Shown piece by piece: positions 1 to 64,000 of a DNA stretch of 64,000 nucleotides. The notes beneath the pieces are model-generated. The model was not told the origin of the DNA. It saw only the letters and a program-made list of their open reading frames with translations, and ran no database searches. Position 1 is the stretch's first letter. Each line of letters opens with the position of its first letter. The position numbers were made by a program, and so were the translations under genes. This DNA is from Geosiphon pyriformis uo1. Its lineage: Eukaryota > Fungi > Glomeromycota. The stretch lies in the NCBI GenBank assembly GCA_016748015.1, contig JAAOMT010000786.1, positions 193,903-257,902 on the forward strand. Direction: 5' to 3'.

Positions 1-1334
1 CCACAAACTCCAGAATTCCCACCAATTAAACACATATCAGAAACATGACCAAATTGTTTACATTTGGCACAACATGCCAACAAAAGACTAGCCCAGTGCA
101 AACTCACATCCTTGAAAACTGGAACAGAACCAATAGCAGCCAACTTGGATGCTTCATTCTCAAAACAAATAACAACACACCTATCTCATATGTAAGACAC
201 AGGATTATGGCCAATAAAACAGGTTTTCCCACCATAAGCCTCCACCAAAACAGAAAAATTATGGGCTGTGGTGCCAACTGAAAAAGTATAAAGCAAAGTC
301 TAATGCTGATTTCTAAACACCTATGTTTGTTTGTCCTCATTTGTCAAAGCCACACACACAAAATTTTTTTCCATAAACACCAACCATTTAAAAGCAACCA
401 GACTGGCCACCTCAGATAACTTAAACTCTATAATAGCCTTCTGCCAAAGTCCAATCAACTGCATTTTAATCGAAATAATCTTGCCAAATTTGGAGAAAAC
501 CGACTCCACTGCTAATCTGAAAAAATCCACTGAGATCTCCTTGACAATCACCTCCTGATTTGACTGGCTGTTTACTTTTCTAAAATTATTATTAACAAGA
601 ATATTATTACTAATTGTCAGCACTTTAGCCTTATTTAAACTAGATTCTGATATAAAAGATAATCTGATTATTCCAAAGAATTTTGAGAAAGTGGAGGCAC
701 CTCCAAAACCATTCACTTAATAAAAAATTTTTTTTATTGAAATTAATTTATTACCAACTAACTTGTCAGGCACCACAGAAAACTCAATATCAAGTGTAAA
801 AAATTTTGTCAAATTAAAACACTGCATTTCCAGGGCACATGATTTAAGCAGTGGCACCTAATTGGACCTGATATCTATACAAGGAGGAAGCTTTAGTGCA
901 ATATCATTATCACTCATACTTTCGAAAAAAGATTGCTTCAGTGAGTTACACAGCACATATGTCTGAGTGCAAGTCTTTCTCGGCATAGTATCATCCATGT
1001 TATTGTTCTTACCTAATTCTGCATAACTGGTCTCCTCGGTCACTATGTTTGTCATGTTTTCTACATCCAAGAGATTGCTTATACTGCCAGCAATACTGCC
1101 AATCTCACTTTCCTAGGACACCTCAGGCTTGACGCCAACACTACTAATATTTTCCATGCTTAATGAACTAGCAGATAAGTCAATTACATTACTGGCTACA
1201 GGCTTTTTTGGCTTCTTGTAGAATGCACTACATGAGTAGACTATATCCATACACTTACTTTTTACATTTTGGCGGGTCTCCAAACCAGCTAAAATCAAAC
1301 CCAAACCACTAGCAGAAGAGCTCATTAGTTCTAT
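1..1334 (-). pseudogene. LINE ORF1 (RRM-like + zinc-knuckle RNA-binding protein), disrupted
   Basis: Fragments align with the other ORF1 copies. The probable start has decayed ATG->ATA at 1332-1334. Internal stops are present. Confidence 0.85.
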
Positions 1335-1459
1335 CGCAACAAACAGAGATATAGTAAAAGAAATAGCTAATAGAGACTAGAGGAAAAGAAGAAAGAAAAG
1401 TGACTCCTTCAAAGTTATTAATGCTCTCATTGTGGTTAGGTGATTGACAAGAGAAAAAA
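1..1459 (-). mobile_element. LINE copy a: 5' end (5'UTR + ORF1); runs off the left edge of the window
   Basis: Minus-strand ORFs 321-716, 858-1070 and 1113-1325 are homologous to ORF1 of the LINEs at 5277-12997 and 13450-20334 (GFGGASTxSKF, SIKMQLIGLWQKA). The 5' terminus TTTCTCTTGTCAATC...ACCACAATGAGAGCATT matches that of copy d (20290-20334). Confidence 0.9.
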
Positions 1460-2410
1460 TATTTTACTTTAATTTTAAATATTTTAAAAGTATTTTTTAA
1501 AATATTAATAGTAAAAAATTGTCTTTAATAATTTTTAAACTATTTTTTTATTTTTAATTGGTAATTTTTTTTAATTAAAGATTTTTAAGAGAATATTAAA
1601 ATTAAAATTAATTTTATTTTTATTTTTTTGAAAATTTCAAAGTATTTAATAATAAACTAGTTAATAAACTGGTTTTTTTTGCTTTTATTACTATTATTAT
1701 TACTATTATTACTTTATAAATAACCAAAAAAAACCAAAAATTCTAAAAAACAGCAATAATTATTTGTATTTACTATTATTATACTGAACTTTTTTGTGAT
1801 TTCAAATAAAATTTTGAATAAAATTTTTATAATAATAATTAGTTTTTTTAGTATAGATAATAATAATATTAATATATTTTTTAAGATAAATCAAAATTAA
1901 TTATTAATTATATTGTCAATATAATGTTTTTTAACAAATTATTACCAGTTCTAAAAGCAAAAAAACATGTTTTTGAACATATTTTTACTTAATTAACTTA
2001 TAAAATTATTTTGATTTTAAAAATTAAGTTAATTAAATAAAAAGCAAATCAACTGTTTTTTTTTAATTTAATTTTAAAAAATCTTTAATATAAAATAAAA
2101 ATTCGAATATTGTTTTTTTATTAAAATAAATTAATAAACAAAAATAATTTTAAATATTTTAAAATATTTTAATTAAACAACATTTTATTAAAAGCCAATA
2201 AATTTTACACAAAAAAACTTAATATTTTTTTTAATAATTAACTTTATATTAAACATAAAATAAAATACAGTCTTTATATAAATTATTTTAATTTAAAAAA
2301 ATATTAAATATTAAAACAAAGATTGTTTATTTAAAAAATTTTAACAATTAATAATTATTTTTAAATATTGTTAAAACTAAGAGAATTTTTAAAAAACAAA
2401 AATGTTTTAA
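1460..2410 (+). repeat. Extremely AT-rich decayed ('ghost') repeat
   Basis: 1477-1710 aligns colinearly by eye with 20478-20699; the sequence is almost devoid of G/C. Confidence 0.65.
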
Positions 2411-2424
2411 TTTGTATTTTATTT

Positions 2425-4984
2425 TTTTATTTTTTAAACAGTTTTATAAGTTCAGTCTAACCACTATCTAATATACAAAAACAAAGCAAAATAAATCAAA
2501 CTAAATGTGGCTCATGCACTTTTTACATGTGACCAGTCACTCGGCTTATCAAAGTAGCACTACACACTTACAAAAACTCTATTATCATTATCCAAGCCTG
2601 AAAAAAACAAACTCTCTCTTCTAGAACCAAAACTAACAGCAAATAATTCAATGATACCAAGCATGTAAACTACACCTTCAGACAACCAACTGGGCAAACC
2701 ATGTAAAAGAGCAAAGACTCTATCTGTAACACAAACCAAACCACTTTTTTCCATAATAATTCGAAATTTAGATTTTAATAACCATGCTCTACTACAATAG
2801 TCTTTGGTCAAATAGTAGACAAAATCGATGACAATTAACATAGCTTTCTTTCTGTTTCCAAAAACAGAAATAGCTTTCTTAACCCAATCTACAAAAACAA
2901 AATCTTTGTACAACTTGGTGTACACAACACCATCTGAGGCTTCTATAAGAGTAAGGAGCACTAAAGACAAAACTGGAAGACAATTACTTACTAAAGACTT
3001 CCATAAGTCAATATAACTGGAGACAACTTCAGAATACATCACCACATTTGTAGAATACATAAAAGCATGATTAGAGAATTCAATATCACCACACATCAGA
3101 CACAAAACACTTGGGTAGCACTTGTTATATAATCTTTTACAGACAGCCACTGGCAACTTTCTGTGTACAGTCTTTATTAGATAAGTATGCAAGACTGCTA
3201 ACTTTCTATTAGTAAACCCTATCAACATATGAAAGTTAGGATACCAAACAGAGGCAGTACACTCCCAGTCAACACACTAGATATCCAAACTATCCAAAAC
3301 ATTAGCACCAGGCTCAGCCTTCCATAAAACTCAGTTCACTGTACAATAGATATCACAAATAAAATGATGAACATTACCAGAGACAATGAGACCATCTGTC
3401 ACAAAAAACTTATTAGAAACACCAGCTAGAAGAACCAAGTCCAAATGCACTACAGCGTGAGTAAGAGCATCTACATGATTATTGTCCACAATGTCTAAAT
3501 GCTTTTTTATCTTAACTTACCTTACTGAAATGTCTTTTGATTTAATCAAATTAGCAATATAATGTCTTTTCACTTAGCAACTATTTTAGAAGTCAGGCTG
3601 GCACAAATCACTTTCCAGCACACAAGCATTTAAAGCCATTTGGCTATTCAAATAAAACATAACAGAGCACAATAAAAGAATGCACTCTAATGTCAAAACA
3701 ATTGCCTGTAGTTTCACTAAAGTGAAAGATAACAAACCCTAAACTTTAATGTCCACACCCAAGCCAATCTTAGAAAAAAAAGCCACTACCTCACAAGCTA
3801 CATCTCTCATATTTAGATCACTCAATAAACCATCAATATATATATTTAACTTACTGGTCTAGACTTCATGTAAACATTTATAAACACACAAGTAATTACT
3901 TGAACATAAAAAATTAGAACAGTTCATAACAGCTTCACACACCCCAAATTATGCTAAACAATTATTCATATACACAAAAACCTTAATAAACCAAGATGGC
4001 ACCAAATCTCTAGAACTTAATCTTTTTCAATGCCAAAAAGTTTTCCAATCCATAACATGATCATGCTTAGTTACCAGAACATCTCCAAAAGCAACACCAA
4101 AATGCTTTAAAGAATACATTACATCAAAATAGTTGGTAGTTTCAAGAATCTTAGACATAGAAAAACAACCAAAACCATGAAACACACAAGGCATATGATT
4201 GAATAAAAAAATATTTATGTCAATGAAGATTCTTACAACTCCTGCCAGAAAATTATTCAATAAGCATACTTTTAACTTGACCAGATAACACAAAGAATTA
4301 AAAAGTGCCCACCTCAAAATCTGTAAATTCAAAACACAGTATTCAAACAAACAGCCAAGAATTCCAGACACATTAGAGAAACCAATCACCAAGACAATTT
4401 TGGATTCAGTCTGTATCTGCTCAAATGACTTCAGACCATACAGAGACAGATGATGTAAGGTCTTATTGAAGAAATCTTTTGGCAATAAAACCTTAGACCT
4501 AAAACCCTTTTTGATTAAAACATCTCACTTTCAGTAAACATTCTTGACAATAAAACTGAATTGTATATAATAACAGATAATAGACTGAAAGACTGCTGAA
4601 ACCAAATAAGAGAACTGCTTATTAGAAATTGCTTTTTTTAAAATCATATTCAAGAAAAATTTAACATCTGCATGAGCCTTAGAAAGACTCAGCTTGGACA
4701 GACCCTCTGTTGACAAAAAAATACCCAAATATTTATAAAATTCATTATCTTTTACTATAGAGATGGGCTTACCACTGATAAACAAAGACACATTTGTCAT
4801 TCTCGGGTTAATAAAAATGGCCACAGTCTTGTCATTGTTTATAAAAATATTATTGAGCTCAAAAAATTGGCTTACAATATCCAAAATGTATTGTATAGAA
4901 GTCTAATCATTCCCCATTCAAATTATATCATCAACAAATATACCTGCTGCAAAGAATACAGACTTACTATTACTAGATTCAACT
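2425..4984 (-). mobile_element. LINE copy b, 5'-truncated inside RT, with 14-bp TSD
   Basis: TSD TTTGTATTTTATTT at 2411-2424 and 4985-4998. A-rich tail. 3'UTR motif CTGGTCACATGTA is shared with copies c and d. ORF fragments cover RT (FVDD region near 4930), RNase H and CxxC..H. Confidence 0.92.
2560..4984 (-). pseudogene. LINE ORF2 C-terminal half (RT end, RNase H, Zn finger)
   Basis: ORFs 4531-4884, 4027-4485 and 2560-3228 are homologous to ORF2 at 10157-12862. Confidence 0.9.
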
Positions 4985-5411
4985 TTTGTATTTTATTTGT
5001 AATTAAATAATTTAATATAATATATTTTTATAATTTATATTTTTAAAATTAATTATATTTACATATAAATTTAAAAAATAATTAATAATAAAATAAATAT
5101 TGTTTTATAATAAATATTTTATTAGAATAAAATAGCATAAATTTTAATGTTTTATAGAATATTAAATTTTAAAAGTTTTGTTAATTTTTAAAAAATTTTG
5201 ATGTAATTTAAAAACTTTATTAATTTATTTTTTGTATTTATATTTATAAATGTTTTTTATAATAAACAGAACAAAACTTCTTTCTCTTCTTCATCCAAAA
5301 TTCCCAAAAAAGAGTCAAAAGTTTTTTTGAAAGAAGTTTTTTACCATTTAGTACGATAAATCAAAACTGTTCTTCAATTACGAGACCACTGTTGGCTCTG
5401 TTATTGTTGTT

Positions 5412-7211
5412 ATGAAGAAGACTATTAAAGTTTCTGGTGCTGAGAGTGGTTTCAAGATGGTTGTGTCAAGGAAAAAGAGAAAGAAAGATGTATTGACAGA
5501 GGATATTAATAATAGAAAGATTGCTGCTGAAGCTCCTGGTACTTGTTTATGGGGTTCTGAGACAGGTGACACTACTGAGTCTGAAAGTATTGACATGGAA
5601 AAGAAGTGCCTGGTTAAAAAAACCAGTGTTAATTATGGTGAAAGTGGTGCTTTCGTGGAAGGGGATCCTAATCAAACACCAAAGAGTTTATGTATAAAGA
5701 CCAAAAAGGTGTTAGGGAAGCCTCTGGGTATAATTGATTATGGTACTGTCAATACAGACGATGACGTGTTAGATGATTTCTTTTTTTTTCTGTCCCTTCT
5801 ACCTATCAAACTAACCATTCAAGTGCCTGTTCGCAAATCCTTTGCTTTAGATATTGATCTTGTGGCCATCACTGGGAAGTCCTTTCAGGAAAAATTGAGT
5901 TTTATTAGGAAAATTTTTTCAAGTGTGAATGGTTTTGGAGGGGCTTCTACTCCCTCAAAATTCAGTGGAATTATTTGTGCAACTTTCACTTTAGAAAAGG
6001 CAATGATGGCTGCTAAGAAGTTGGCAAATGATCATGGTGTTATGGTAAACACCGATCTCAAGTGCTCTATAAACAATCATATAGATTGGGCAATTGTGAT
6101 AAAAAAAATTCCTGTGGGAACTTCTATGGAGGCTGTGTGCACTGCCATGTTCAAGTTTGGATTGATTAAGTTGATCAAGATGCAACTTGTGGGTCTGTGG
6201 CAAAAAGCAATTATCAAATTAGAAGATCAGAATCAGGCTGATCTCTTGGCATCCAAATGGTCTATTCTCATTGAAAAGAATACAGTACATGTGGCCAGGG
6301 CCAATGTTGACAAACAGACATGAGATTCCAGGGACAAATTCAGGATGCTGCTATACACTCTTCCTGTAGGGACAAATGCTTATGATCTTTGGGATTTCAT
6401 TGGTTTGGTTGGTGGGAAAACATGTGTTATTAATCATAATCCTGTTAGCTACGCTCATGCTCACTGTATTACTGTTTGCTTTGGGTCTGAATCTGATCTG
6501 GTTAGTGTGATAGCTGCAATCCCAGTTATAAAAGGGATTGGCCTTCACTGGTCCCACCTCTCTTTGACACTGTGCTCGGTCTGTGGTCTTTCTGGTCATA
6601 CATCTCTTAATTGTGTTTTGGTTAAGGTTGGTTTGACCCTAAGGGGCAGAAAGGCATCTCTTTCTGCTCAGGATCAGGTCAAATTGGCAACTATCTACAC
6701 TCGGAAATCTATGCTCATTTCTCATCCATTGGCCTTCAGTGATAAGACTTGGGTATTAGTTGTTGGTGCTCCTCCAGTATGCAATTCTCATGGTGCTGGT
6801 TTGCTTTTTGGTTCTAACAATGTTGGTAAACCTCTCTCTTCTGCTGCGGATGATTTGGAAAAACGTTTGGTTCGCATTGAAAGCAGTCTTGTCAGTCTCA
6901 CAGGACAAATTGGTGAGTTGGCTAAGAGGTTGGAATCATTCATGCCAGCAGTTTCCCAGCCTAGCCCTGGATGTCAGCTGCCAGTAACCCCCCCATTGCA
7001 GAATCAAGGGGAGGATATAGTGATGGGAGTGGGTTCAGGTGATGCCACTAGTGACAAGACTGCTGCTGTTCTGAGTACAACTGCCTCACCTGAAGTTGTG
7101 AAATTGGAAAACATGTTGAAAGGTCTCTCTGCTTCGGTCATAAGCCTATCAGTGTGCTTAGATGGTTTGGCTTTGGCAGGTGGTGCTTTTCCTCTACCTC
7201 TTTCTCAATGA
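5412..7211 (+). pseudogene. LINE ORF1: RRM-like domains, CCHC knuckle, coiled coil
   Basis: ORFs 5412-6323 and 6345-7211 are in the same frame, split by TGA (likely TGG). CSVCGLSGHTSLNC is CX2CX4HX4C; heptad region LEKRLVRIESSLVSLTGQIGELAKRLE. Confidence 0.9.
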
Positions 7212-10200
7212 GTAGTCTGGTATGAAAAATTGCCACATGTAATGTTTGTGGGTTGAACAATCCTGTAAAGCAAGATGATATCATTTATTGACACAAAGAT
7301 ATGAATAATTTGGTTTCTATTTTTACAGAGTTGAAGCTTAAAAGAAAAGTTCGCCCATGGTTGGCCGACAAATTTGATGGTGTTCGGGTTTTCACTTCTG
7401 GTCTAGATTCTGGTTCTTTGGGTGCTGGGGTGTTGATCATCATGAATTTTTCTTTAGCAAAACACGTTTGCAAGGTCTCTGAGGTGCCTGGTTGGCTCCT
7501 ATCCATCAAGTTGCTTTTCAAAAATAAACTTTCAGTATCTATTTTGGGGCTCTATGCAGGTGCTTCATTGGTGGTTTGGTTTTCTCAGGCTGGTGAAATC
7601 AACTCTCTTATTGCTAAAGCCATTAATGAGTCTTTTTTTGTTATTCTTGGTGGTGATTTTAATAAAGATGGTTCTCACAAATGTGCTAGTTTCAAAAAAT
7701 GTTTTGATTTGGGTTTAATTAACTCTCTAGGGAGGGAGCTCTTTTGTGAAGTTATCTACTTGATGCAATTTTCATGGTATCACTAAGACAATTGACTACA
7801 TGTTTGTTTCTTCTAATTTGGTTGATGCGGTGGTGAATTGTAGTGTGAATAGTGTTGGGGACTATTTTGATACTAATGTTACCGGAGGTTTTTGGTCTCT
7901 TTTCTTAAATGTTGGTAATGTTGATTTGCTGTGAATTCATGTTTTCAGAAAGTAGTTGAACCTCCAGTAACTGAATTTATCTTCAAATTATCTCCTATAA
8001 TTCGAACTGCTGGGCTTATAAGTGGAATAGCCAATTCTTTGCAAGTTACTTTATGTAGTTACATTGTAGTAAACGTCAACTCTTTCCCAGCAATTGCTTG
8101 TCTGGAAGCTTACTAAAAATGTGTAGTTACTTTGCTGTGAAAGTCAACTCTTCTACAGGAATCTCGTCTGTAGACTACCTTAATGATTGTAATGAGAAAA
8201 AAAAAGAAAAATAAAAAAAATATAAAAGAAATAGGATTTTATCAAGGGAAATGTTTTCTATCCAGGCCTGGAATCACTAACAGATTACTGAAATTAGTAG
8301 CTAATCAATTTCAAAACGTTAGTTGGGTTTTGGGAATTTTCCAAGTGCAATAATTAAAGAATTTGGTTTTTTCAAATTATTTGATATTTATTTCTTTTTG
8401 TGTGTATAGGAATGATTCTAAGTAATAAATCTAAAGTAAGATACATTTTTTTGAAGAGAAAAGCTCTTTTTTTATACAACTTGTTGTAATACTAGTCTAT
8501 GAACTTGCACTTTTTCTCTTTGCTCAAATTTTGGCAAATTAAAGATACATTTTAATGAACTACAAGTTATTTTGCTGAATTATTAATTAATTTGGGTGAA
8601 CTATTCATAATTTTGGCAAATTTCTGTAAATTTCAGCGAGTTTTTGAATATTACAAAGTTCAGAGTATTGTGTAATTTGATCATCCTACTTTTTGTTATA
8701 CTAATTAGATTATTTTGATTGAATCATGATATGTGATAATTGATTAAATAATAAATGATAATTTGAAATGATATTAATATACTAATTAATTATAGGTATT
8801 ATAAGGGTAATTTCATGGTAATTAATAGCTAGAATTCTACTGGTAACACTGATCACAAGACTGTTTATGTTTCTGTGGAACTGGATGGCCTGCTTGATGT
8901 CTAGTTGAACTCACTGCGCAAACAAGCAAATAAAGATTGTTAGAAGTATGATATCAAAGATGCCAGTGTAATTAAGTGGTCAGAATTCAGGGATGCTACA
9001 GCTGCTAATGCTGTTATGTTCTTGGATGAGTTTGTTGCAGCTAAGTGGTTTTCTGATCTGGATGTGATGTGGGACATTGTTTGTAAGGTTATGGTTCTTT
9101 TGGCTGGTAGAACATTCAAAAAAATATGGTTTAAGGGTTTCAATTGTGTTTTTAATAAGGTGTTTTCCCAGTTTCATAAACTGAAGCTACTTGTGTCTAA
9201 ACTAGTAAAGGCTTCTTGGTTGGTTTCTGGTGGAAATTTTGCCTCGTTGTTGGACACTTGGAACAGGCTTGATTCTGTGGGTGCTTCACCAGTGAAATCT
9301 CTGTTTCTTTTTGGCACTGGTTTTGATGCAATCTATTCTGGGCTGGCTAAGGTGAAAAAGTTTTACTGCTCTTCCAAGTTGTTGGAATCTAAGCATGCTG
9401 AAGAATCTCATATAAGGCAGGCTATTGAGAGGAGAATGGAAAGTTTTGAGGTGGATAAGGGTCACACCATTAGAAGTGTTTTGGAGCATCCTTTTCGAAA
9501 AGTGGTGTTGAATCATTTGGTGGATGGTGGGGAGTTGGTCTTGGAGCCTGAGCTGATTAAATCTAAGGTAGATGTAATCATGGAGAGTTGGACTAGGAAA
9601 TGTGTGGTGGCTTCTGATATCTCTGGTGATTGGGCAAGACAATTTCGGCCTTTGGATCATGTCTTCAATAGTGTCTTCTCTAATGTGATGCATTCAATCA
9701 GTTTTGATAAAATGTTTGGTATTATTTCTAATTTGCCCAATGGGAAAGCAGCTGGTCTTTCTGGTATTACTAATGAACTTTGGAAACACTGTGACAAGTT
9801 AGTCTTGGATATGCTTTTGGTGTTCTTAAATTTTTGTTTGGATTGTGAGTCAGTGCCTAGACCTTGGAGGGAAGCCTGGGTCTCGATGATTCTTAAACCT
9901 TATGAGTGAGAGAGGGTTCTTACAAATACCCACCCCATTGCTTTAATTGAGACAGCTCACAAAGTCTTTTTCAAGATTTTTTCAGATCGGATCTCTCTGG
10001 CTTATAGCACTTTTGATGTCCTCCATGGGGACAATTTCTCTGTCCTGAAAGGTACGTCTACTCAATTGTCTATCTTCGCTATTGGTTCAGTGATCAAAGA
10101 TGTTTTGGAAAAGAACCGAGAGTTGTAACTAGTTTTATAGAATATGTGCAAAGCTTATGATTCTGTTGGTTGGGAGGAGTTTGATCAGGATCAAAATGTG

Positions 10201-12862
10201 TGACAAATTTATCAGATTTTTTGGTAGCATTTATAATGGTCGCACTAACAGAGTAATGATGAATTTTGATTTAACTGATGGATATCATGTTCATGATGGA
10301 TTGGATCAGAGGGAGATTTTTTCACCACTTCTCTGGCACATATTTTATGATTTGCTTTTGGGTGAGGTTAAGAGACAAGAGAGCATTTGTGGTTACAGGT
10401 TGATTTCTCATTTCATTTTTAAGACTGACCAGGTGGAATCTCAAGCTGGGCTGATGTCATTTCTGGCTGCTAATGTTTTTGTTGATGATACTATCTGGGT
10501 CAGTAGCAGTCAGGCTGCTACACAACACATCCTCAATGTTGCTAGTGATTTCTTTCACTTAAATAACATTTCGATAAACAATGACAAGACTGTGACCATT
10601 CCTATCAACTGTTGGGTCACTGTTCTTTATCTGACTATCAGTGGTCTGCCAATTTCCATTGCTAAAAGAGGTGAACCTCATTGTTATCTGGAGATTTTTT
10701 TATTTTCTGAGGGTTTTTTGAAGCCTAGCTTAGTTAAGGCACATTTGGATGTTTGGTTTTTCATTAATCACATTCTAAGAAAAGTTATTTCAAATAAACA
10801 GTTTGCTTATTTGGTGTCTTCAGTTTTCTTTCTAATCATTAGCTACAAAACTCAATTCAGTTTTATTTTTTTCAATGTGTGTAATAAATGGGATGCTTTG
10901 ATTTGCAAGAACCTGAAATTCAAATCTGGGCTGTCTCTGGACTTTCCCAATGATGCACTTTATCATTTTTCCTTGTACAATTTAAAAACATTTGAGCAGA
11001 TTCAGGCTGAAAGCAAGTCGGCTTCTGTTATTGCTTTTGCGAATTCGGTTAGTGTTTTGGGTTACTTGTTTTCTCATAGGTCTCATAATCTCCAGGTTTT
11101 CAGCTGGCGTCTTCATTACCCTTTGTTGTTTCCTGTTCATGTTAGAGTCAGCCCTTTGAACAACTTTTTGGCAGGTATGGTTCGTATTTTTTCTGGGTGT
11201 GATTTATCTTTGAGTGGCTCTCTGGCCGGTGCTTTTCGTCTTTGGGGCAGTACTCCTATGTCTTTAGTTCTCGGTGAGGCAATTTTCTTCAAATGTGTCT
11301 CATCCCTTAGGCATTATGGTATTGCTTTTATAGAACAGCTTTGTGACCAGAATGGCGTTGTTTTTAATTGGAAGACTTTCAAGCATTGGAAAAGACTGAA
11401 CTTCCATGGTCTGGTCTCCTCCTGGTTTGATCTCTCTGTTCGTTTTTTTGGTAGTGTAGCTTTTCCTTCTGGTTGTTTTTCTCATGAGGGTGGATGTGGC
11501 TCTTCTGACATCCATCAGTCTCTTGATTTTGGTGTTATTTGTAATAATCTGTTGAATGTTGGTGCCGCCTGTTTCTCTGTTTACACAGATAGATCTCTGA
11601 GTAACTTGAGCACTGTTGACATGTTGGCTGGTACTGCAGTTTTCTTTGAGGACATTGATTCAGGTCTGGGTGTGGGGGTTTCTGGTTTGGTTTCTTCTAC
11701 TTTGGCAGAATTGCAGACCATTGCTTTAGCTCTTGAGTGTGTTCCTTCTTTTCGTTTGATTGACTTGTTTTCGGACAGTCAGGCGGCTATAGATGCTTAC
11801 AAGTTGGAGTCTTTATTGGTTGGTCCTGATTTCAGGAATTGTTGTTGGATTGAGCACTGTTACATTGCCAATGTCATTCATCGCAAAAATTTGGATGTTA
11901 ATTGGATTAAGATTAAGAGCTATTCGGGTGTTTCAGACAATGAGCATGCTAATGCACTGGCTAAGGATGCTGCCTTTTCTGCCTGGAACCTGCTCTACTT
12001 GATCAGTGAGAGGTTTTTGAAGGCTGGTGTTGATATGGTTTCTGGTAATTCGAGGCATTTTGTTCATAACATATTCAGGTCAATCCATTGCATGTATTGA
12101 AAGATTGGTTCTGGTTCCTGGATTGTTCCAGGTTGTCTGCATGCTAATATTGACTGGTTGAGGTCTTCTCTGGTATGGCACCTGGATTCTCACATGGCAA
12201 CTGGTTTTACTAGTATTCGGACAACTGGTTTTCATACATATTTTATGAAAGCCCTCCATCATCGCCTTCCTGTAGCTGTGTAAAAGCATCTGTATAATAG
12301 GGGTTATTTTAGTGTAGTTTGTTTGTTCTGTGATGAGGTTGAAGTCTCAGACCATGTCTTTTCCTGCTCTTCTAATGCTGATATTTGTGCCAGTTTGTTG
12401 GACACTTATGCAACTGCCTGGGAGGTGCATTCTGGTCTGTTTTGCTCTTTTTTGTGTGTATTGCAGTTGTTGTCAACTTGCATTTCAGATGTGACTGTCA
12501 GTACAGCTCTGTGTAAGGGCTTTGTTTTCAGCAATTGGTATCACAAGTCTGTTTCTGTTTACAAGGATCCTAAGGTGGCAGTGGTTAATGTTGTGAATTT
12601 TGTACATGAGTTTTGTCTTGCATTTCATGATAATATCTGGCTGGTCCGTGCAAAACACCAGGCCATTATGGAGAAGAATAAGCTGATTTCACATGATGGT
12701 TCCATTTCTGTCGCTGTTTCTGGTTTTTCTATGTGGCTTTCGGCTGGAGTGATTAGGTTGTTGGGTGTTGCTGATGTACTTGGCATCAGTTTTGGATATT
12801 ATAAGTGTTGTCTGTTTTATGCAGGTGTTGGTAACATGGCTTCTGTTCATATAAGTGCATAG
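7208..12862 (+). pseudogene. LINE ORF2: APE endonuclease - RT - RNase H - C-terminal Zn finger
   Basis: APE motifs ATCNVxGLN, GGDFN, IDY and DTDH (split by the LTR). RT motifs KAAGLSGI, GLDQ and FVDD. RNase H motifs YTDxSL, LAELQ, SDSQ and KSYSG..NE.AN. CxFC...HVFSC. Confidence 0.93.
7877..8848 (-). mobile_element. Solo LTR, family A (same as the H LTR)
   Basis: Termini TGTTACCGG...CTGGTAACA. 4-bp TSD CTAA/CTGA. Colinear with 58099-59038 and 29601-30553. Removing it restores the LINE APE reading D-Y-F-D-T-D-H-K. Confidence 0.95.
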
Positions 12863-13212
12863 TGTTGTTCTGGCTAGTCTGAATGTCTGGTCATGTGTAG
12901 CAAAGGCATAATTCGTGCCTAGTTTAGATCATTTGTATGATGTATAGCACTAGGTGGTGTTTGAACTTCACTCATTAAACTTTAATAAAAAAAAAAAAAA
13001 CAGAACAAAAAATTAAAATAATATTTAATTTTTATTTTATGTTATTTAATTATAATTGATAAAATTTAATATTGTTTTTTTATTTTTTTAATAAACTAAT
13101 AATTTTTGTTGTTTTTTAATATTTTATTTTATTTTGCTATTAAAAATTTTTTATAAGACTATTATAATATTAAATTATGTTTATAATAAATAAATTATAT
13201 TTTTGGTTTTTT

Positions 13213-13249
13213 TTTTTATTAGGCATTTTAACGAGTGAAGTCCAACTGC
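13213..13249 (-). mobile_element. 37-bp severely 5'-truncated LINE insertion (3' terminus + A tail) with 10-bp TSD
   Basis: The reverse complement GCAGTTGGACTTCACTCGTTAAAATGCCTAATAAAAA matches the LINE 3' end (TTGAACTTCACTCATTAAAC, 12961-12980). TTGGTTTTTT occurs at 13203-13212 and 13250-13259. Confidence 0.8.
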
Positions 13250-13575
13250 TTGGTTTTTTAATATTATATAACAAAAATTATAAATTTAAGAATTTTTTTA
13301 ATAATAATAATAATTTATTAAATAATATATATAATTATACATAAATATATAAATTATTTTATTATTTAAAAAAGCAAAAAAATTATAAAACAAAATATTT
13401 AAAATAAAAAAATATATTGTTATTATTATTTATTTATTTATTTATTTTTTTTAATTCATTTAACAAGTAAGGTTCAAACACTACTTAGAACTATACATCA
13501 ATAAAATAATCTAAACTAAGCATGAATCATGCATTTTTTACATGTGACCAGCCACTCGAGCCAGTCAGGACAATA

Positions 13576-16500
13576 CTATACACTTATATTGACAAAAACC
13601 AGGTCACCAATACCTGAAAAAAATGAGCAAGACTTGCAAAAGCCAAAACGGACACCAAAAGCTTCAGCAACACCAAGCAGTTTAATCACACCAGCTGAGA
13701 ACCCTGAAACCAAACCAGAAACCAAGATAAAGATTGAGCCATCTACAGGAATCAGGCCATTCTTTTTCATAAATGCGTGATGTCTAGCATAGACCAACCA
13801 AATTTTATTCCTAAAAGCAAGACAAATAGATTGCACAAAATCAGAAATTTTAACACCAGCAACTTTGGAATCATGGAAGACGGAAATAGCCTCCTGAAGT
13901 CATCTATTGAAAACAAAACCCTTGTAAAAAGCTAAGAAAATCAGGAGATTCAAAACACAGTTTGACAACAGCTGCAATACACCCGAAGAAGAAAGGAAGA
14001 GACCAGAAAGCACCTTTCAAGAAAACATAAGATTCCAAGACCTGATAACAAACTGAATCATCAACCATACAAGAAAACACATGATCAGACACCTCTACTT
14101 TATCACAATACAAATACAGAACACTAGGGTAATATTTGTTATAAATGCACTTCCAAATAGCTATGGAAAGCTGACAGTATAAAGTCTTTATGAGGTAAGT
14201 TCGAGCTTCAGCAGTCAGCCTGCTGGTGAAACCAGTGGTCATATGCAAATCAGGGTGCCAAACCTTGGAAGAACAAAGCCAATCAACATTTGAATGCAGA
14301 TCACTATCTAGAAAACCAGAACCAGAACCAACCTCCCAATGCATCTGACAAACAGCATAAAAAACATCACGAACAAAGTGCCTAAAATTACCAGACACAA
14401 TACTACCATCTGCCAACAAAAAATGTTCATCAACACAAGGAGGAAGATACTAACCAGAGAGAGATGTAGTATTAGCAAGACTATCAGCATGATCATTCTC
14501 CAAAATACCAGAGTGGCCCTTAACCTTGTACTATTTAACTCTTAAATTCTTACTGTGAATAACATTCTTGATATGCCGACACTTGACCCAACACTGATTG
14601 CAAAAATCAGGACACACTAAATCAGACTCTGACCTGCAAGCATCCAAAGCTGCCTGACTATCCAAAAACAGATGAACAGAACAAGCCACAGGCACACACT
14701 CTAGAGCCAACGCTATAGCCTGTAGTTCCATCAAAGTGAAAGACATTAAGCTCTGAACACTGACACCTAAACCCAAATTAATGTTCTTAAAAAAGACAGC
14801 AGCTCCGGCTCTACAACTGACTGTGCCCAAATTCTTCAAAGAACCATCTATGTATATAAACAAGCTATCAGCGCTAACCCAAAAAAGACGATTACAAACA
14901 GATACAAAATCATTAGAGCCACAAATGTCCAGAGGGCCAATACCAGCCGATGCCGAGGGAGAAAAATGAAGAGCCACAAGAAATGCAACAGAAATATCAA
15001 ACCATTTGGGAACCAGACCATGAGGGTCCAGTCTCTTCCACTTCTTAAAGATGTGCCAGCTAAAAACACTACCAAAACAATCACAAAGCTGGTCCACAAA
15101 GACAATGCCATATCACTAGAGAGAAGGTAAAACCTTATAAAACAAAGACTCACCAAGAACAACAGACATAGGTATTCCACTATGAAACTGGAAAGAGCTG
15201 GCCAAAGAGCTGCCCAAAGATAACTTGCAGTCAAAAAGAATTTGAACCATGCCAGCTAAGAAATTATTAGAAACATTGACATGAATACAAGCAGAAGAAA
15301 CCAATGAATGGACAAGTCGCCAACACTAAACCTGTAAGTTATGAGACCTGTGACCAAACAAATGCCTCAAAATCTCACCAAAGTTTGCAAAACTAATAAG
15401 TAAAACAACTTTACTCTTAGATTGACACTGCAAAAAAGACTTTAAACCATAAAAGGAGGGGTGGTGAATTGTATTACTAAGAAAGTCCAGTAGAAGACCA
15501 GATTTTAGCTTCAAGCCTTTGCAAATCAAAGCATCCCATTTGTTGCACATATCAACAGAAACAAAGCTAAACTGTGTCCTATAGCTTACAATAGGATAGA
15601 GAACCACCAAAACTAAATACAAAAACTGTTTATCTGAGACAGTTTTCTTCAACACCAAATTAGTGAAAAAACAAACATCTGAATGCACCCTTACCAAACT
15701 AGGTTTGAAAAGACCCTCAGTTAAAAGAAAAATACCCAAGTATCAATGAGACTCTCCCTTTTTGGCAATTGAAATAGGTAGACCACTAATAGAAAGAGAA
15801 GAATTGCTGACTCTGCTGTTAATGAGAATCACCACTGTTTTGTTATTGTTAATTGAGATATCATTGATCCGAAAAAATTCACTAGCAACATTGAAAATAT
15901 GTTGAATAGTGCTTTGACTACTATCAACCCAAATTGTATCATTAACAAAGGCACCAGCAGAAAAAAAAGAAGAATGCCTAGCACAAGATTCAGCATGACC
16001 ATTCTTGGAAATAAAATGAGAATTCAGCCTATATTTACACACACTCTCCTGACACTTGACTTCACACAACAATAGATCATAAAATATTTGCCACAAAAGG
16101 GGGGAGAAAACTTCTCCCTGATCCAGGCCATCATGTACATAATAACCATCTGTCAAACCAAAATCTGTCATAATCCAGTTGGTATGATCATTGTGAATGT
16201 TGCCAAAAAAACAAATGAATTTGCTACACATCTTAATTCTGATTAAACTATTTTTGAAATGCTCCCAGCCAACCAAATTATATGCTTTCCGCATGTCTTG
16301 TAAAACCAGCCAAAGCTCATGGTTCTTTTTCAAAGTGTTTTCAACTACCGAACCAATTGCAAAAATAGGAGACTGAGTTGTCGTACCCTTTAAAACTGAG
16401 AAATTGTCCCCATAAAGGACATCAAAAGCACTATATGCTGAAGAAATCCTGTCAAAAAGAATCTTAGAAAGAATTTTACAAGCCGTTTTGATCAAAGCAA

Positions 16501-18253
16501 TAGGACAAGTGTTGGTTAAAACACCCTTCCACTCATACAGTTTGGGAATCATTGAGATTCAGACCTCTTTTTAAGAGCCAGGCACCAATTCATTAAACAG
16601 ACAAAGATTCAAAATTACCAAAAACATATCCAAAACAGACTTATTGCAATGTTTCCAAAGTTCATTTAATATACCAGACAAACCAGCAGCTTTGCTATCA
16701 GGCAAGCCAGAAACCACCCCAAAGAATTCATCAAAACCAATTGGACACATAACATCAGAAAAGACCTCATCAAAAACATATTTCAAAAGTTAATATTGAT
16801 GACACCAATCAATTAATACTTCATCTACCATGTAATGCTTCTTGGTCTATTTTTCCATAATTATATCTACCTTAGATTTAACCAAACCAGATTCCAAAAT
16901 CAGATCATCATCAACCACCAGATGGTCTAGCACCACTTTATAAAACGGACACTCCAGCACATTTCTGATCATATGGCCCTTGTTAATCTCAAAGTTCTCC
17001 ATTCTTCTATCAATGGCAGACCTAATGTTTGCTTCCTTAGCCCTCAGAGATTCAGCAAGTTTAGAAACACAATAAAACTTCCTAGCACCAAAAAGAGCAG
17101 AACAAATATGATCAAAACCAGCACCAGAATTCACCAGATCCTGAACAACAGAAGACTTGACATCGTTCACAGAACTCCAGTATTTCATAAGATAAACAAA
17201 TTTTCTAGCATCTTCCCCATGTAAAGTCTTAATGATCCTAGAAACCAAAAGCTCCAATTTATAAAATTTCAAAAAATCTTTGGTGAAAACTTCATTAAAC
17301 CCTTTAAACCACTTTTTTTTGAAAATTTCATTAACCAAAAGAGTCATAACTTTGCACACAATACACCATATAGCATCCAAATCCAAAAACCTCACAGTCA
17401 CAGTGAATTCACCTGAGAACATTGCAGCATTTACCAGCATAGAACTTTTAAAATTATTTCATTTAATCTCATCAGCACCCTTGAAATTGAACTTCCATCA
17501 ATCCTTATTCATTTGTTTGCAAAGAGAGTTTAATCTCGTATCTAGAAGGCCACCCAAATCCAAAGACACAAAAACAGTCCTGTGATCCATATCAAAATGT
17601 TCACTGACAATGAAAACATCGTGCTGCATTATCACATTCACCAGATTTGAAGAAACAAACACATAATTAATCATCTTTAAAACACCCTGAGAATTGCTCC
17701 AAGTTGGCACTTTAGTAAAAGAGCTTTCACCTAAAGAATTAACCAAACCCAAATCATGGCACCTCTTAAAACTAGTGCACTTATGAGATCCATCTTCGTT
17801 GAAATTACCACCAAAAATAACAAAAGAAGATTCATTCACAGCCCTTGTAATCAAGGAATTAATCTCATCAGCCTAGAAAAATTGAGTAGCCAAAGAGGCA
17901 CCAGCATACAGTCCCAGAATTGAAACCGAAAGTTTATTCTTAAAAAGTAACTTAATGCAAAGAAAACAATCTGGAATCTCAAAAACCTTATATACATACT
18001 TAGCCAAGGATCTGTTCATAACAATTGCAACACCAGCACCCACATAGCCAAAATCCAAACCAGAAGAAAACACACAAACATCATCAAATTTGTTGACCAA
18101 CCAAAGGCGAGCCTTATTTTTTAACTTCATTTCCATGAAAATTGAAACCAAATTGTCCATATCTTTATGCCATCAAACAATATCGTCTTGTTTTACAGGA
18201 TTGTTCATGCCCTTTATATTGCACATGGCAACTTTCCAAACTAAAACACTCAT
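13576..18253 (-). pseudogene. LINE ORF2 (APE-RT-RNase H-Zn finger)
   Basis: Fragments with GGNFNE, DMDH, QDMRKAY, GLDQGEVFSP, AFVND, YIDGSL and LDSQAA; many in-frame stops. Confidence 0.93.
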
Positions 18254-20208
18254 TGAAAAATAAAAGCAGCTGATGAACCCAAACCTGAGCACAAACAATT
18301 CAATTTTTCCAAGACAGATTTAACCAACACTTCCAAAGCCACTATTTTGAATTCCAATCCACCCACTTTGGATGTTAAAACTTTAGAACTGCTCAGGCCA
18401 AGATCAGCAGCTGGGTCAGTAACAATCAAAAGTGACAGAGAGGAAAACACTGTTGTGACATCCAGAGTCATATCAGAGTCCAAATTGGATGTAACAGATG
18501 CAAGAACAACTGAAGAGAGGACAGGAGGTTTGGATGCCAATGGCACCAATTCCACAAAACTCAATTTTTTCATAATACCAGAAACCTAATCCATTAAAAG
18601 CTCTAAAGAGCATTCCAAAAAAGCCAACCAATCAACCAAATAAAAATCGCCAAAGGAATTAGAATTCATTAATGCAAGCTTTGGGCTTAAAGGTGAACCA
18701 GATTCCAAAGACTCCGACGAAACTACATGAGAAAAAGAACTACCAGCCACCTGGGCCCAAGTTTTCCCACTGAAAAAAACTGGTTGAACAATTGGTACTT
18801 GTTTTTTTTTATATATATTAGCCAAACAGACCTGATCTTGAGGAGTTACCACCTGCTTACCACGAGCACCAGAATTCCCATCTAATGAACATCCTGTAGA
18901 AATATGACCAAACTGTTTGCAATGAGCACAACAGGCCAAAGAAAGACCAGCCCAGTGCAAATTCACACCCTTAAACACTGGAGTGAAACCAATAGCAGCC
19001 AATTTGGATGCCTTGTCAACAAAACACACAATTGCACATCTATCATATACATATGAAGTAGGATTATGGCCAATGAAACAAGTTTTTTTACCATATGATT
19101 CCAACAAATCCGAAAGATCATGAGCTGTTGTACCAACTGGAAAAGTATATAGCAATGCTCAATGTTAATCCCTGGAAACCCACGATTGTTTATTTTTAAC
19201 AGCTTTAACCACACAAACAGAATCCTTTTCCATAAGAACAGACCATTTAGCTGCGACCAAATCAGCTATCTCTAATAACTCAAACTTCACCAAAGCTTTT
19301 TGCTACAAACCAATTAACTGCATCTTGATTGACACAATTTTTCCAAATTTAGAGAAAACAGATTTCACAGCCAACTTAAGAAGATTGACCAGAATCTTCT
19401 TGACAACAATTTCCTTATCTGAATATTTATTTACCTTCTTTAGATCATTATTAACAATAATATTTTCACAGACCACCAATTTTCTTGCCTTATTCATACT
19501 AGATTCAGAAGTAAAAGAAGCTTTAATAATCTCTGGGAATTTTGAGGAAGTAGAGGCTCCCCCAAAACCATCAATTCTATAGAAAATTTTTTTGATTGAA
19601 ATTAATTTATTGCCATTAGTCTTTTTAGGCACAACAGCCAAATCCACGTCCAAAGTGAATGATCTAACTGGCTCAAAGCTACAGCTCTCTGAAACATGTA
19701 ATTTGGCTAATGGCAGCTGATTGGATCCAGCAAACTTAGGCTTAGGAAGCACCAACTCAGTATTGTTGTCACTTAAGTTTTTAAAGGAAGATGTTTTTGG
19801 CAGTGGTCCCAAAACATAGGTCTTTGTTCATGTTTTTCTAGACATTGCATCATCTACCATGTTGTCAGTCTCAGAAGTGTTAGAATTCATGTAACTAGTC
19901 TCTTTAGCTATCATGTTGTTCATGTCACCAATGTTAGACATCTCACTAATGCTGGCATCCTCACTCTCAACTTTGCTGCCCCAAGACACCTTGTGTTCAC
20001 CACAGTTCATCTGTAAAACGTTACCAGAAAGAGATCCAGCCAATGAGTCCACTACTACTCCAGCAGTAACAGATTTTTTTGATTTTTTATACGAAGGATT
20101 CCGAGCATATACACTCTTAATTCACGCTTTTTTCTTAGTCCTAGACTGGGATCCCAACTCAGCCGAACCAGTACCAGAACTACCAGCAGAAGAGCTTACT
20201 GGTTCTAT
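18250..20208 (-). pseudogene. LINE ORF1
   Basis: CAHCKQFGHISTGC knuckle; GFGGASTSSKF. Start decayed to ATA at 20206-20208. The stop overlaps the ORF2 ATG. Confidence 0.9.
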
Positions 20209-20477
20209 CACAACAAAATTGGAAACATTAAAAGAAATAACTAAAGAAAATAAGGGGGAAGGGGAAAAGAAAAAGCCAAATCTTCAGCAATATAAATGCT
20301 CTCATTATGGTCAGAGGATCGACAAGAGAAAAAGTTTTTTATTTATTTTTGAATAAAAACCAAAAAAAAAATAATTTATTTTTTGTTTCTTTAATTTTAT
20401 AATTATAATTAAAGCAAAAAATAAAAAAGTTATATTTAATTTTTTTTTTAAAATATCTGTTATAAAAACAGCTAAAC

Positions 20478-20699
20478 AAAATATTTTAAAAGTTTTTTTT
20501 TAAGTAATAATAATAAAAAGCTGTTTCTAATAACTTTTAAAGCATTTTTTTTATCTTTAATTGGTTTTTTACCAGTCAAAGTTTTTTTTAAAAAACATAT
20601 TTGAATTAGTTTTAGTGTTGTCTTTACTTTTACTAAAAGCCTAAAAGTTTTTAATAATAGATTATTTAATAAACTGATTTTTTTAATTATTATTACTAT
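20478..20699 (+). repeat. Second copy of the AT-rich ghost repeat
   Basis: Colinear with 1477-1710. Confidence 0.65.
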
Positions 20700-21457
20700 T
20701 ATTACGATTGAAACTCACATTTTTTATTAATTATTATATATATTAGCCACTAATGTTACATAATTAGCCACCTTATTTTTAGATAGTAATCATTAATCTA
20801 ATCATTGACCTAACTGTTAACCTGATTATTACTTTAATCATTGATTTAATTAATGACTTGATCATTGATTTAATCATTGACCTAGTTATTAATCTGATTA
20901 TTGATCACTTTTAATAGCTATATAAGCAATAAATCTCTTAGCTGTAAAAAAACATATTAAAAATACAAGGCATATTAGAAATAAAAAAAATTAAATAAAT
21001 AAAATAACAACTTTTATCTTAATTTTTCTTTTATCACTAATTTCTTCTTTTTTTACTTTCAAGTATTCAAATATTTTGGAATAAAAGATTACTTGTTGAT
21101 TATTCCCTACTTTTTTCCTAAAATATATAATTGTATTATTTAAAGATTATTGAATAAAATATAACTAAAAAGTATATTTGATACTTAATATTGAATTCTA
21201 AAAGTGCCAACATAAGACATAGAATTATACCAGTATGTGATTATTTGTTAACAGTACAAACTATTCCTCTACTTTCAGATTCCTAGTTATTTTTTGAAAA
21301 GTATAGCAACTGAAATATTTTATAAGATTGATCTTACACATTGAATTCATACTTATTCAATTTACTCTTTGAAGTTGAATTCCCTTTGATTTCTTTTATT
21401 ACTCTACAATTTTGTTCTTTTTTGCTATCTGTTAACTTGTTATTCCAACCCATAACA
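20700..21457 (+). repeat. 5' LTR of element C
   Basis: TATTACGATTGAAAC...CCCATAACA. It is the reverse complement of the F 3' LTR (30688-30716 + 40723-41422). 12-bp U3 array and TATATAA near 20919. Confidence 0.9.
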
Positions 21458-21463
21458 TAAATG

Positions 21464-21480
21464 TGATGCTTTCTGTAAGA
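21464..21480 (+). promoter_or_regulatory. Primer-binding site of C (decayed)
   Basis: TGATGCTTTCTGTAAGA equals the B PBS TGGTGCTTTCTGTGAGG with G->A changes. Confidence 0.8.
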
Positions 21481-21509
21481 TTGTCAAAATCCACTTTGTT
21501 TTTTATTAT

Positions 21510-24500
21510 ATGGATGATTATTTATATTTGTTACAACAATCAGAAGAACATTTTGAAGCACACAACAAAAACAATCTAGACTTTATTAAACTTAATTCTT
21601 TGCTCTCCTACTTAATTTGCTTCTCCATTGAAGAACAATCTAGTAGACAATTCCAAGACTTTTGGAACTGGTTCTTGAATAAACATTCAGCTAAAATCTA
21701 CACAGCTTATACAACCTATTACTTTGACCAAACTTATTTTAAAGACAACTTTAAAGAAAGAAACAACAATATTAATTAACTTTTATATTCCACAATCTTT
21801 AAACAACAATCTCCTAATTCTAAATATTTAAATCACCAAATTCACATTTAGATTGCTGCTGTTACAGATGATTATTTGGGGTCTCAAAGCAAATAACAAA
21901 TCTGTAACTTTGCTCAATTAATATAAGGATGTTTGTTTCTGAAGATTAATTGTATTTGAAGGTTTTGGTTGAGTTTTTTGTATAATAGACAGAGTTTCAA
22001 TAGTTGTTTTTCAGTTACCTCCCAGAATTGTAATTCTATTAAATTTTTTTCTTAGCATAGTGGCCAGTAATCTTCCTGGTAAGCTATTCTCAAATCTATG
22101 AGTTCTCTACCCTTGTTTTATGGGTCTTTTACCAGTCTTTATGACATCTATAACTCAGCATTTTTTAATCTTTAATCAATTAGTAAAACAAAAAGAAATA
22201 ACAAAGAAAATAAAAAAAATAAAAGAAAATAAAGAAATAAGCCAAGACAATTGTAATTTAGTATTCCATTAATAGCCATGATCAAGAGCTATTGTTCTAG
22301 TGTGTTTTAAGTATTAATTACTATCAACATAAAGAGTTGATAGTGAATAGTAAATTTAAGATAGTGAATAATTATTTATTGATATTTGTGATGTGAAAGA
22401 TTGCTTAAATCAAATCTAAACTAAGAGGTCTGTCTTTTCTATTTCTAATACTGTTGCTATATATACATAATTGAGATTTCTCAATCTCTCAATTTTTCAC
22501 ACCAGGAATTCTGCAATTCCTTTGAAAAGAATTCTGAAATTCTGGAACTCTGTAATTCTTTGTATAAGAATCCTGAAATTTCTGGAATTCTGCAATTCCT
22601 TTTGAGAAAAATCTTGGAATTCCATATCTACTATGACTACCTCTAATTGGCTAATTTATATACTAATATACTTTTTATATTTCATGAGTAACACTGCCTA
22701 TTAGCTAGCTAAAACACTCTTTGAAACAAAAAAAGAAAGCTATCAAACTGCTTCTGTTTTTGATCTTTTCTCAAGTGAATCAGAACATTTTATACAAACA
22801 GCTACTTCTGAACCAATGGCTAATAACTCTATGCAATAAAACATTCTGATCACTCTCTAGAGTATACAAACTGCTTTAAGATAAAAAAATAATACACCAC
22901 TATCTTTATTCAAAAATAATACACAAGATCCAATTAAATAATTAGATGACTTTGAAAGAGCTATTATAGCCAACCAATATAATAATAAATACAAGTTCCA
23001 AATTGTTGGTGGTTACCTTCAAGGCTCTTTTGCTACTTGGTTCTCACAAGAAACCAATGCTAATACTCAGCAAAGAATTATTAAATAGACACTAGCAAAT
23101 ACTGGAGAAGACAATATTTTTTTTATTACCTGGTTTCAAATAAAATTTAGAACTCCTATCTTGATATCTAAATGGTACATAGAATTAAAAAGAAAAACCC
23201 AAAGTCCTGGTGAAGTTGTAACTGAATATGTCAAAGCAATCAGAAAGTTGATTAAGTAGATAGACTCTAAAAAAAACTGAACAGAAGAACAAAAAATTCA
23301 CTCCTTTACAAAAAGATTGAGGGCTGATTTTTTATATGCTCTTTGGCCCCTTCTGGCCCTAAAAAACAATTCCACAATGAATATGGCTATTGAACTAGTC
23401 TAATAAATTAAAGACAACCAAAAATGCACTTAGAATCCACACTACTAGTTTTTGCTTCTGCTTTTGTTATGGCTTCTGCTCCTCAAATGGCTGCTACTTT
23501 TTTTGCTGCTCAGACTCCAAATTTCAATGAACAATTAATAGATAGACTTACAGCTAATCTTGTCCAGTTATTAAAGCTCTTAGCCTAAGCAGTTAGAGAA
23601 AATCAACAATCCCAAAGACCCAAATTTAAATTCCATTTTAATCAGCCCAAACAACACTCTTATCAAAGACAACAAAATCATGGCTCATCTATATGTTATC
23701 ACTTTAGATTAACTAAACATTTCTCTAGAAATTACAACAATTCTCCTCTGTTTTCTTCAGCTCTCAGAAACAATAACAATCAAAACAATAGAACTATTAA
23801 CAATAATATCTTTAACCAAAGACCCAATTATGTCAACATTAATTTCTTTGGAAAAGATCTTTTAGTTAAAGCCACTGTTTATTAGTCTTTAAACTGGTAA
23901 GCACACCTCCAAAGGGTAAGAGTACAAGCCAACCAGAAAAAAACCTCTTTTACACTTTAACCTAACTTATGATGACTATGACATAGATAAACTAACAATC
24001 AACAAGAAAGAAGAAAAAAGCCAAGGTTGATTTCATTCTAGATCCAAATAAAGCATTTACATCAACTATTGAAAACAATAAACCACCAAAGACTAAAGTT
24101 TTTAAAAATTCTCCAAAGTTAAAACTCCCAAAAATAGTACAAAAATCTGGTTTTTATTCTGTTGTCAAAGATTTCATGGAAACCCCAGCTCATATTATCT
24201 TTGGCCAGCTAATAACTTATTCACAATTTAAAAAAAACCTTTGTAAATCCTTAATCCCAAAGAAAAAGACACCAAAAACTAACAAGTGTCTTCAACAAGC
24301 TGAACTTGCTGACAATAGCAATGTTACTTCTCTAATCTATAAAGCCCAAGTGGCTGGCTACTTTATTGATTTAATCTTAGACAGTGGATTATCTGTTAGT
24401 ATTATTGTCAAACATTTTTTTGAAGCAATTAGCAAAAAGATTGATAAACTCTCAACTAGACCAATGATTAATGTACATGATGACAAAAAAAAAGGGCTTG

Positions 24501-25800
24501 GTATAGCCAAAGCTATTTCTATTCACATCAATAACATCAGCATTAAAACTGACATGGAAATATTCAAAGCAAAAGAGTATACCATAATTGTTGGCAATGA
24601 GTGGCTCAAAAAAGTCAAAGTACTACTTGACTATAAACTTTGTGAACTAATTATCAGATGTGGTGAGAAATCCATTGTGATTAAGTGCTGTCATTAGACA
24701 ACTCTTCTAGTAACCAAGCAGAACCAAGAAGAAAAACAATTAAATAAATTAGATAATGATAAGAGCAATAAAGAAAAAAATCAGAAAGAACAAGAAAAAA
24801 CTGTTGAACTTGCCTATACTATTTTTACCAATAATAGCAAGCCACTGGACAATATTAAAACTGACAAAGAAAAAATTATGGCAAATGGCAAGCTGACTTG
24901 CTGGCCCTACTATGATATCCTCAGAAGAACTTTTGATAGAAAACCTGGCAAGAAAACCAAATACAGCTATTGATGGTATAGTCTTTATGCCAAGTGTTAG
25001 TACAATAAACTTTTGTATTTTCCTAGTGATAAATACAAGTCTTGCCTGATCTATTACAAAGATTGGAAGCCAATTAGTTTGATACTCAGAGAAGAACTAA
25101 AAAAAGTACAAAAGTTCTTTGAAAATAAACCATCTGAAATCTAATTACTAGTTGTAAAACAAAAAAAACCTTTCTTTGAAGAAAGAAAAGTGGACATTGA
25201 AAACTTGTTGGCTAGAAATAGCCCAGTTATCTTAAAAGAAAGTAACACCCTGAACAAACCCATGTGATACAACACACTATTATTACCAAAGAAACTTATC
25301 TCATCCATTTGAAACTTTATCAATTCAATTGGCACAATAATAAGTTTATCAAAAAAGAGATAACTCAAATGAAAAATCTTGGATTCATATAAAAAACCAA
25401 GAGTAAATGGACTTTCTCAGTTGTAGTAGTATTCAAGAAAAATAGAATTCTATGCTTTTGTGTTGACTATTACTAATTAAATGCTATTACTATAAGAAAC
25501 ATGTATCTACTCTCCAAAATTGATGCAATGTTAGACAAATTCAATAGCACTGCTTTCTTCTCAATCATTGACTTAACTATTGGATTTTAACAAAATAAAA
25601 ATGAATTCAGAAAGTAAAAAAAAAACTGCTTTTATTACTAAGTATGGCATTTACAAATTCACAGTTATGCTTTTTGGTCTTACTAATGCTCCTCCTATTT
25701 TTTAATGCCTAATAGACAAAGTATTTAAATCAGTAAAAAAAAACTTTGTTTTGATCTATTTAAATGACATAATGGTATACTTAAAAACCTAAGATGAACA
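21510..25800 (+). pseudogene. gag-pro-RT(partial) of element C
   Basis: Capsid-like DPIxWLDDFERA, decayed CCHC near 23690, aspartic protease DSG, RT SPVVV/FCVDY/MxFGL. Confidence 0.88.
21860..22693 (-). mobile_element. Solo LTR D1 (B-related family) in gag of C
   Basis: TGTTACAG...GAGTAACA; perfect TSD CTGC (21856-21859 / 22694-22697). Termini are shared with the B LTRs. Confidence 0.95.
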
Positions 25801-26035
25801 GGTAAATTTTTTACAAATTTTGGCAAATTCTTAAATATTACATAGTTTGGAGTATTATGTAATTTGATTATCTTAATTTCTATTATATAAATCGAGTTAT
25901 TAATTAAATAATAATATTTAATAATTTAATTAAATAATAAATAATAATTGAAACAATATTAATATATGTTAATTAATAATGAAAATTATAAAAGTAATTT
26001 TATGCTAATTAATGGCTAAAATTCTATTGATAACA
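25801..26035 (-). repeat. Fragment of a family A LTR (U3 end), fused to truncated C
   Basis: Aligns to about 8610-8848 and 58800-59038; ends ...TGATAACA. Confidence 0.85.
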
Positions 26036-28120
26036 ATACTTAAAAATAATAGAAAAAAAGACATAATAATTGTTTATCTAACCAATCAATTGAATTCAAG
26101 ATTAGAAACAAAGTATTGTTATATTATATTAAGATTAAAAAACAGTGGAATAGAAAATTTGATTCAAAATAGAATGAACTATTTTACATACACAAATAGA
26201 CAACAGAGCTTATAAATTACAATTAAAAAACAAAATTTTAAAGAAAATAACACATAAAAATTAGATAAAATTTATTATATTAACCAAAAGTTATTATTAT
26301 TTATATTTTAATTAGGAACACAAATTCTATTAATCAGACCAAAAATATTCTATGAGATTTGAAACCAATTATTATTATCAAAACATAATTAATGTGTAAC
26401 AAATTTAATTAAAAAATTAAGTATATATAAAAACTAAAACAGTAAAAAAAAGATGATAATACTCTCAATATGTATTTTTTAGATTAAATCCTAAAACTTT
26501 TAAAATAATTATTTAAAACAATTTAATAAAGCACAATATTAATAAAAATCACAATTAATAAAAAAAAAATACAATACAAAAATTCAAGCAAAAAAAAGAT
26601 AGGCAAAAGTTCAACTAAAACAAAGCATTTTTATTCCTATAAATAATCAAGAAAAAAAAAATACCTAATTATGCCTGCTTAATAAAATTAAAAAAGCTTT
26701 AAATAGACTAATTTTAAAACCAATAATGAAAAACTGGACACTAAAAATCTTTAAAGCATAGAAAAAAAGACTTTTACTAATATATTGGTTTTTTAAAATT
26801 GGTAAAAGACTTGATTTATAAACACCATACTTAGATACTAACAAATAAACATTTAACAAAAAAGCTTTAAAACAAGTAGAAAATTTTGTCAGGAAAAATA
26901 ATCTGATACTATTACAAGATAATATATCAACTGTATTTAATATTCAAATTTTGTTTAGCAATACTGTTGAACAATTTACTAAAGTTTATTATAGTTAACA
27001 ACATAAGATAAATAATAAATACATAATTTGAAAACCTATAAAAAACAATATTTAACACAACAATTAAACATTATATTAAAAAAACAATTTTCACAAATAT
27101 ATATGATTTTGCAGGAACTCAATTTTAAAAAGAAAAAATAATATTATTTAAGTAGAAAAACCAATCCAAAAAATATTGAAAAAACATAATTAAAAACGTA
27201 ATAATTTAAAAAAAACATAATAATATGAAATAATACAGAATAATATATAATAACTTAGAATAATATAAAATAATATACAATAATATAAAATAACACAAAA
27301 TAATTAACTATAATATAAGATAACTATTTATAGTGTAGAAAAACAAAGCAACAACAAAAATAGTAAGTAATAGCTAGTAATAACAAACAATTAAAAACAA
27401 TTTGATAAAACTAAAAATATGTATAAAAGTAAGTAGTTTTAGCAAAAAAAAAGTACAAACAGATAAAAAAAACCCAATATTTTTCTCATATTTCTTAAAT
27501 TTATCTTATCTAAATATTTATATTACTTTAAATAAAAAAAATATTTAAAACAAAAAATTATTTATATATAATCTATGAATTCTGTGTTTAAATTAAATTA
27601 ATTATTTTTTTACTTTTATTTCTAGCCAGATGCTCTTAGTATAATAATATCTTAAACAATAATAACTTAAACCAATTATTCTTAATCACAGTAATTAATG
27701 ATACTAATTTTTTTTGTTTTATTTTATTTTATTTTTATTATAAAGTAACAACATTGTAAAATTGACTATTTGGAAATAAACTTTATAATAGTCTGGTAAA
27801 AAAAAGAAGTTTTTTCTAAAATTAGATATTAATATTATTTTGCTAGCTTATTAGAAAGACAAAAAAATACTGTCAGACTCTAACAACTGTATTTAACTAG
27901 CTCAAAGAAAATAGCTTATCTATTTAAACAACAAACAGCCAAAAACATCTTTCTGTACTTTATAACCAAAAAACTCCACAGATAAAATTAGTAAAAATCT
28001 TTAGAGATTAATATTATTAACTCATTTTAAATGTCTAAAATAAAAACTTTCAAGCTTCTTATATCTAAAACTTAGAATACCAAATATTACTATTATACTC
28101 TACCAAATTTATTTATAATA
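26036..28120 (+). mobile_element. Heavily decayed Gypsy element E, 3' part (integrase C-terminus, ORF3, PPT, 3' LTR 27142-28120)
   Basis: Decayed EFKIxxKVLL...KQWNxKFDxKxxxxFYI. ORF3 remnant YWFFKIGKRL...DFAGTQF*. The LTR is colinear with the solo LTR at 43998-44908. Confidence 0.82.
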
Positions 28121-29070
28121 TTACTTATCTAATTTTGGTTGTTATTTCCAATTTGCTCTAGTTATATTTGGTTTACAGAATAATTTAAATGCTGCTATTA
28201 TTAAAACTAATATTTTAAAAAAGTATTACATCTAATAAAAAACTTTTAGATACTAATACTGTTTTAAATACTAAGACTTAAATTATTTGGCTGTTAATTA
28301 TAAGATGTTTTTATTTCTTCTTCTTAAGACTTTTAAGACTTTTGTGTCTTATTTTATTAATGTCAAGTTTTATGTTAAAATTGTTGTTTCTGTATTATTT
28401 TTAGTTTCTAGTTTTTTAATTAGTTCTGCATTTTCTGCTAATATAATGGCTGATAACTCTATGATTTTTTTAGTTAGCCTTTTTAAAATCTGATTTGGTC
28501 AAGCTTTTTGTATTGATTGAATTTATTATTAAGCTAATTAATTTTCTAATTGTTGTGTTTAAATAGTTTGTTAATAAAAATTTGGTTTCTAATAGTGTAT
28601 TTAGTCTTAAAGTTAATAAAATTTTGATGTATATAAGTATCTTTAGCAAAATAGTTGATAAGTTAAAGTAAAAAATAGTTGTTTTAAAAACTAAATATAA
28701 TTATAAAAAAATTAATATGTTTAATGTTTATATAAATTTGTTTGTAGTTAATGATAATATGTTTTCTAACTTGATATAACTATAAGAATATAAGCCTATT
28801 AGTATTAATATTAATGTTTTAAAGACAGTTAAGTAACTGGTTAAATTAATTAATAATAGTACTATATTGTTTAAAATTGGTTAAAGAATGTTTTTTTTAA
28901 GTAAGTTTTTTTCTAAAATATTAATACAGTACAATATAAATTGGTTTAAATAGCTAATTATATGTAAAAAGCACATAAATTACATTTAATATTAAAATAT
29001 TTAGTTTTTTTTAATTTTTAAATAATATTTAGATCATACTTATTAAAAAAAACCAGTTTATTGGAAATTT
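28121..29070 (-). pseudogene. Possible highly decayed gag relic
   Basis: The minus strand near 28400-28500 reads NQILKRLTKKIIELSAIILAENAE, resembling the 'NQFIxGL' gag motif of B and G. Weak evidence. Confidence 0.3.
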
Positions 29071-29600
29071 TTTTTATTTAATTAATATGTAAAATTTAAT
29101 TACTATCTAATATATAATATTAAATATTTTAAACTAAATATAATTTATGTATTTTTTATATATAAATAATTATTTAATATTTATTTAACAATAATATTAT
29201 TATTTATACAAAAAAAAATATTATAAACACAAACCAAAAACTTATATTACAAATTTTATTAATACTAAACAATTTAAGTTAATAAACAAAATATTTAACA
29301 AACTATTAATTAAAAACAATATAAAGTTATTTAATTTTATAATTTGTAATTAGATTTTATACAAATTTAACTAGTTTTAATTTAACCAATTTAGTATTAA
29401 CAAAAATAATTATAACTTTATAATATAAATTTTTAAAAATAATTTTTTTTTAAAAATAAAATACAAATTATTATTATTTAATTATAATAAAAAAATATAT
29501 AATATTAAAGATATTAAAAAATATGTTTCAATTAAAAAATTTTAATAAGTAATAAAAAATTTTAAAATTTTATTTTAAATATTTTATTAAATATATATAT

Positions 29601-30687
29601 TGTTATTAGAGGTTTTTGGTCTCTTTTTTTTAAATGTTACTAATATCTGTTTGTTATGAATTCACCTTTTCTAAAAGCTAGTAAACCTCTGATAACTAAA
29701 TTTATCTTTAAATTATCTTTTATAATTTGAACTACTGAACTTATAAGTAGAATAGCCAATTCTATGCCAGTTATTTTGTATAATTATGTTGTAGTAAATG
29801 TCAACTTTTTCTTAGAAATTGCTTATCTGGAAGCTTATTAAATGTGTAGTTACTTTGTTGTAAAAGTCAACTCTTCTTTAGGAATCTTATTTGTAAGCTA
29901 TTTTAATAATAATATTAAGAAAAGTAAAAAAAATAAAAATGTAAAGAAAATAGAATTTCATTTTAAGAGAATTATTTTTTGGTCTAGGTCTGGAATAACT
30001 AATAGTTTATTGAAATTGGTAACTAATCAATTTTAAAATATTAGTTGTATTAAGAAAATTTTAAGCATAATAATTAAGAATTTATATAATTAAAAGTTTG
30101 ATTTTTATTTGATTTGTAAAGATAATTCTAAGGAAAATAAATTTAAAGTAAGATATCTATGATAAGATACATTTTATCAAAAAGAGAAGCTCTTTTTTTA
30201 TACAACTTGTTGTAGTACTAGTCTTTGAACTTACACTTTTTTTTTTGTTATTGTTTTGATAAACTAAAGATACATTTTAATAAACTACAAATTGTTTCTG
30301 CAAACTATTAATTATTTTAGTGAACTATTAATTATTTTAGCAAATTTTTAAATGTTTAAATAATTCAGAATATTGTGTAATTTAATTATTTTTATTTTTA
30401 TAGTACAAATTGAATTATTAATTAAATGATAATATTTAATAATTTAATTAAATAATAAGTAATAATTGAAACAATAATAATATATGCTAATTAATGATAG
30501 AAATTATAAGAGTAATTTTATGTTAATTAATAGCTAAAATTTTACTAATAACATAATTTTTTCCTCAAAACTAAGCTCTATCAAAGTTCAAGTACTATCT
30601 GTAATATTGAGATAGTGATCTAAAATAATCATAGTGATTTGGTTTGAAAATTGTTGAAATTTCAGTTCTGTAAATTTGCCAATATAT
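29601..30687 (-). mobile_element. Gypsy element A2 (family A/H): 3' LTR 29601-30553, PPT, ORF3 C-terminus; interrupted by F
   Basis: Colinear with 58099-59172 but more decayed. Homology stops at 30687, where the F LTR terminus begins. Confidence 0.9.
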
Positions 30688-30716
30688 TATTATGAATTAG
30701 AGTAACAAACTAACAG

Positions 30717-31493
30717 TGTTACTCATAAAAAAGAAAACAGATATAGAAAAATAGTAGACCAATAAAAGAGTAGTAGTTAGCACATAAGCACATTGCTCAG
30801 CAATGTGAGCATTGCTTAAGAAATTATAGCACATTGCTCGAAAATATAAGCAATCTCATAGAACCCAAATTATGTATATATAGTGGTAGCATTAGAAGTA
30901 GAAAAGACAGATCTCTCAATTTAGATTTTATCTAAGCCACTTTCTAATCCACAAATATCAATAAATAATTATTCTCTATTTCCAATCTACTTTCTACTAT
31001 CAACACTTCATGTTGATAGTTATTAACACTTAACTACTCTGGAACAATAGCTCTTGATCATGACTATTAATGAAATACTAATTTGTACATTGCCTTGGCT
31101 CATTTTTTTATTTTTTTTTATTTTTTATTTTCTTTGATTTTATTGTTGTATACTAATTGATTAGGGATTAAAGTACTGAGTTATTGATATTACAGATAGC
31201 CTGGTAAAAAACCCAGAAATAAGGGTAGAATCATATATATATATTAACAGATAGCTTACTAGAAGGGCACGACTGCCAAAATAAACTGGCCACTATGCTA
31301 AAGACAGAAATTGGGAAAACAACTCACCAACCAACTATATTGTTATTGAATCTCTGTTCATTATACAAAGAACTCAATTTTAAAAACCTTTAGATACACT
31401 CCATATACCAGTATTACCAGTATTATCAAAATATTGAGCACCAAGTTATGAATTTGTTATTTGATTTGAGACCCCAAATAATCATCTGTAACA
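30717..31493 (+). repeat. 5' LTR of B
   Basis: Direct repeat of 39908-40722; TATATATAG at about 30875. Confidence 0.96.
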
Positions 31494-31495
31494 TT

Positions 31496-31512
31496 TGGTG
31501 CTTTCTGTGAGG
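31496..31512 (+). promoter_or_regulatory. Primer-binding site of B
   Basis: TGGTGCTTTCTGTGAGG, 2 nt after the LTR. Confidence 0.9.
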
Positions 31513-31555
31513 TATAATTCTACAGAGAATCAGCACCAACAACAATTATCCAAAA

Positions 31556-34500
31556 GTGGCAGAATCAGAAAACATAGGAGCAAACCATTTAGAATTTGCT
31601 AAATTTTTGTTTCAACAGTACAGCCAACAATTAGGACTAAACAATAACCACTTCTCAACAGAATCTGCCTTTAACTTCTATGTCAATGATAAAATTATAG
31701 ACTGTTTAGGAAGAACAGTTAACATTGAATCTGCAAGAAAAAATTTCTATACAGAATTATTTTAATATATCAGCTTACCAAGAAACTACAGTTTCATACC
31801 AATCATCAGGAAAATCAATCAAACCATTGAAAGATACATACAACAACAATTCCTTATTACCTATGCAGACAAAGGCAAAAGAAGGTTGCAAACACCAGTA
31901 GTAATACCAAAACAAATATAACCACTTACTTAGAAGAAAACCAAAGTTGAATCACCAACCAATTTATCATATCATTATATACCAGGAAGCACCATCAACA
32001 TTTTATCAACAGACATGTCCACATCATACATGATATTAACATTTGGCCAACTCTCATTTCAAAGTAAACAAAAGAAAGCAGAGTTACTAGAAACTTATGG
32101 CGACTACTTTGAAAAATTTAAATCATGATCCCCAATGCCATTAGGATTTTGATCACCACCACTTCAACCAGATTTCAAAAATGCAAGTCCCTGGGAGATA
32201 ACAGAATCAGAAGAAGAGGAAGAAGAAGAAGCTAAAGATCAAAAATTTACTTATCAGAACCCAATCTTAAAAAATTTGGAAGTTGAAACTCCGAACATTA
32301 AAACTCAGCAAACTCCAAATAATCTAAACTCCAAGTTAATTAATCAGTGAAACTTATCTTCAGTAATTGTTATCAACCAGCCACCAATTGGACTAATACT
32401 TGAACCAATCTCATAGTCATTCCTTTAGCAACCTATTCAACTACTGCTTCAACAACTCCAACAGCCACTTCAACAACCACAACAATAACTACAACCACAA
32501 CAACAACAACAGCTGAACTTAAATCCAATAACCTATGCTCCAATAGCAAAACTAGAGAAGTTCACTGGTAAAGAAGACAATGCCCAAATATGGCTCAATG
32601 ACATTGAAAAGACTATCATAGCCAATGGATGAAATGATGCGAGAGCCCTCCAAGCCATCCCTTATTTTCTTTAGGACACTGCTGACTTATGGTATCAAAG
32701 CCTAGCCAACAAACTCCAGGATTTCAATGCATTCAAGCATGCATTCCTACAATATTTTAGTAATAATAATAGCATAAACCAATTGGCAAACACTTTCACT
32801 ACCATCAAGCAAGGAGAAACTGAAGCAGTCACTACTTACTTAGGATGCTTCCATAAGAATTTACACCAGATCCAAGTTATCGACACCAATTATTTCATAG
32901 TGGCCCAGATCCTAAATCAGTTTATTTATGGATTACACAGTAGCATCCTGCAATACATACGTCCAATGCATCTCATTAATCTGCAAGCAGCCATTACAAA
33001 CACCAGAGATTTTAAAGCCATTGAATTAGAAGCCAACCATGCTCAAACAGTAAATCTAGTAATGAACAGATCATCTGACTTGGATTTTAAATTGAAGCAA
33101 TTCAGCAACTCAATAAATCAGAAATTAGAGGGATACTTAGCTGACAATTGCGCAATCTATTAATCTCCACAACAACACAATAATCAAGGAAATGCAAATT
33201 GTTTCCAAAATCAATTGCATTCATTATTGTCAACCAATCAACAGTGGCAACAAAAAATGTGTGTTTGCCACTATTGTAGTAAACAAAGACACCTACAAAT
33301 TAACTGCTGCTATCACTTAAATAACCAATAATCAGAAAATCAATATCAAAACTCCAATCACCAGTTTCAAATTCTGAATAACCCACCAAACTTGGAGTCA
33401 TATCATCAGAATTACCTATCTATAACGTAGCAGCCACTTTATTAACCAATATATCAAGCAACAATTCATCAACCAATGACACTAGCAATTTATCAGCTGC
33501 AGTCACAACCTATTTATCAGCCATAGTCTTAGGTAATCTATTAGCTCCAACAAATTCAAACACTGCCACAAAACTTACCTCAAAATGGAACCCAAAGGCT
33601 AAGATTGACTCAACAAAGCTGGAGATTGTCAATAATAGTTTACCAACCAATCCCCAGTTCTTTTACACAACCAGTAGGATCTTGACAATGGAATTTGGGC
33701 ACTGAGTATGCCCAAAACCCAAATTCTCAGAACTATTTAAGTCTCCTGATTACCTCAGAAGACACCCAATCTAATAATCTGAAAACCAACCAACAAACAA
33801 CACTTACTAGCAATATTCTCTCAACTATTATCATTAAGAATGAATCACTAGATATCATCTTCCCATTTGAACTTGAAGAACTGTTGACCATGCTGTTATT
33901 TAGTGAAGCCGCTCTGAAAGAAAAACCTATTACTGTCATATACACTGATGCCAAAGTTGATGGCCACTCCATCAAACTAATCCTAGACAGTGGATCAGCT
34001 GACAGCATCATCACAAGACAACTCATGGACCAATTAGGTCACCAAGTTGACTGCACTGCCAGTGCGAAGATTATAACTGCCAATGGAGTAACTAAAACTC
34101 CCATTGGTGAGATTGACAACTTCTCTATTGAAGTCAACAATATCATTGTTTCAATTAAAGTACTGGTTATGGAAGCCACCCAATACCAAGCACTCATTGG
34201 TAATAATTGGCTATCTAAAACCCATGCATTGCTTGATTGGAATATGCAGGAGCTTCAAATTAGCCAAAATGGCCAACACACATGTGTACCAGCCATGTGT
34301 GGCCATTTCAAGACCACCAAATCAACAATACCACTCATTAAGTTCAAGAAAAAAGAAAAAAAACCTATCTGGGAAGCCTATCAAGTATCATGGGCTGAAA
34401 AAAACCACAACAAGTTATTACCAATACTCTCCTAAGACGATAACAGAAAAAGAAAACAAAAAGAAGAACTTACCTAGAACACTGACCAAAACTGGAAAAC

Positions 34501-37500
34501 TAACAATGACTCAAATGAACTACCAACCTAGGAATGGAAAAAAACCGACAAAGGAAAAAAAAAAAAAAAAGGAAAAAGATATAACTAAAGGAACCACCAT
34601 TACAAAAGAAATAACTAGTGGCTGGGAAAAAAAATACTCACGGAAACTGATTAAAGAGCCACCATATATACCTCTTAAATGCAAGGACTGTAGAAAAAAA
34701 CTTTCTTTCATGGGAGCTTGGGTTATGCCAGACAAAGATTACTGGATGCGAACTCACTATTATTGCAAGCTTTGCCACTGCAAACACTATGGCTATCCAA
34801 AAAAACAAGGCAAGTAAAACAACAAACCATGTCTCGCATGTGGCAAACAACTACTGGACGAAGAAATGTGGAATGACATTCCTAGACAAAGAGGAATGTG
34901 TAACACCTCATGTTAATACACAATTCTCATCAGTAATTGGATGAGTCATGATATGCCAATAACTGCCATCTGGCACCATGCAATATTTTGCTTGGACAGT
35001 TACCCACATGATGAAGACAAGATCTGGCAGATGACAAACACCAAAGTAGCAGGTGCCACACCTAGTGAAATATTGAAAATCAAGAACAACCCTCTGGAGC
35101 CAGTTAACATTGTTCTGATTCCTAATCCAGACACTTTCCTGGATCTAAAAGCAGGCCCAAAAGAATTCTATGAGCATTACCAAAATTTGGCACTAACAAA
35201 AGAGGAACAAGAGCAGTGGTTAGCCCAAATAAACACCCAACTATGTAACTATTGTTTGATCCCATATGACTTTTAATATTGTAATAAGTGTGATCTCATT
35301 TAAAATCCACCACCACACATAATCTACATAATTCCAGAGGAGGAACCAATCAGCAGCTGCACATCAAAATCAGAATCAACTTTTAATCCTGATTCAAACT
35401 CTAACAACAATGATAATAAAAATAATAGTTCCAGTTCCACTCAATATGGCAACAAATATAACAATGATTTGGACTCTAATTCAAATCCTGAAACATACAT
35501 CACACTCCCTAATCTCACCAAAGAACAAGAACTCAAATAGTTCAGCGATAATAATGAAGGTATTATGCCAAAATGCATGCATGATACTGATGCAGAGTTT
35601 GATCTAAGATATCCAGAGAAATATTCCATCAAATTGGAACCACATTCATGTACTTGTATTGATTTGAAAATAGCACTGGAAATTTCAGCAATGACAATGG
35701 TTCAACTAGCATTTAGGAGTAGTTTAGCGAAAAAAGGGATCAACATCAGAAGAAGAATAATTGATGCAGAATATGTAGGAAATATTATTGCTATGCTACA
35801 AAATGACTCAGAAAAAACATACATTATAGATCCAAATGAAAAGATAGCACAGGCAATTTTCCTATTTCTGGTAAAAATAGCTCAGCTAGTGTCAGTAAGA
35901 AACAAAGAAGAATTAGAAATCACAGTTAGAAAAATACAGGAGTTTAGATCAATAGGTAAAATAGATGTATCAGTTAATATAGCAGAGGAAAAAATTGTTA
36001 ACAAAAGAGAAATTATCTCCACCTGTCAATCAATTTCTATTCCACCATATGACCAATACATGATAGTTATAGAAAGGAAAGTAAAAAATCAGATGCAGAT
36101 TTTTAAGACAGAAGCAACACTGTGTAAATCAGGAAAGATTGGACTTACCAATCTTTACATACCAGCCAAGAATCATAATCACATCAAAATTCTCATCTAC
36201 AACAACACAAGAAATATTGTAGAGATACTAGAAGAAACTATCATCAGTTATTTAACCACCAAAATTGAAGACCAATGGCCAGACACTATTCCAGATTTTC
36301 CACAACTATGCAGATATGTGAATATTACATCACAAACCATATACAGATGAAAAGAATGTTATCTGCTTCAACAAAAACAGTTGGAACAGATAAACATGGA
36401 GAACTTAAACCCACTACAATGTATGCAACTTAAGATGTTACTCAACAATTTTAATAACATTTTTGCCAGCAAAAACAAATTTGGCAGAACTAACATAATC
36501 CAATATCAAATCAAGATCAGAGATGCAATGCCAATCAAACAACAAGTATACAGAGTACCACCAGCCAGTCATGAAATCATTTGTCAAGAAATTAACCAGA
36601 TGCTTGACAATGGGTTAATTCAACCATCAATGAGTCCATGGTTATCACCAGTGGTATTAGTCCATAAGAAGAATGAAAAAATCCGTTTTTGTGTAGACTA
36701 CCGAAAACTGAATAGAGTAACTAAAGGTGATAACTATCCAACACTAAAGATCCAAAAATTATTCGATGCTTTTGGCAGAAAAAAATGGTTCTCTATATTA
36801 GATTTAGACAGTGATTACTGGCAAGTAGCCATAAAGCCAGAAGATAAAAAGAAAACAGCTTTCACAACATAAGAAGAGAATTTTGAATTTGAAGTTATGC
36901 CATTTGGCTTAATGAATGCACCAGCAATATTCCAATGGCTTATAAAAATTGTTTATACTGGACTACTGTAGAAATCAGTAGTTGTTTACTTAGACAACAC
37001 CAATATGTTCTCAAAAACATTTGATGATTATCTATATCATCTCTAACAAGTGTTCAAAAGACTAAGAAGAGCTGGATTAAAGCTAAATGCAACCAAATGT
37101 TTCTTTGGAAAAACTGAACTTAAGTTTTTGGGACATGTTGTAAGCAAAAATGGAATCAAAACAGATTCAGACAAAATTAAAACTGTCAAGAACTTTCCAG
37201 TACCAAATAATCTTACAGAATTGAGAGCATTCTTAAGATTTGCTGGATACTACCACCATTTCATTAAAGACTTTTTCAAAATAGCTCAATCACTATACCA
37301 GCTCTAAACAAAGAACACTAAATATGAATGGACAGAAACCCAACAAAAAGCTTTTGATACATTAAGAAGAAAGCTTATTCAAGCCCTAGTACTGATCTAT
37401 CCAGATCATAGCAAGCCATTTATAATTACAACTAATGCATCTGGTCAAGCATTAGGAGCAGTACTATTACAAAAAGAACCAGATAGAAGAAAACATCCAG

Positions 37501-37790
37501 TAGCTTACACTAGTAGAAGCTTAAGTTCAGTGGAAAAAAACTATAGAACTCCAGCACTGAAACACTTAGCTATCTATTGGGCCATTATTAAATAGAAAAA
37601 ATACTTGAGTCAGAAGTTTAATGTATACACTGATCACAAAGGATTGACTTCAATCCAGAAGCAAGAATTTGGAGATGATTACCATGCCAGATGGAAAATA
37701 GAACTTTCACCATTCAATTATACAGTACATTATAAAAAAAGAAAAAACAATAGAAATGCTGACAGATTGTCGCGAATGAAACAAATCTAA
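31556..37790 (+). pseudogene. B gag-pro-(Cys-rich)-dUTPase-RT-RNase H
   Basis: Capsid KLEKFTGKED..WL, Q-rich tract at about 32430-32515, CHYC..H..C knuckle, protease LILDSGS, dUTPase motifs, RT SPVVLV/FCVDYR/YLDN, RNase H YTDHK...NADRLSR. Confidence 0.93.
35565..35960 (+). pseudogene. dUTPase domain of B pol
   Basis: The five trimeric dUTPase motifs in order: DAEFDL, RSSLA, IIDAEYVGNI, KIAQ, RKIQEFRSIG (decayed RGxxGFGSTG). Confidence 0.92.
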
Positions 37791-37820
37791 AAACATTTCA
37801 ACCCAAAAATATAACAAAAG

Positions 37821-39203
37821 ATGAATATACAAAAATATCAACAACTCCAACATTATATAAATACCCAATTGTTTAAAGAAAAATTATCTCAACAGAAACA
37901 AAAAAGCATAAAACAACAATCAAAATATTTTATCAACCATCAAAATATACTTTACCAGAGAAACAGAAGAAATTCAAATCAACCAACCAGAGTAATTACT
38001 GAACCAGAAAAAAAAACAATACTATTTAACATGCATTCAGATCCAACAGCAGGACATTTTCATAAAGAAGCAACCATGAAAAGAACCAAAAAAAGATACT
38101 ATTGGTCATCAATGTATTCAGACATTATTCAATACATTCAAAGTTGTGATGCTTGTCAAAAAAGAAGTGAAACAAAACTCAGTAAACCATTAAGACCAAT
38201 TAAAGTAAAACAACTATTCGACTGTATTGGAATTGATTTAGTAGAACTATTGACAATCACCAGTAGAGGCAACAGATATATTGCAGTAGCCATGAACTAT
38301 CTTACTAAATGGCCAGAAGCAAAAGCCATTCAAAAAGCAGATGCAGAATCCATTGCCAAATTCATTCATCAAGATTTGATTTGTCAACATGGATGTCCAA
38401 AAGAACTACTATCAGATTAAAGAACCCACTTTGTGAACAGAACATTGACAGAATTAAGTCAAAGATTTGGAATTAAAAGACCATTATCATCACCGTACCA
38501 TTTACAAACAAATAACTTAGTTGAAAGATTTAATAGAACACTGTGTGAAACAATAGCCAAAATTAGCCAAGAAAATCAGGACGAATGGGATTTGTTTATA
38601 CCATCAGTATTATTTGCTTATTAGACAATGAAACAAGATACCACACAAGCAACACCATTTTAATTGATATACGGTAGAACAGCAACATTACCAGTTGAGA
38701 TAAAAGTCAAAACATATTCAACAAAACCAATAACAGAAGATAATTTTCAAGAAACATTGTTGAAAAAAACATATGACTTAATAGAAACACTAGAAAACAG
38801 ACAACAAAAAGCAGCTAATAACATCCAAAAGTCACAAAAAAAGCAAAAAAAACAACACAATAACCAACTATTAGACAAACCAGTTGAATTCATGATTGGA
38901 GACAAAGTACTATTACATCATACCAAAGTGGAAAAACAATGGAGTAGAAAATTTGATCCCAAATGGGACAGACTATTTTACATAGAAGAAATTCTAAGAA
39001 ATAGAGCTTATAAATTAAGATAAGACAACAAAATCTTAGCCAAAGCAGCACATGGTAATAGACTGAAATCATATCACCAGATAGCATCATTATCTACCAA
39101 TAACATTCTACAACTGGGAGTACAAAGAATACTAGTTCAACCAGAGAAGATTCCACAAAATCTGGAACCAATCATAGTTATTGAACCAAACACATCAAAT
39201 TGA
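37821..39203 (+). pseudogene. B integrase (own ATG)
   Basis: HHCC (H..GH..CDACQ), IGIDLV, LLSD, NxLVERFN, and decayed GPF motif KFDPKWDxxFYI. No chromodomain seen. Confidence 0.93.
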
Positions 39204-39257
39204 ACAACCAAAAGAGTATATAAAGACACAGTATACACGACAAAAGCAACCAAAAAA

Positions 39258-39893
39258 ATGGAAATACCAGATCATATTCACATTATAGCTTAACAATTGT
39301 TCTAGACCTTAAGTTAACAATAGTTAGACATAGAAATTGTTATTAATAACCAAATAATTTGCTATTGAAACACCCAAAGAAAGACAAAAAATACACCATA
39401 TTAGTGGCCACCAAAGAATAATAAAAACTGGACAGATAACTTAATAGAAAAAGTGAAGAACACTTTTGGGAAAATATCTATTATGGCACCAACAAAAGAG
39501 CTTACAAAAGAAAATTGGAAGCAATGAGCAGAACAACTTCCAATATCATATTGCTACTACCAGTTAGGTCAAAAGTTGAATATTTAGGAGTTGTATATCG
39601 ACAAATCCAAGAGAATATTCAATTAAGACATAATACAACAAATTGAAGAATTTATCGAAAAGAAAATGAATTCAACACTACATGTTAAAACAATGTACCA
39701 ACTACACAATATATTTTGGAACTATCCAGAAATACTGTTACACTTAAACATGGAAACTATAACCATTAACCAATGGGGAAGAATGAACAATACACAAATA
39801 AAAGATATAAAAAACAGAGTCGAACAAACAATACTTGAAAAAAAAGTATTAGAATTAATTCAAAATGAAGATTTTGACAGAGCTTAATATTAA
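39258..39893 (+). pseudogene. B ORF3, ~210-aa protein of unknown function
   Basis: MEIPDHIHIIA(Q)QL...YCYYQLGQKL...DFDxA(Q)Y*. Homologous to the same-position ORFs in G, H, F and E. Confidence 0.8.
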
Positions 39894-39907
39894 AAAAGAG
39901 GAGATAA
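39892..39907 (+). promoter_or_regulatory. Polypurine tract of B
   Basis: AAAAAAGAGGAGATAA immediately before the 3' LTR. Confidence 0.85.
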
Positions 39908-40722
39908 TGTTATTCATAAAAAAGAAAACAAATATAGAAAAATAGTAGACTAATAAGAGAATAGTAGTTAGCACATGAGCACATTGCTCAGCAATGTGAA
40001 GCAATATCAGAAATCACAGCACATTGCTCAGCAATATGAGCATTGTTTAAGAAATTATAGTATATCACTCAAGAATATGAGCAATCTCGTAGAACCCAAA
40101 TTATGTATATATAGTGGTAGCATTAGAAGTAGAAAAGACAGATCTTTCAGTTTAAATTTTATCTAAGCCATCTTCTAATCCACAAATATCAATAAATAAT
40201 TATTCTTTATTTTCAATTTACTCTCTACTATCAACACTTTATGTTAATAGTCATTAACACTTAACTACTCTGGAATAATAGCTCTTGATCATGGCTATTA
40301 ATGGAATACTAACTTATGTATTGCCTTGGCTTATTTCTTTATTTCTTTTTATTTTTTCTTTTCTTTGATTTTATTATTGCATACTAATTGATTAAAGATT
40401 AAAGTGCTAAGTTATTGATGTCATGGATAGCCTGGTAAAAGACCCAGAAATAAGGGTAAAATCATATATATATTAATGGATAGCTTACTAAAAGAGCATG
40501 ACTGTCAGAATAAACTGGCCACCATGCTAAAAACAGAAATTGGGAAAACAACTTACCAACCAACTATATTGTCATTGAATCTCTGTTTATTATACAAAAG
40601 ACTCAACTCTAAAAACCTTCAAATACACCCCATATACCAATATTATCAGCATTATCAAGATATTGAGCACCAAGTTATGGATTTGTTATTTGATTTGAGA
40701 CCCCAAATAATCATCTGTAACA
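39908..40722 (+). repeat. 3' LTR of B
   Basis: Direct repeat of 30717-31493, with an additional U3 repeat unit. Confidence 0.96.
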
Positions 40723-41422
40723 ATGAATAGCAAGGGAAAACAGAATTGTAGAGTGATAGAAATAATCAAAGGGAATTTAACTTTAAAGAGTGAATTGAAT
40801 AAGTATAGATTCAATATGCAAAATTAGTCCCATAAAATATCTCTGTTGCTATTCTTTCAAAAGAAAACCAGAAAATCTAAAGATAGAGGGATAGTTTGTA
40901 CTGTTAACAAATAATCATGTCTGGTATAATTTTATGTCTCATATTGGCACTCTTAGAATTCAATATCAGATATCAAATATACTCTTTAGTCATGTTTTAT
41001 TCAATAATTTTCAAATGCTATAATTACACATTTTAGGAAAAAAGTAAGGAATAACTAACAAGTAATCTTTTATCTTAAGATGTTTAAATACTTGAAGGTA
41101 GGAAAAGGGAATTAGTGATAAAAGAATAATTGAGATGAAAGTTGTTATTTTATTTATTTTATTTCCTTTTATTCTTATATGCTTTTCTACAGCTAAGTAA
41201 TTCATTGCTTATATAACTATTAAAAGTGGTCAATGATTAGGTCAACAACTAGGTCAATGATCTGGTTATTGATCAAGTTAACAGTCAAGTCAATGATCAA
41301 GTCAATGGTCAAGTCATTGATCAGGTCAATAATTACTTTCTAAAAATAGAATGGCTAATTATATGACATTAGTAGTTAATACATGTAATAATTAATAAGA
41401 AGTATAAGTTTCAACTGTAATA
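40723..41422 (-). repeat. Main part of the 3' LTR of F
   Basis: Reverse complement of the C LTR 20700-21430; PPT-like TTTAGAGAGAATGA at 41423-41436. Confidence 0.9.
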
Positions 41423-41429
41423 TCATTCT

Positions 41430-42065
41430 CTCTAAAAAATTAAGCTCTGGCAAAATCAAGTTATTCATAGTGTAATCTATTTAAAGAGTTTTATCTAACT
41501 CAAAGCTAACTTGTTTGTTGAAGTCTTTTGTAAATAGGGTATATAATACTTGAGATGAAATGAGTTTTGTATTCAAGAGACCAAATCTTTGTATTAGAGT
41601 TTTGGTTTTTTTAGCAATAATTAAAACTCTTGGGACATCTAACTATATAATACCCAAAATTTCTGCCTGTATCTCTGAAGTTGTTTTTTTCATGAGTTTC
41701 ATATCCTCTATAAGTTTCATATTCTCTATGATTTTACCAAAGTGATTATAGAGTTCTAATTGCCTTCCATATGACAAGTTTTTGTCTATGAGTAAAATTT
41801 TTTGGAGTGTTTTTCCAATTGTGCTAGAAGGTAAGAGTATAGCTGCTGTTATACTTTTTAACAAATATTTATCCATTTTGCTACCAATTTTTTCTCTTTT
41901 TGTAATAGTTTTCTTTGGTCTGATAACAGTATGTGTTCTATTGTTATCAGTTATAATGGTTTGTTTTCCAATAATCAAAATAATATTTGGATAGTTTTTG
42001 ATCCAATACTTATGGAGAATATAGAAGGCATTTTAAATGTTTTGATCCAGAAAATAATTATTCAT
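41430..42065 (-). pseudogene. F ORF3 (unknown function)
   Basis: ORF 41643-41978 (LYNHFGKI) plus C-terminal DFARA*; same position as the other ORF3s. Confidence 0.65.
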
Positions 42066-42112
42066 GTCGATTAAAGATACTTCTGTTTTGGGAATGATGC
42101 ATTTATTTATAC

Positions 42113-43419
42113 TTAATTTTTGTTGATCATTTGGGTTGGTATTACCACAACAGGCAACCAATCAGGTCATTTATAATATTTCTTGAGTTGTATATTATAA
42201 ACAAGACGATTATTGAAGATTGTTCTGGATTGATTTTGAAGAATATAAGAACCATTGTTCAAAACTTTGTTAATTATAAAGAGTTCTTTTTATCAGCTAG
42301 AGAATTTATTACCATAAACATTGTTTTTGTCTGAATAGTATTCTAATACCAAGTTACCAACACTTAAAGAAAGTGTTTTATAGGTTTTCTTTCTTTTAAG
42401 CTTTTTTTAGAACTGTTTTATCTTTTCAAAAGCAATTATTTGTGCTTTTATCAAGGAGTCAAGAATGATACCAAGTTTTCTTTGCAAAATGTCTTTGTAA
42501 TTTTCTATTGTGATCTTTTCAAAAGGTATTGTTTCAATATTAGTTTCTATTGATAGTATTGTCATGTATCTATAGAGCAGATAAAAAGGTTTATAACTTG
42601 TTATATTATGATTCACAGTTCTATAAGCAAACAAAACTGAAAACAGTACTTTGTCTCATAAGTTTGTTTTTTCACTGGTTTTGGTTAGGGTTTTACATAA
42701 TGTTCTATTAAAATGTTTTACTAGGCCATTTGTTTGAGGGTAATAAGGGGAGAAAAATTTATGACATATTTCCATTTTTCTACAAAGTTCTTTAACCAGT
42801 GTACTGAGAAAAGCTTTTCCTTTATCAAATAAAAGTTCTTTGGGGCAGCCATAATGGCAGATAATATTTTTATAAATGAAATTGGCTATTGAGACTGCTG
42901 TTTGATCTGGAGTGGCTCTTGCTTCTACTCATTTTGTAAGATAGTCAGTAGCTGTAATAATATATCTGTTGCCATCAGGAATTATTGTTAAGATCCAACA
43001 ACATCTATACCAATTCTGTCAAATGCTTGACTTACAGAGATTAGATGAATATCTTCTTTGCAATTGGGTTTGTCTCTTCTTTGGCAGATGTTACAGGTTT
43101 TAATATATTCAGCAATGTTTTTTTCCAAAGTAGGCCAATAATAGCAAGCTAAGATTTTCTGAATTGTTTTTGTTTTTCCAAAGTGTTTAGCTAATAGATT
43201 AGTATGCATGTTGTATATTACAATTTCTCTTTTTTCAAATCTGATGACTCTTTGGGGGTGGTCAGGGTCTTTTCTGTTTCTTTTATATAATTGGTTCTGG
43301 TGAATCAAATAGAAATTTGATTGTTTGTGCAAATGTTTTTTTTGCTGTCAAGTGTATTCTGGTGGGTATTGTCTTTTACCCAAAAATTCTATTAAAGCAG
43401 AGTAGTTGTCCAAGTCCAT
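42113..43419 (-). pseudogene. F integrase (own ATG at 43419)
   Basis: H..KH..CNICQ, FDRIGIDVV, FAYRT. Confidence 0.9.
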
Positions 43420-43997
43420 TATTGTGTTTATTTGTGAAGAAGTTACTAATAATTAAGTTGGTTTGGTTTGAGAGATTGTACTGTCACTGGATGATAAGTC
43501 TAGAGAGAACATCAGCATTTTGATGATTTGCTTCTTTGCAGTGTTGAATATTATAATCGAAATCATCCAAGTGGAGTATCCAGCGAGTTATTTGTTTGTA
43601 TTCTAGCTTTTTTTATTGTGCAGCTAAACCAAGGCTTAATGATCTGTTACCACTAAGAATTTTGCACCAAGAAGATATTGATCTCAGTAACTAATAGCCC
43701 AAACTACTGCTAAGCATTTCTGTTCAATAACTAAATAGTTTTTTTTTGCTGATATAAAGGATCTACTGGCATATGCTATGGCATGTTTTCTGCCATTTTT
43801 ATCTTTCTGTGAAAAGACAGCACCAAGTTTATAGTCAGATGTATCAGTATGGAAAATGAAAAATTGGTCCAGATTAGGTTGCTTGAGAATTGGCTTAGTA
43901 ACAAGTTTTTTTTTTAGAATTTCAAAAGCTTTTTGTTAATAAGTGCCTCAATAATAATTAACATTTTTCTTGAATAGCTGATTGAGAGAAAAAGTGA

Positions 43998-44908
43998 TGT
44001 TATCCAAGTAGAAAAACCAAAAAGCTATGGAAAAATGTGACAAAGAAACATGACAAGAAAAACATAGTACAACTCGAGGTAACACAGAACAAACACAAGC
44101 AATAGCTAGCAATAACAAGTAATAGCTAGCAATAACAAGCAATAGCTAGGAATAGTGAAGCAATTGAAAGCAATTCTGTAAAACCAAAAGAATGTATAAA
44201 AGCAAGTAGCTATAGAAGTTAAAAAAAGACATTCAGAGAGAAAATTAGACTTTTAGAAGTCAATTAGACTCTCAGAGTCAATTAGACTTACAGGCCATAA
44301 TTATTAAATACTCTTCTTTTAAAGGATAGTTGCTATTAACTAAAATAGAATTATATTAATAAAATATCTCTTTAATTCTTTAAATCCATGTTATTATCTA
44401 CTACTTAATCTGCTGGCACAATAGCTCTTGATCACGACTATTAATAGGACACTTATTTCTTATTTTATTTTCTTTATTTCTTTATTTTTCTTTTATTTTC
44501 TTTTATTTTTTTTATTTTTTTTATTTTTCTCTTGTGGAGCAGCAATATAAGAAAATCAACTGTCTGAGAATAGACTTCGTAATAGCCTGGTAAAAAAAGA
44601 AAGCTTTTTCTAAGTTTTTGGATATTAACATTATCTTGATAGCTTACCAGAAGGGCGAAAAGACAACACCAGACCCTAATGACTGTGCTTGTTAGCTTGG
44701 AAAAGAAAGCTTACCATTATAAGAAGTTGCAATCAGTGAAAACCAAAACTCTATGCCTTATAACCAAAGAACTCAATAAGTAAATTTTTATTCAGAAAAA
44801 ACCTTCAGAGACTGATAAACATCAACCCTGTGAAAAACATACAACCTTAAAATACTAAATTAGAGCACTAAATATTACCATCATACCCTATCAAGTTTAC
44901 CTGTAACA
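43998..44908 (+). mobile_element. Solo LTR, family E, in F pol
   Basis: TGTTATCC...CCTGTAACA. TSD GTGA/GCAA (inferred ancestral GCGA). Excision restores KFIKDFSKIA..LNQL. Confidence 0.93.
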
Positions 44909-45085
44909 GCAATTTTGGAGAAATCCTTGATAAATTTACGATAGTAAGAGGCCAAACCAAAAAAAGAGCATAGTTCAGAAACATTCATTGGTTGTCTAAT
45001 ATTTTGAACTTTTTCAATTTTAGCTGGATCAGAGAAGATTCTATCTTTTGTAATAAGATAACCAAAAAACTAGGTGGATTGGCAT

Positions 45086-45947
45086 TGTTACAAGTAATTA
45101 TTTGGAGTCTCAAATTAAATAACAAATCCATAACTTGGTGCTTAGAAGCTATTTACAATAATGATAATGCTAATAATGATCTAAAGGTTTTGGTAAAGTC
45201 CTTTGTATAATAAACAGAGATTTAATAATTGTTTTCAGTAGTCTCCCAAAATCACAATTTCGTTGAATTTTTTTCTCAGCATAATGGTCAGTAATTCTCT
45301 TAGTAATCTATTTTCAAATTTATGAGTGTTCTACTCTTGTTTCACAGGTCTTTTACCAGTCCCTATGACATCTGTATCTTAGTGTTTAATCTTTAATCAA
45401 TTAGTAAACACAATGAAAATAAAAAAAGATAATAAAAAAAATAAAAAAAGATAAAGAAAATAAGTCAAGGCATTTGCAAGTTAGTATCCCATTAATAGTT
45501 GTGATCAAGAACTATTGTTCCAGTGTTGTTAAGTATCAATTGCTATCAACATAAAGTGTTAATAGTGAAGAGTGGATTGAGATAGTGAATAATTATTTAT
45601 TGATATTTGTGTATAGAAAAGTTGCTTAGATCAAATCTAAACAGAAAGGTCTTTAACTAAAAAATTCTGCTTTTTCTCCTTCTAATACTACTGCTATATA
45701 TACATTATTGAGATTTCTCAATTCTTCAATTCCTTACACCAGGAATCCTGAAATTCCTGAAATTCTGCAATTTTTCTTAAGAAAAATTCTGGAATTCTGG
45801 AATCCTGCGATTTCTTGTATGAGAATTCTAAAATTCTTGGAATCCTGTAATTTCTCTAAAAGAAATTCTGGAATTCTACATTTACTACAGTTATCTCTGA
45901 TTGGCTAATTTATATGTTAATATACTTTCTATATTTTATGAGTAACA
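45086..45947 (-). mobile_element. Solo LTR D2 in F RT
   Basis: TGTTACAAG...GAGTAACA; perfect TSD GCAT; colinear with 21860-22693. Confidence 0.95.
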
Positions 45948-46183
45948 GCATTCAAAGAAAGATTTGATTGGGTTGATTTTAAGATCAGCATTTCTGAGCA
46001 GATTAAAAATCTTTTGCAAATGTTCAAGGTATTCATCCCAGGTTTTTGAGTAGACTATTATGTTGTCTAAGTAAACTAGAACAAAGTTTTCTTTTACTGA
46101 TTTAAATACTTTGTTCATTAGGCATTAGAAGGTAGAAGAGATATTGATGAGACCAAAAGGCATGACTGTAAATTCATAAATGC

Positions 46184-47056
46184 TATTATGGTTTAAGAAT
46201 TTAGCAAAAGAATCATAAAAATAATACAAACTATTCAATCATAATATAGTGCAGTAATAATTTTAGAAAGGTAATGATTAACATAGTAGCAAACACCATC
46301 TCGCAATAATGGCAAGCATCAGTTCACAATAACAGCCAACACCAACTGGTAATAGCAGCAAACACCAGGTTGAAATATCAAAAAAAAGTATTACAATGTG
46401 TTTTCTTGTAGAACTACAAACATGTATATATACAGTAGCTTTAATATTGGGAAAAGACAATCAAGTAATAAAAATCATAACTTATCAAGCAATAGATCCA
46501 ATTTTATCCAACAAACTTCACTTTAAATCATACTTTCAAATTAAATATCTCAAGAAACCTTTAAATCAAAAAGAAATAAAAAAGAATATTTAAAACTGAA
46601 TTATTACAACCCAAAGTATTAAGAAACTTACTTGTATTATTTATTGAATGAAACTATCATTCATTAGCTAAATTCCTTGGAAGAATAATTCTTGATCAAG
46701 ATTATTTACGTTGTTACTAATTGATAAAAGCTTTATTGTAAGAATTAGGAAAAGCGCTAAAGACCATTAACATTCTGTGTTTCTAGATTAGAGAAACACA
46801 TTAGGCAATTGCAAGGATAGCCTCAGAGAAGACTCCAGACAGTGAGTAGATTTCAGTTCAGCCTTTAAGAAAGAGTACATAAATACACACAACAATTAGG
46901 AATTAAGAAATAACTTACATCGCAACATTAAAAAGAAAGCCTTCAGTATAACAGTGACATTATCACACAAATAGAATTGAGGAACTCACGAAAGACTGAT
47001 TGCAATTAAAACGGGATATCAGCAATTAAATATAACAAAAAGATTATTCCGTAACA
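46184..47056 (+). repeat. 5' LTR of G
   Basis: 46356-47056 is directly repeated at 54766-55467; ends GTAACA. Confidence 0.95.
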
Positions 47057-47058
47057 TT

Positions 47059-47075
47059 TGGTGAACCCTACAAGG
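47059..47075 (+). promoter_or_regulatory. Primer-binding site of G
   Basis: TGGTGAACCCTACAAGG, 2 nt after the LTR; tRNA not assigned. Confidence 0.8.
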
Positions 47076-47138
47076 AAAGAAAATCAAAAAGAAAATAATA
47101 ATTAGCAATAATTCATTGCTAAAAAGGAAGAGACAAAA

Positions 47139-50100
47139 GTGGCAACAAAAACTTCTAACCTTACTGTTCTTGAATTCTGCTGTGCTATTTACACACAAAA
47201 TCAAAGTGATCTTGGATTATCAGAAGAGTGTTGTCTAGCAGAATCTGCTCTCACTTATTATATTAATGCCAGAATAAATTATCATATAGGAAAGGAAGAA
47301 GAATCACACAACACAAAACTTGGATTGTATAAAGAATTATCACAATACACTACAAAAGAAATAGCAGTAATAGCCACAACTATTGTCAAAATCCATTGAG
47401 AAATTGAGCAATACGCTAATAAATATTTTCCAATATCCACAGAAAACACTAGGGAATGCGCCAACAAAACCAAAGAAAATTCAGAAACTAATCAAGAAAG
47501 TAACCAGCAAAAACTAAGAACACCTGCTCAAACACCAAAGAAAACTGTTACTCAATCAATAAGAAACAATGTATTTATTCACCAGAAGATAAATCATACC
47601 ATTTTTCACCAGAAAATAAGATACAAATTCCATTAGAAGCTGCATCATCATCAACATCAACTCCACAAATGCCAAAAACTCCTAGTTATACTGATAAAAT
47701 TAAACAACGTAACTGGGGAGACATACCAATTACAAGAGAATATTCATCACTATTCTAAAATCCTCTTTTTCAGCCAAAATTCGGAATGAGGTTTGAAAAC
47801 TGTAAAGAGGAGTCTAAATCAGAATTCGAAAAAATGACCAGCAAAAAAACAATCACAAGACCAGTCATTGAAACAAGCAGCCAGTCCAGAAACCAAGAAA
47901 CTTGTGATCAAGAGGAAGAACCAGATATAAAGAAAGCCACCTTCAGGAACACTCAAGAAAATATCATCCCACTTCCTCTTAGACCAATAAGCTCACTAGC
48001 AGAAAACAGCGACAAAATGGCCACATCATACATTGCAAGACTAACAGATTTTTTAGGAGAGGAAGAAGAAACGGACATGCACACATGGCTTAGAGAAGCA
48101 CAAAAAGCCATCCAGACAAATAACTGGAATGACCAAAGAGCAATTTAAACATTATCTTTTTTTCTAAAAGGCACAGCCAACTTGTGGTATCAAAGCCTAG
48201 AAACAAAACCCACGAGCTTTGCCGAATTTAAAAATGCACTCCTGGAGTATTTTAGCAACCCAAATGCCATAATCCAACTACAGAATGAATTCAATACTAT
48301 CAAGCAAAATACTAGTGAAACTGTCACCCAATATCTTGCTCGATTCAATTGAATTCACTGTCAAATTGAAGCAATTGAACAAAAATACTACACTGATCCT
48401 CAAGTTTTAAATCAGTTTATTAGAGAATTAAAAAACAGCATTTTAGAAAGAATACACCCTGCCTACCCTAATTTCTTACCAGAAGCCATTATGCTCACCA
48501 GAGCCCTTAAATCAGCTGAGAAAGAAGCTAACCATAGTCAAATAGTTAACATGGTAATAGAGAAAAATAAGACAGAAACATTAGAGAAAAGAGTAATGCA
48601 ATTAGGAGAAGAACTCTCTAAAAAAATAGAAAGTTACCTAATCCCAGATCTGAGAAGAAATACATACCAACCACCCCAAAGATGCAGCCAGGAAGTCAGC
48701 AACAGTTGAAATAATTGCTTGTTGCACCAGGAATTCAGAATAGAAACACGTGCCTGCTATTTTTGCAAATGTGTAGGACATTTGATTAGTCAATGTCAAA
48801 TGCAAATGATGCAGGAAACACATGAAAATAATTACTATGTGTCACCCCAAATACCCAGAAACCAGTACACACCAATACCATGCCAATATCCCACCATGTA
48901 TTAAAATCAAAGAACTTACCAGCAACAGCCCATAATAACCAACCCGTATTGGCATCCTGAGGCCCAAAATCAGCCCATATAGAACCAGAATGCATTGGTC
49001 CAGAGAAATCCAAACCACACTAGAACCAATCAGCAAACCAATTCAAACTACCAAAATTATCAACAAACTTACTTTAATATACTGGAAAATCCAATCATTA
49101 GAAACAATGATGGTAGAAACATAAACAGAACCAAAAATTTCTCCAACAAATTGAGCCAGACAATACTACCAGCAGTTGTCACCAAAGATAGCAGTCTTAC
49201 AGCTATTTTTTCTTTTGAATTAGAGGAAAACAAGACTATGTTCAGTGAAGCAGAATTGGATGAAAAATGCCCAATCACTGCTATATATACAGAAGCCACT
49301 GTAAACAATACCCCAATCAAACTTATCTTAGACAGTAGATCCACTAGAAGCATTATAATGCTTCAACTAGTAAACCAACTAGATTTTAAAGTTGATCGTG
49401 CTGCGATGTCCTAAATTATAACAGCCAATGGAAGTACAAAGCTGCCTTATAGCAAAATTGACTCATTTCCTTTTGAAATTAATGGCATAGTAATACCTAC
49501 AAAAGTATTAGTAATGGATGTTACACAATATCAAGCATAAATAGGGAATGACTGGTTAACAAAAGCCAATGCCATTCTAAACTGGATCACCCAAGAGCTT
49601 CTGATCAATTATAATGGCCACCAGGCCAGAATTCCAGCCACCTGTGGCTACTTTCAAAAACCCAGCGCCAATTAAAGACCTACCTTCGAATTTAAGAAAA
49701 ATCCAGCACTACCAGCCATTAAAACCTATCAGCTCTCTTAGACTAATGACCAAAGAACAAGACTACCAGTCATATCAACATGGACCAGCAAAGAAAGATC
49801 CGAATAGAACCAAGTAAGTCCACAAAGAAACCACCAGCAACACAGACCAAAGCTAGAATGCTCGGTTTGCAAGAAGAAACTCTCGTTTATAACTGTGTGC
49901 AGCACACCAGACAAAGACCCAAGAAACTCCACCCACTACTATTGTAACCATTGTAACAAAGAAAAATACAGTTACCCAGAAAAACACAGAAAATAGAATA
50001 AGAAACTGTGCCTTGCTTGTGGAGAACTGTTACCAAGAGAGTGCAACTGGAACGACATACCAGGCAGAGGAGGAATGTGTGATGCAACTTGCCAATACAC

Positions 50101-52838
50101 GATCCTTATCTGTGACTGGGTAAAAAAAGGAACATTGTTCGAAGCAGCATTCAACAGAGCATTAAAAAGACTACAGCACTACTCACATGACAAGGATGAG
50201 TTGTACAACACCACACAAGCCAAAGTAAGAGAAGGAACTGCTAAAGAAATATGACACTGGAAAAAGTCAGCCGAAGTAGCTGACAAAGTCACCAGCTACA
50301 ACATGTTTGACCCAATGGACAAATTCCAGAACTACTACCAACAACTATGCCCCACTTGACAAGAGCAAGAACAATACCTTGCCCAAATCAACACTTACCT
50401 CTGCAAAAACTGTCTTATCCTGTGTCAAAATCAGTGCTGTAAAAAGTGTCGAGATGAAAGGGACTTAGAAAAAAAAATGGAAATTGAGAATCAGCAGTCT
50501 CAAAATAATCAATAAATTAACAAGACTCACTTGATGGTCTTGAGTCAGAAAAATTTGTAGCCTATACTGACCTAGAACAGGTGATTGACATTTGATACTT
50601 TGACAATGAGCACTTAGGAATAATACCCAAAAGAGCCCATCCAACCGATGCCGAATTTGATCTATGTTATCTGGAAGACCAATCCACAATATTACCACCC
50701 AGGAGCATCACCAAAATCGACCTAAAAATAGTGGTTGAAATTCCACCAGGAATAATGATTCAAATAGCATTGCAATCAAGTTTTGCGAAAAAAGGAATAA
50801 GCATTCAAAGAGGAGTAATTGACTCCGGATACACTGGAAATTTGATGGTTTTGCTACAGAACAATTCAGAAAAGCCTTATACTATTGAATCTAAGGAAAA
50901 GATTGCACAAGCAATTTTCCTACCATTGGTAAAAATTGGAAAATTCATGTTAGTGGAAAATTGTGAGGAATTGTTACAAACAATGAGAGAAACTTTTGGT
51001 TTTAGATTGACAGAAAAAGGAATTGAAGCAAATTTTGCTGAAACAATAGAGAAAAAAGATGAAGTAATTAAAAATGAGTGGTTTATCATGCTCCTACCAT
51101 ATAGAAAATCAGAAATAAGAATAAAAAGGACAATTAAAGAAAAAGACTTAATATTTGAGCCCTATCCAGAAACTTGCCAACAGTTTCTCATAAGACTTAC
51201 TAATCTTTTTATTCCAGCTGATAAAGCTCAATGGATAAAAATTTCTATTGCAAACACCACAAAAGAATCCGTCTACATTCTGGAAGATACTATTATTGGA
51301 TACCTCAGAACAGAGCTAAAAAATGCATCAACACCACAAAAAATTTTAAATTTCCCAGAAATCATCCTCTATTGTGAACTTACTTCAATAAATTGGCAAC
51401 AACCGTTAGAATGCTATTAATTTATGCCAGAAGAATTGGCCAAATTAAACATTGGAACAATGGATTCTAACCAACAGCGACAATTAAAAGCATTAATTTT
51501 AAAATACTCTGATATATTTTCATGAAATAACAAATTTGAAAAAACCAACTTAGTTCAACACCAAATCCTTACTGGAGACGCCAGACCTGAAAAACAACAT
51601 GCTTATCAATGAAACATAATTTTATCAGAGAAGAAGTCCAAAGCATGTTGGAAAAAGGAATAATACAACCATCAATGAGCTCATGGTCTTCACCAGTTGT
51701 TTTAGTAAGGAAAAAGAATAGAAAAATTAGATTTTGCATCAACTATCGCAAACTAAACAGCAAAACAACCAAAGACTCATACCCAATACCATTAATTGAT
51801 GAAATCTTCAATGTTTTTAGAGGAGCAAAATAGTTTTTTACACTGGACTTGACCAGTGGGTACTGGCAAGTGGAAATAGACTCAAAAGACAAGCATAAAA
51901 CAGCATTCACAACACAAAATGGCAATTATGAGTTCAATGTAATGCTATTTGGATTAACAAATGTCCCCATGACATTCCAAAAACTAATAAACGTAATTTA
52001 CTCTGGAATTCTGTGGCAATCTGTTGTTGTCTACTTGGATAATACAAATGTTTTCTCATCAAAATTCACAGATCATCTCCAACATTTACAACAAGTTTTT
52101 GAGAGATTGAGACATGCTGGACTTAAACTAAATCTAGAAAAATGTTTCTTTGGGAAAAATGAGCTAGCATTTTTAGGACACGTAGTTAGAAAAGATAGAA
52201 TAAAACCAGATCCATCAAAAATAGACAAAGTGAAAAATTTTCCAGTATCTCAAAATGTTTCAGAAGTTAGAAGCTTTTTAAGACTCGCATCTTACTACTA
52301 CTGCTTTGTAGAAAACTTTTCAAACATCACCAAACCCCTTAATTACTTACTATTCAAAAATGTGAAATTTGAATGGACTGAAGCACAACAAAAAGCTTTT
52401 GAGTACCTTAGACAAAAGCTCATTGAATTACCAATAATGATCTATCCAAATTTCAACAAGAAATTCATTTTGGCCACAAATGCCTCTGGAACTGGACTTA
52501 AAGCTATTTTGTCACAAAAAGATGATAATAAAAGAGAATGTGTAATTGCTTATGCCAGCAGAAGTCTCAGTACGGCAGAACAAAACTATGCAGCACATGA
52601 ACTTGAATGCTTAGCAGTAGTCTGGAGTTGTATTCACTTTGACACATATTTACAGTACCAACTCTTTGAGATTACCACAGATTATAGAGATCTGGTCTGG
52701 TTAAATAACAAAAAAGCACTAAAAAGAAAATATGCCAGATAGTCATAAATGTTAGCACCATACAATTATATTATTAAATACAAAGAAGATACCAAAAATG
52801 CTAATGCTGACTGTTTGTCAAGAATGAGACACACATAA
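47139..52838 (+). pseudogene. G gag-pro-(Cys-rich)-dUTPase-RT-RNase H
   Basis: CYFCKCVGHLISQC, LILDSRS, dUTPase (AEFDL, GVIDSGYTGN, KIAQ) at about 50635-51020, RT YLDN, RNase H ATNAS/ELECLA/NADCLSR. Confidence 0.93.
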
Positions 52839-52867
52839 AAATCACCAACCCATCCACCACAACAACA

Positions 52868-54247
52868 ATGAACAATCACCTTTACAAAAACCTCAGCCAA
52901 TACTTGGAAACACTACAAATAAACAAAAAAATGCCAGTAAAACAGCTAATTAAGCTCTAAAAATTAGCAAAACACTATTTTATCTAAAATCACATACTTT
53001 ATTACTGGAATCGACAAAATCCAGATAATCCATTAAGAGTTATAACCATGGATGAAAAAGAAACTATCTTATTTAACATGCACTCAGATATTTATTCAGG
53101 CCACTTTGGAAAAACAGCAACCATCTAATGTCCAACTAGCCATTATTATTGGCCAAAAATAAGTTCAGACATAATCCAATACATAAAAAATTGTGACTCA
53201 TGTCAACAAAGAGAAGAAGCAAAAACAACAGAATTATTAAGACCAATAAAAGTTGGACAGCCATTTGACAGAATTGGAATTGATTTAGTTGGACCCTTAC
53301 CAATAACAACAAAAAACAACTGTTATATTGCAGTAACTGTAGACTATTTTACCAAATAGCCAAAAGTTAGAGCTATTAAAACAGCTGATGCTATTTCTGT
53401 AGCTCAATTCGTACATAAAGACTTAATTTGCTGGCATGGATGTCCACAAGAATTACTATCAGATCAAGGCACACACTTTGTAAACAGCACCTTAAAAGAA
53501 CTTAGCCAAAAATTTGGAATCAAGCGACCACTGTCATTACCATACCATCCTCAAACAAATGGATTAGTTGAAAGATTTAATTGCACATTATGCAAATCAC
53601 TGGTAAAAATTAGTAACAAACATGAAAAAGAATGAGATTTGTTTATACCAGCAGTATTACTAGCATATAGAACAGTAAAACAAGATACTACACAATTCAC
53701 ACTATTTGAACTAGTTTATAGAAGAAAAGCCACATTACTAGTTGAACTTACTATCCCAATTTATCTAAGTGACACTATCACGAAAGCAACATTCTAGAAA
53801 ACATTACTTAGAAGAACATATAAATTAATGGGAACTTTAGAAAACAAAAGAAGAAAAGCAGCACAAAATATTGAACAATCACAAGAACAACAAAAAGTGA
53901 GACATGATAACTAGTTACCAGATAATATAATTAGCTACAAAATTAGAGATAAAGTATTATTACATCATACAAAAATGGAAAAACAATAGAGTGGAAAATT
54001 TGATCACAAGTGAGATGGACCATTTTATATTCACAAAATACTTGGAAATGGAGCATACAAGCTAAGACTAAATGATAAAATATTAAAAAAAGCAGCACAT
54101 GATAACCAGCTGAAATTCTATTACAGTAAACCAGTAATAACAACAAAAACACCCAGAATTGGAACACAATTACTTTTGATTTTACCAGAACAAATTCCAC
54201 GAGATTTAGAACCAATAGTTTTAATTGAACATTATTCAAAAAGATAA
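52868..54247 (+). pseudogene. G integrase (own ATG)
   Basis: H..GH..CDSCQ, FDRIGIDLVGP, LLSDQG, NGLVERFN, DGPFYI. Confidence 0.93.
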
Positions 54248-54331
54248 TTAATCTTAGATCACAGCAAAAATGATTTAAGAACTATAAAAATGCATGCAAA
54301 AGATTTCAAAATAATAGTCAAAATTAAAACA

Positions 54332-54745
54332 ATGATACTTATTCCAGAAAACATTAACAATATAACTCAACAATTAGTTAAAAGCTTACAACAATTAAAA
54401 TCCAATCTGGAAATCACAGTTAATAGCTCCAAAATAACATATATAAAAAGAACAATAAAAAATCCAAAAACAAGAAAAGAACATAATTTTGAACCATATA
54501 ATATTACCAAACATAACAACAAATTTATCAGCAAAGTTATTGAAAAATTAGAGATAGCATTGGGCAATACATTAATAATGGAAGAAATAGAAATAAATGA
54601 ATTAACACCAGACACATTTAGCAACTTGAAAACGAAATTTCCAATTAACTACTGTTATTATCAACTAGGAAAGCACTTGAACATACAAACATTATACTCA
54701 AAAGACTCAACTAGAGTGTTTGACAAAACAACTATCCAATTATTA
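54332..54745 (+). pseudogene. G ORF3 (unknown function), truncated by the assembly gap
   Basis: MILIPENINNITQQL...FPINYCYYQLGKHLNIQ; close to B ORF3. Confidence 0.8.
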
Positions 54746-54765
54746 NNNNNNNNNNNNNNNNNNNN
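54746..54765. other. Assembly gap (20 N)
   Basis: Run of N. It must hide the ORF3 end, the PPT and about 170 bp of LTR start, so the true gap is longer than 20 bp. Confidence 0.99.
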
Positions 54766-55467
54766 CAGCAAACACCAGGTTGAAATATCAAAAAGAAAGT
54801 ATTACAATGTGTTTTCTTGTAGAACTACAAACATGTATATATACAGTAGCTTTAATATTGGAAAAAGACAATCAAGTAATAAAAATCATAACTTATCAAG
54901 CAATAAATCCAATTTTATCCAACAAACTTCACTTTAAATCATACTTTCAAATTAAATATCTCAAGAAACCTTTAAATCAAAAAGAAATGAAAAAAAATAT
55001 TTAAAACTGAATTATCACAACCCAAAGTATTAAGAAACTTACTTGTATTATTTATTGAATGAAATTATCATTCATCAGCTAAATCCCTTGGAAGAATAAT
55101 CTTTGATCAAAATTATTTACGTTGTTACTAATTGATAAAAGCTTTATTATAAGAATTAGGAAAAGCACTAAAGACTATTAATATTCTGTGTTTCTAGATT
55201 AGAAAAACACATCAGACAATTGCAAAGATAGCCTCAGAAAAGACTCCAGACAGTAGGTAGATTTCAGTTCAGCCTTTGAAAAGGAGTACATAAACACACA
55301 CAACAATCAGGAATCAAGAAATAATTTACATCATGACATTAAAAAGAAAGTCTTCAGTATAACAGTGATATTATCACATAAATAGAATTGAGGAACTCAC
55401 GAAAGACTAATTGCAATTAAAACAAGATATTGACAATTAAATATAACAAGAAAATCATTTCATAACA
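54766..55467 (+). repeat. 3' LTR of G (visible part)
   Basis: Direct repeat of 46356-47056. Confidence 0.95.
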
Positions 55468-58098
55468 GTACCATACTTGGTAATGAAAACAGTTTTTTTT
55501 TTGCTTTTTGGATCCATCTTTACTTGCCAGAATTCAGCAGTTAAGTTAATAGTTGAGAAGAAAGCAGCACCATTGAATTTATCTAATATTGCATTAATTT
55601 TGGGAAGTAGATACATGTCTCTTATAGTAATGGCATTTAATTGGCAGTAGTCAACACAAAAACATAGGGTTCTACTTTTCTTAGATACCACTACAACTGG
55701 GAAAGCTCATTCACTCTTGGTTTTTTGTATGAATTCAAGATTTTTTATCTAGTTTATCTCTTTCTTGATAAACTCATCATTACGTTGATTGGATTAATAA
55801 GGCTTTAAATAGATAGAACAAGTTTCTTTGGTAGTGATAGTGTGTTGTATCACATGAATTCATCCAGGGTGTCACTTTCTTTTGAAATAACTGGGCTATT
55901 TCTAGCCAACAGATTTTCAATGTCTATTTTTTTTCTTCAGGAAAAGGTTTTTTTTGTTCTACAACTAGTGATTGGATTTCAGATGGTTTATTCTCAAAGA
56001 ACTTTTGTACTTCTTTAAGTTCTTCTCGAGATATCAAGCTAATTGGTTCCCAATCTTTGTAATAGATCAGGCAAAATTTGCATTCATTACTTGGTAAATA
56101 CAAAGATTTATTACATCAGCACTGTATACAAGGACCATATCACCAATAACTGTATTTGGCTTTCTTGCCAGGTTTTCTGTCAAAGGTTTTTCTGAAAATA
56201 TCATAGTAGAGCCAGCAAATCAGTTTGCCATTTACTATAATTTTTTTTTTGTCAGCTTTAACATTGTCCAGTGACTTGTTATTGCTAGTAAAGATGGTAT
56301 AAGTGAGTTTAGCAGTTTTTTCTGGTTTTTTTTGATCTTCATCATCACTCTTATCATTATTTGATTCATCTGATTGTTCTTTTTCTTGGTTCTGTTTGGT
56401 TGCTGGAGGAGTTGTCCAATGACAGCATTTAACTACAATAGGTTTTTCACTATATCTAATGATTAGCTCGCAAAGTTTATAGTCAAGTAGTGCTTTGGCT
56501 TTCTTAAACCACTCATTACCAACAATAATAGCATACTCTTTTGCTTCAGATACTTCTATATCTGTTTCAATGCTAATACTATTGATGCAAACAAGAACAG
56601 CTTTAGCTATACTCAGACCTTTCTTTTTGTCATTATGTATATTGGTCATAGACTGAGTAGAAGGTTTATCAATTTTTCTTTCAATGGCTTTCAGAAAGTG
56701 TTTGGCAATTACACTGACAGATGATTTACTGTCTAGGATTAAATTAATGAAGTAGCCAGCCACTTGGGCTTTACAAATCAGAGAAATAACATTGCTATTG
56801 TCAACAAGTTCAGCTTGACAAGGGTGTTTGTTAGTTTTTGGTGTCTTTTTTTTTGGTATTAAAGATTTGCAAAGATTTTTTCTGAACTGTGAATGGGTTA
56901 TTAGTTGGCCAAATGTAATGTGTGCTGGGGTTTCCATGAGATCTTTAACAACAGAATAGGGTTCAGATTTTTGTACAATTTCTGGGAGTTCCAACTTTGA
57001 AGGATTTTTAAAAACTTTAGCCTTTGGTGACTTATTGTTGTCAACAGCAGAAGTTGAGGCTTTGTTAGGATTTAGAACGAAATCAACCTTGGCTTTCTTT
57101 TTCTTTCTTGTTAAGTCAAAGGTGTTGATTGCCAGTTTATCCATATTATAATCATTATCAGTTAGGTTAAAAGTGAAAAAAAAGTTTTCTTCTGGTTGGC
57201 TTGCATTTTTACTCTTTAGAGGTGTGTCTACCAGTTTAAAGGCTAATAAACAGTGGCTTTAACTAGGGGATCCTCTCCAAAGAAATTGATGTTGGCATGA
57301 TTGGGTCTTTAATTGGGAACATTATTACTGTGGAATCTGTTATTCTAAGTATCATTATTTCTAAGAGCTGGAGAAGACAATGGAGAATTGTTGCAGTCTC
57401 TTGAGAAGTGTCCAGTTAGTCTACAGTAATAGTACACAAGTGGGCCATAATTTTGCTGTTTTTAATATGGTGGTTGTTGGGGCTGATTGAAATGGAATTT
57501 AAATCTGGGTCTTTGGGTTTGTTAATTCTCTCTAACTGCTTGGGCCAAAGATTCTAATAGCTGGGCAAGATTTGCTGTGAGCCTATCTATTAATTGTTTA
57601 TTTGAATCTTGAGTTTGAACAGCAAAAGAGGTAATAGTCATTTGTGGAGCAAGAGCAAAAACTGAAAAGGTAGATCCCAGATGCATCTTTTGGTTATTTT
57701 CTATTCTCTGGGCAAGTTCAATAGCCATATCTATTGTGAGATTATTTTTTAAGGCCAGAAGAGACCAAAGAGCATATAATAGATTAGTTCTCAGTCCTTT
57801 TGTGAAGGAATGTATTTTTTGCTTTTCTGTTTAATTTCTTTCAAAGTTTACCCATTTAATGAGTTTTCTTATTGCTTTGGCATATTCTGTCACAACTTCA
57901 CCAGAGTCTTGAGTTCTTTTTTCTAATTCTATACACTATTTGGATATTAAGATAGAAGTTCTAAATTTCATTTCAAACTGAATAGTAAAAGAGGTATTGT
58001 TTTCTTCAATATTTGCTGGTGCCCATCTAATAATTTTTTGCTGAGCATTAGTATTGATTTTTTGTGAGAACCAAGTAGTAGGAGAGTCTTGAAGGTAG
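55468..58098 (-). pseudogene. F gag-pro-RT N-terminal region
   Basis: ORF 56140-57144 (LILDSKS protease) is near-colinear with C 24176-24697; RT FCVDY at 55455-55691. Confidence 0.92.
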
Positions 58099-59038
58099 TG
58101 TTACCAGAGGTTTTTGGTCTCTTTTATTAAATGTTAGTAATGTTAATTTGCTGTGAATTCACGTTTTCAGGAAGTAGTTGAACCTCCAATAACTGAATTT
58201 ATCTTCATAAATGGAATAGCCAATTCCTTGCCAGTTACTTTATGTAGTTACATTGTAGTAAATGTCAACTCTTTCCCAGGAATTGCTCATCTGGAAGCTT
58301 ACTAAAAATGTGTAGTTACTTTGCTGTGAAAGTCAATTCTTCTACAGGAATCTTGTCTATAGGCTACCCTAATGATTGTAATAAGAAAAAAAAAGAAAAA
58401 TAAAAAAAATGTAAAAGAAATAAAATTTTGTTAAGAGAAACGTTTTCTATCTAGGCCTGGAGTTACTAACAGTTTACTGAAATTGGTAGCTAATCAATTT
58501 TAAAACGTTAGTTGGGTTTTGAGGATTTTTCAAGTGCAATAATTAAAGAATTTGGTTTTTTTCAAATTATTTGATATTTATTTCTTTTTGTGTATGTAGG
58601 AATGGTTCTAAGTGATAAATCTAAAGTAAGATACATTTTCTTGAAAAAAAAAGCTCTTCTTTTATACAACTTGTTATAGTACTAGTCTATGAACTTGCAC
58701 TTTTTCTTTTTGCTCAAATTTTGGCAAACTAAAGATACATTTTGATAAACTACAAGTTATTTCGCTGAACTATTGATTAATTTGGGTGAACTATTCATAA
58801 TTTCGGCGAATTTCTGTAAATTTCGGCGAATTTTAGAATGTTACAAAGTTCAGGGTATTGTGTAATTTGATCATCCTACTTTCTGTTATACTAATTAGAT
58901 TCTTTTAATTGAATTGTGATATGTGATAATTGATTAAATAATAAATAATAATTTGAAATAATATTAATATACTAATTAATTATAGGAATTATAAGGGTAA
59001 TTTCATGCTAATTAATAGCTAAAATTCTACTGGTAACA
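58099..59038 (-). repeat. 3' LTR of H
   Basis: TGTTACCAG inverted termini; matches the solo LTR at 7877-8848. Confidence 0.95.
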
Positions 59039-59049
59039 TAATCTTCTCC

Positions 59050-59726
59050 TTAAGACTGAGCTCCGTCAAAGTCCAAGCACTATCTGTAATATTGAGATAG
59101 TGATCCAAAATAATTGAAGTAATCTGATCCAAAAATTGTTGAAATTTCAGTTCTGTAAGTTTGCCAATATATTGGACTTTCATTGGTTATAGTATTGGAT
59201 TTTGTAAAACATTTTCACAAGTATTAAACAAATCATAGAGTCTAAAAACTGCTCTAAGTTTGTAGTGAGTGTTTGTTGGTCCAGCTGCTGTTTTGAATTC
59301 ATTGTGGATTTGTTTTTGTATAGCTTTAGGAGTGAAATTTGTTGCTTCAAGTTCCAGTTTTCATTCATAAAGTGTCTTTCCAATGTGAAAGTATTTATAG
59401 ATAGGGGTGTGTTCATTGTTTTGTTCATTGAGAAGTAGTAGAAGTTTTTGTTGTATTGTAGCATTTGGTGGAATGTCAATAGAGGCAATTAAAAGATTTT
59501 CTTCTAGTGTTTGCTTCAAAAGTCTTGGTAACTTATTTTCAGAGTGACTTCTTGTTTTTCTTCTATAGGGGTGATAATTCTGTGCATGATTTGCTACTGG
59601 GGCTGTGGTTTCTTTCTGAATGTAATTAATTTGACTTCCATTAATCGTTATGGATAAGTCAGGAAGTGTTTTTAAGACTAACATTAACTTTTGGGATATT
59701 TGTTGAATATTTCGGGGAATAATCAT
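59050..59726 (-). pseudogene. H ORF3 (unknown function)
   Basis: MIIPRNIQQISQKL...YKYFHIGKTL...RAVFRLYDLF...VQYIGKLTE; two transition-type stops. Confidence 0.8.
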
Positions 59727-59876
59727 GATAAAATTGACTAATTATGAAAAGAAAAAAAAATAAAGAAAATTATTTTTGGAATATGGGGTTTTTATTTGTT
59801 TTTGGGTTTGGGTGTTTTTGTAATTTATTTACTATTTTTTTCTCTTTGTGTTTTTATTAGGGAATTATTGTAAAAT

Positions 59877-61262
59877 TTAAGTGTTCGAGTTTGGTTGTTG
59901 TTCTATTATAATTATTGGTTCTAAATTTTGGGGAATATCTTCAGAATTAATTAAAGGGGAATGTGTACCAATTTGTGAAATTAATGGTTCAGGATTGTTT
60001 CTGGAATGATAGTGTTTCAATCTGTCTCCATATGCAACTTTTGCTAGTATTTTGTCATCAAGTCTTAACTTGTATGATCTATTGCCTAGAATTTCGTGAA
60101 TATAAAATGGTCCATCCCATTTGTTTTCAAATTTTCCACTCCATTGTTTTTCAGCCTTAGTTTTGTGTAAGAGAACTTTATTTCCAACTTTAAATTCGTT
60201 GGTAATAGGTGGTAATTTGTTGTCATGTCTTTCTTTTTGTTGAGCTTGGGAATATTTAATATAAGTTGCTGCTATTCTTCTTTTTCCTTCCAGTATACTA
60301 AGAAGGGTGTAGGCTCTTCTTTGGAGTGTTTCTTAAAAGTTTTCTTCATTGATTGGTTGCACTGAGTATGTTTTCACTATGAAATTAATTGGTAATGTTG
60401 CTGTCTTTCCATAAGTAAGATCAAATGGTGTGTGTTTCATAGTATCTTGTTTTAGTGTTTTGTATGCTAGTAACACTGATGGAATAAAGATATCCCATTC
60501 CTGCTCAAAGTCTGTTGAGACTTTGGCTAAAAATTCACACAATGTTCTGTTGAAACATTCTACAAGTCCATTTGTTTGAGGATGATAAGATAATGATAGA
60601 GGTCTTTTGACATTGAACCATTCACAAATTTCTTGTATTAAGTTGTTCACAAAATGTGTTCTTTGATCAGATAAGAGTTCAATTGAGCATCCATGTCTAC
60701 AGATAATGTCTTCATAGATAAAATTTGCTACTGATTTTGTGTCTGCTCTTTGGATGGCTCTAGCTTCAGGCCATTTGGTAAGATAATCCACTGTAACTGC
60801 AATATAACAATTTCCTTGGGTTGTGATAGGTAATGGTCCGACTAAATCAATTCCAACTCTGTCAAAAGATTGTCCAACTTTGATTGGATTTAAAGGTTCT
60901 GTGGGGCAAGTTTCTCCTCTTTTTTGACAACTATCACAAGATTCTACATATTGTCAAATGTCTTTTTGCATGTAAGACCAAAAATAATGTTCAAAGATTC
61001 TTTGAATTGTTCCATCTCTTCCCAAGTGTGCTGAAGAAGAATCTGTGTGCATGTTGTATAGAATTGTTTCTTTTTCATTTTCCTGTACTAATCTGAGTGG
61101 TTGGTCTGAGTTTTTACAATTTTTGTAATATATTTTGTTATGGTGTATAAAATATTGTTTGGATTGATATTGTAATCGATGTTTTTCACTTGGAAACCAA
61201 TTTTCTGGTATAGTGAGAGTCTCCAAATAGTTTTTGATGTTGTTGTAATTTTCTAGATCCAT
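59877..61262 (-). pseudogene. H integrase (own ATG at 61262)
   Basis: H..AH..CDSCQ, FDRVGIDLVGP, LLSDQ, NGLVExFN, WDGPFYI. Confidence 0.93.
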
Positions 61263-61330
61263 TATTGGTAATCTTGTTGTTTTGTCCTACTGTTAAGTTT
61301 GTTGGTGTTTTGTTGGTGTTGATGTTAGTA

Positions 61331-64000
61331 TTAATATTGTCTCATTCTTAAGAGGCTATCAACATTAGTGTGTAGTTTTCCTGGTTTGTGATGTATAATG
61401 TATTGGTAATCTGTTAGAAAGTCATTCTATCGAGACTGTTTGGCACTTTGTTCAGTTTTCTTTTTATTAAGCCATTTGAGGCCAATATTGTCAGTTATTA
61501 TGTCAAATTTTTTTCCATTCTTTAGGTATTGTTGAAAGTGTTTGAAAGCCCAGATGACTGTAGCGGCTTCCAGTTCAGTTGAGCCATATTTGAGTTCTGT
61601 TGGCTTGAATGTTCTGCTGGCATAAGCAATAACTTGTTTCTGGCCATTTTCATCCAATTGTGATAAGATGGCACCAAATGCTATGTGTGAAGCATCAGTG
61701 GCTAATTGAAATCATTTGTTGAAGTCTGGGTAAGCAAGAACTGGGGCTGTTGTCAATTTTGTTTTGAGAGTTTCAAAAGCTTTTTGTTGTTCTTTAATCC
61801 ATTTGTATGATATGTTTTTGTTGGTAAGATAATTGAGTGGTTTAGCAATTTCTAAGAATCTTTTTATGAATTTTCGATAGTAAGAGCCTAATCCTACAAA
61901 TCCTCTTAGTTCTGTAGTATTTTTGGAAGTTTGAAAGTTTTTGACAGCACTGATTGTTCCTGGATTTGGTTTGACTCCATTTTTACTAATTATGTGTCCA
62001 AGAAAGATCAAGCTTGTTTTTCCAAAGTGACATTTCTCAATGTTTAACTTTAATCCTGCTTTCCGTAATTGTTGAAAAACTTCTCGCAGGTGAATAAGAT
62101 AAGTCTCAAAGCTTGGTGAGTATACATCAGTGTCATCAAGATAGACAACTATTGATTGCCACAAGAGTCCTTTATATACAACATCTATAAGACACTGAAA
62201 TGTTGCTGGTGCATTGCAGAGTCCAAAAGGCATAACATTGAACTCATAGTTTCCTCCCTGGATGGTAAATGCTGTTTTGGGTCGATTTTTTGGGTCTATT
62301 TCGACTTGCCAGTATCCATTTTCCAAGTCTAGAGTTGAGAAGAACTTGGCTTTTCCTAGAGCATCTAGCATGTCATCAATTCTTGGAAGAGGGTAGACAT
62401 CTCCAATTGTAACACTATTCAGTTGTCTATAATTAACACAGAATTTGATTTTTCCATTTTTTTTTTAACTAAAACTATTGGTGAGGCCCAAAGACTTCTT
62501 GATGGTTGAATCAATCCATTATTGAGCATTCTTTGGACCTCTTCTCTGATGAATTGGTGGCTGGCAGGTGGTACTTGATAAGCTTGTTGACATTTTGGTG
62601 GAGCATCTCCTGTATGGATCTGATGTTGAACAATATCCGTTTTTTCTAAGTCATTGTTGTCTTTTGCAAATATATCTGTAAATTCAGCTATCAATTGTTT
62701 CAATTGTCTTTGTTGTTGAGATTCTAAGGGATTTATGTTGATTCAAGAAAATTTTTTCTCCAAAAAGTGGTAGTTTTCAGTAGTGGGAATGATATTTGGA
62801 TTTGGGAGTAGAGTGTGCCTTACAATTTCGATGAAATTAGAGACAATTTGAGGGTTTTCATTTTGAAAAATATTGCTGTGTATGATTCTAATCTCTAGTT
62901 TGTTTAATAAGACAATAGGGTAATTATTGGGGTTGTAGAATGTAACTTGAATTTTTTTCATTCCTTTGGGAATATAAACGTTTAGAATTAAGATTTCATG
63001 CTTCAAACAGATTTGTTCATTGGATTCAAAGATTTGTTGTATAGTGGTGGGTTTTGAGCAAGTGTAAATTTCGTGATGTTCTTCAAAAGGTGAAATGGTA
63101 ATTGGCTGGGAAAGTTGAAGAATCTGGTAAGATTTATTTTGTGTATTAAGAGCTATGTTTACTGGAACTGTAAATTGTCTAGTTGAACCAAAACTTTGAG
63201 TTCCTCTTTCACTTTTTCCCAATTGTTCTTTGTTGTTTACTAATTGTAAACCCGAAATGTTGATTAAGGGTAAGTAGATTGCTTGAGCAATTTTTTTAGC
63301 ATGTTCAATTTTGAATAGTTTGTCTGTTTCATTCTGCAACATAATAGTAATGTCTCCAGTGTATTCTGTATCTATAACTCCTCCTCTAATATTGATTCTT
63401 TTGCTTGCCAATGATGATCTGGAGGCAATTTGAATCATTACTCCTGGTGGAATTTCAAGAGCAATTTTGAGATTGATTTTTGTCAAGGACTTTGGTTGAA
63501 GAACCAAAGTATCTTTTCCTGGGTATCTTAAGTTATATCCAGCATCAATTTTGTGTGCTTTTTCTGGTCTGATTCTTTGGCCATGATTGTCAAAATATTT
63601 AAGTTGTAGAGATGGTTGTTTTTCAAGAAGATAGATGGGAGTGGTTGGTAGTTCTTCTACTAGTTCAGATACTCCAAATTCGATTTCATTTTCATCATTC
63701 CCATCTGGCAGAGGAATGCTAAAAGCATAACATTCTAAACACTATTGGTCATTACAAGGCATAACACATTCTTCACACAATTGAATGTTCATTTGCTCTA
63801 ATTATTGAATTTGAGCTTCTTTGGTCGGATATATGTGGCTTGTAATTTGGTGGTAGGTTTCTACTTTATCTTTATAATCAAATCCAGCTAATTCTATGGT
63901 ATACTCAATATATTCAGCTTCTTTCATTTGGTGGACATCTTTTTGGGTGGCTCTATTAATCAATGCCATTGCTAAATCAAAAATTATTTCAGCATCATGA
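61331..64000 (-). pseudogene. H pol: Cys-rich, dUTPase, dUTPase-like, RT, RNase H
   Basis: ORF 62743-63507 has RSSLA, GGVIDTEYTGDI, KIAQ and RGTQSFGST. ORF 61712-62371 has MPFGLCNAPATFQ and YLDD. Confidence 0.94.

Follow-up and report, generated by a model that had tools for sequence, protein, structure and literature searches.

In canonical Ty3/Gypsy retrotransposons (Ty3, Tf1, and the chromoviruses), integrase (IN) is the C-terminal part of Pol and is released by the protease. In textbook LTR retrotransposons and retroviruses IN enters the particle within Gag-Pol, an arrangement that fixes the amount of IN and places it beside the cDNA. A 64,000-nt stretch of the Geosiphon pyriformis uo1 genome (GCA_016748015.1, contig JAAOMT010000786.1, positions 193,903-257,902, forward strand; hereafter the window) raises the question of whether IN is encoded here by a gene of its own. 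The window contains only four IN regions, those of elements B, G, H, and F, and all of them are split from pol (Table 1). According to an initial annotation of this DNA, pol stops four codons past the LSR motif of RNase H in each element and is followed by a spacer of 30 (B), 29 (G), 68 (H), or 64 nt (F) and then by an ATG; when the junctions were re-read, both the stops and the coordinates held. The description of the spacers as A/C-rich is likewise borne out for the window families, with G accounting for 3.7% of spacer positions vs 14% in flanking coding sequence (P=3e-6). All four window starts also have the proposed A at -3 of the IN ATG; the same base is found at eight of the 11 IN starts compared overall and, the sequence being A-rich, is given no weight.

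Assignment to Ty3/Gypsy follows from TG...CA LTRs flanking the coding region and a primer-binding-like site at the 5' LTR (B and G), from the Pfam order PR-RT-RNase H-IN in the same two elements with matches to RVT_1 and RT_RNaseH_2, and from the closest fused relatives, which are Ty3/Gypsy-type polyproteins, some with chromodomains. The LTRs of B run TGTTAC...GTAACA and those of G end in GTAACA, with TTGGTG adjoining in both cases. The window copies are all decayed, with many stops, LTRs that are 90-93% identical, and transition-biased change. Copy-specific stops interrupt the 3' part of pol in B, and IN of this copy is open for 199 aa and decayed beyond. In G, the ATG at 54290 that had been taken as the start of an "ORF3" proved to be a copy-specific ACG>ATG change, and the terminal TAA of IN (54245-54247) is kept in all 14 copies readable there, of 19 rows in the alignment. 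Aligned to an intact integrase from Rhizophagus, all four window INs match from its residue 1, exactly at the proposed ATG.

Table 1. Features of the four split elements, in window positions (1 = first nucleotide of the 64,000-nt window).
Element	Feature	Position	Strand	Basis or remark
B	5' LTR	30717..31493	+	TG...CA ends, then TTGGTG primer-binding-like site; ~90% identical to 3' LTR
B	pol 3' part: dUTPase, RT, RNase H, ending NADRLSRMKQI	35541..37787	+	Pfam, translation
B	pol stop TAA	37788..37790	+	kept in 27/30 genomic copies
B	spacer, 30 nt, A/C-rich, no ATG	37791..37820	+	second in-frame TAA at 37812-37814
B	IN cistron: H2C2 zinc finger and rve core, ATG at 37821	37821..39080	+	Pfam, alignment
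B	3' LTR	39908..40722	+	LTR comparison
F	IN cistron, ATG at 43419, starts MDLDNY	42170..43419	-	alignment; one frameshift near 42993 in window copy
F	spacer, 64 nt, no ATG	43420..43483	-	junction reading
F	pol stop TGA after LSRLIIQ	43484..43486	-	stop kept in 99 of the 100 genomic matches listed
G	5' LTR	46356..47056	+	93% identical to 3' LTR
G	pol 3' part: dUTPase, RT, RNase H, ending NADCLSRMRHT	50596..52835	+	Pfam
G	pol stop TAA after LSRMRHT	52836..52838	+	kept in 30/30 genomic copies
G	spacer, 29 nt, A/C, no G, no ATG	52839..52867	+	IN frame -1 relative to pol
G	IN cistron, ATG at 52868	52868..54247	+	Pfam, alignment; ATG kept in 28/30 copies
G	remnant of fourth conserved ORF, YYxLG motif	54248..54934	+	no conserved start here; partly N-masked
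G	3' LTR	54766..55467	+	LTR comparison
H	IN cistron, ATG at 61262, starts MDLENY	60000..61262	-	alignment
H	spacer, 68 nt, A/C-rich, no ATG	61263..61330	-	junction reading
H	pol stop TAA after LLRMRQY	61331..61333	-	first stop base T in all 100 genomic matches listed

The stops of Table 1 are a property of the families. More than 1000 candidate matches per family were found in the G. pyriformis genome. For B and G, 30 fetched genomic copies each were scored copy by copy; the IN ATG is kept in 24/30 copies of B as well as in those tabulated for G, and each loss of a stop or ATG in these copies is a single transition or a 1-nt indel. H and F were tallied by a genome-wide search with a junction pattern, which for H had N at the first stop base and returned 183 genomic matches (184 for F); requiring a base other than T at this position returned none in the genome for H. 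Because nearly all sampled copies of four families share it, the stop is not single-copy damage. Judged from these copies and from the relatives described below, the arrangement of stop, spacer, and ATG is the ancestral state both within each family and for the clade as a whole, rather than the result of decay in single copies. It had been argued earlier that random decay is unlikely to hit one codon four times. The rejection of decay stands, but not the premise of four independent hits, since the stop is shared by descent.

The split is also present in intact elements from related fungi, namely Rhizophagus irregularis and R. clarus, and from metagenome contigs. A young R. irregularis element, with LTRs that are 99.4% identical, has four intact ORFs in the order gag, pol, IN, and a fourth conserved ORF (ORF4). 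An 88-nt overlap places its pol in the -1 frame relative to gag, the canonical frameshift layout, while pol ends in LSRIR and is separated by an 86-nt gap from the IN ATG, four codons upstream of which the IN frame is closed. This copy supports the view, already put forward in the initial annotation, that the lineage is natively multicistronic. An open, in-frame linker between RNase H and IN in young copies had been named as the finding that would overturn this view; young and intact copies carry the split too. Over 11 independent junctions the gap between pol and IN measures -4 nt in two elements (an ATGA overlap), 29-88 nt in eight, and 596 nt in one, and IN lies in the +0, +1, or +2 frame relative to pol (10 junctions with frame tabulated). 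In the relatives, pol stops 2 to 12 codons after LSR or extends into a tail exceeding 200 aa. The IN N-terminus conforms to M[DNE]xxxYxx[ILF]xx[YF][LI] in 11/11 junctions. IN proteins are 43-75% identical between elements and the six intact contig elements have full-length ORFs, so that purifying selection must have acted on IN behind the stop.

A tree of RT-RH sequences, one of the checks proposed at the outset, groups the split elements in one supported clade (support 97/84; core 97/92), with fused Pol-IN relatives outside it except for one gene-model artefact and one long-branch row. Protein searches draw the same boundary. Pol proteins at least 48% identical to the RT-RH of G end 1-5 residues past RNase H, the exceptions being tailed forms, truncated proteins, and one gene model, whereas matches at most 42% identical that carry integrase domains all run at least 416 residues past RNase H. 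In these fused relatives the linker between RNase H and IN is variable (25-90 aa); the split clade has a non-coding gap in its place. Searches with IN found 2146 stand-alone proteins, and most of the best 120 are 400-450 aa long and cover the query from Met1; when no length filter was applied, 21 of the 22 matches at least 44% identical had IN at the protein N-terminus. As placed by the tree and these searches, the window elements are members of one Ty3/Gypsy clade of arbuscular-mycorrhizal fungi with a separate IN gene, and the predicted Pol of this clade (PR, with or without dUTPase, RT, and RNase H) natively ends just past the LSR motif of RNase H. A full-text literature search, with subscription journals and Repbase reports outside its coverage, returned no description of a Gypsy lineage with separate IN.

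We consider it highly probable that this clade natively carries IN as a separate cistron, whose translation begins at an AUG of its own. The contrary idea that the stops are damage, so that the families would be dead or non-autonomous, would have lost their linker, and would receive IN in trans from intact fused elements, fits the decay of the window copies, their LTR divergence, and their transition-biased change. It is nevertheless scarcely credible, given a stop that nearly all sampled copies of four families share and that recurs in intact elements of other species with complete IN ORFs, a core clade with no fused member bar one gene-model artefact, and purifying selection on IN behind the stop. 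A second idea keeps the Pol-IN fusion but has it made by readthrough, frameshifting, or splicing of the spacer, the split being only apparent. A precedent for the last of these is the plant Ogre element, in which splicing removes a stop-containing intron located between the regions for protease and RT and so restores one ORF. As in Ogre, a stop-containing stretch interrupts the pol coding region, but here it sits between RNase H and IN, and removal of a GT..AG segment that would restore the frame is impossible in 5/11 junctions, which have none; the remaining junctions offer only non-consensus GT donors in or beside the conserved end motif of RNase H. Frameshifting could draw on G and loci L065 and L067, where IN lies in the -1 frame of pol and this frame stays open over the 11-19 codons that precede the ATG, far enough to reach into the 3' end of pol. 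However, the IN frame closes before pol in H, F, L062, L066, and L069, and close relatives differ in frame. Simple readthrough is met by gap stops even where IN is in frame, two in B, whose spacer contains a second TAA (37812-37814), and at least four in L068. The NCBI gene model of R. clarus joins RT-RH to the H2C2 region, but the locus underneath shows a pol stop and an 87-nt gap before IN. In the R. irregularis element a canonical overlap, of 88 nt, does exist at the gag-pol junction, and Met and the IN N-terminus are conserved precisely at the ORF start. At most junctions the sequence leaves no room for a fusion, whether by a frameshift, by readthrough, or by splicing, and we regard it as very improbable that the split is only apparent.

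How a cistron in this position would be translated is less clear-cut, and the spacers themselves offer the best guide. The eight short spacers (522 nt in total) contain no ATG, where shuffling predicts ~5.5 (joint P=0.003) and the ATG density of the flanks 10.7, and the 596-nt spacer contains one vs 7.3 expected (P=0.003). The IN AUG is the first AUG past the pol stop in the eight short-gap junctions. The ATG-free zone starts at the pol stop itself: four codons ahead of it, B, G, and H still have an ATG codon. A layout of the reinitiation type is thereby present as the ATGA overlap in 2/11 junctions, the ATG-free gap of 29-88 nt in 8/11, and the 596-nt gap with its one ATG in 1/11. Because the spacers are free of ATG and the IN ATG is the first past the pol stop, restart after termination is favoured, and we tentatively incline to the reading that IN is reached by restart after termination at the pol stop. 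Ribosomes would complete pol, terminate, and remain on the full-length RNA, and those retained would scan the AUG-free spacer and restart at the IN AUG, in a coupled termination-reinitiation like that of LINE-1 ORF2, the hypovirus UAAUG, and the caulimovirus pregenomic RNA. The outcome would be little free IN, at a level set separately, and this IN would have to reach the particle or the cDNA ends without Gag-Pol as its carrier.

This reading carries difficulties of its own. In eukaryotes, ribosomes that have translated an ORF as long as 1000-1500 codons normally reinitiate with very low efficiency unless a dedicated cis element or factor helps them (PMC5902531). The amount of IN made by restart would be very low once a -1 gag/pol frameshift precedes it, and the way into the particle for free IN is not obvious. 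Furthermore, ORF4 lies as far as 245-970 nt behind IN, and in three elements ATGs occur in this gap, which suggests that ORF4 at least uses another route, one that IN might share. We can imagine, as an unlikely extension, that the full-length RNA is polycistronic for gag-pol, IN, and ORF4 and that restart depends on a factor or cis element supplied by the element itself, such as a TAV-like ORF4 or a spacer motif; a system of this kind would be new outside the Caulimoviridae, and the clade would provide the first LTR retrotransposon with a free, trans-acting IN. A candidate motif, GGAYWACCC...GAWTWAAC, lies directly upstream of the ATG and is common to three Rhizophagus-type spacers. ORF4 follows IN and is conserved across the clade. 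It has no Pfam match and no feature-based ESM Atlas match, comparison of its AlphaFold model (pLDDT 84.6) with the PDB, viral, and Atlas libraries gave no fold match, and sequence searches with it find only close Rhizophagus relatives.

Two other routes would likewise leave IN a native separate cistron. Leader-spliced subgenomic RNAs serve retroviral env and foamy-virus pol, and a subgenomic RNA made by splicing of the leader to an acceptor near the pol stop, or from an internal promoter, is a possible, if doubtful, source of IN. Two downstream cistrons (IN and ORF4) resemble the organization of complex retroviruses, and the same or a similar RNA could serve ORF4, whereas restarting ribosomes would hardly cross the ATG-bearing gaps that precede ORF4 in the three elements. 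A 5' leader needs an AUG-free stretch just as a scanning ribosome does, the Rhizophagus-type motif could be a promoter or processing signal, and branch-point-like and AG motifs end the spacers of B, H, F, and L062. There is no AG, however, from the pol stop to the ATG in G, L068, and L069, and no conserved splice donor was found at the gag start in the six elements searched. The two ATGA-overlap elements have no spacer, so that an acceptor or RNA start would fall within pol coding sequence with ATGs close upstream, and the onset of the ATG-free zone right at the pol stop, with the ATG of B, G, and H only four codons earlier, also speaks against a subgenomic RNA. The other route is internal ribosome entry on an unstructured A/C-rich spacer, independent of pol translation. 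Leaders of the (CAA)n type support initiation with fewer factors, and the four window spacers, being strongly G/T-poor and A/C-rich relative to their flanks, are expected to be unstructured. This composition does not extend across the clade, the R. clarus spacer being 52% T and that of R. irregularis mixed, and two elements lack any spacer. Rfam detected no family at threshold, IRES families included, in window positions 30000-64000, and we judge internal entry decidedly unlikely.

Set against known systems, the clade combines a conventional element with an unconventional end to Pol. Like canonical Ty3/Gypsy elements it has TG...CA LTRs, Gag, aspartic protease, RT, RNase H, and IN (H2C2, rve) in the usual order, and a gag/pol frameshift overlap in the intact R. 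irregularis copy; unlike them, its Pol stops past RNase H, its IN has a Met of its own, and a fourth ORF lies behind. A single Pol polyprotein that includes IN belongs to the usual description of Ty3/Gypsy rather than to its formal criteria, and 11/11 junctions here have a stop plus gap, or an ATGA overlap, in its place. In foamy viruses (Spumaretrovirinae), a spliced RNA carries the AUG at which Pol translation starts, independently of a Gag fusion, and Pol has to be packaged by separate interactions. They separate the whole of Pol (PR-RT-IN), however, and IN is cut from it, whereas the clade separates IN alone. A stand-alone Gypsy-type integrase gene is also found in Ginger1/GIN (see PMC6839031 for the related GingerRoot), but these are cut-and-paste transposons with terminal inverted repeats and no RT, and IN of the clade lies between LTRs, downstream of RT-RH.

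Closer parallels to the layout come from polycistronic RNAs. The pregenomic RNA of Caulimoviridae (CaMV) is polycistronic and uses TAV-activated reinitiation that follows long ORFs and is independent of distance (PMC5902531). The likeness extends to reverse transcription and to consecutive long ORFs with short overlaps, fused stop/start codons, or short gaps; however, Caulimoviridae differ from this clade in having no integrase and no LTR cycle, and their restart requires the viral TAV. No TAV-like activator is known outside the Caulimoviridae (PMC5902531), and none was recognised in the clade elements, where ORF4 is without a Pfam or fold match. LINE-1 RNA is bicistronic (PMC4091050), and the fungal hypovirus CHV1 uses UAAUG (PMC2699510). 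In LINE-1/SART1, CHV1, and the calicivirus TURBS, as in the clade, a short inter-ORF spacer or an AUGA/UAAUG overlap precedes the downstream ORF, which in these systems encodes an enzyme made at low level once the upstream ORF terminates (PMC4091050, PMC2699510, PMC5902531). Unlike the clade, these are other element classes, and the clade's upstream ORF is ~1000-1500 codons long.

An abundant and successful clade, with young intact copies in Rhizophagus, thus breaks the link between Gag-Pol and IN. If confirmed at the RNA and protein level, the arrangement would bear on how a fungus translates a cistron behind a very long ORF, on how free IN locates its own cDNA, and on whether the uncoupling lets IN act in trans on other elements. 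Were polycistronic restart to hold true, such elements could represent a stepping stone to integrase-only transposons such as Ginger. There are also consequences for annotation. Gene callers either report these INs as "DDE-type integrase" genes of the host or wrongly fuse them, and transposable element classifiers that expect one Pol ORF may misjudge the intactness of split elements. The long, seemingly intact IN ORFs at loci L042 and L043 proved to be artefacts of runs of N.

The 30-64 kb portion of the window is AT-rich (~30% GC) and crowded with decayed LTR retrotransposons. With an intact integrase (IN) from Rhizophagus as query, tblastn located exactly four integrase regions in the window, one in each of the families B and G (plus strand) and H and F (minus strand); in all four, query residue 1 aligns at the ATG named in the initial annotation. 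The families are far apart, since the reverse transcriptase-RNase H (RT-RH) segment of G is 47-53% identical to those of B, H or F. The LTRs of B have the ends TGTTAC...GTAACA, those of G also end in GTAACA, and a TTGGTG primer-binding-like site follows the LTR in both. Pfam matches to stop-free pieces give the domain order gag (Retrotrans_gag), aspartic protease, dUTPase, RT, RNase H and integrase with H2C2 and rve. By their LTRs, domain order and RT-RH relationships these elements are Ty3/Gypsy, and their only misfit is with the usual description of IN inside Pol.

This misfit had been noted in the initial annotation, and all four junctions are as claimed there: pol ends four codons past the RNase H LSR/LLR motif, and re-reading gave the same spacers of 30, 29, 68 and 64 nt (B, G, H and F), each followed by an ATG with A at -3. 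The pol stop codon is TGA in F and TAA in the other three families. The B integrase is in frame with pol, yet a second TAA lies inside the spacer at 37812-37814. Pooled, the four spacers are 51% A, 28% C, 3.7% G and 17% T, against 40% A, 18% C, 14% G and 29% T in flanking coding sequence (G depletion P=3e-6).

Features of the window families and of related elements (L numbers, fetched loci; L062, Rhizophagus irregularis; L068, R. clarus)
Element	Feature	Position	Strand	Remark
B	LTRs	30717-31493 and 39908-40722		~90% identical
B	Integrase	37821-39080	+	tblastn
F	Integrase	43419-42170	minus	tblastn
G	LTRs	46356-47056 and 54766-55467		93% identical
G	Integrase	52868-54136	+	tblastn
G	ORF4 remnant	54248-54934		YYxLG motif
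H	Integrase	61262-60000	minus	tblastn
L062	gag	70-1827
L062	pol	open from 1737, ends 4862		ends ...NVDSLSRIR
L062	RH-IN gap			86 nt, between pol and IN
L062	Spacer motif	4920-4948		~-28 to -3 of integrase ATG
L062	Integrase	4949-6208		frame closed just 4 codons upstream of ATG
L062	ORF4	6271-6885		205 aa, downstream of IN
L065	ORF4	9533-10324
L066	ORF4	7142-7756
L067	ORF4	8074-8748
L068	Spacer motif	7972-8000		~-28 to -3 of integrase ATG
L068	ORF4	9482-9979
L069	Spacer motif	3180-3208		~-28 to -3 of integrase ATG
L069	ORF4	4539-5159
L070	Pol tail after RNase H	5930-6580		P0145; then stop, 70-nt gap, separate integrase ORF starting MEPNNY (one locus examined)

The same layout occurs in other species. 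The first 344 residues of a G-family integrase matched 2146 proteins; among the best 120, most have a length of 400-450 aa and align with the query from Met1 onward. Species named among those listed are Rhizophagus irregularis and R. clarus, at ~50% identity. In one R. irregularis element the two LTRs share 99.4% identity over 716 nt and all four ORFs are intact; pol overlaps gag by 88 nt and is read in the -1 frame, as is canonical for frameshifting. Had the split been a product of decay, young copies might have shown an open in-frame RH-IN linker; this copy instead has a stop and an 86-nt gap. We compared eleven independent junctions: those of B, G, H and F, and others from Rhizophagus-type elements, from metagenome contigs and from a sister group with tailed Pol. 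Two have a gap of -4 nt, with stop and start overlapping as ATGA, eight a gap of 29-88 nt and one a gap of 596 nt. All three frames, +0, +1 and +2 with respect to pol, are used by IN among the ten junctions with frame tabulated, and the IN N-terminus M[DNE]xxxYxx[ILF]xx[YF][LI] is present in 11/11. In fused relatives a variable linker, 25-90 aa long, separates ADALSR from the same N-terminal helix, and in split elements this linker is the portion turned non-coding. Pol of the sister group (P0145, P0146 and P0148) runs 218-358 aa past the RNase H LSR, with a tail that is acidic, then Cys-rich, and without a Pfam match.

The split layout is real and clade-wide, and it marks a clade. An intact pol query (PR-RT-RH, 991 aa), able to return split and fused proteins alike, found that matches at least 48% identical to the G RT-RH end 1-5 residues beyond the RNase H end, with more than 20 distinct clusters ending ...SLSRIR, ...SLSRIH or ...TLSRIKH. 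Departing from this pattern are three proteins with a tail, two that are truncated and a single eukaryotic gene model. All matches at most 42% identical that carry integrase domains extend at least 416 residues past RNase H. Likewise, in an exhaustive HMMER search with no length filter, IN is at the protein N-terminus in 21 of 22 matches at least 44% identical, and integrase matches inside long proteins are mostly at most 43% identical, with one exception at 44% (P0294). A maximum-likelihood tree of 51 RT-RH segments placed 30/32 rows labelled split in one clade (support 97/84; core 97/92), leaving outside P0152 and the long-branch P0188; B, G and H cluster with the two ATGA-overlap elements (97/88). 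Only two "fused" labels fall within the clade, one on a very long branch of doubtful placement and the other an R. clarus gene model, rejected as a fused member because its own locus has a stop and an 87-nt gap. This public model (L068, 5629-9230; P0144) joins RT-RH to the integrase zinc-finger region across that stop and gap, and other public annotations label stand-alone integrases "DDE-type integrase/transposase/recombinase"; in both cases the split layout has probably misled the annotation. Full-text literature searches, with subscription journals and Repbase reports outside their coverage, found no description of a Gypsy lineage with a separate integrase ORF. The nearest published separate ORFs in LTR elements are those of plant Tat elements (PMC10508981), in which the extra ORF is an additional RNase H, not an integrase.

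Random decay of single copies had been considered unlikely, and the genomic copies bear this out. The 128-Mb genome holds over 1000 candidate matches for each family. Among 30 fetched copies of each, B kept the stop in 27, the second TAA in 30 and the ATG in 24, and G kept the stop in 30, the 29-nt spacer in 29 and the ATG in 28; ATG losses in both are ATA, a single G>A change. For H and F, the genome was searched for a 28-nt junction pattern in which the first base of the stop was left as N. H gave 183 matches, with T at that base in 100/100 among matches listed, and the same core with "not T" there had no genome match; F gave 184, with the stop kept in 99/100 among matches listed. From these per-copy tallies, the stop was already present in the elements founding each burst. 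Copies differ mostly by transitions, which outnumber transversions 5.9-fold in B and 34-fold in G. In junction alignments of loci L001-L060, C>T and G>A transitions dominate and 19-39% of copy transitions are in CpG context (a crude pairwise count), consistent with methylation-linked or deaminase-type repeat decay.

Fusion of integrase to Pol by recoding or splicing does not apply in general. A -1 shift is formally possible only for G, L065 and L067, but in these the integrase Met and N-terminus are conserved as in other elements; in B and the R. clarus element IN is in frame but several stops lie in the gap, and the IN frame of H, F and four further elements runs into a stop short of pol. When all frame-joining GT..AG removals were enumerated, five of 11 junctions had none, and the sole donors in the rest are non-consensus GTs within or adjoining the conserved RNase H end motif. 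We tentatively favor a model in which ribosomes would terminate at the pol stop, go on scanning and restart at the IN AUG, a reading that is quite plausible but far from secure. The IN AUG is the first past the pol stop in 10/11 elements. No ATG occurs in eight short spacers (522 nt together), where shuffling predicts ~5.5 (joint P=0.003) and the density in the flanks 10.7, and the 596-nt spacer holds one against 7.3 expected (P=0.003). B, G and H have an ATG four codons upstream of the pol stop, therefore the ATG-free zone starts at the stop. ATG-poor spacers and the two ATGA overlaps together are the signature of such a restart. Known parallels to this proposal are Caulimoviridae pregenomic RNAs, whose consecutive long ORFs overlap, have fused stop/start codons or lie a short gap apart and whose restart is independent of distance (PMC5902531), the UAAUG junction of the fungal hypovirus CHV1 (PMC2699510) and the bicistronic LINE-1 RNA (PMC4091050).

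The main rival, translation of IN from a subgenomic RNA, seems less likely. The 245-970 nt gaps before ORF4, with ATGs in three elements, and a conserved motif just 5' of the IN ATG in three Rhizophagus-type spacers count toward it, but several spacers are without any AG, two elements have no spacer and a conserved splice donor was not seen at the gag start of six elements. That motif is bipartite (GGAYWACCC, 4-7 nt, GAWTWAAC), occurs in elements with integrases only 55-69% identical, and might act in ribosome retention, as a promoter or in processing. For the window families, internal entry on an unstructured A/C-rich spacer is possible, but this composition is not common to the whole clade.

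ORF4, a fourth conserved ORF of 166-264 aa, lies downstream of integrase in six intact elements. Its copies are mutually homologous, sharing the motifs YYxLG and SExDF, and have no Pfam match; a confident AlphaFold model (pLDDT 84.6) is mostly helical with a small N-terminal sheet, and a comparison with the PDB, viral and Atlas libraries gave no fold match. A window ATG at 54290 was rejected as the ORF4 start, being a copy-specific ACG>ATG change. N runs, which are withheld or gap sequence, lie inside several copies (window ~54745-54765; loci L035, L042, L043, L055 and L060), and long ORFs of 544 and 579 aa in L042 and L043 are false, produced by translating them. The dUTPase domain lies between protease and RT in B (35541-36347, Pfam E=2e-16) and G (50596-51417, E=6e-20); it seems particular to a subclade, because no dUTPase is among the Pfam matches listed for the intact pol from R. 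irregularis, which belongs to the same clade. In L067 and L065, every one of gag-PR, RT-RH and IN is read in the -1 frame of the ORF that precedes it. L067 (1243-15972, a metagenome contig) holds two head-to-tail copies of one element, the ORF pattern recurring after ~8.3 kb, which suggests a tandem array.
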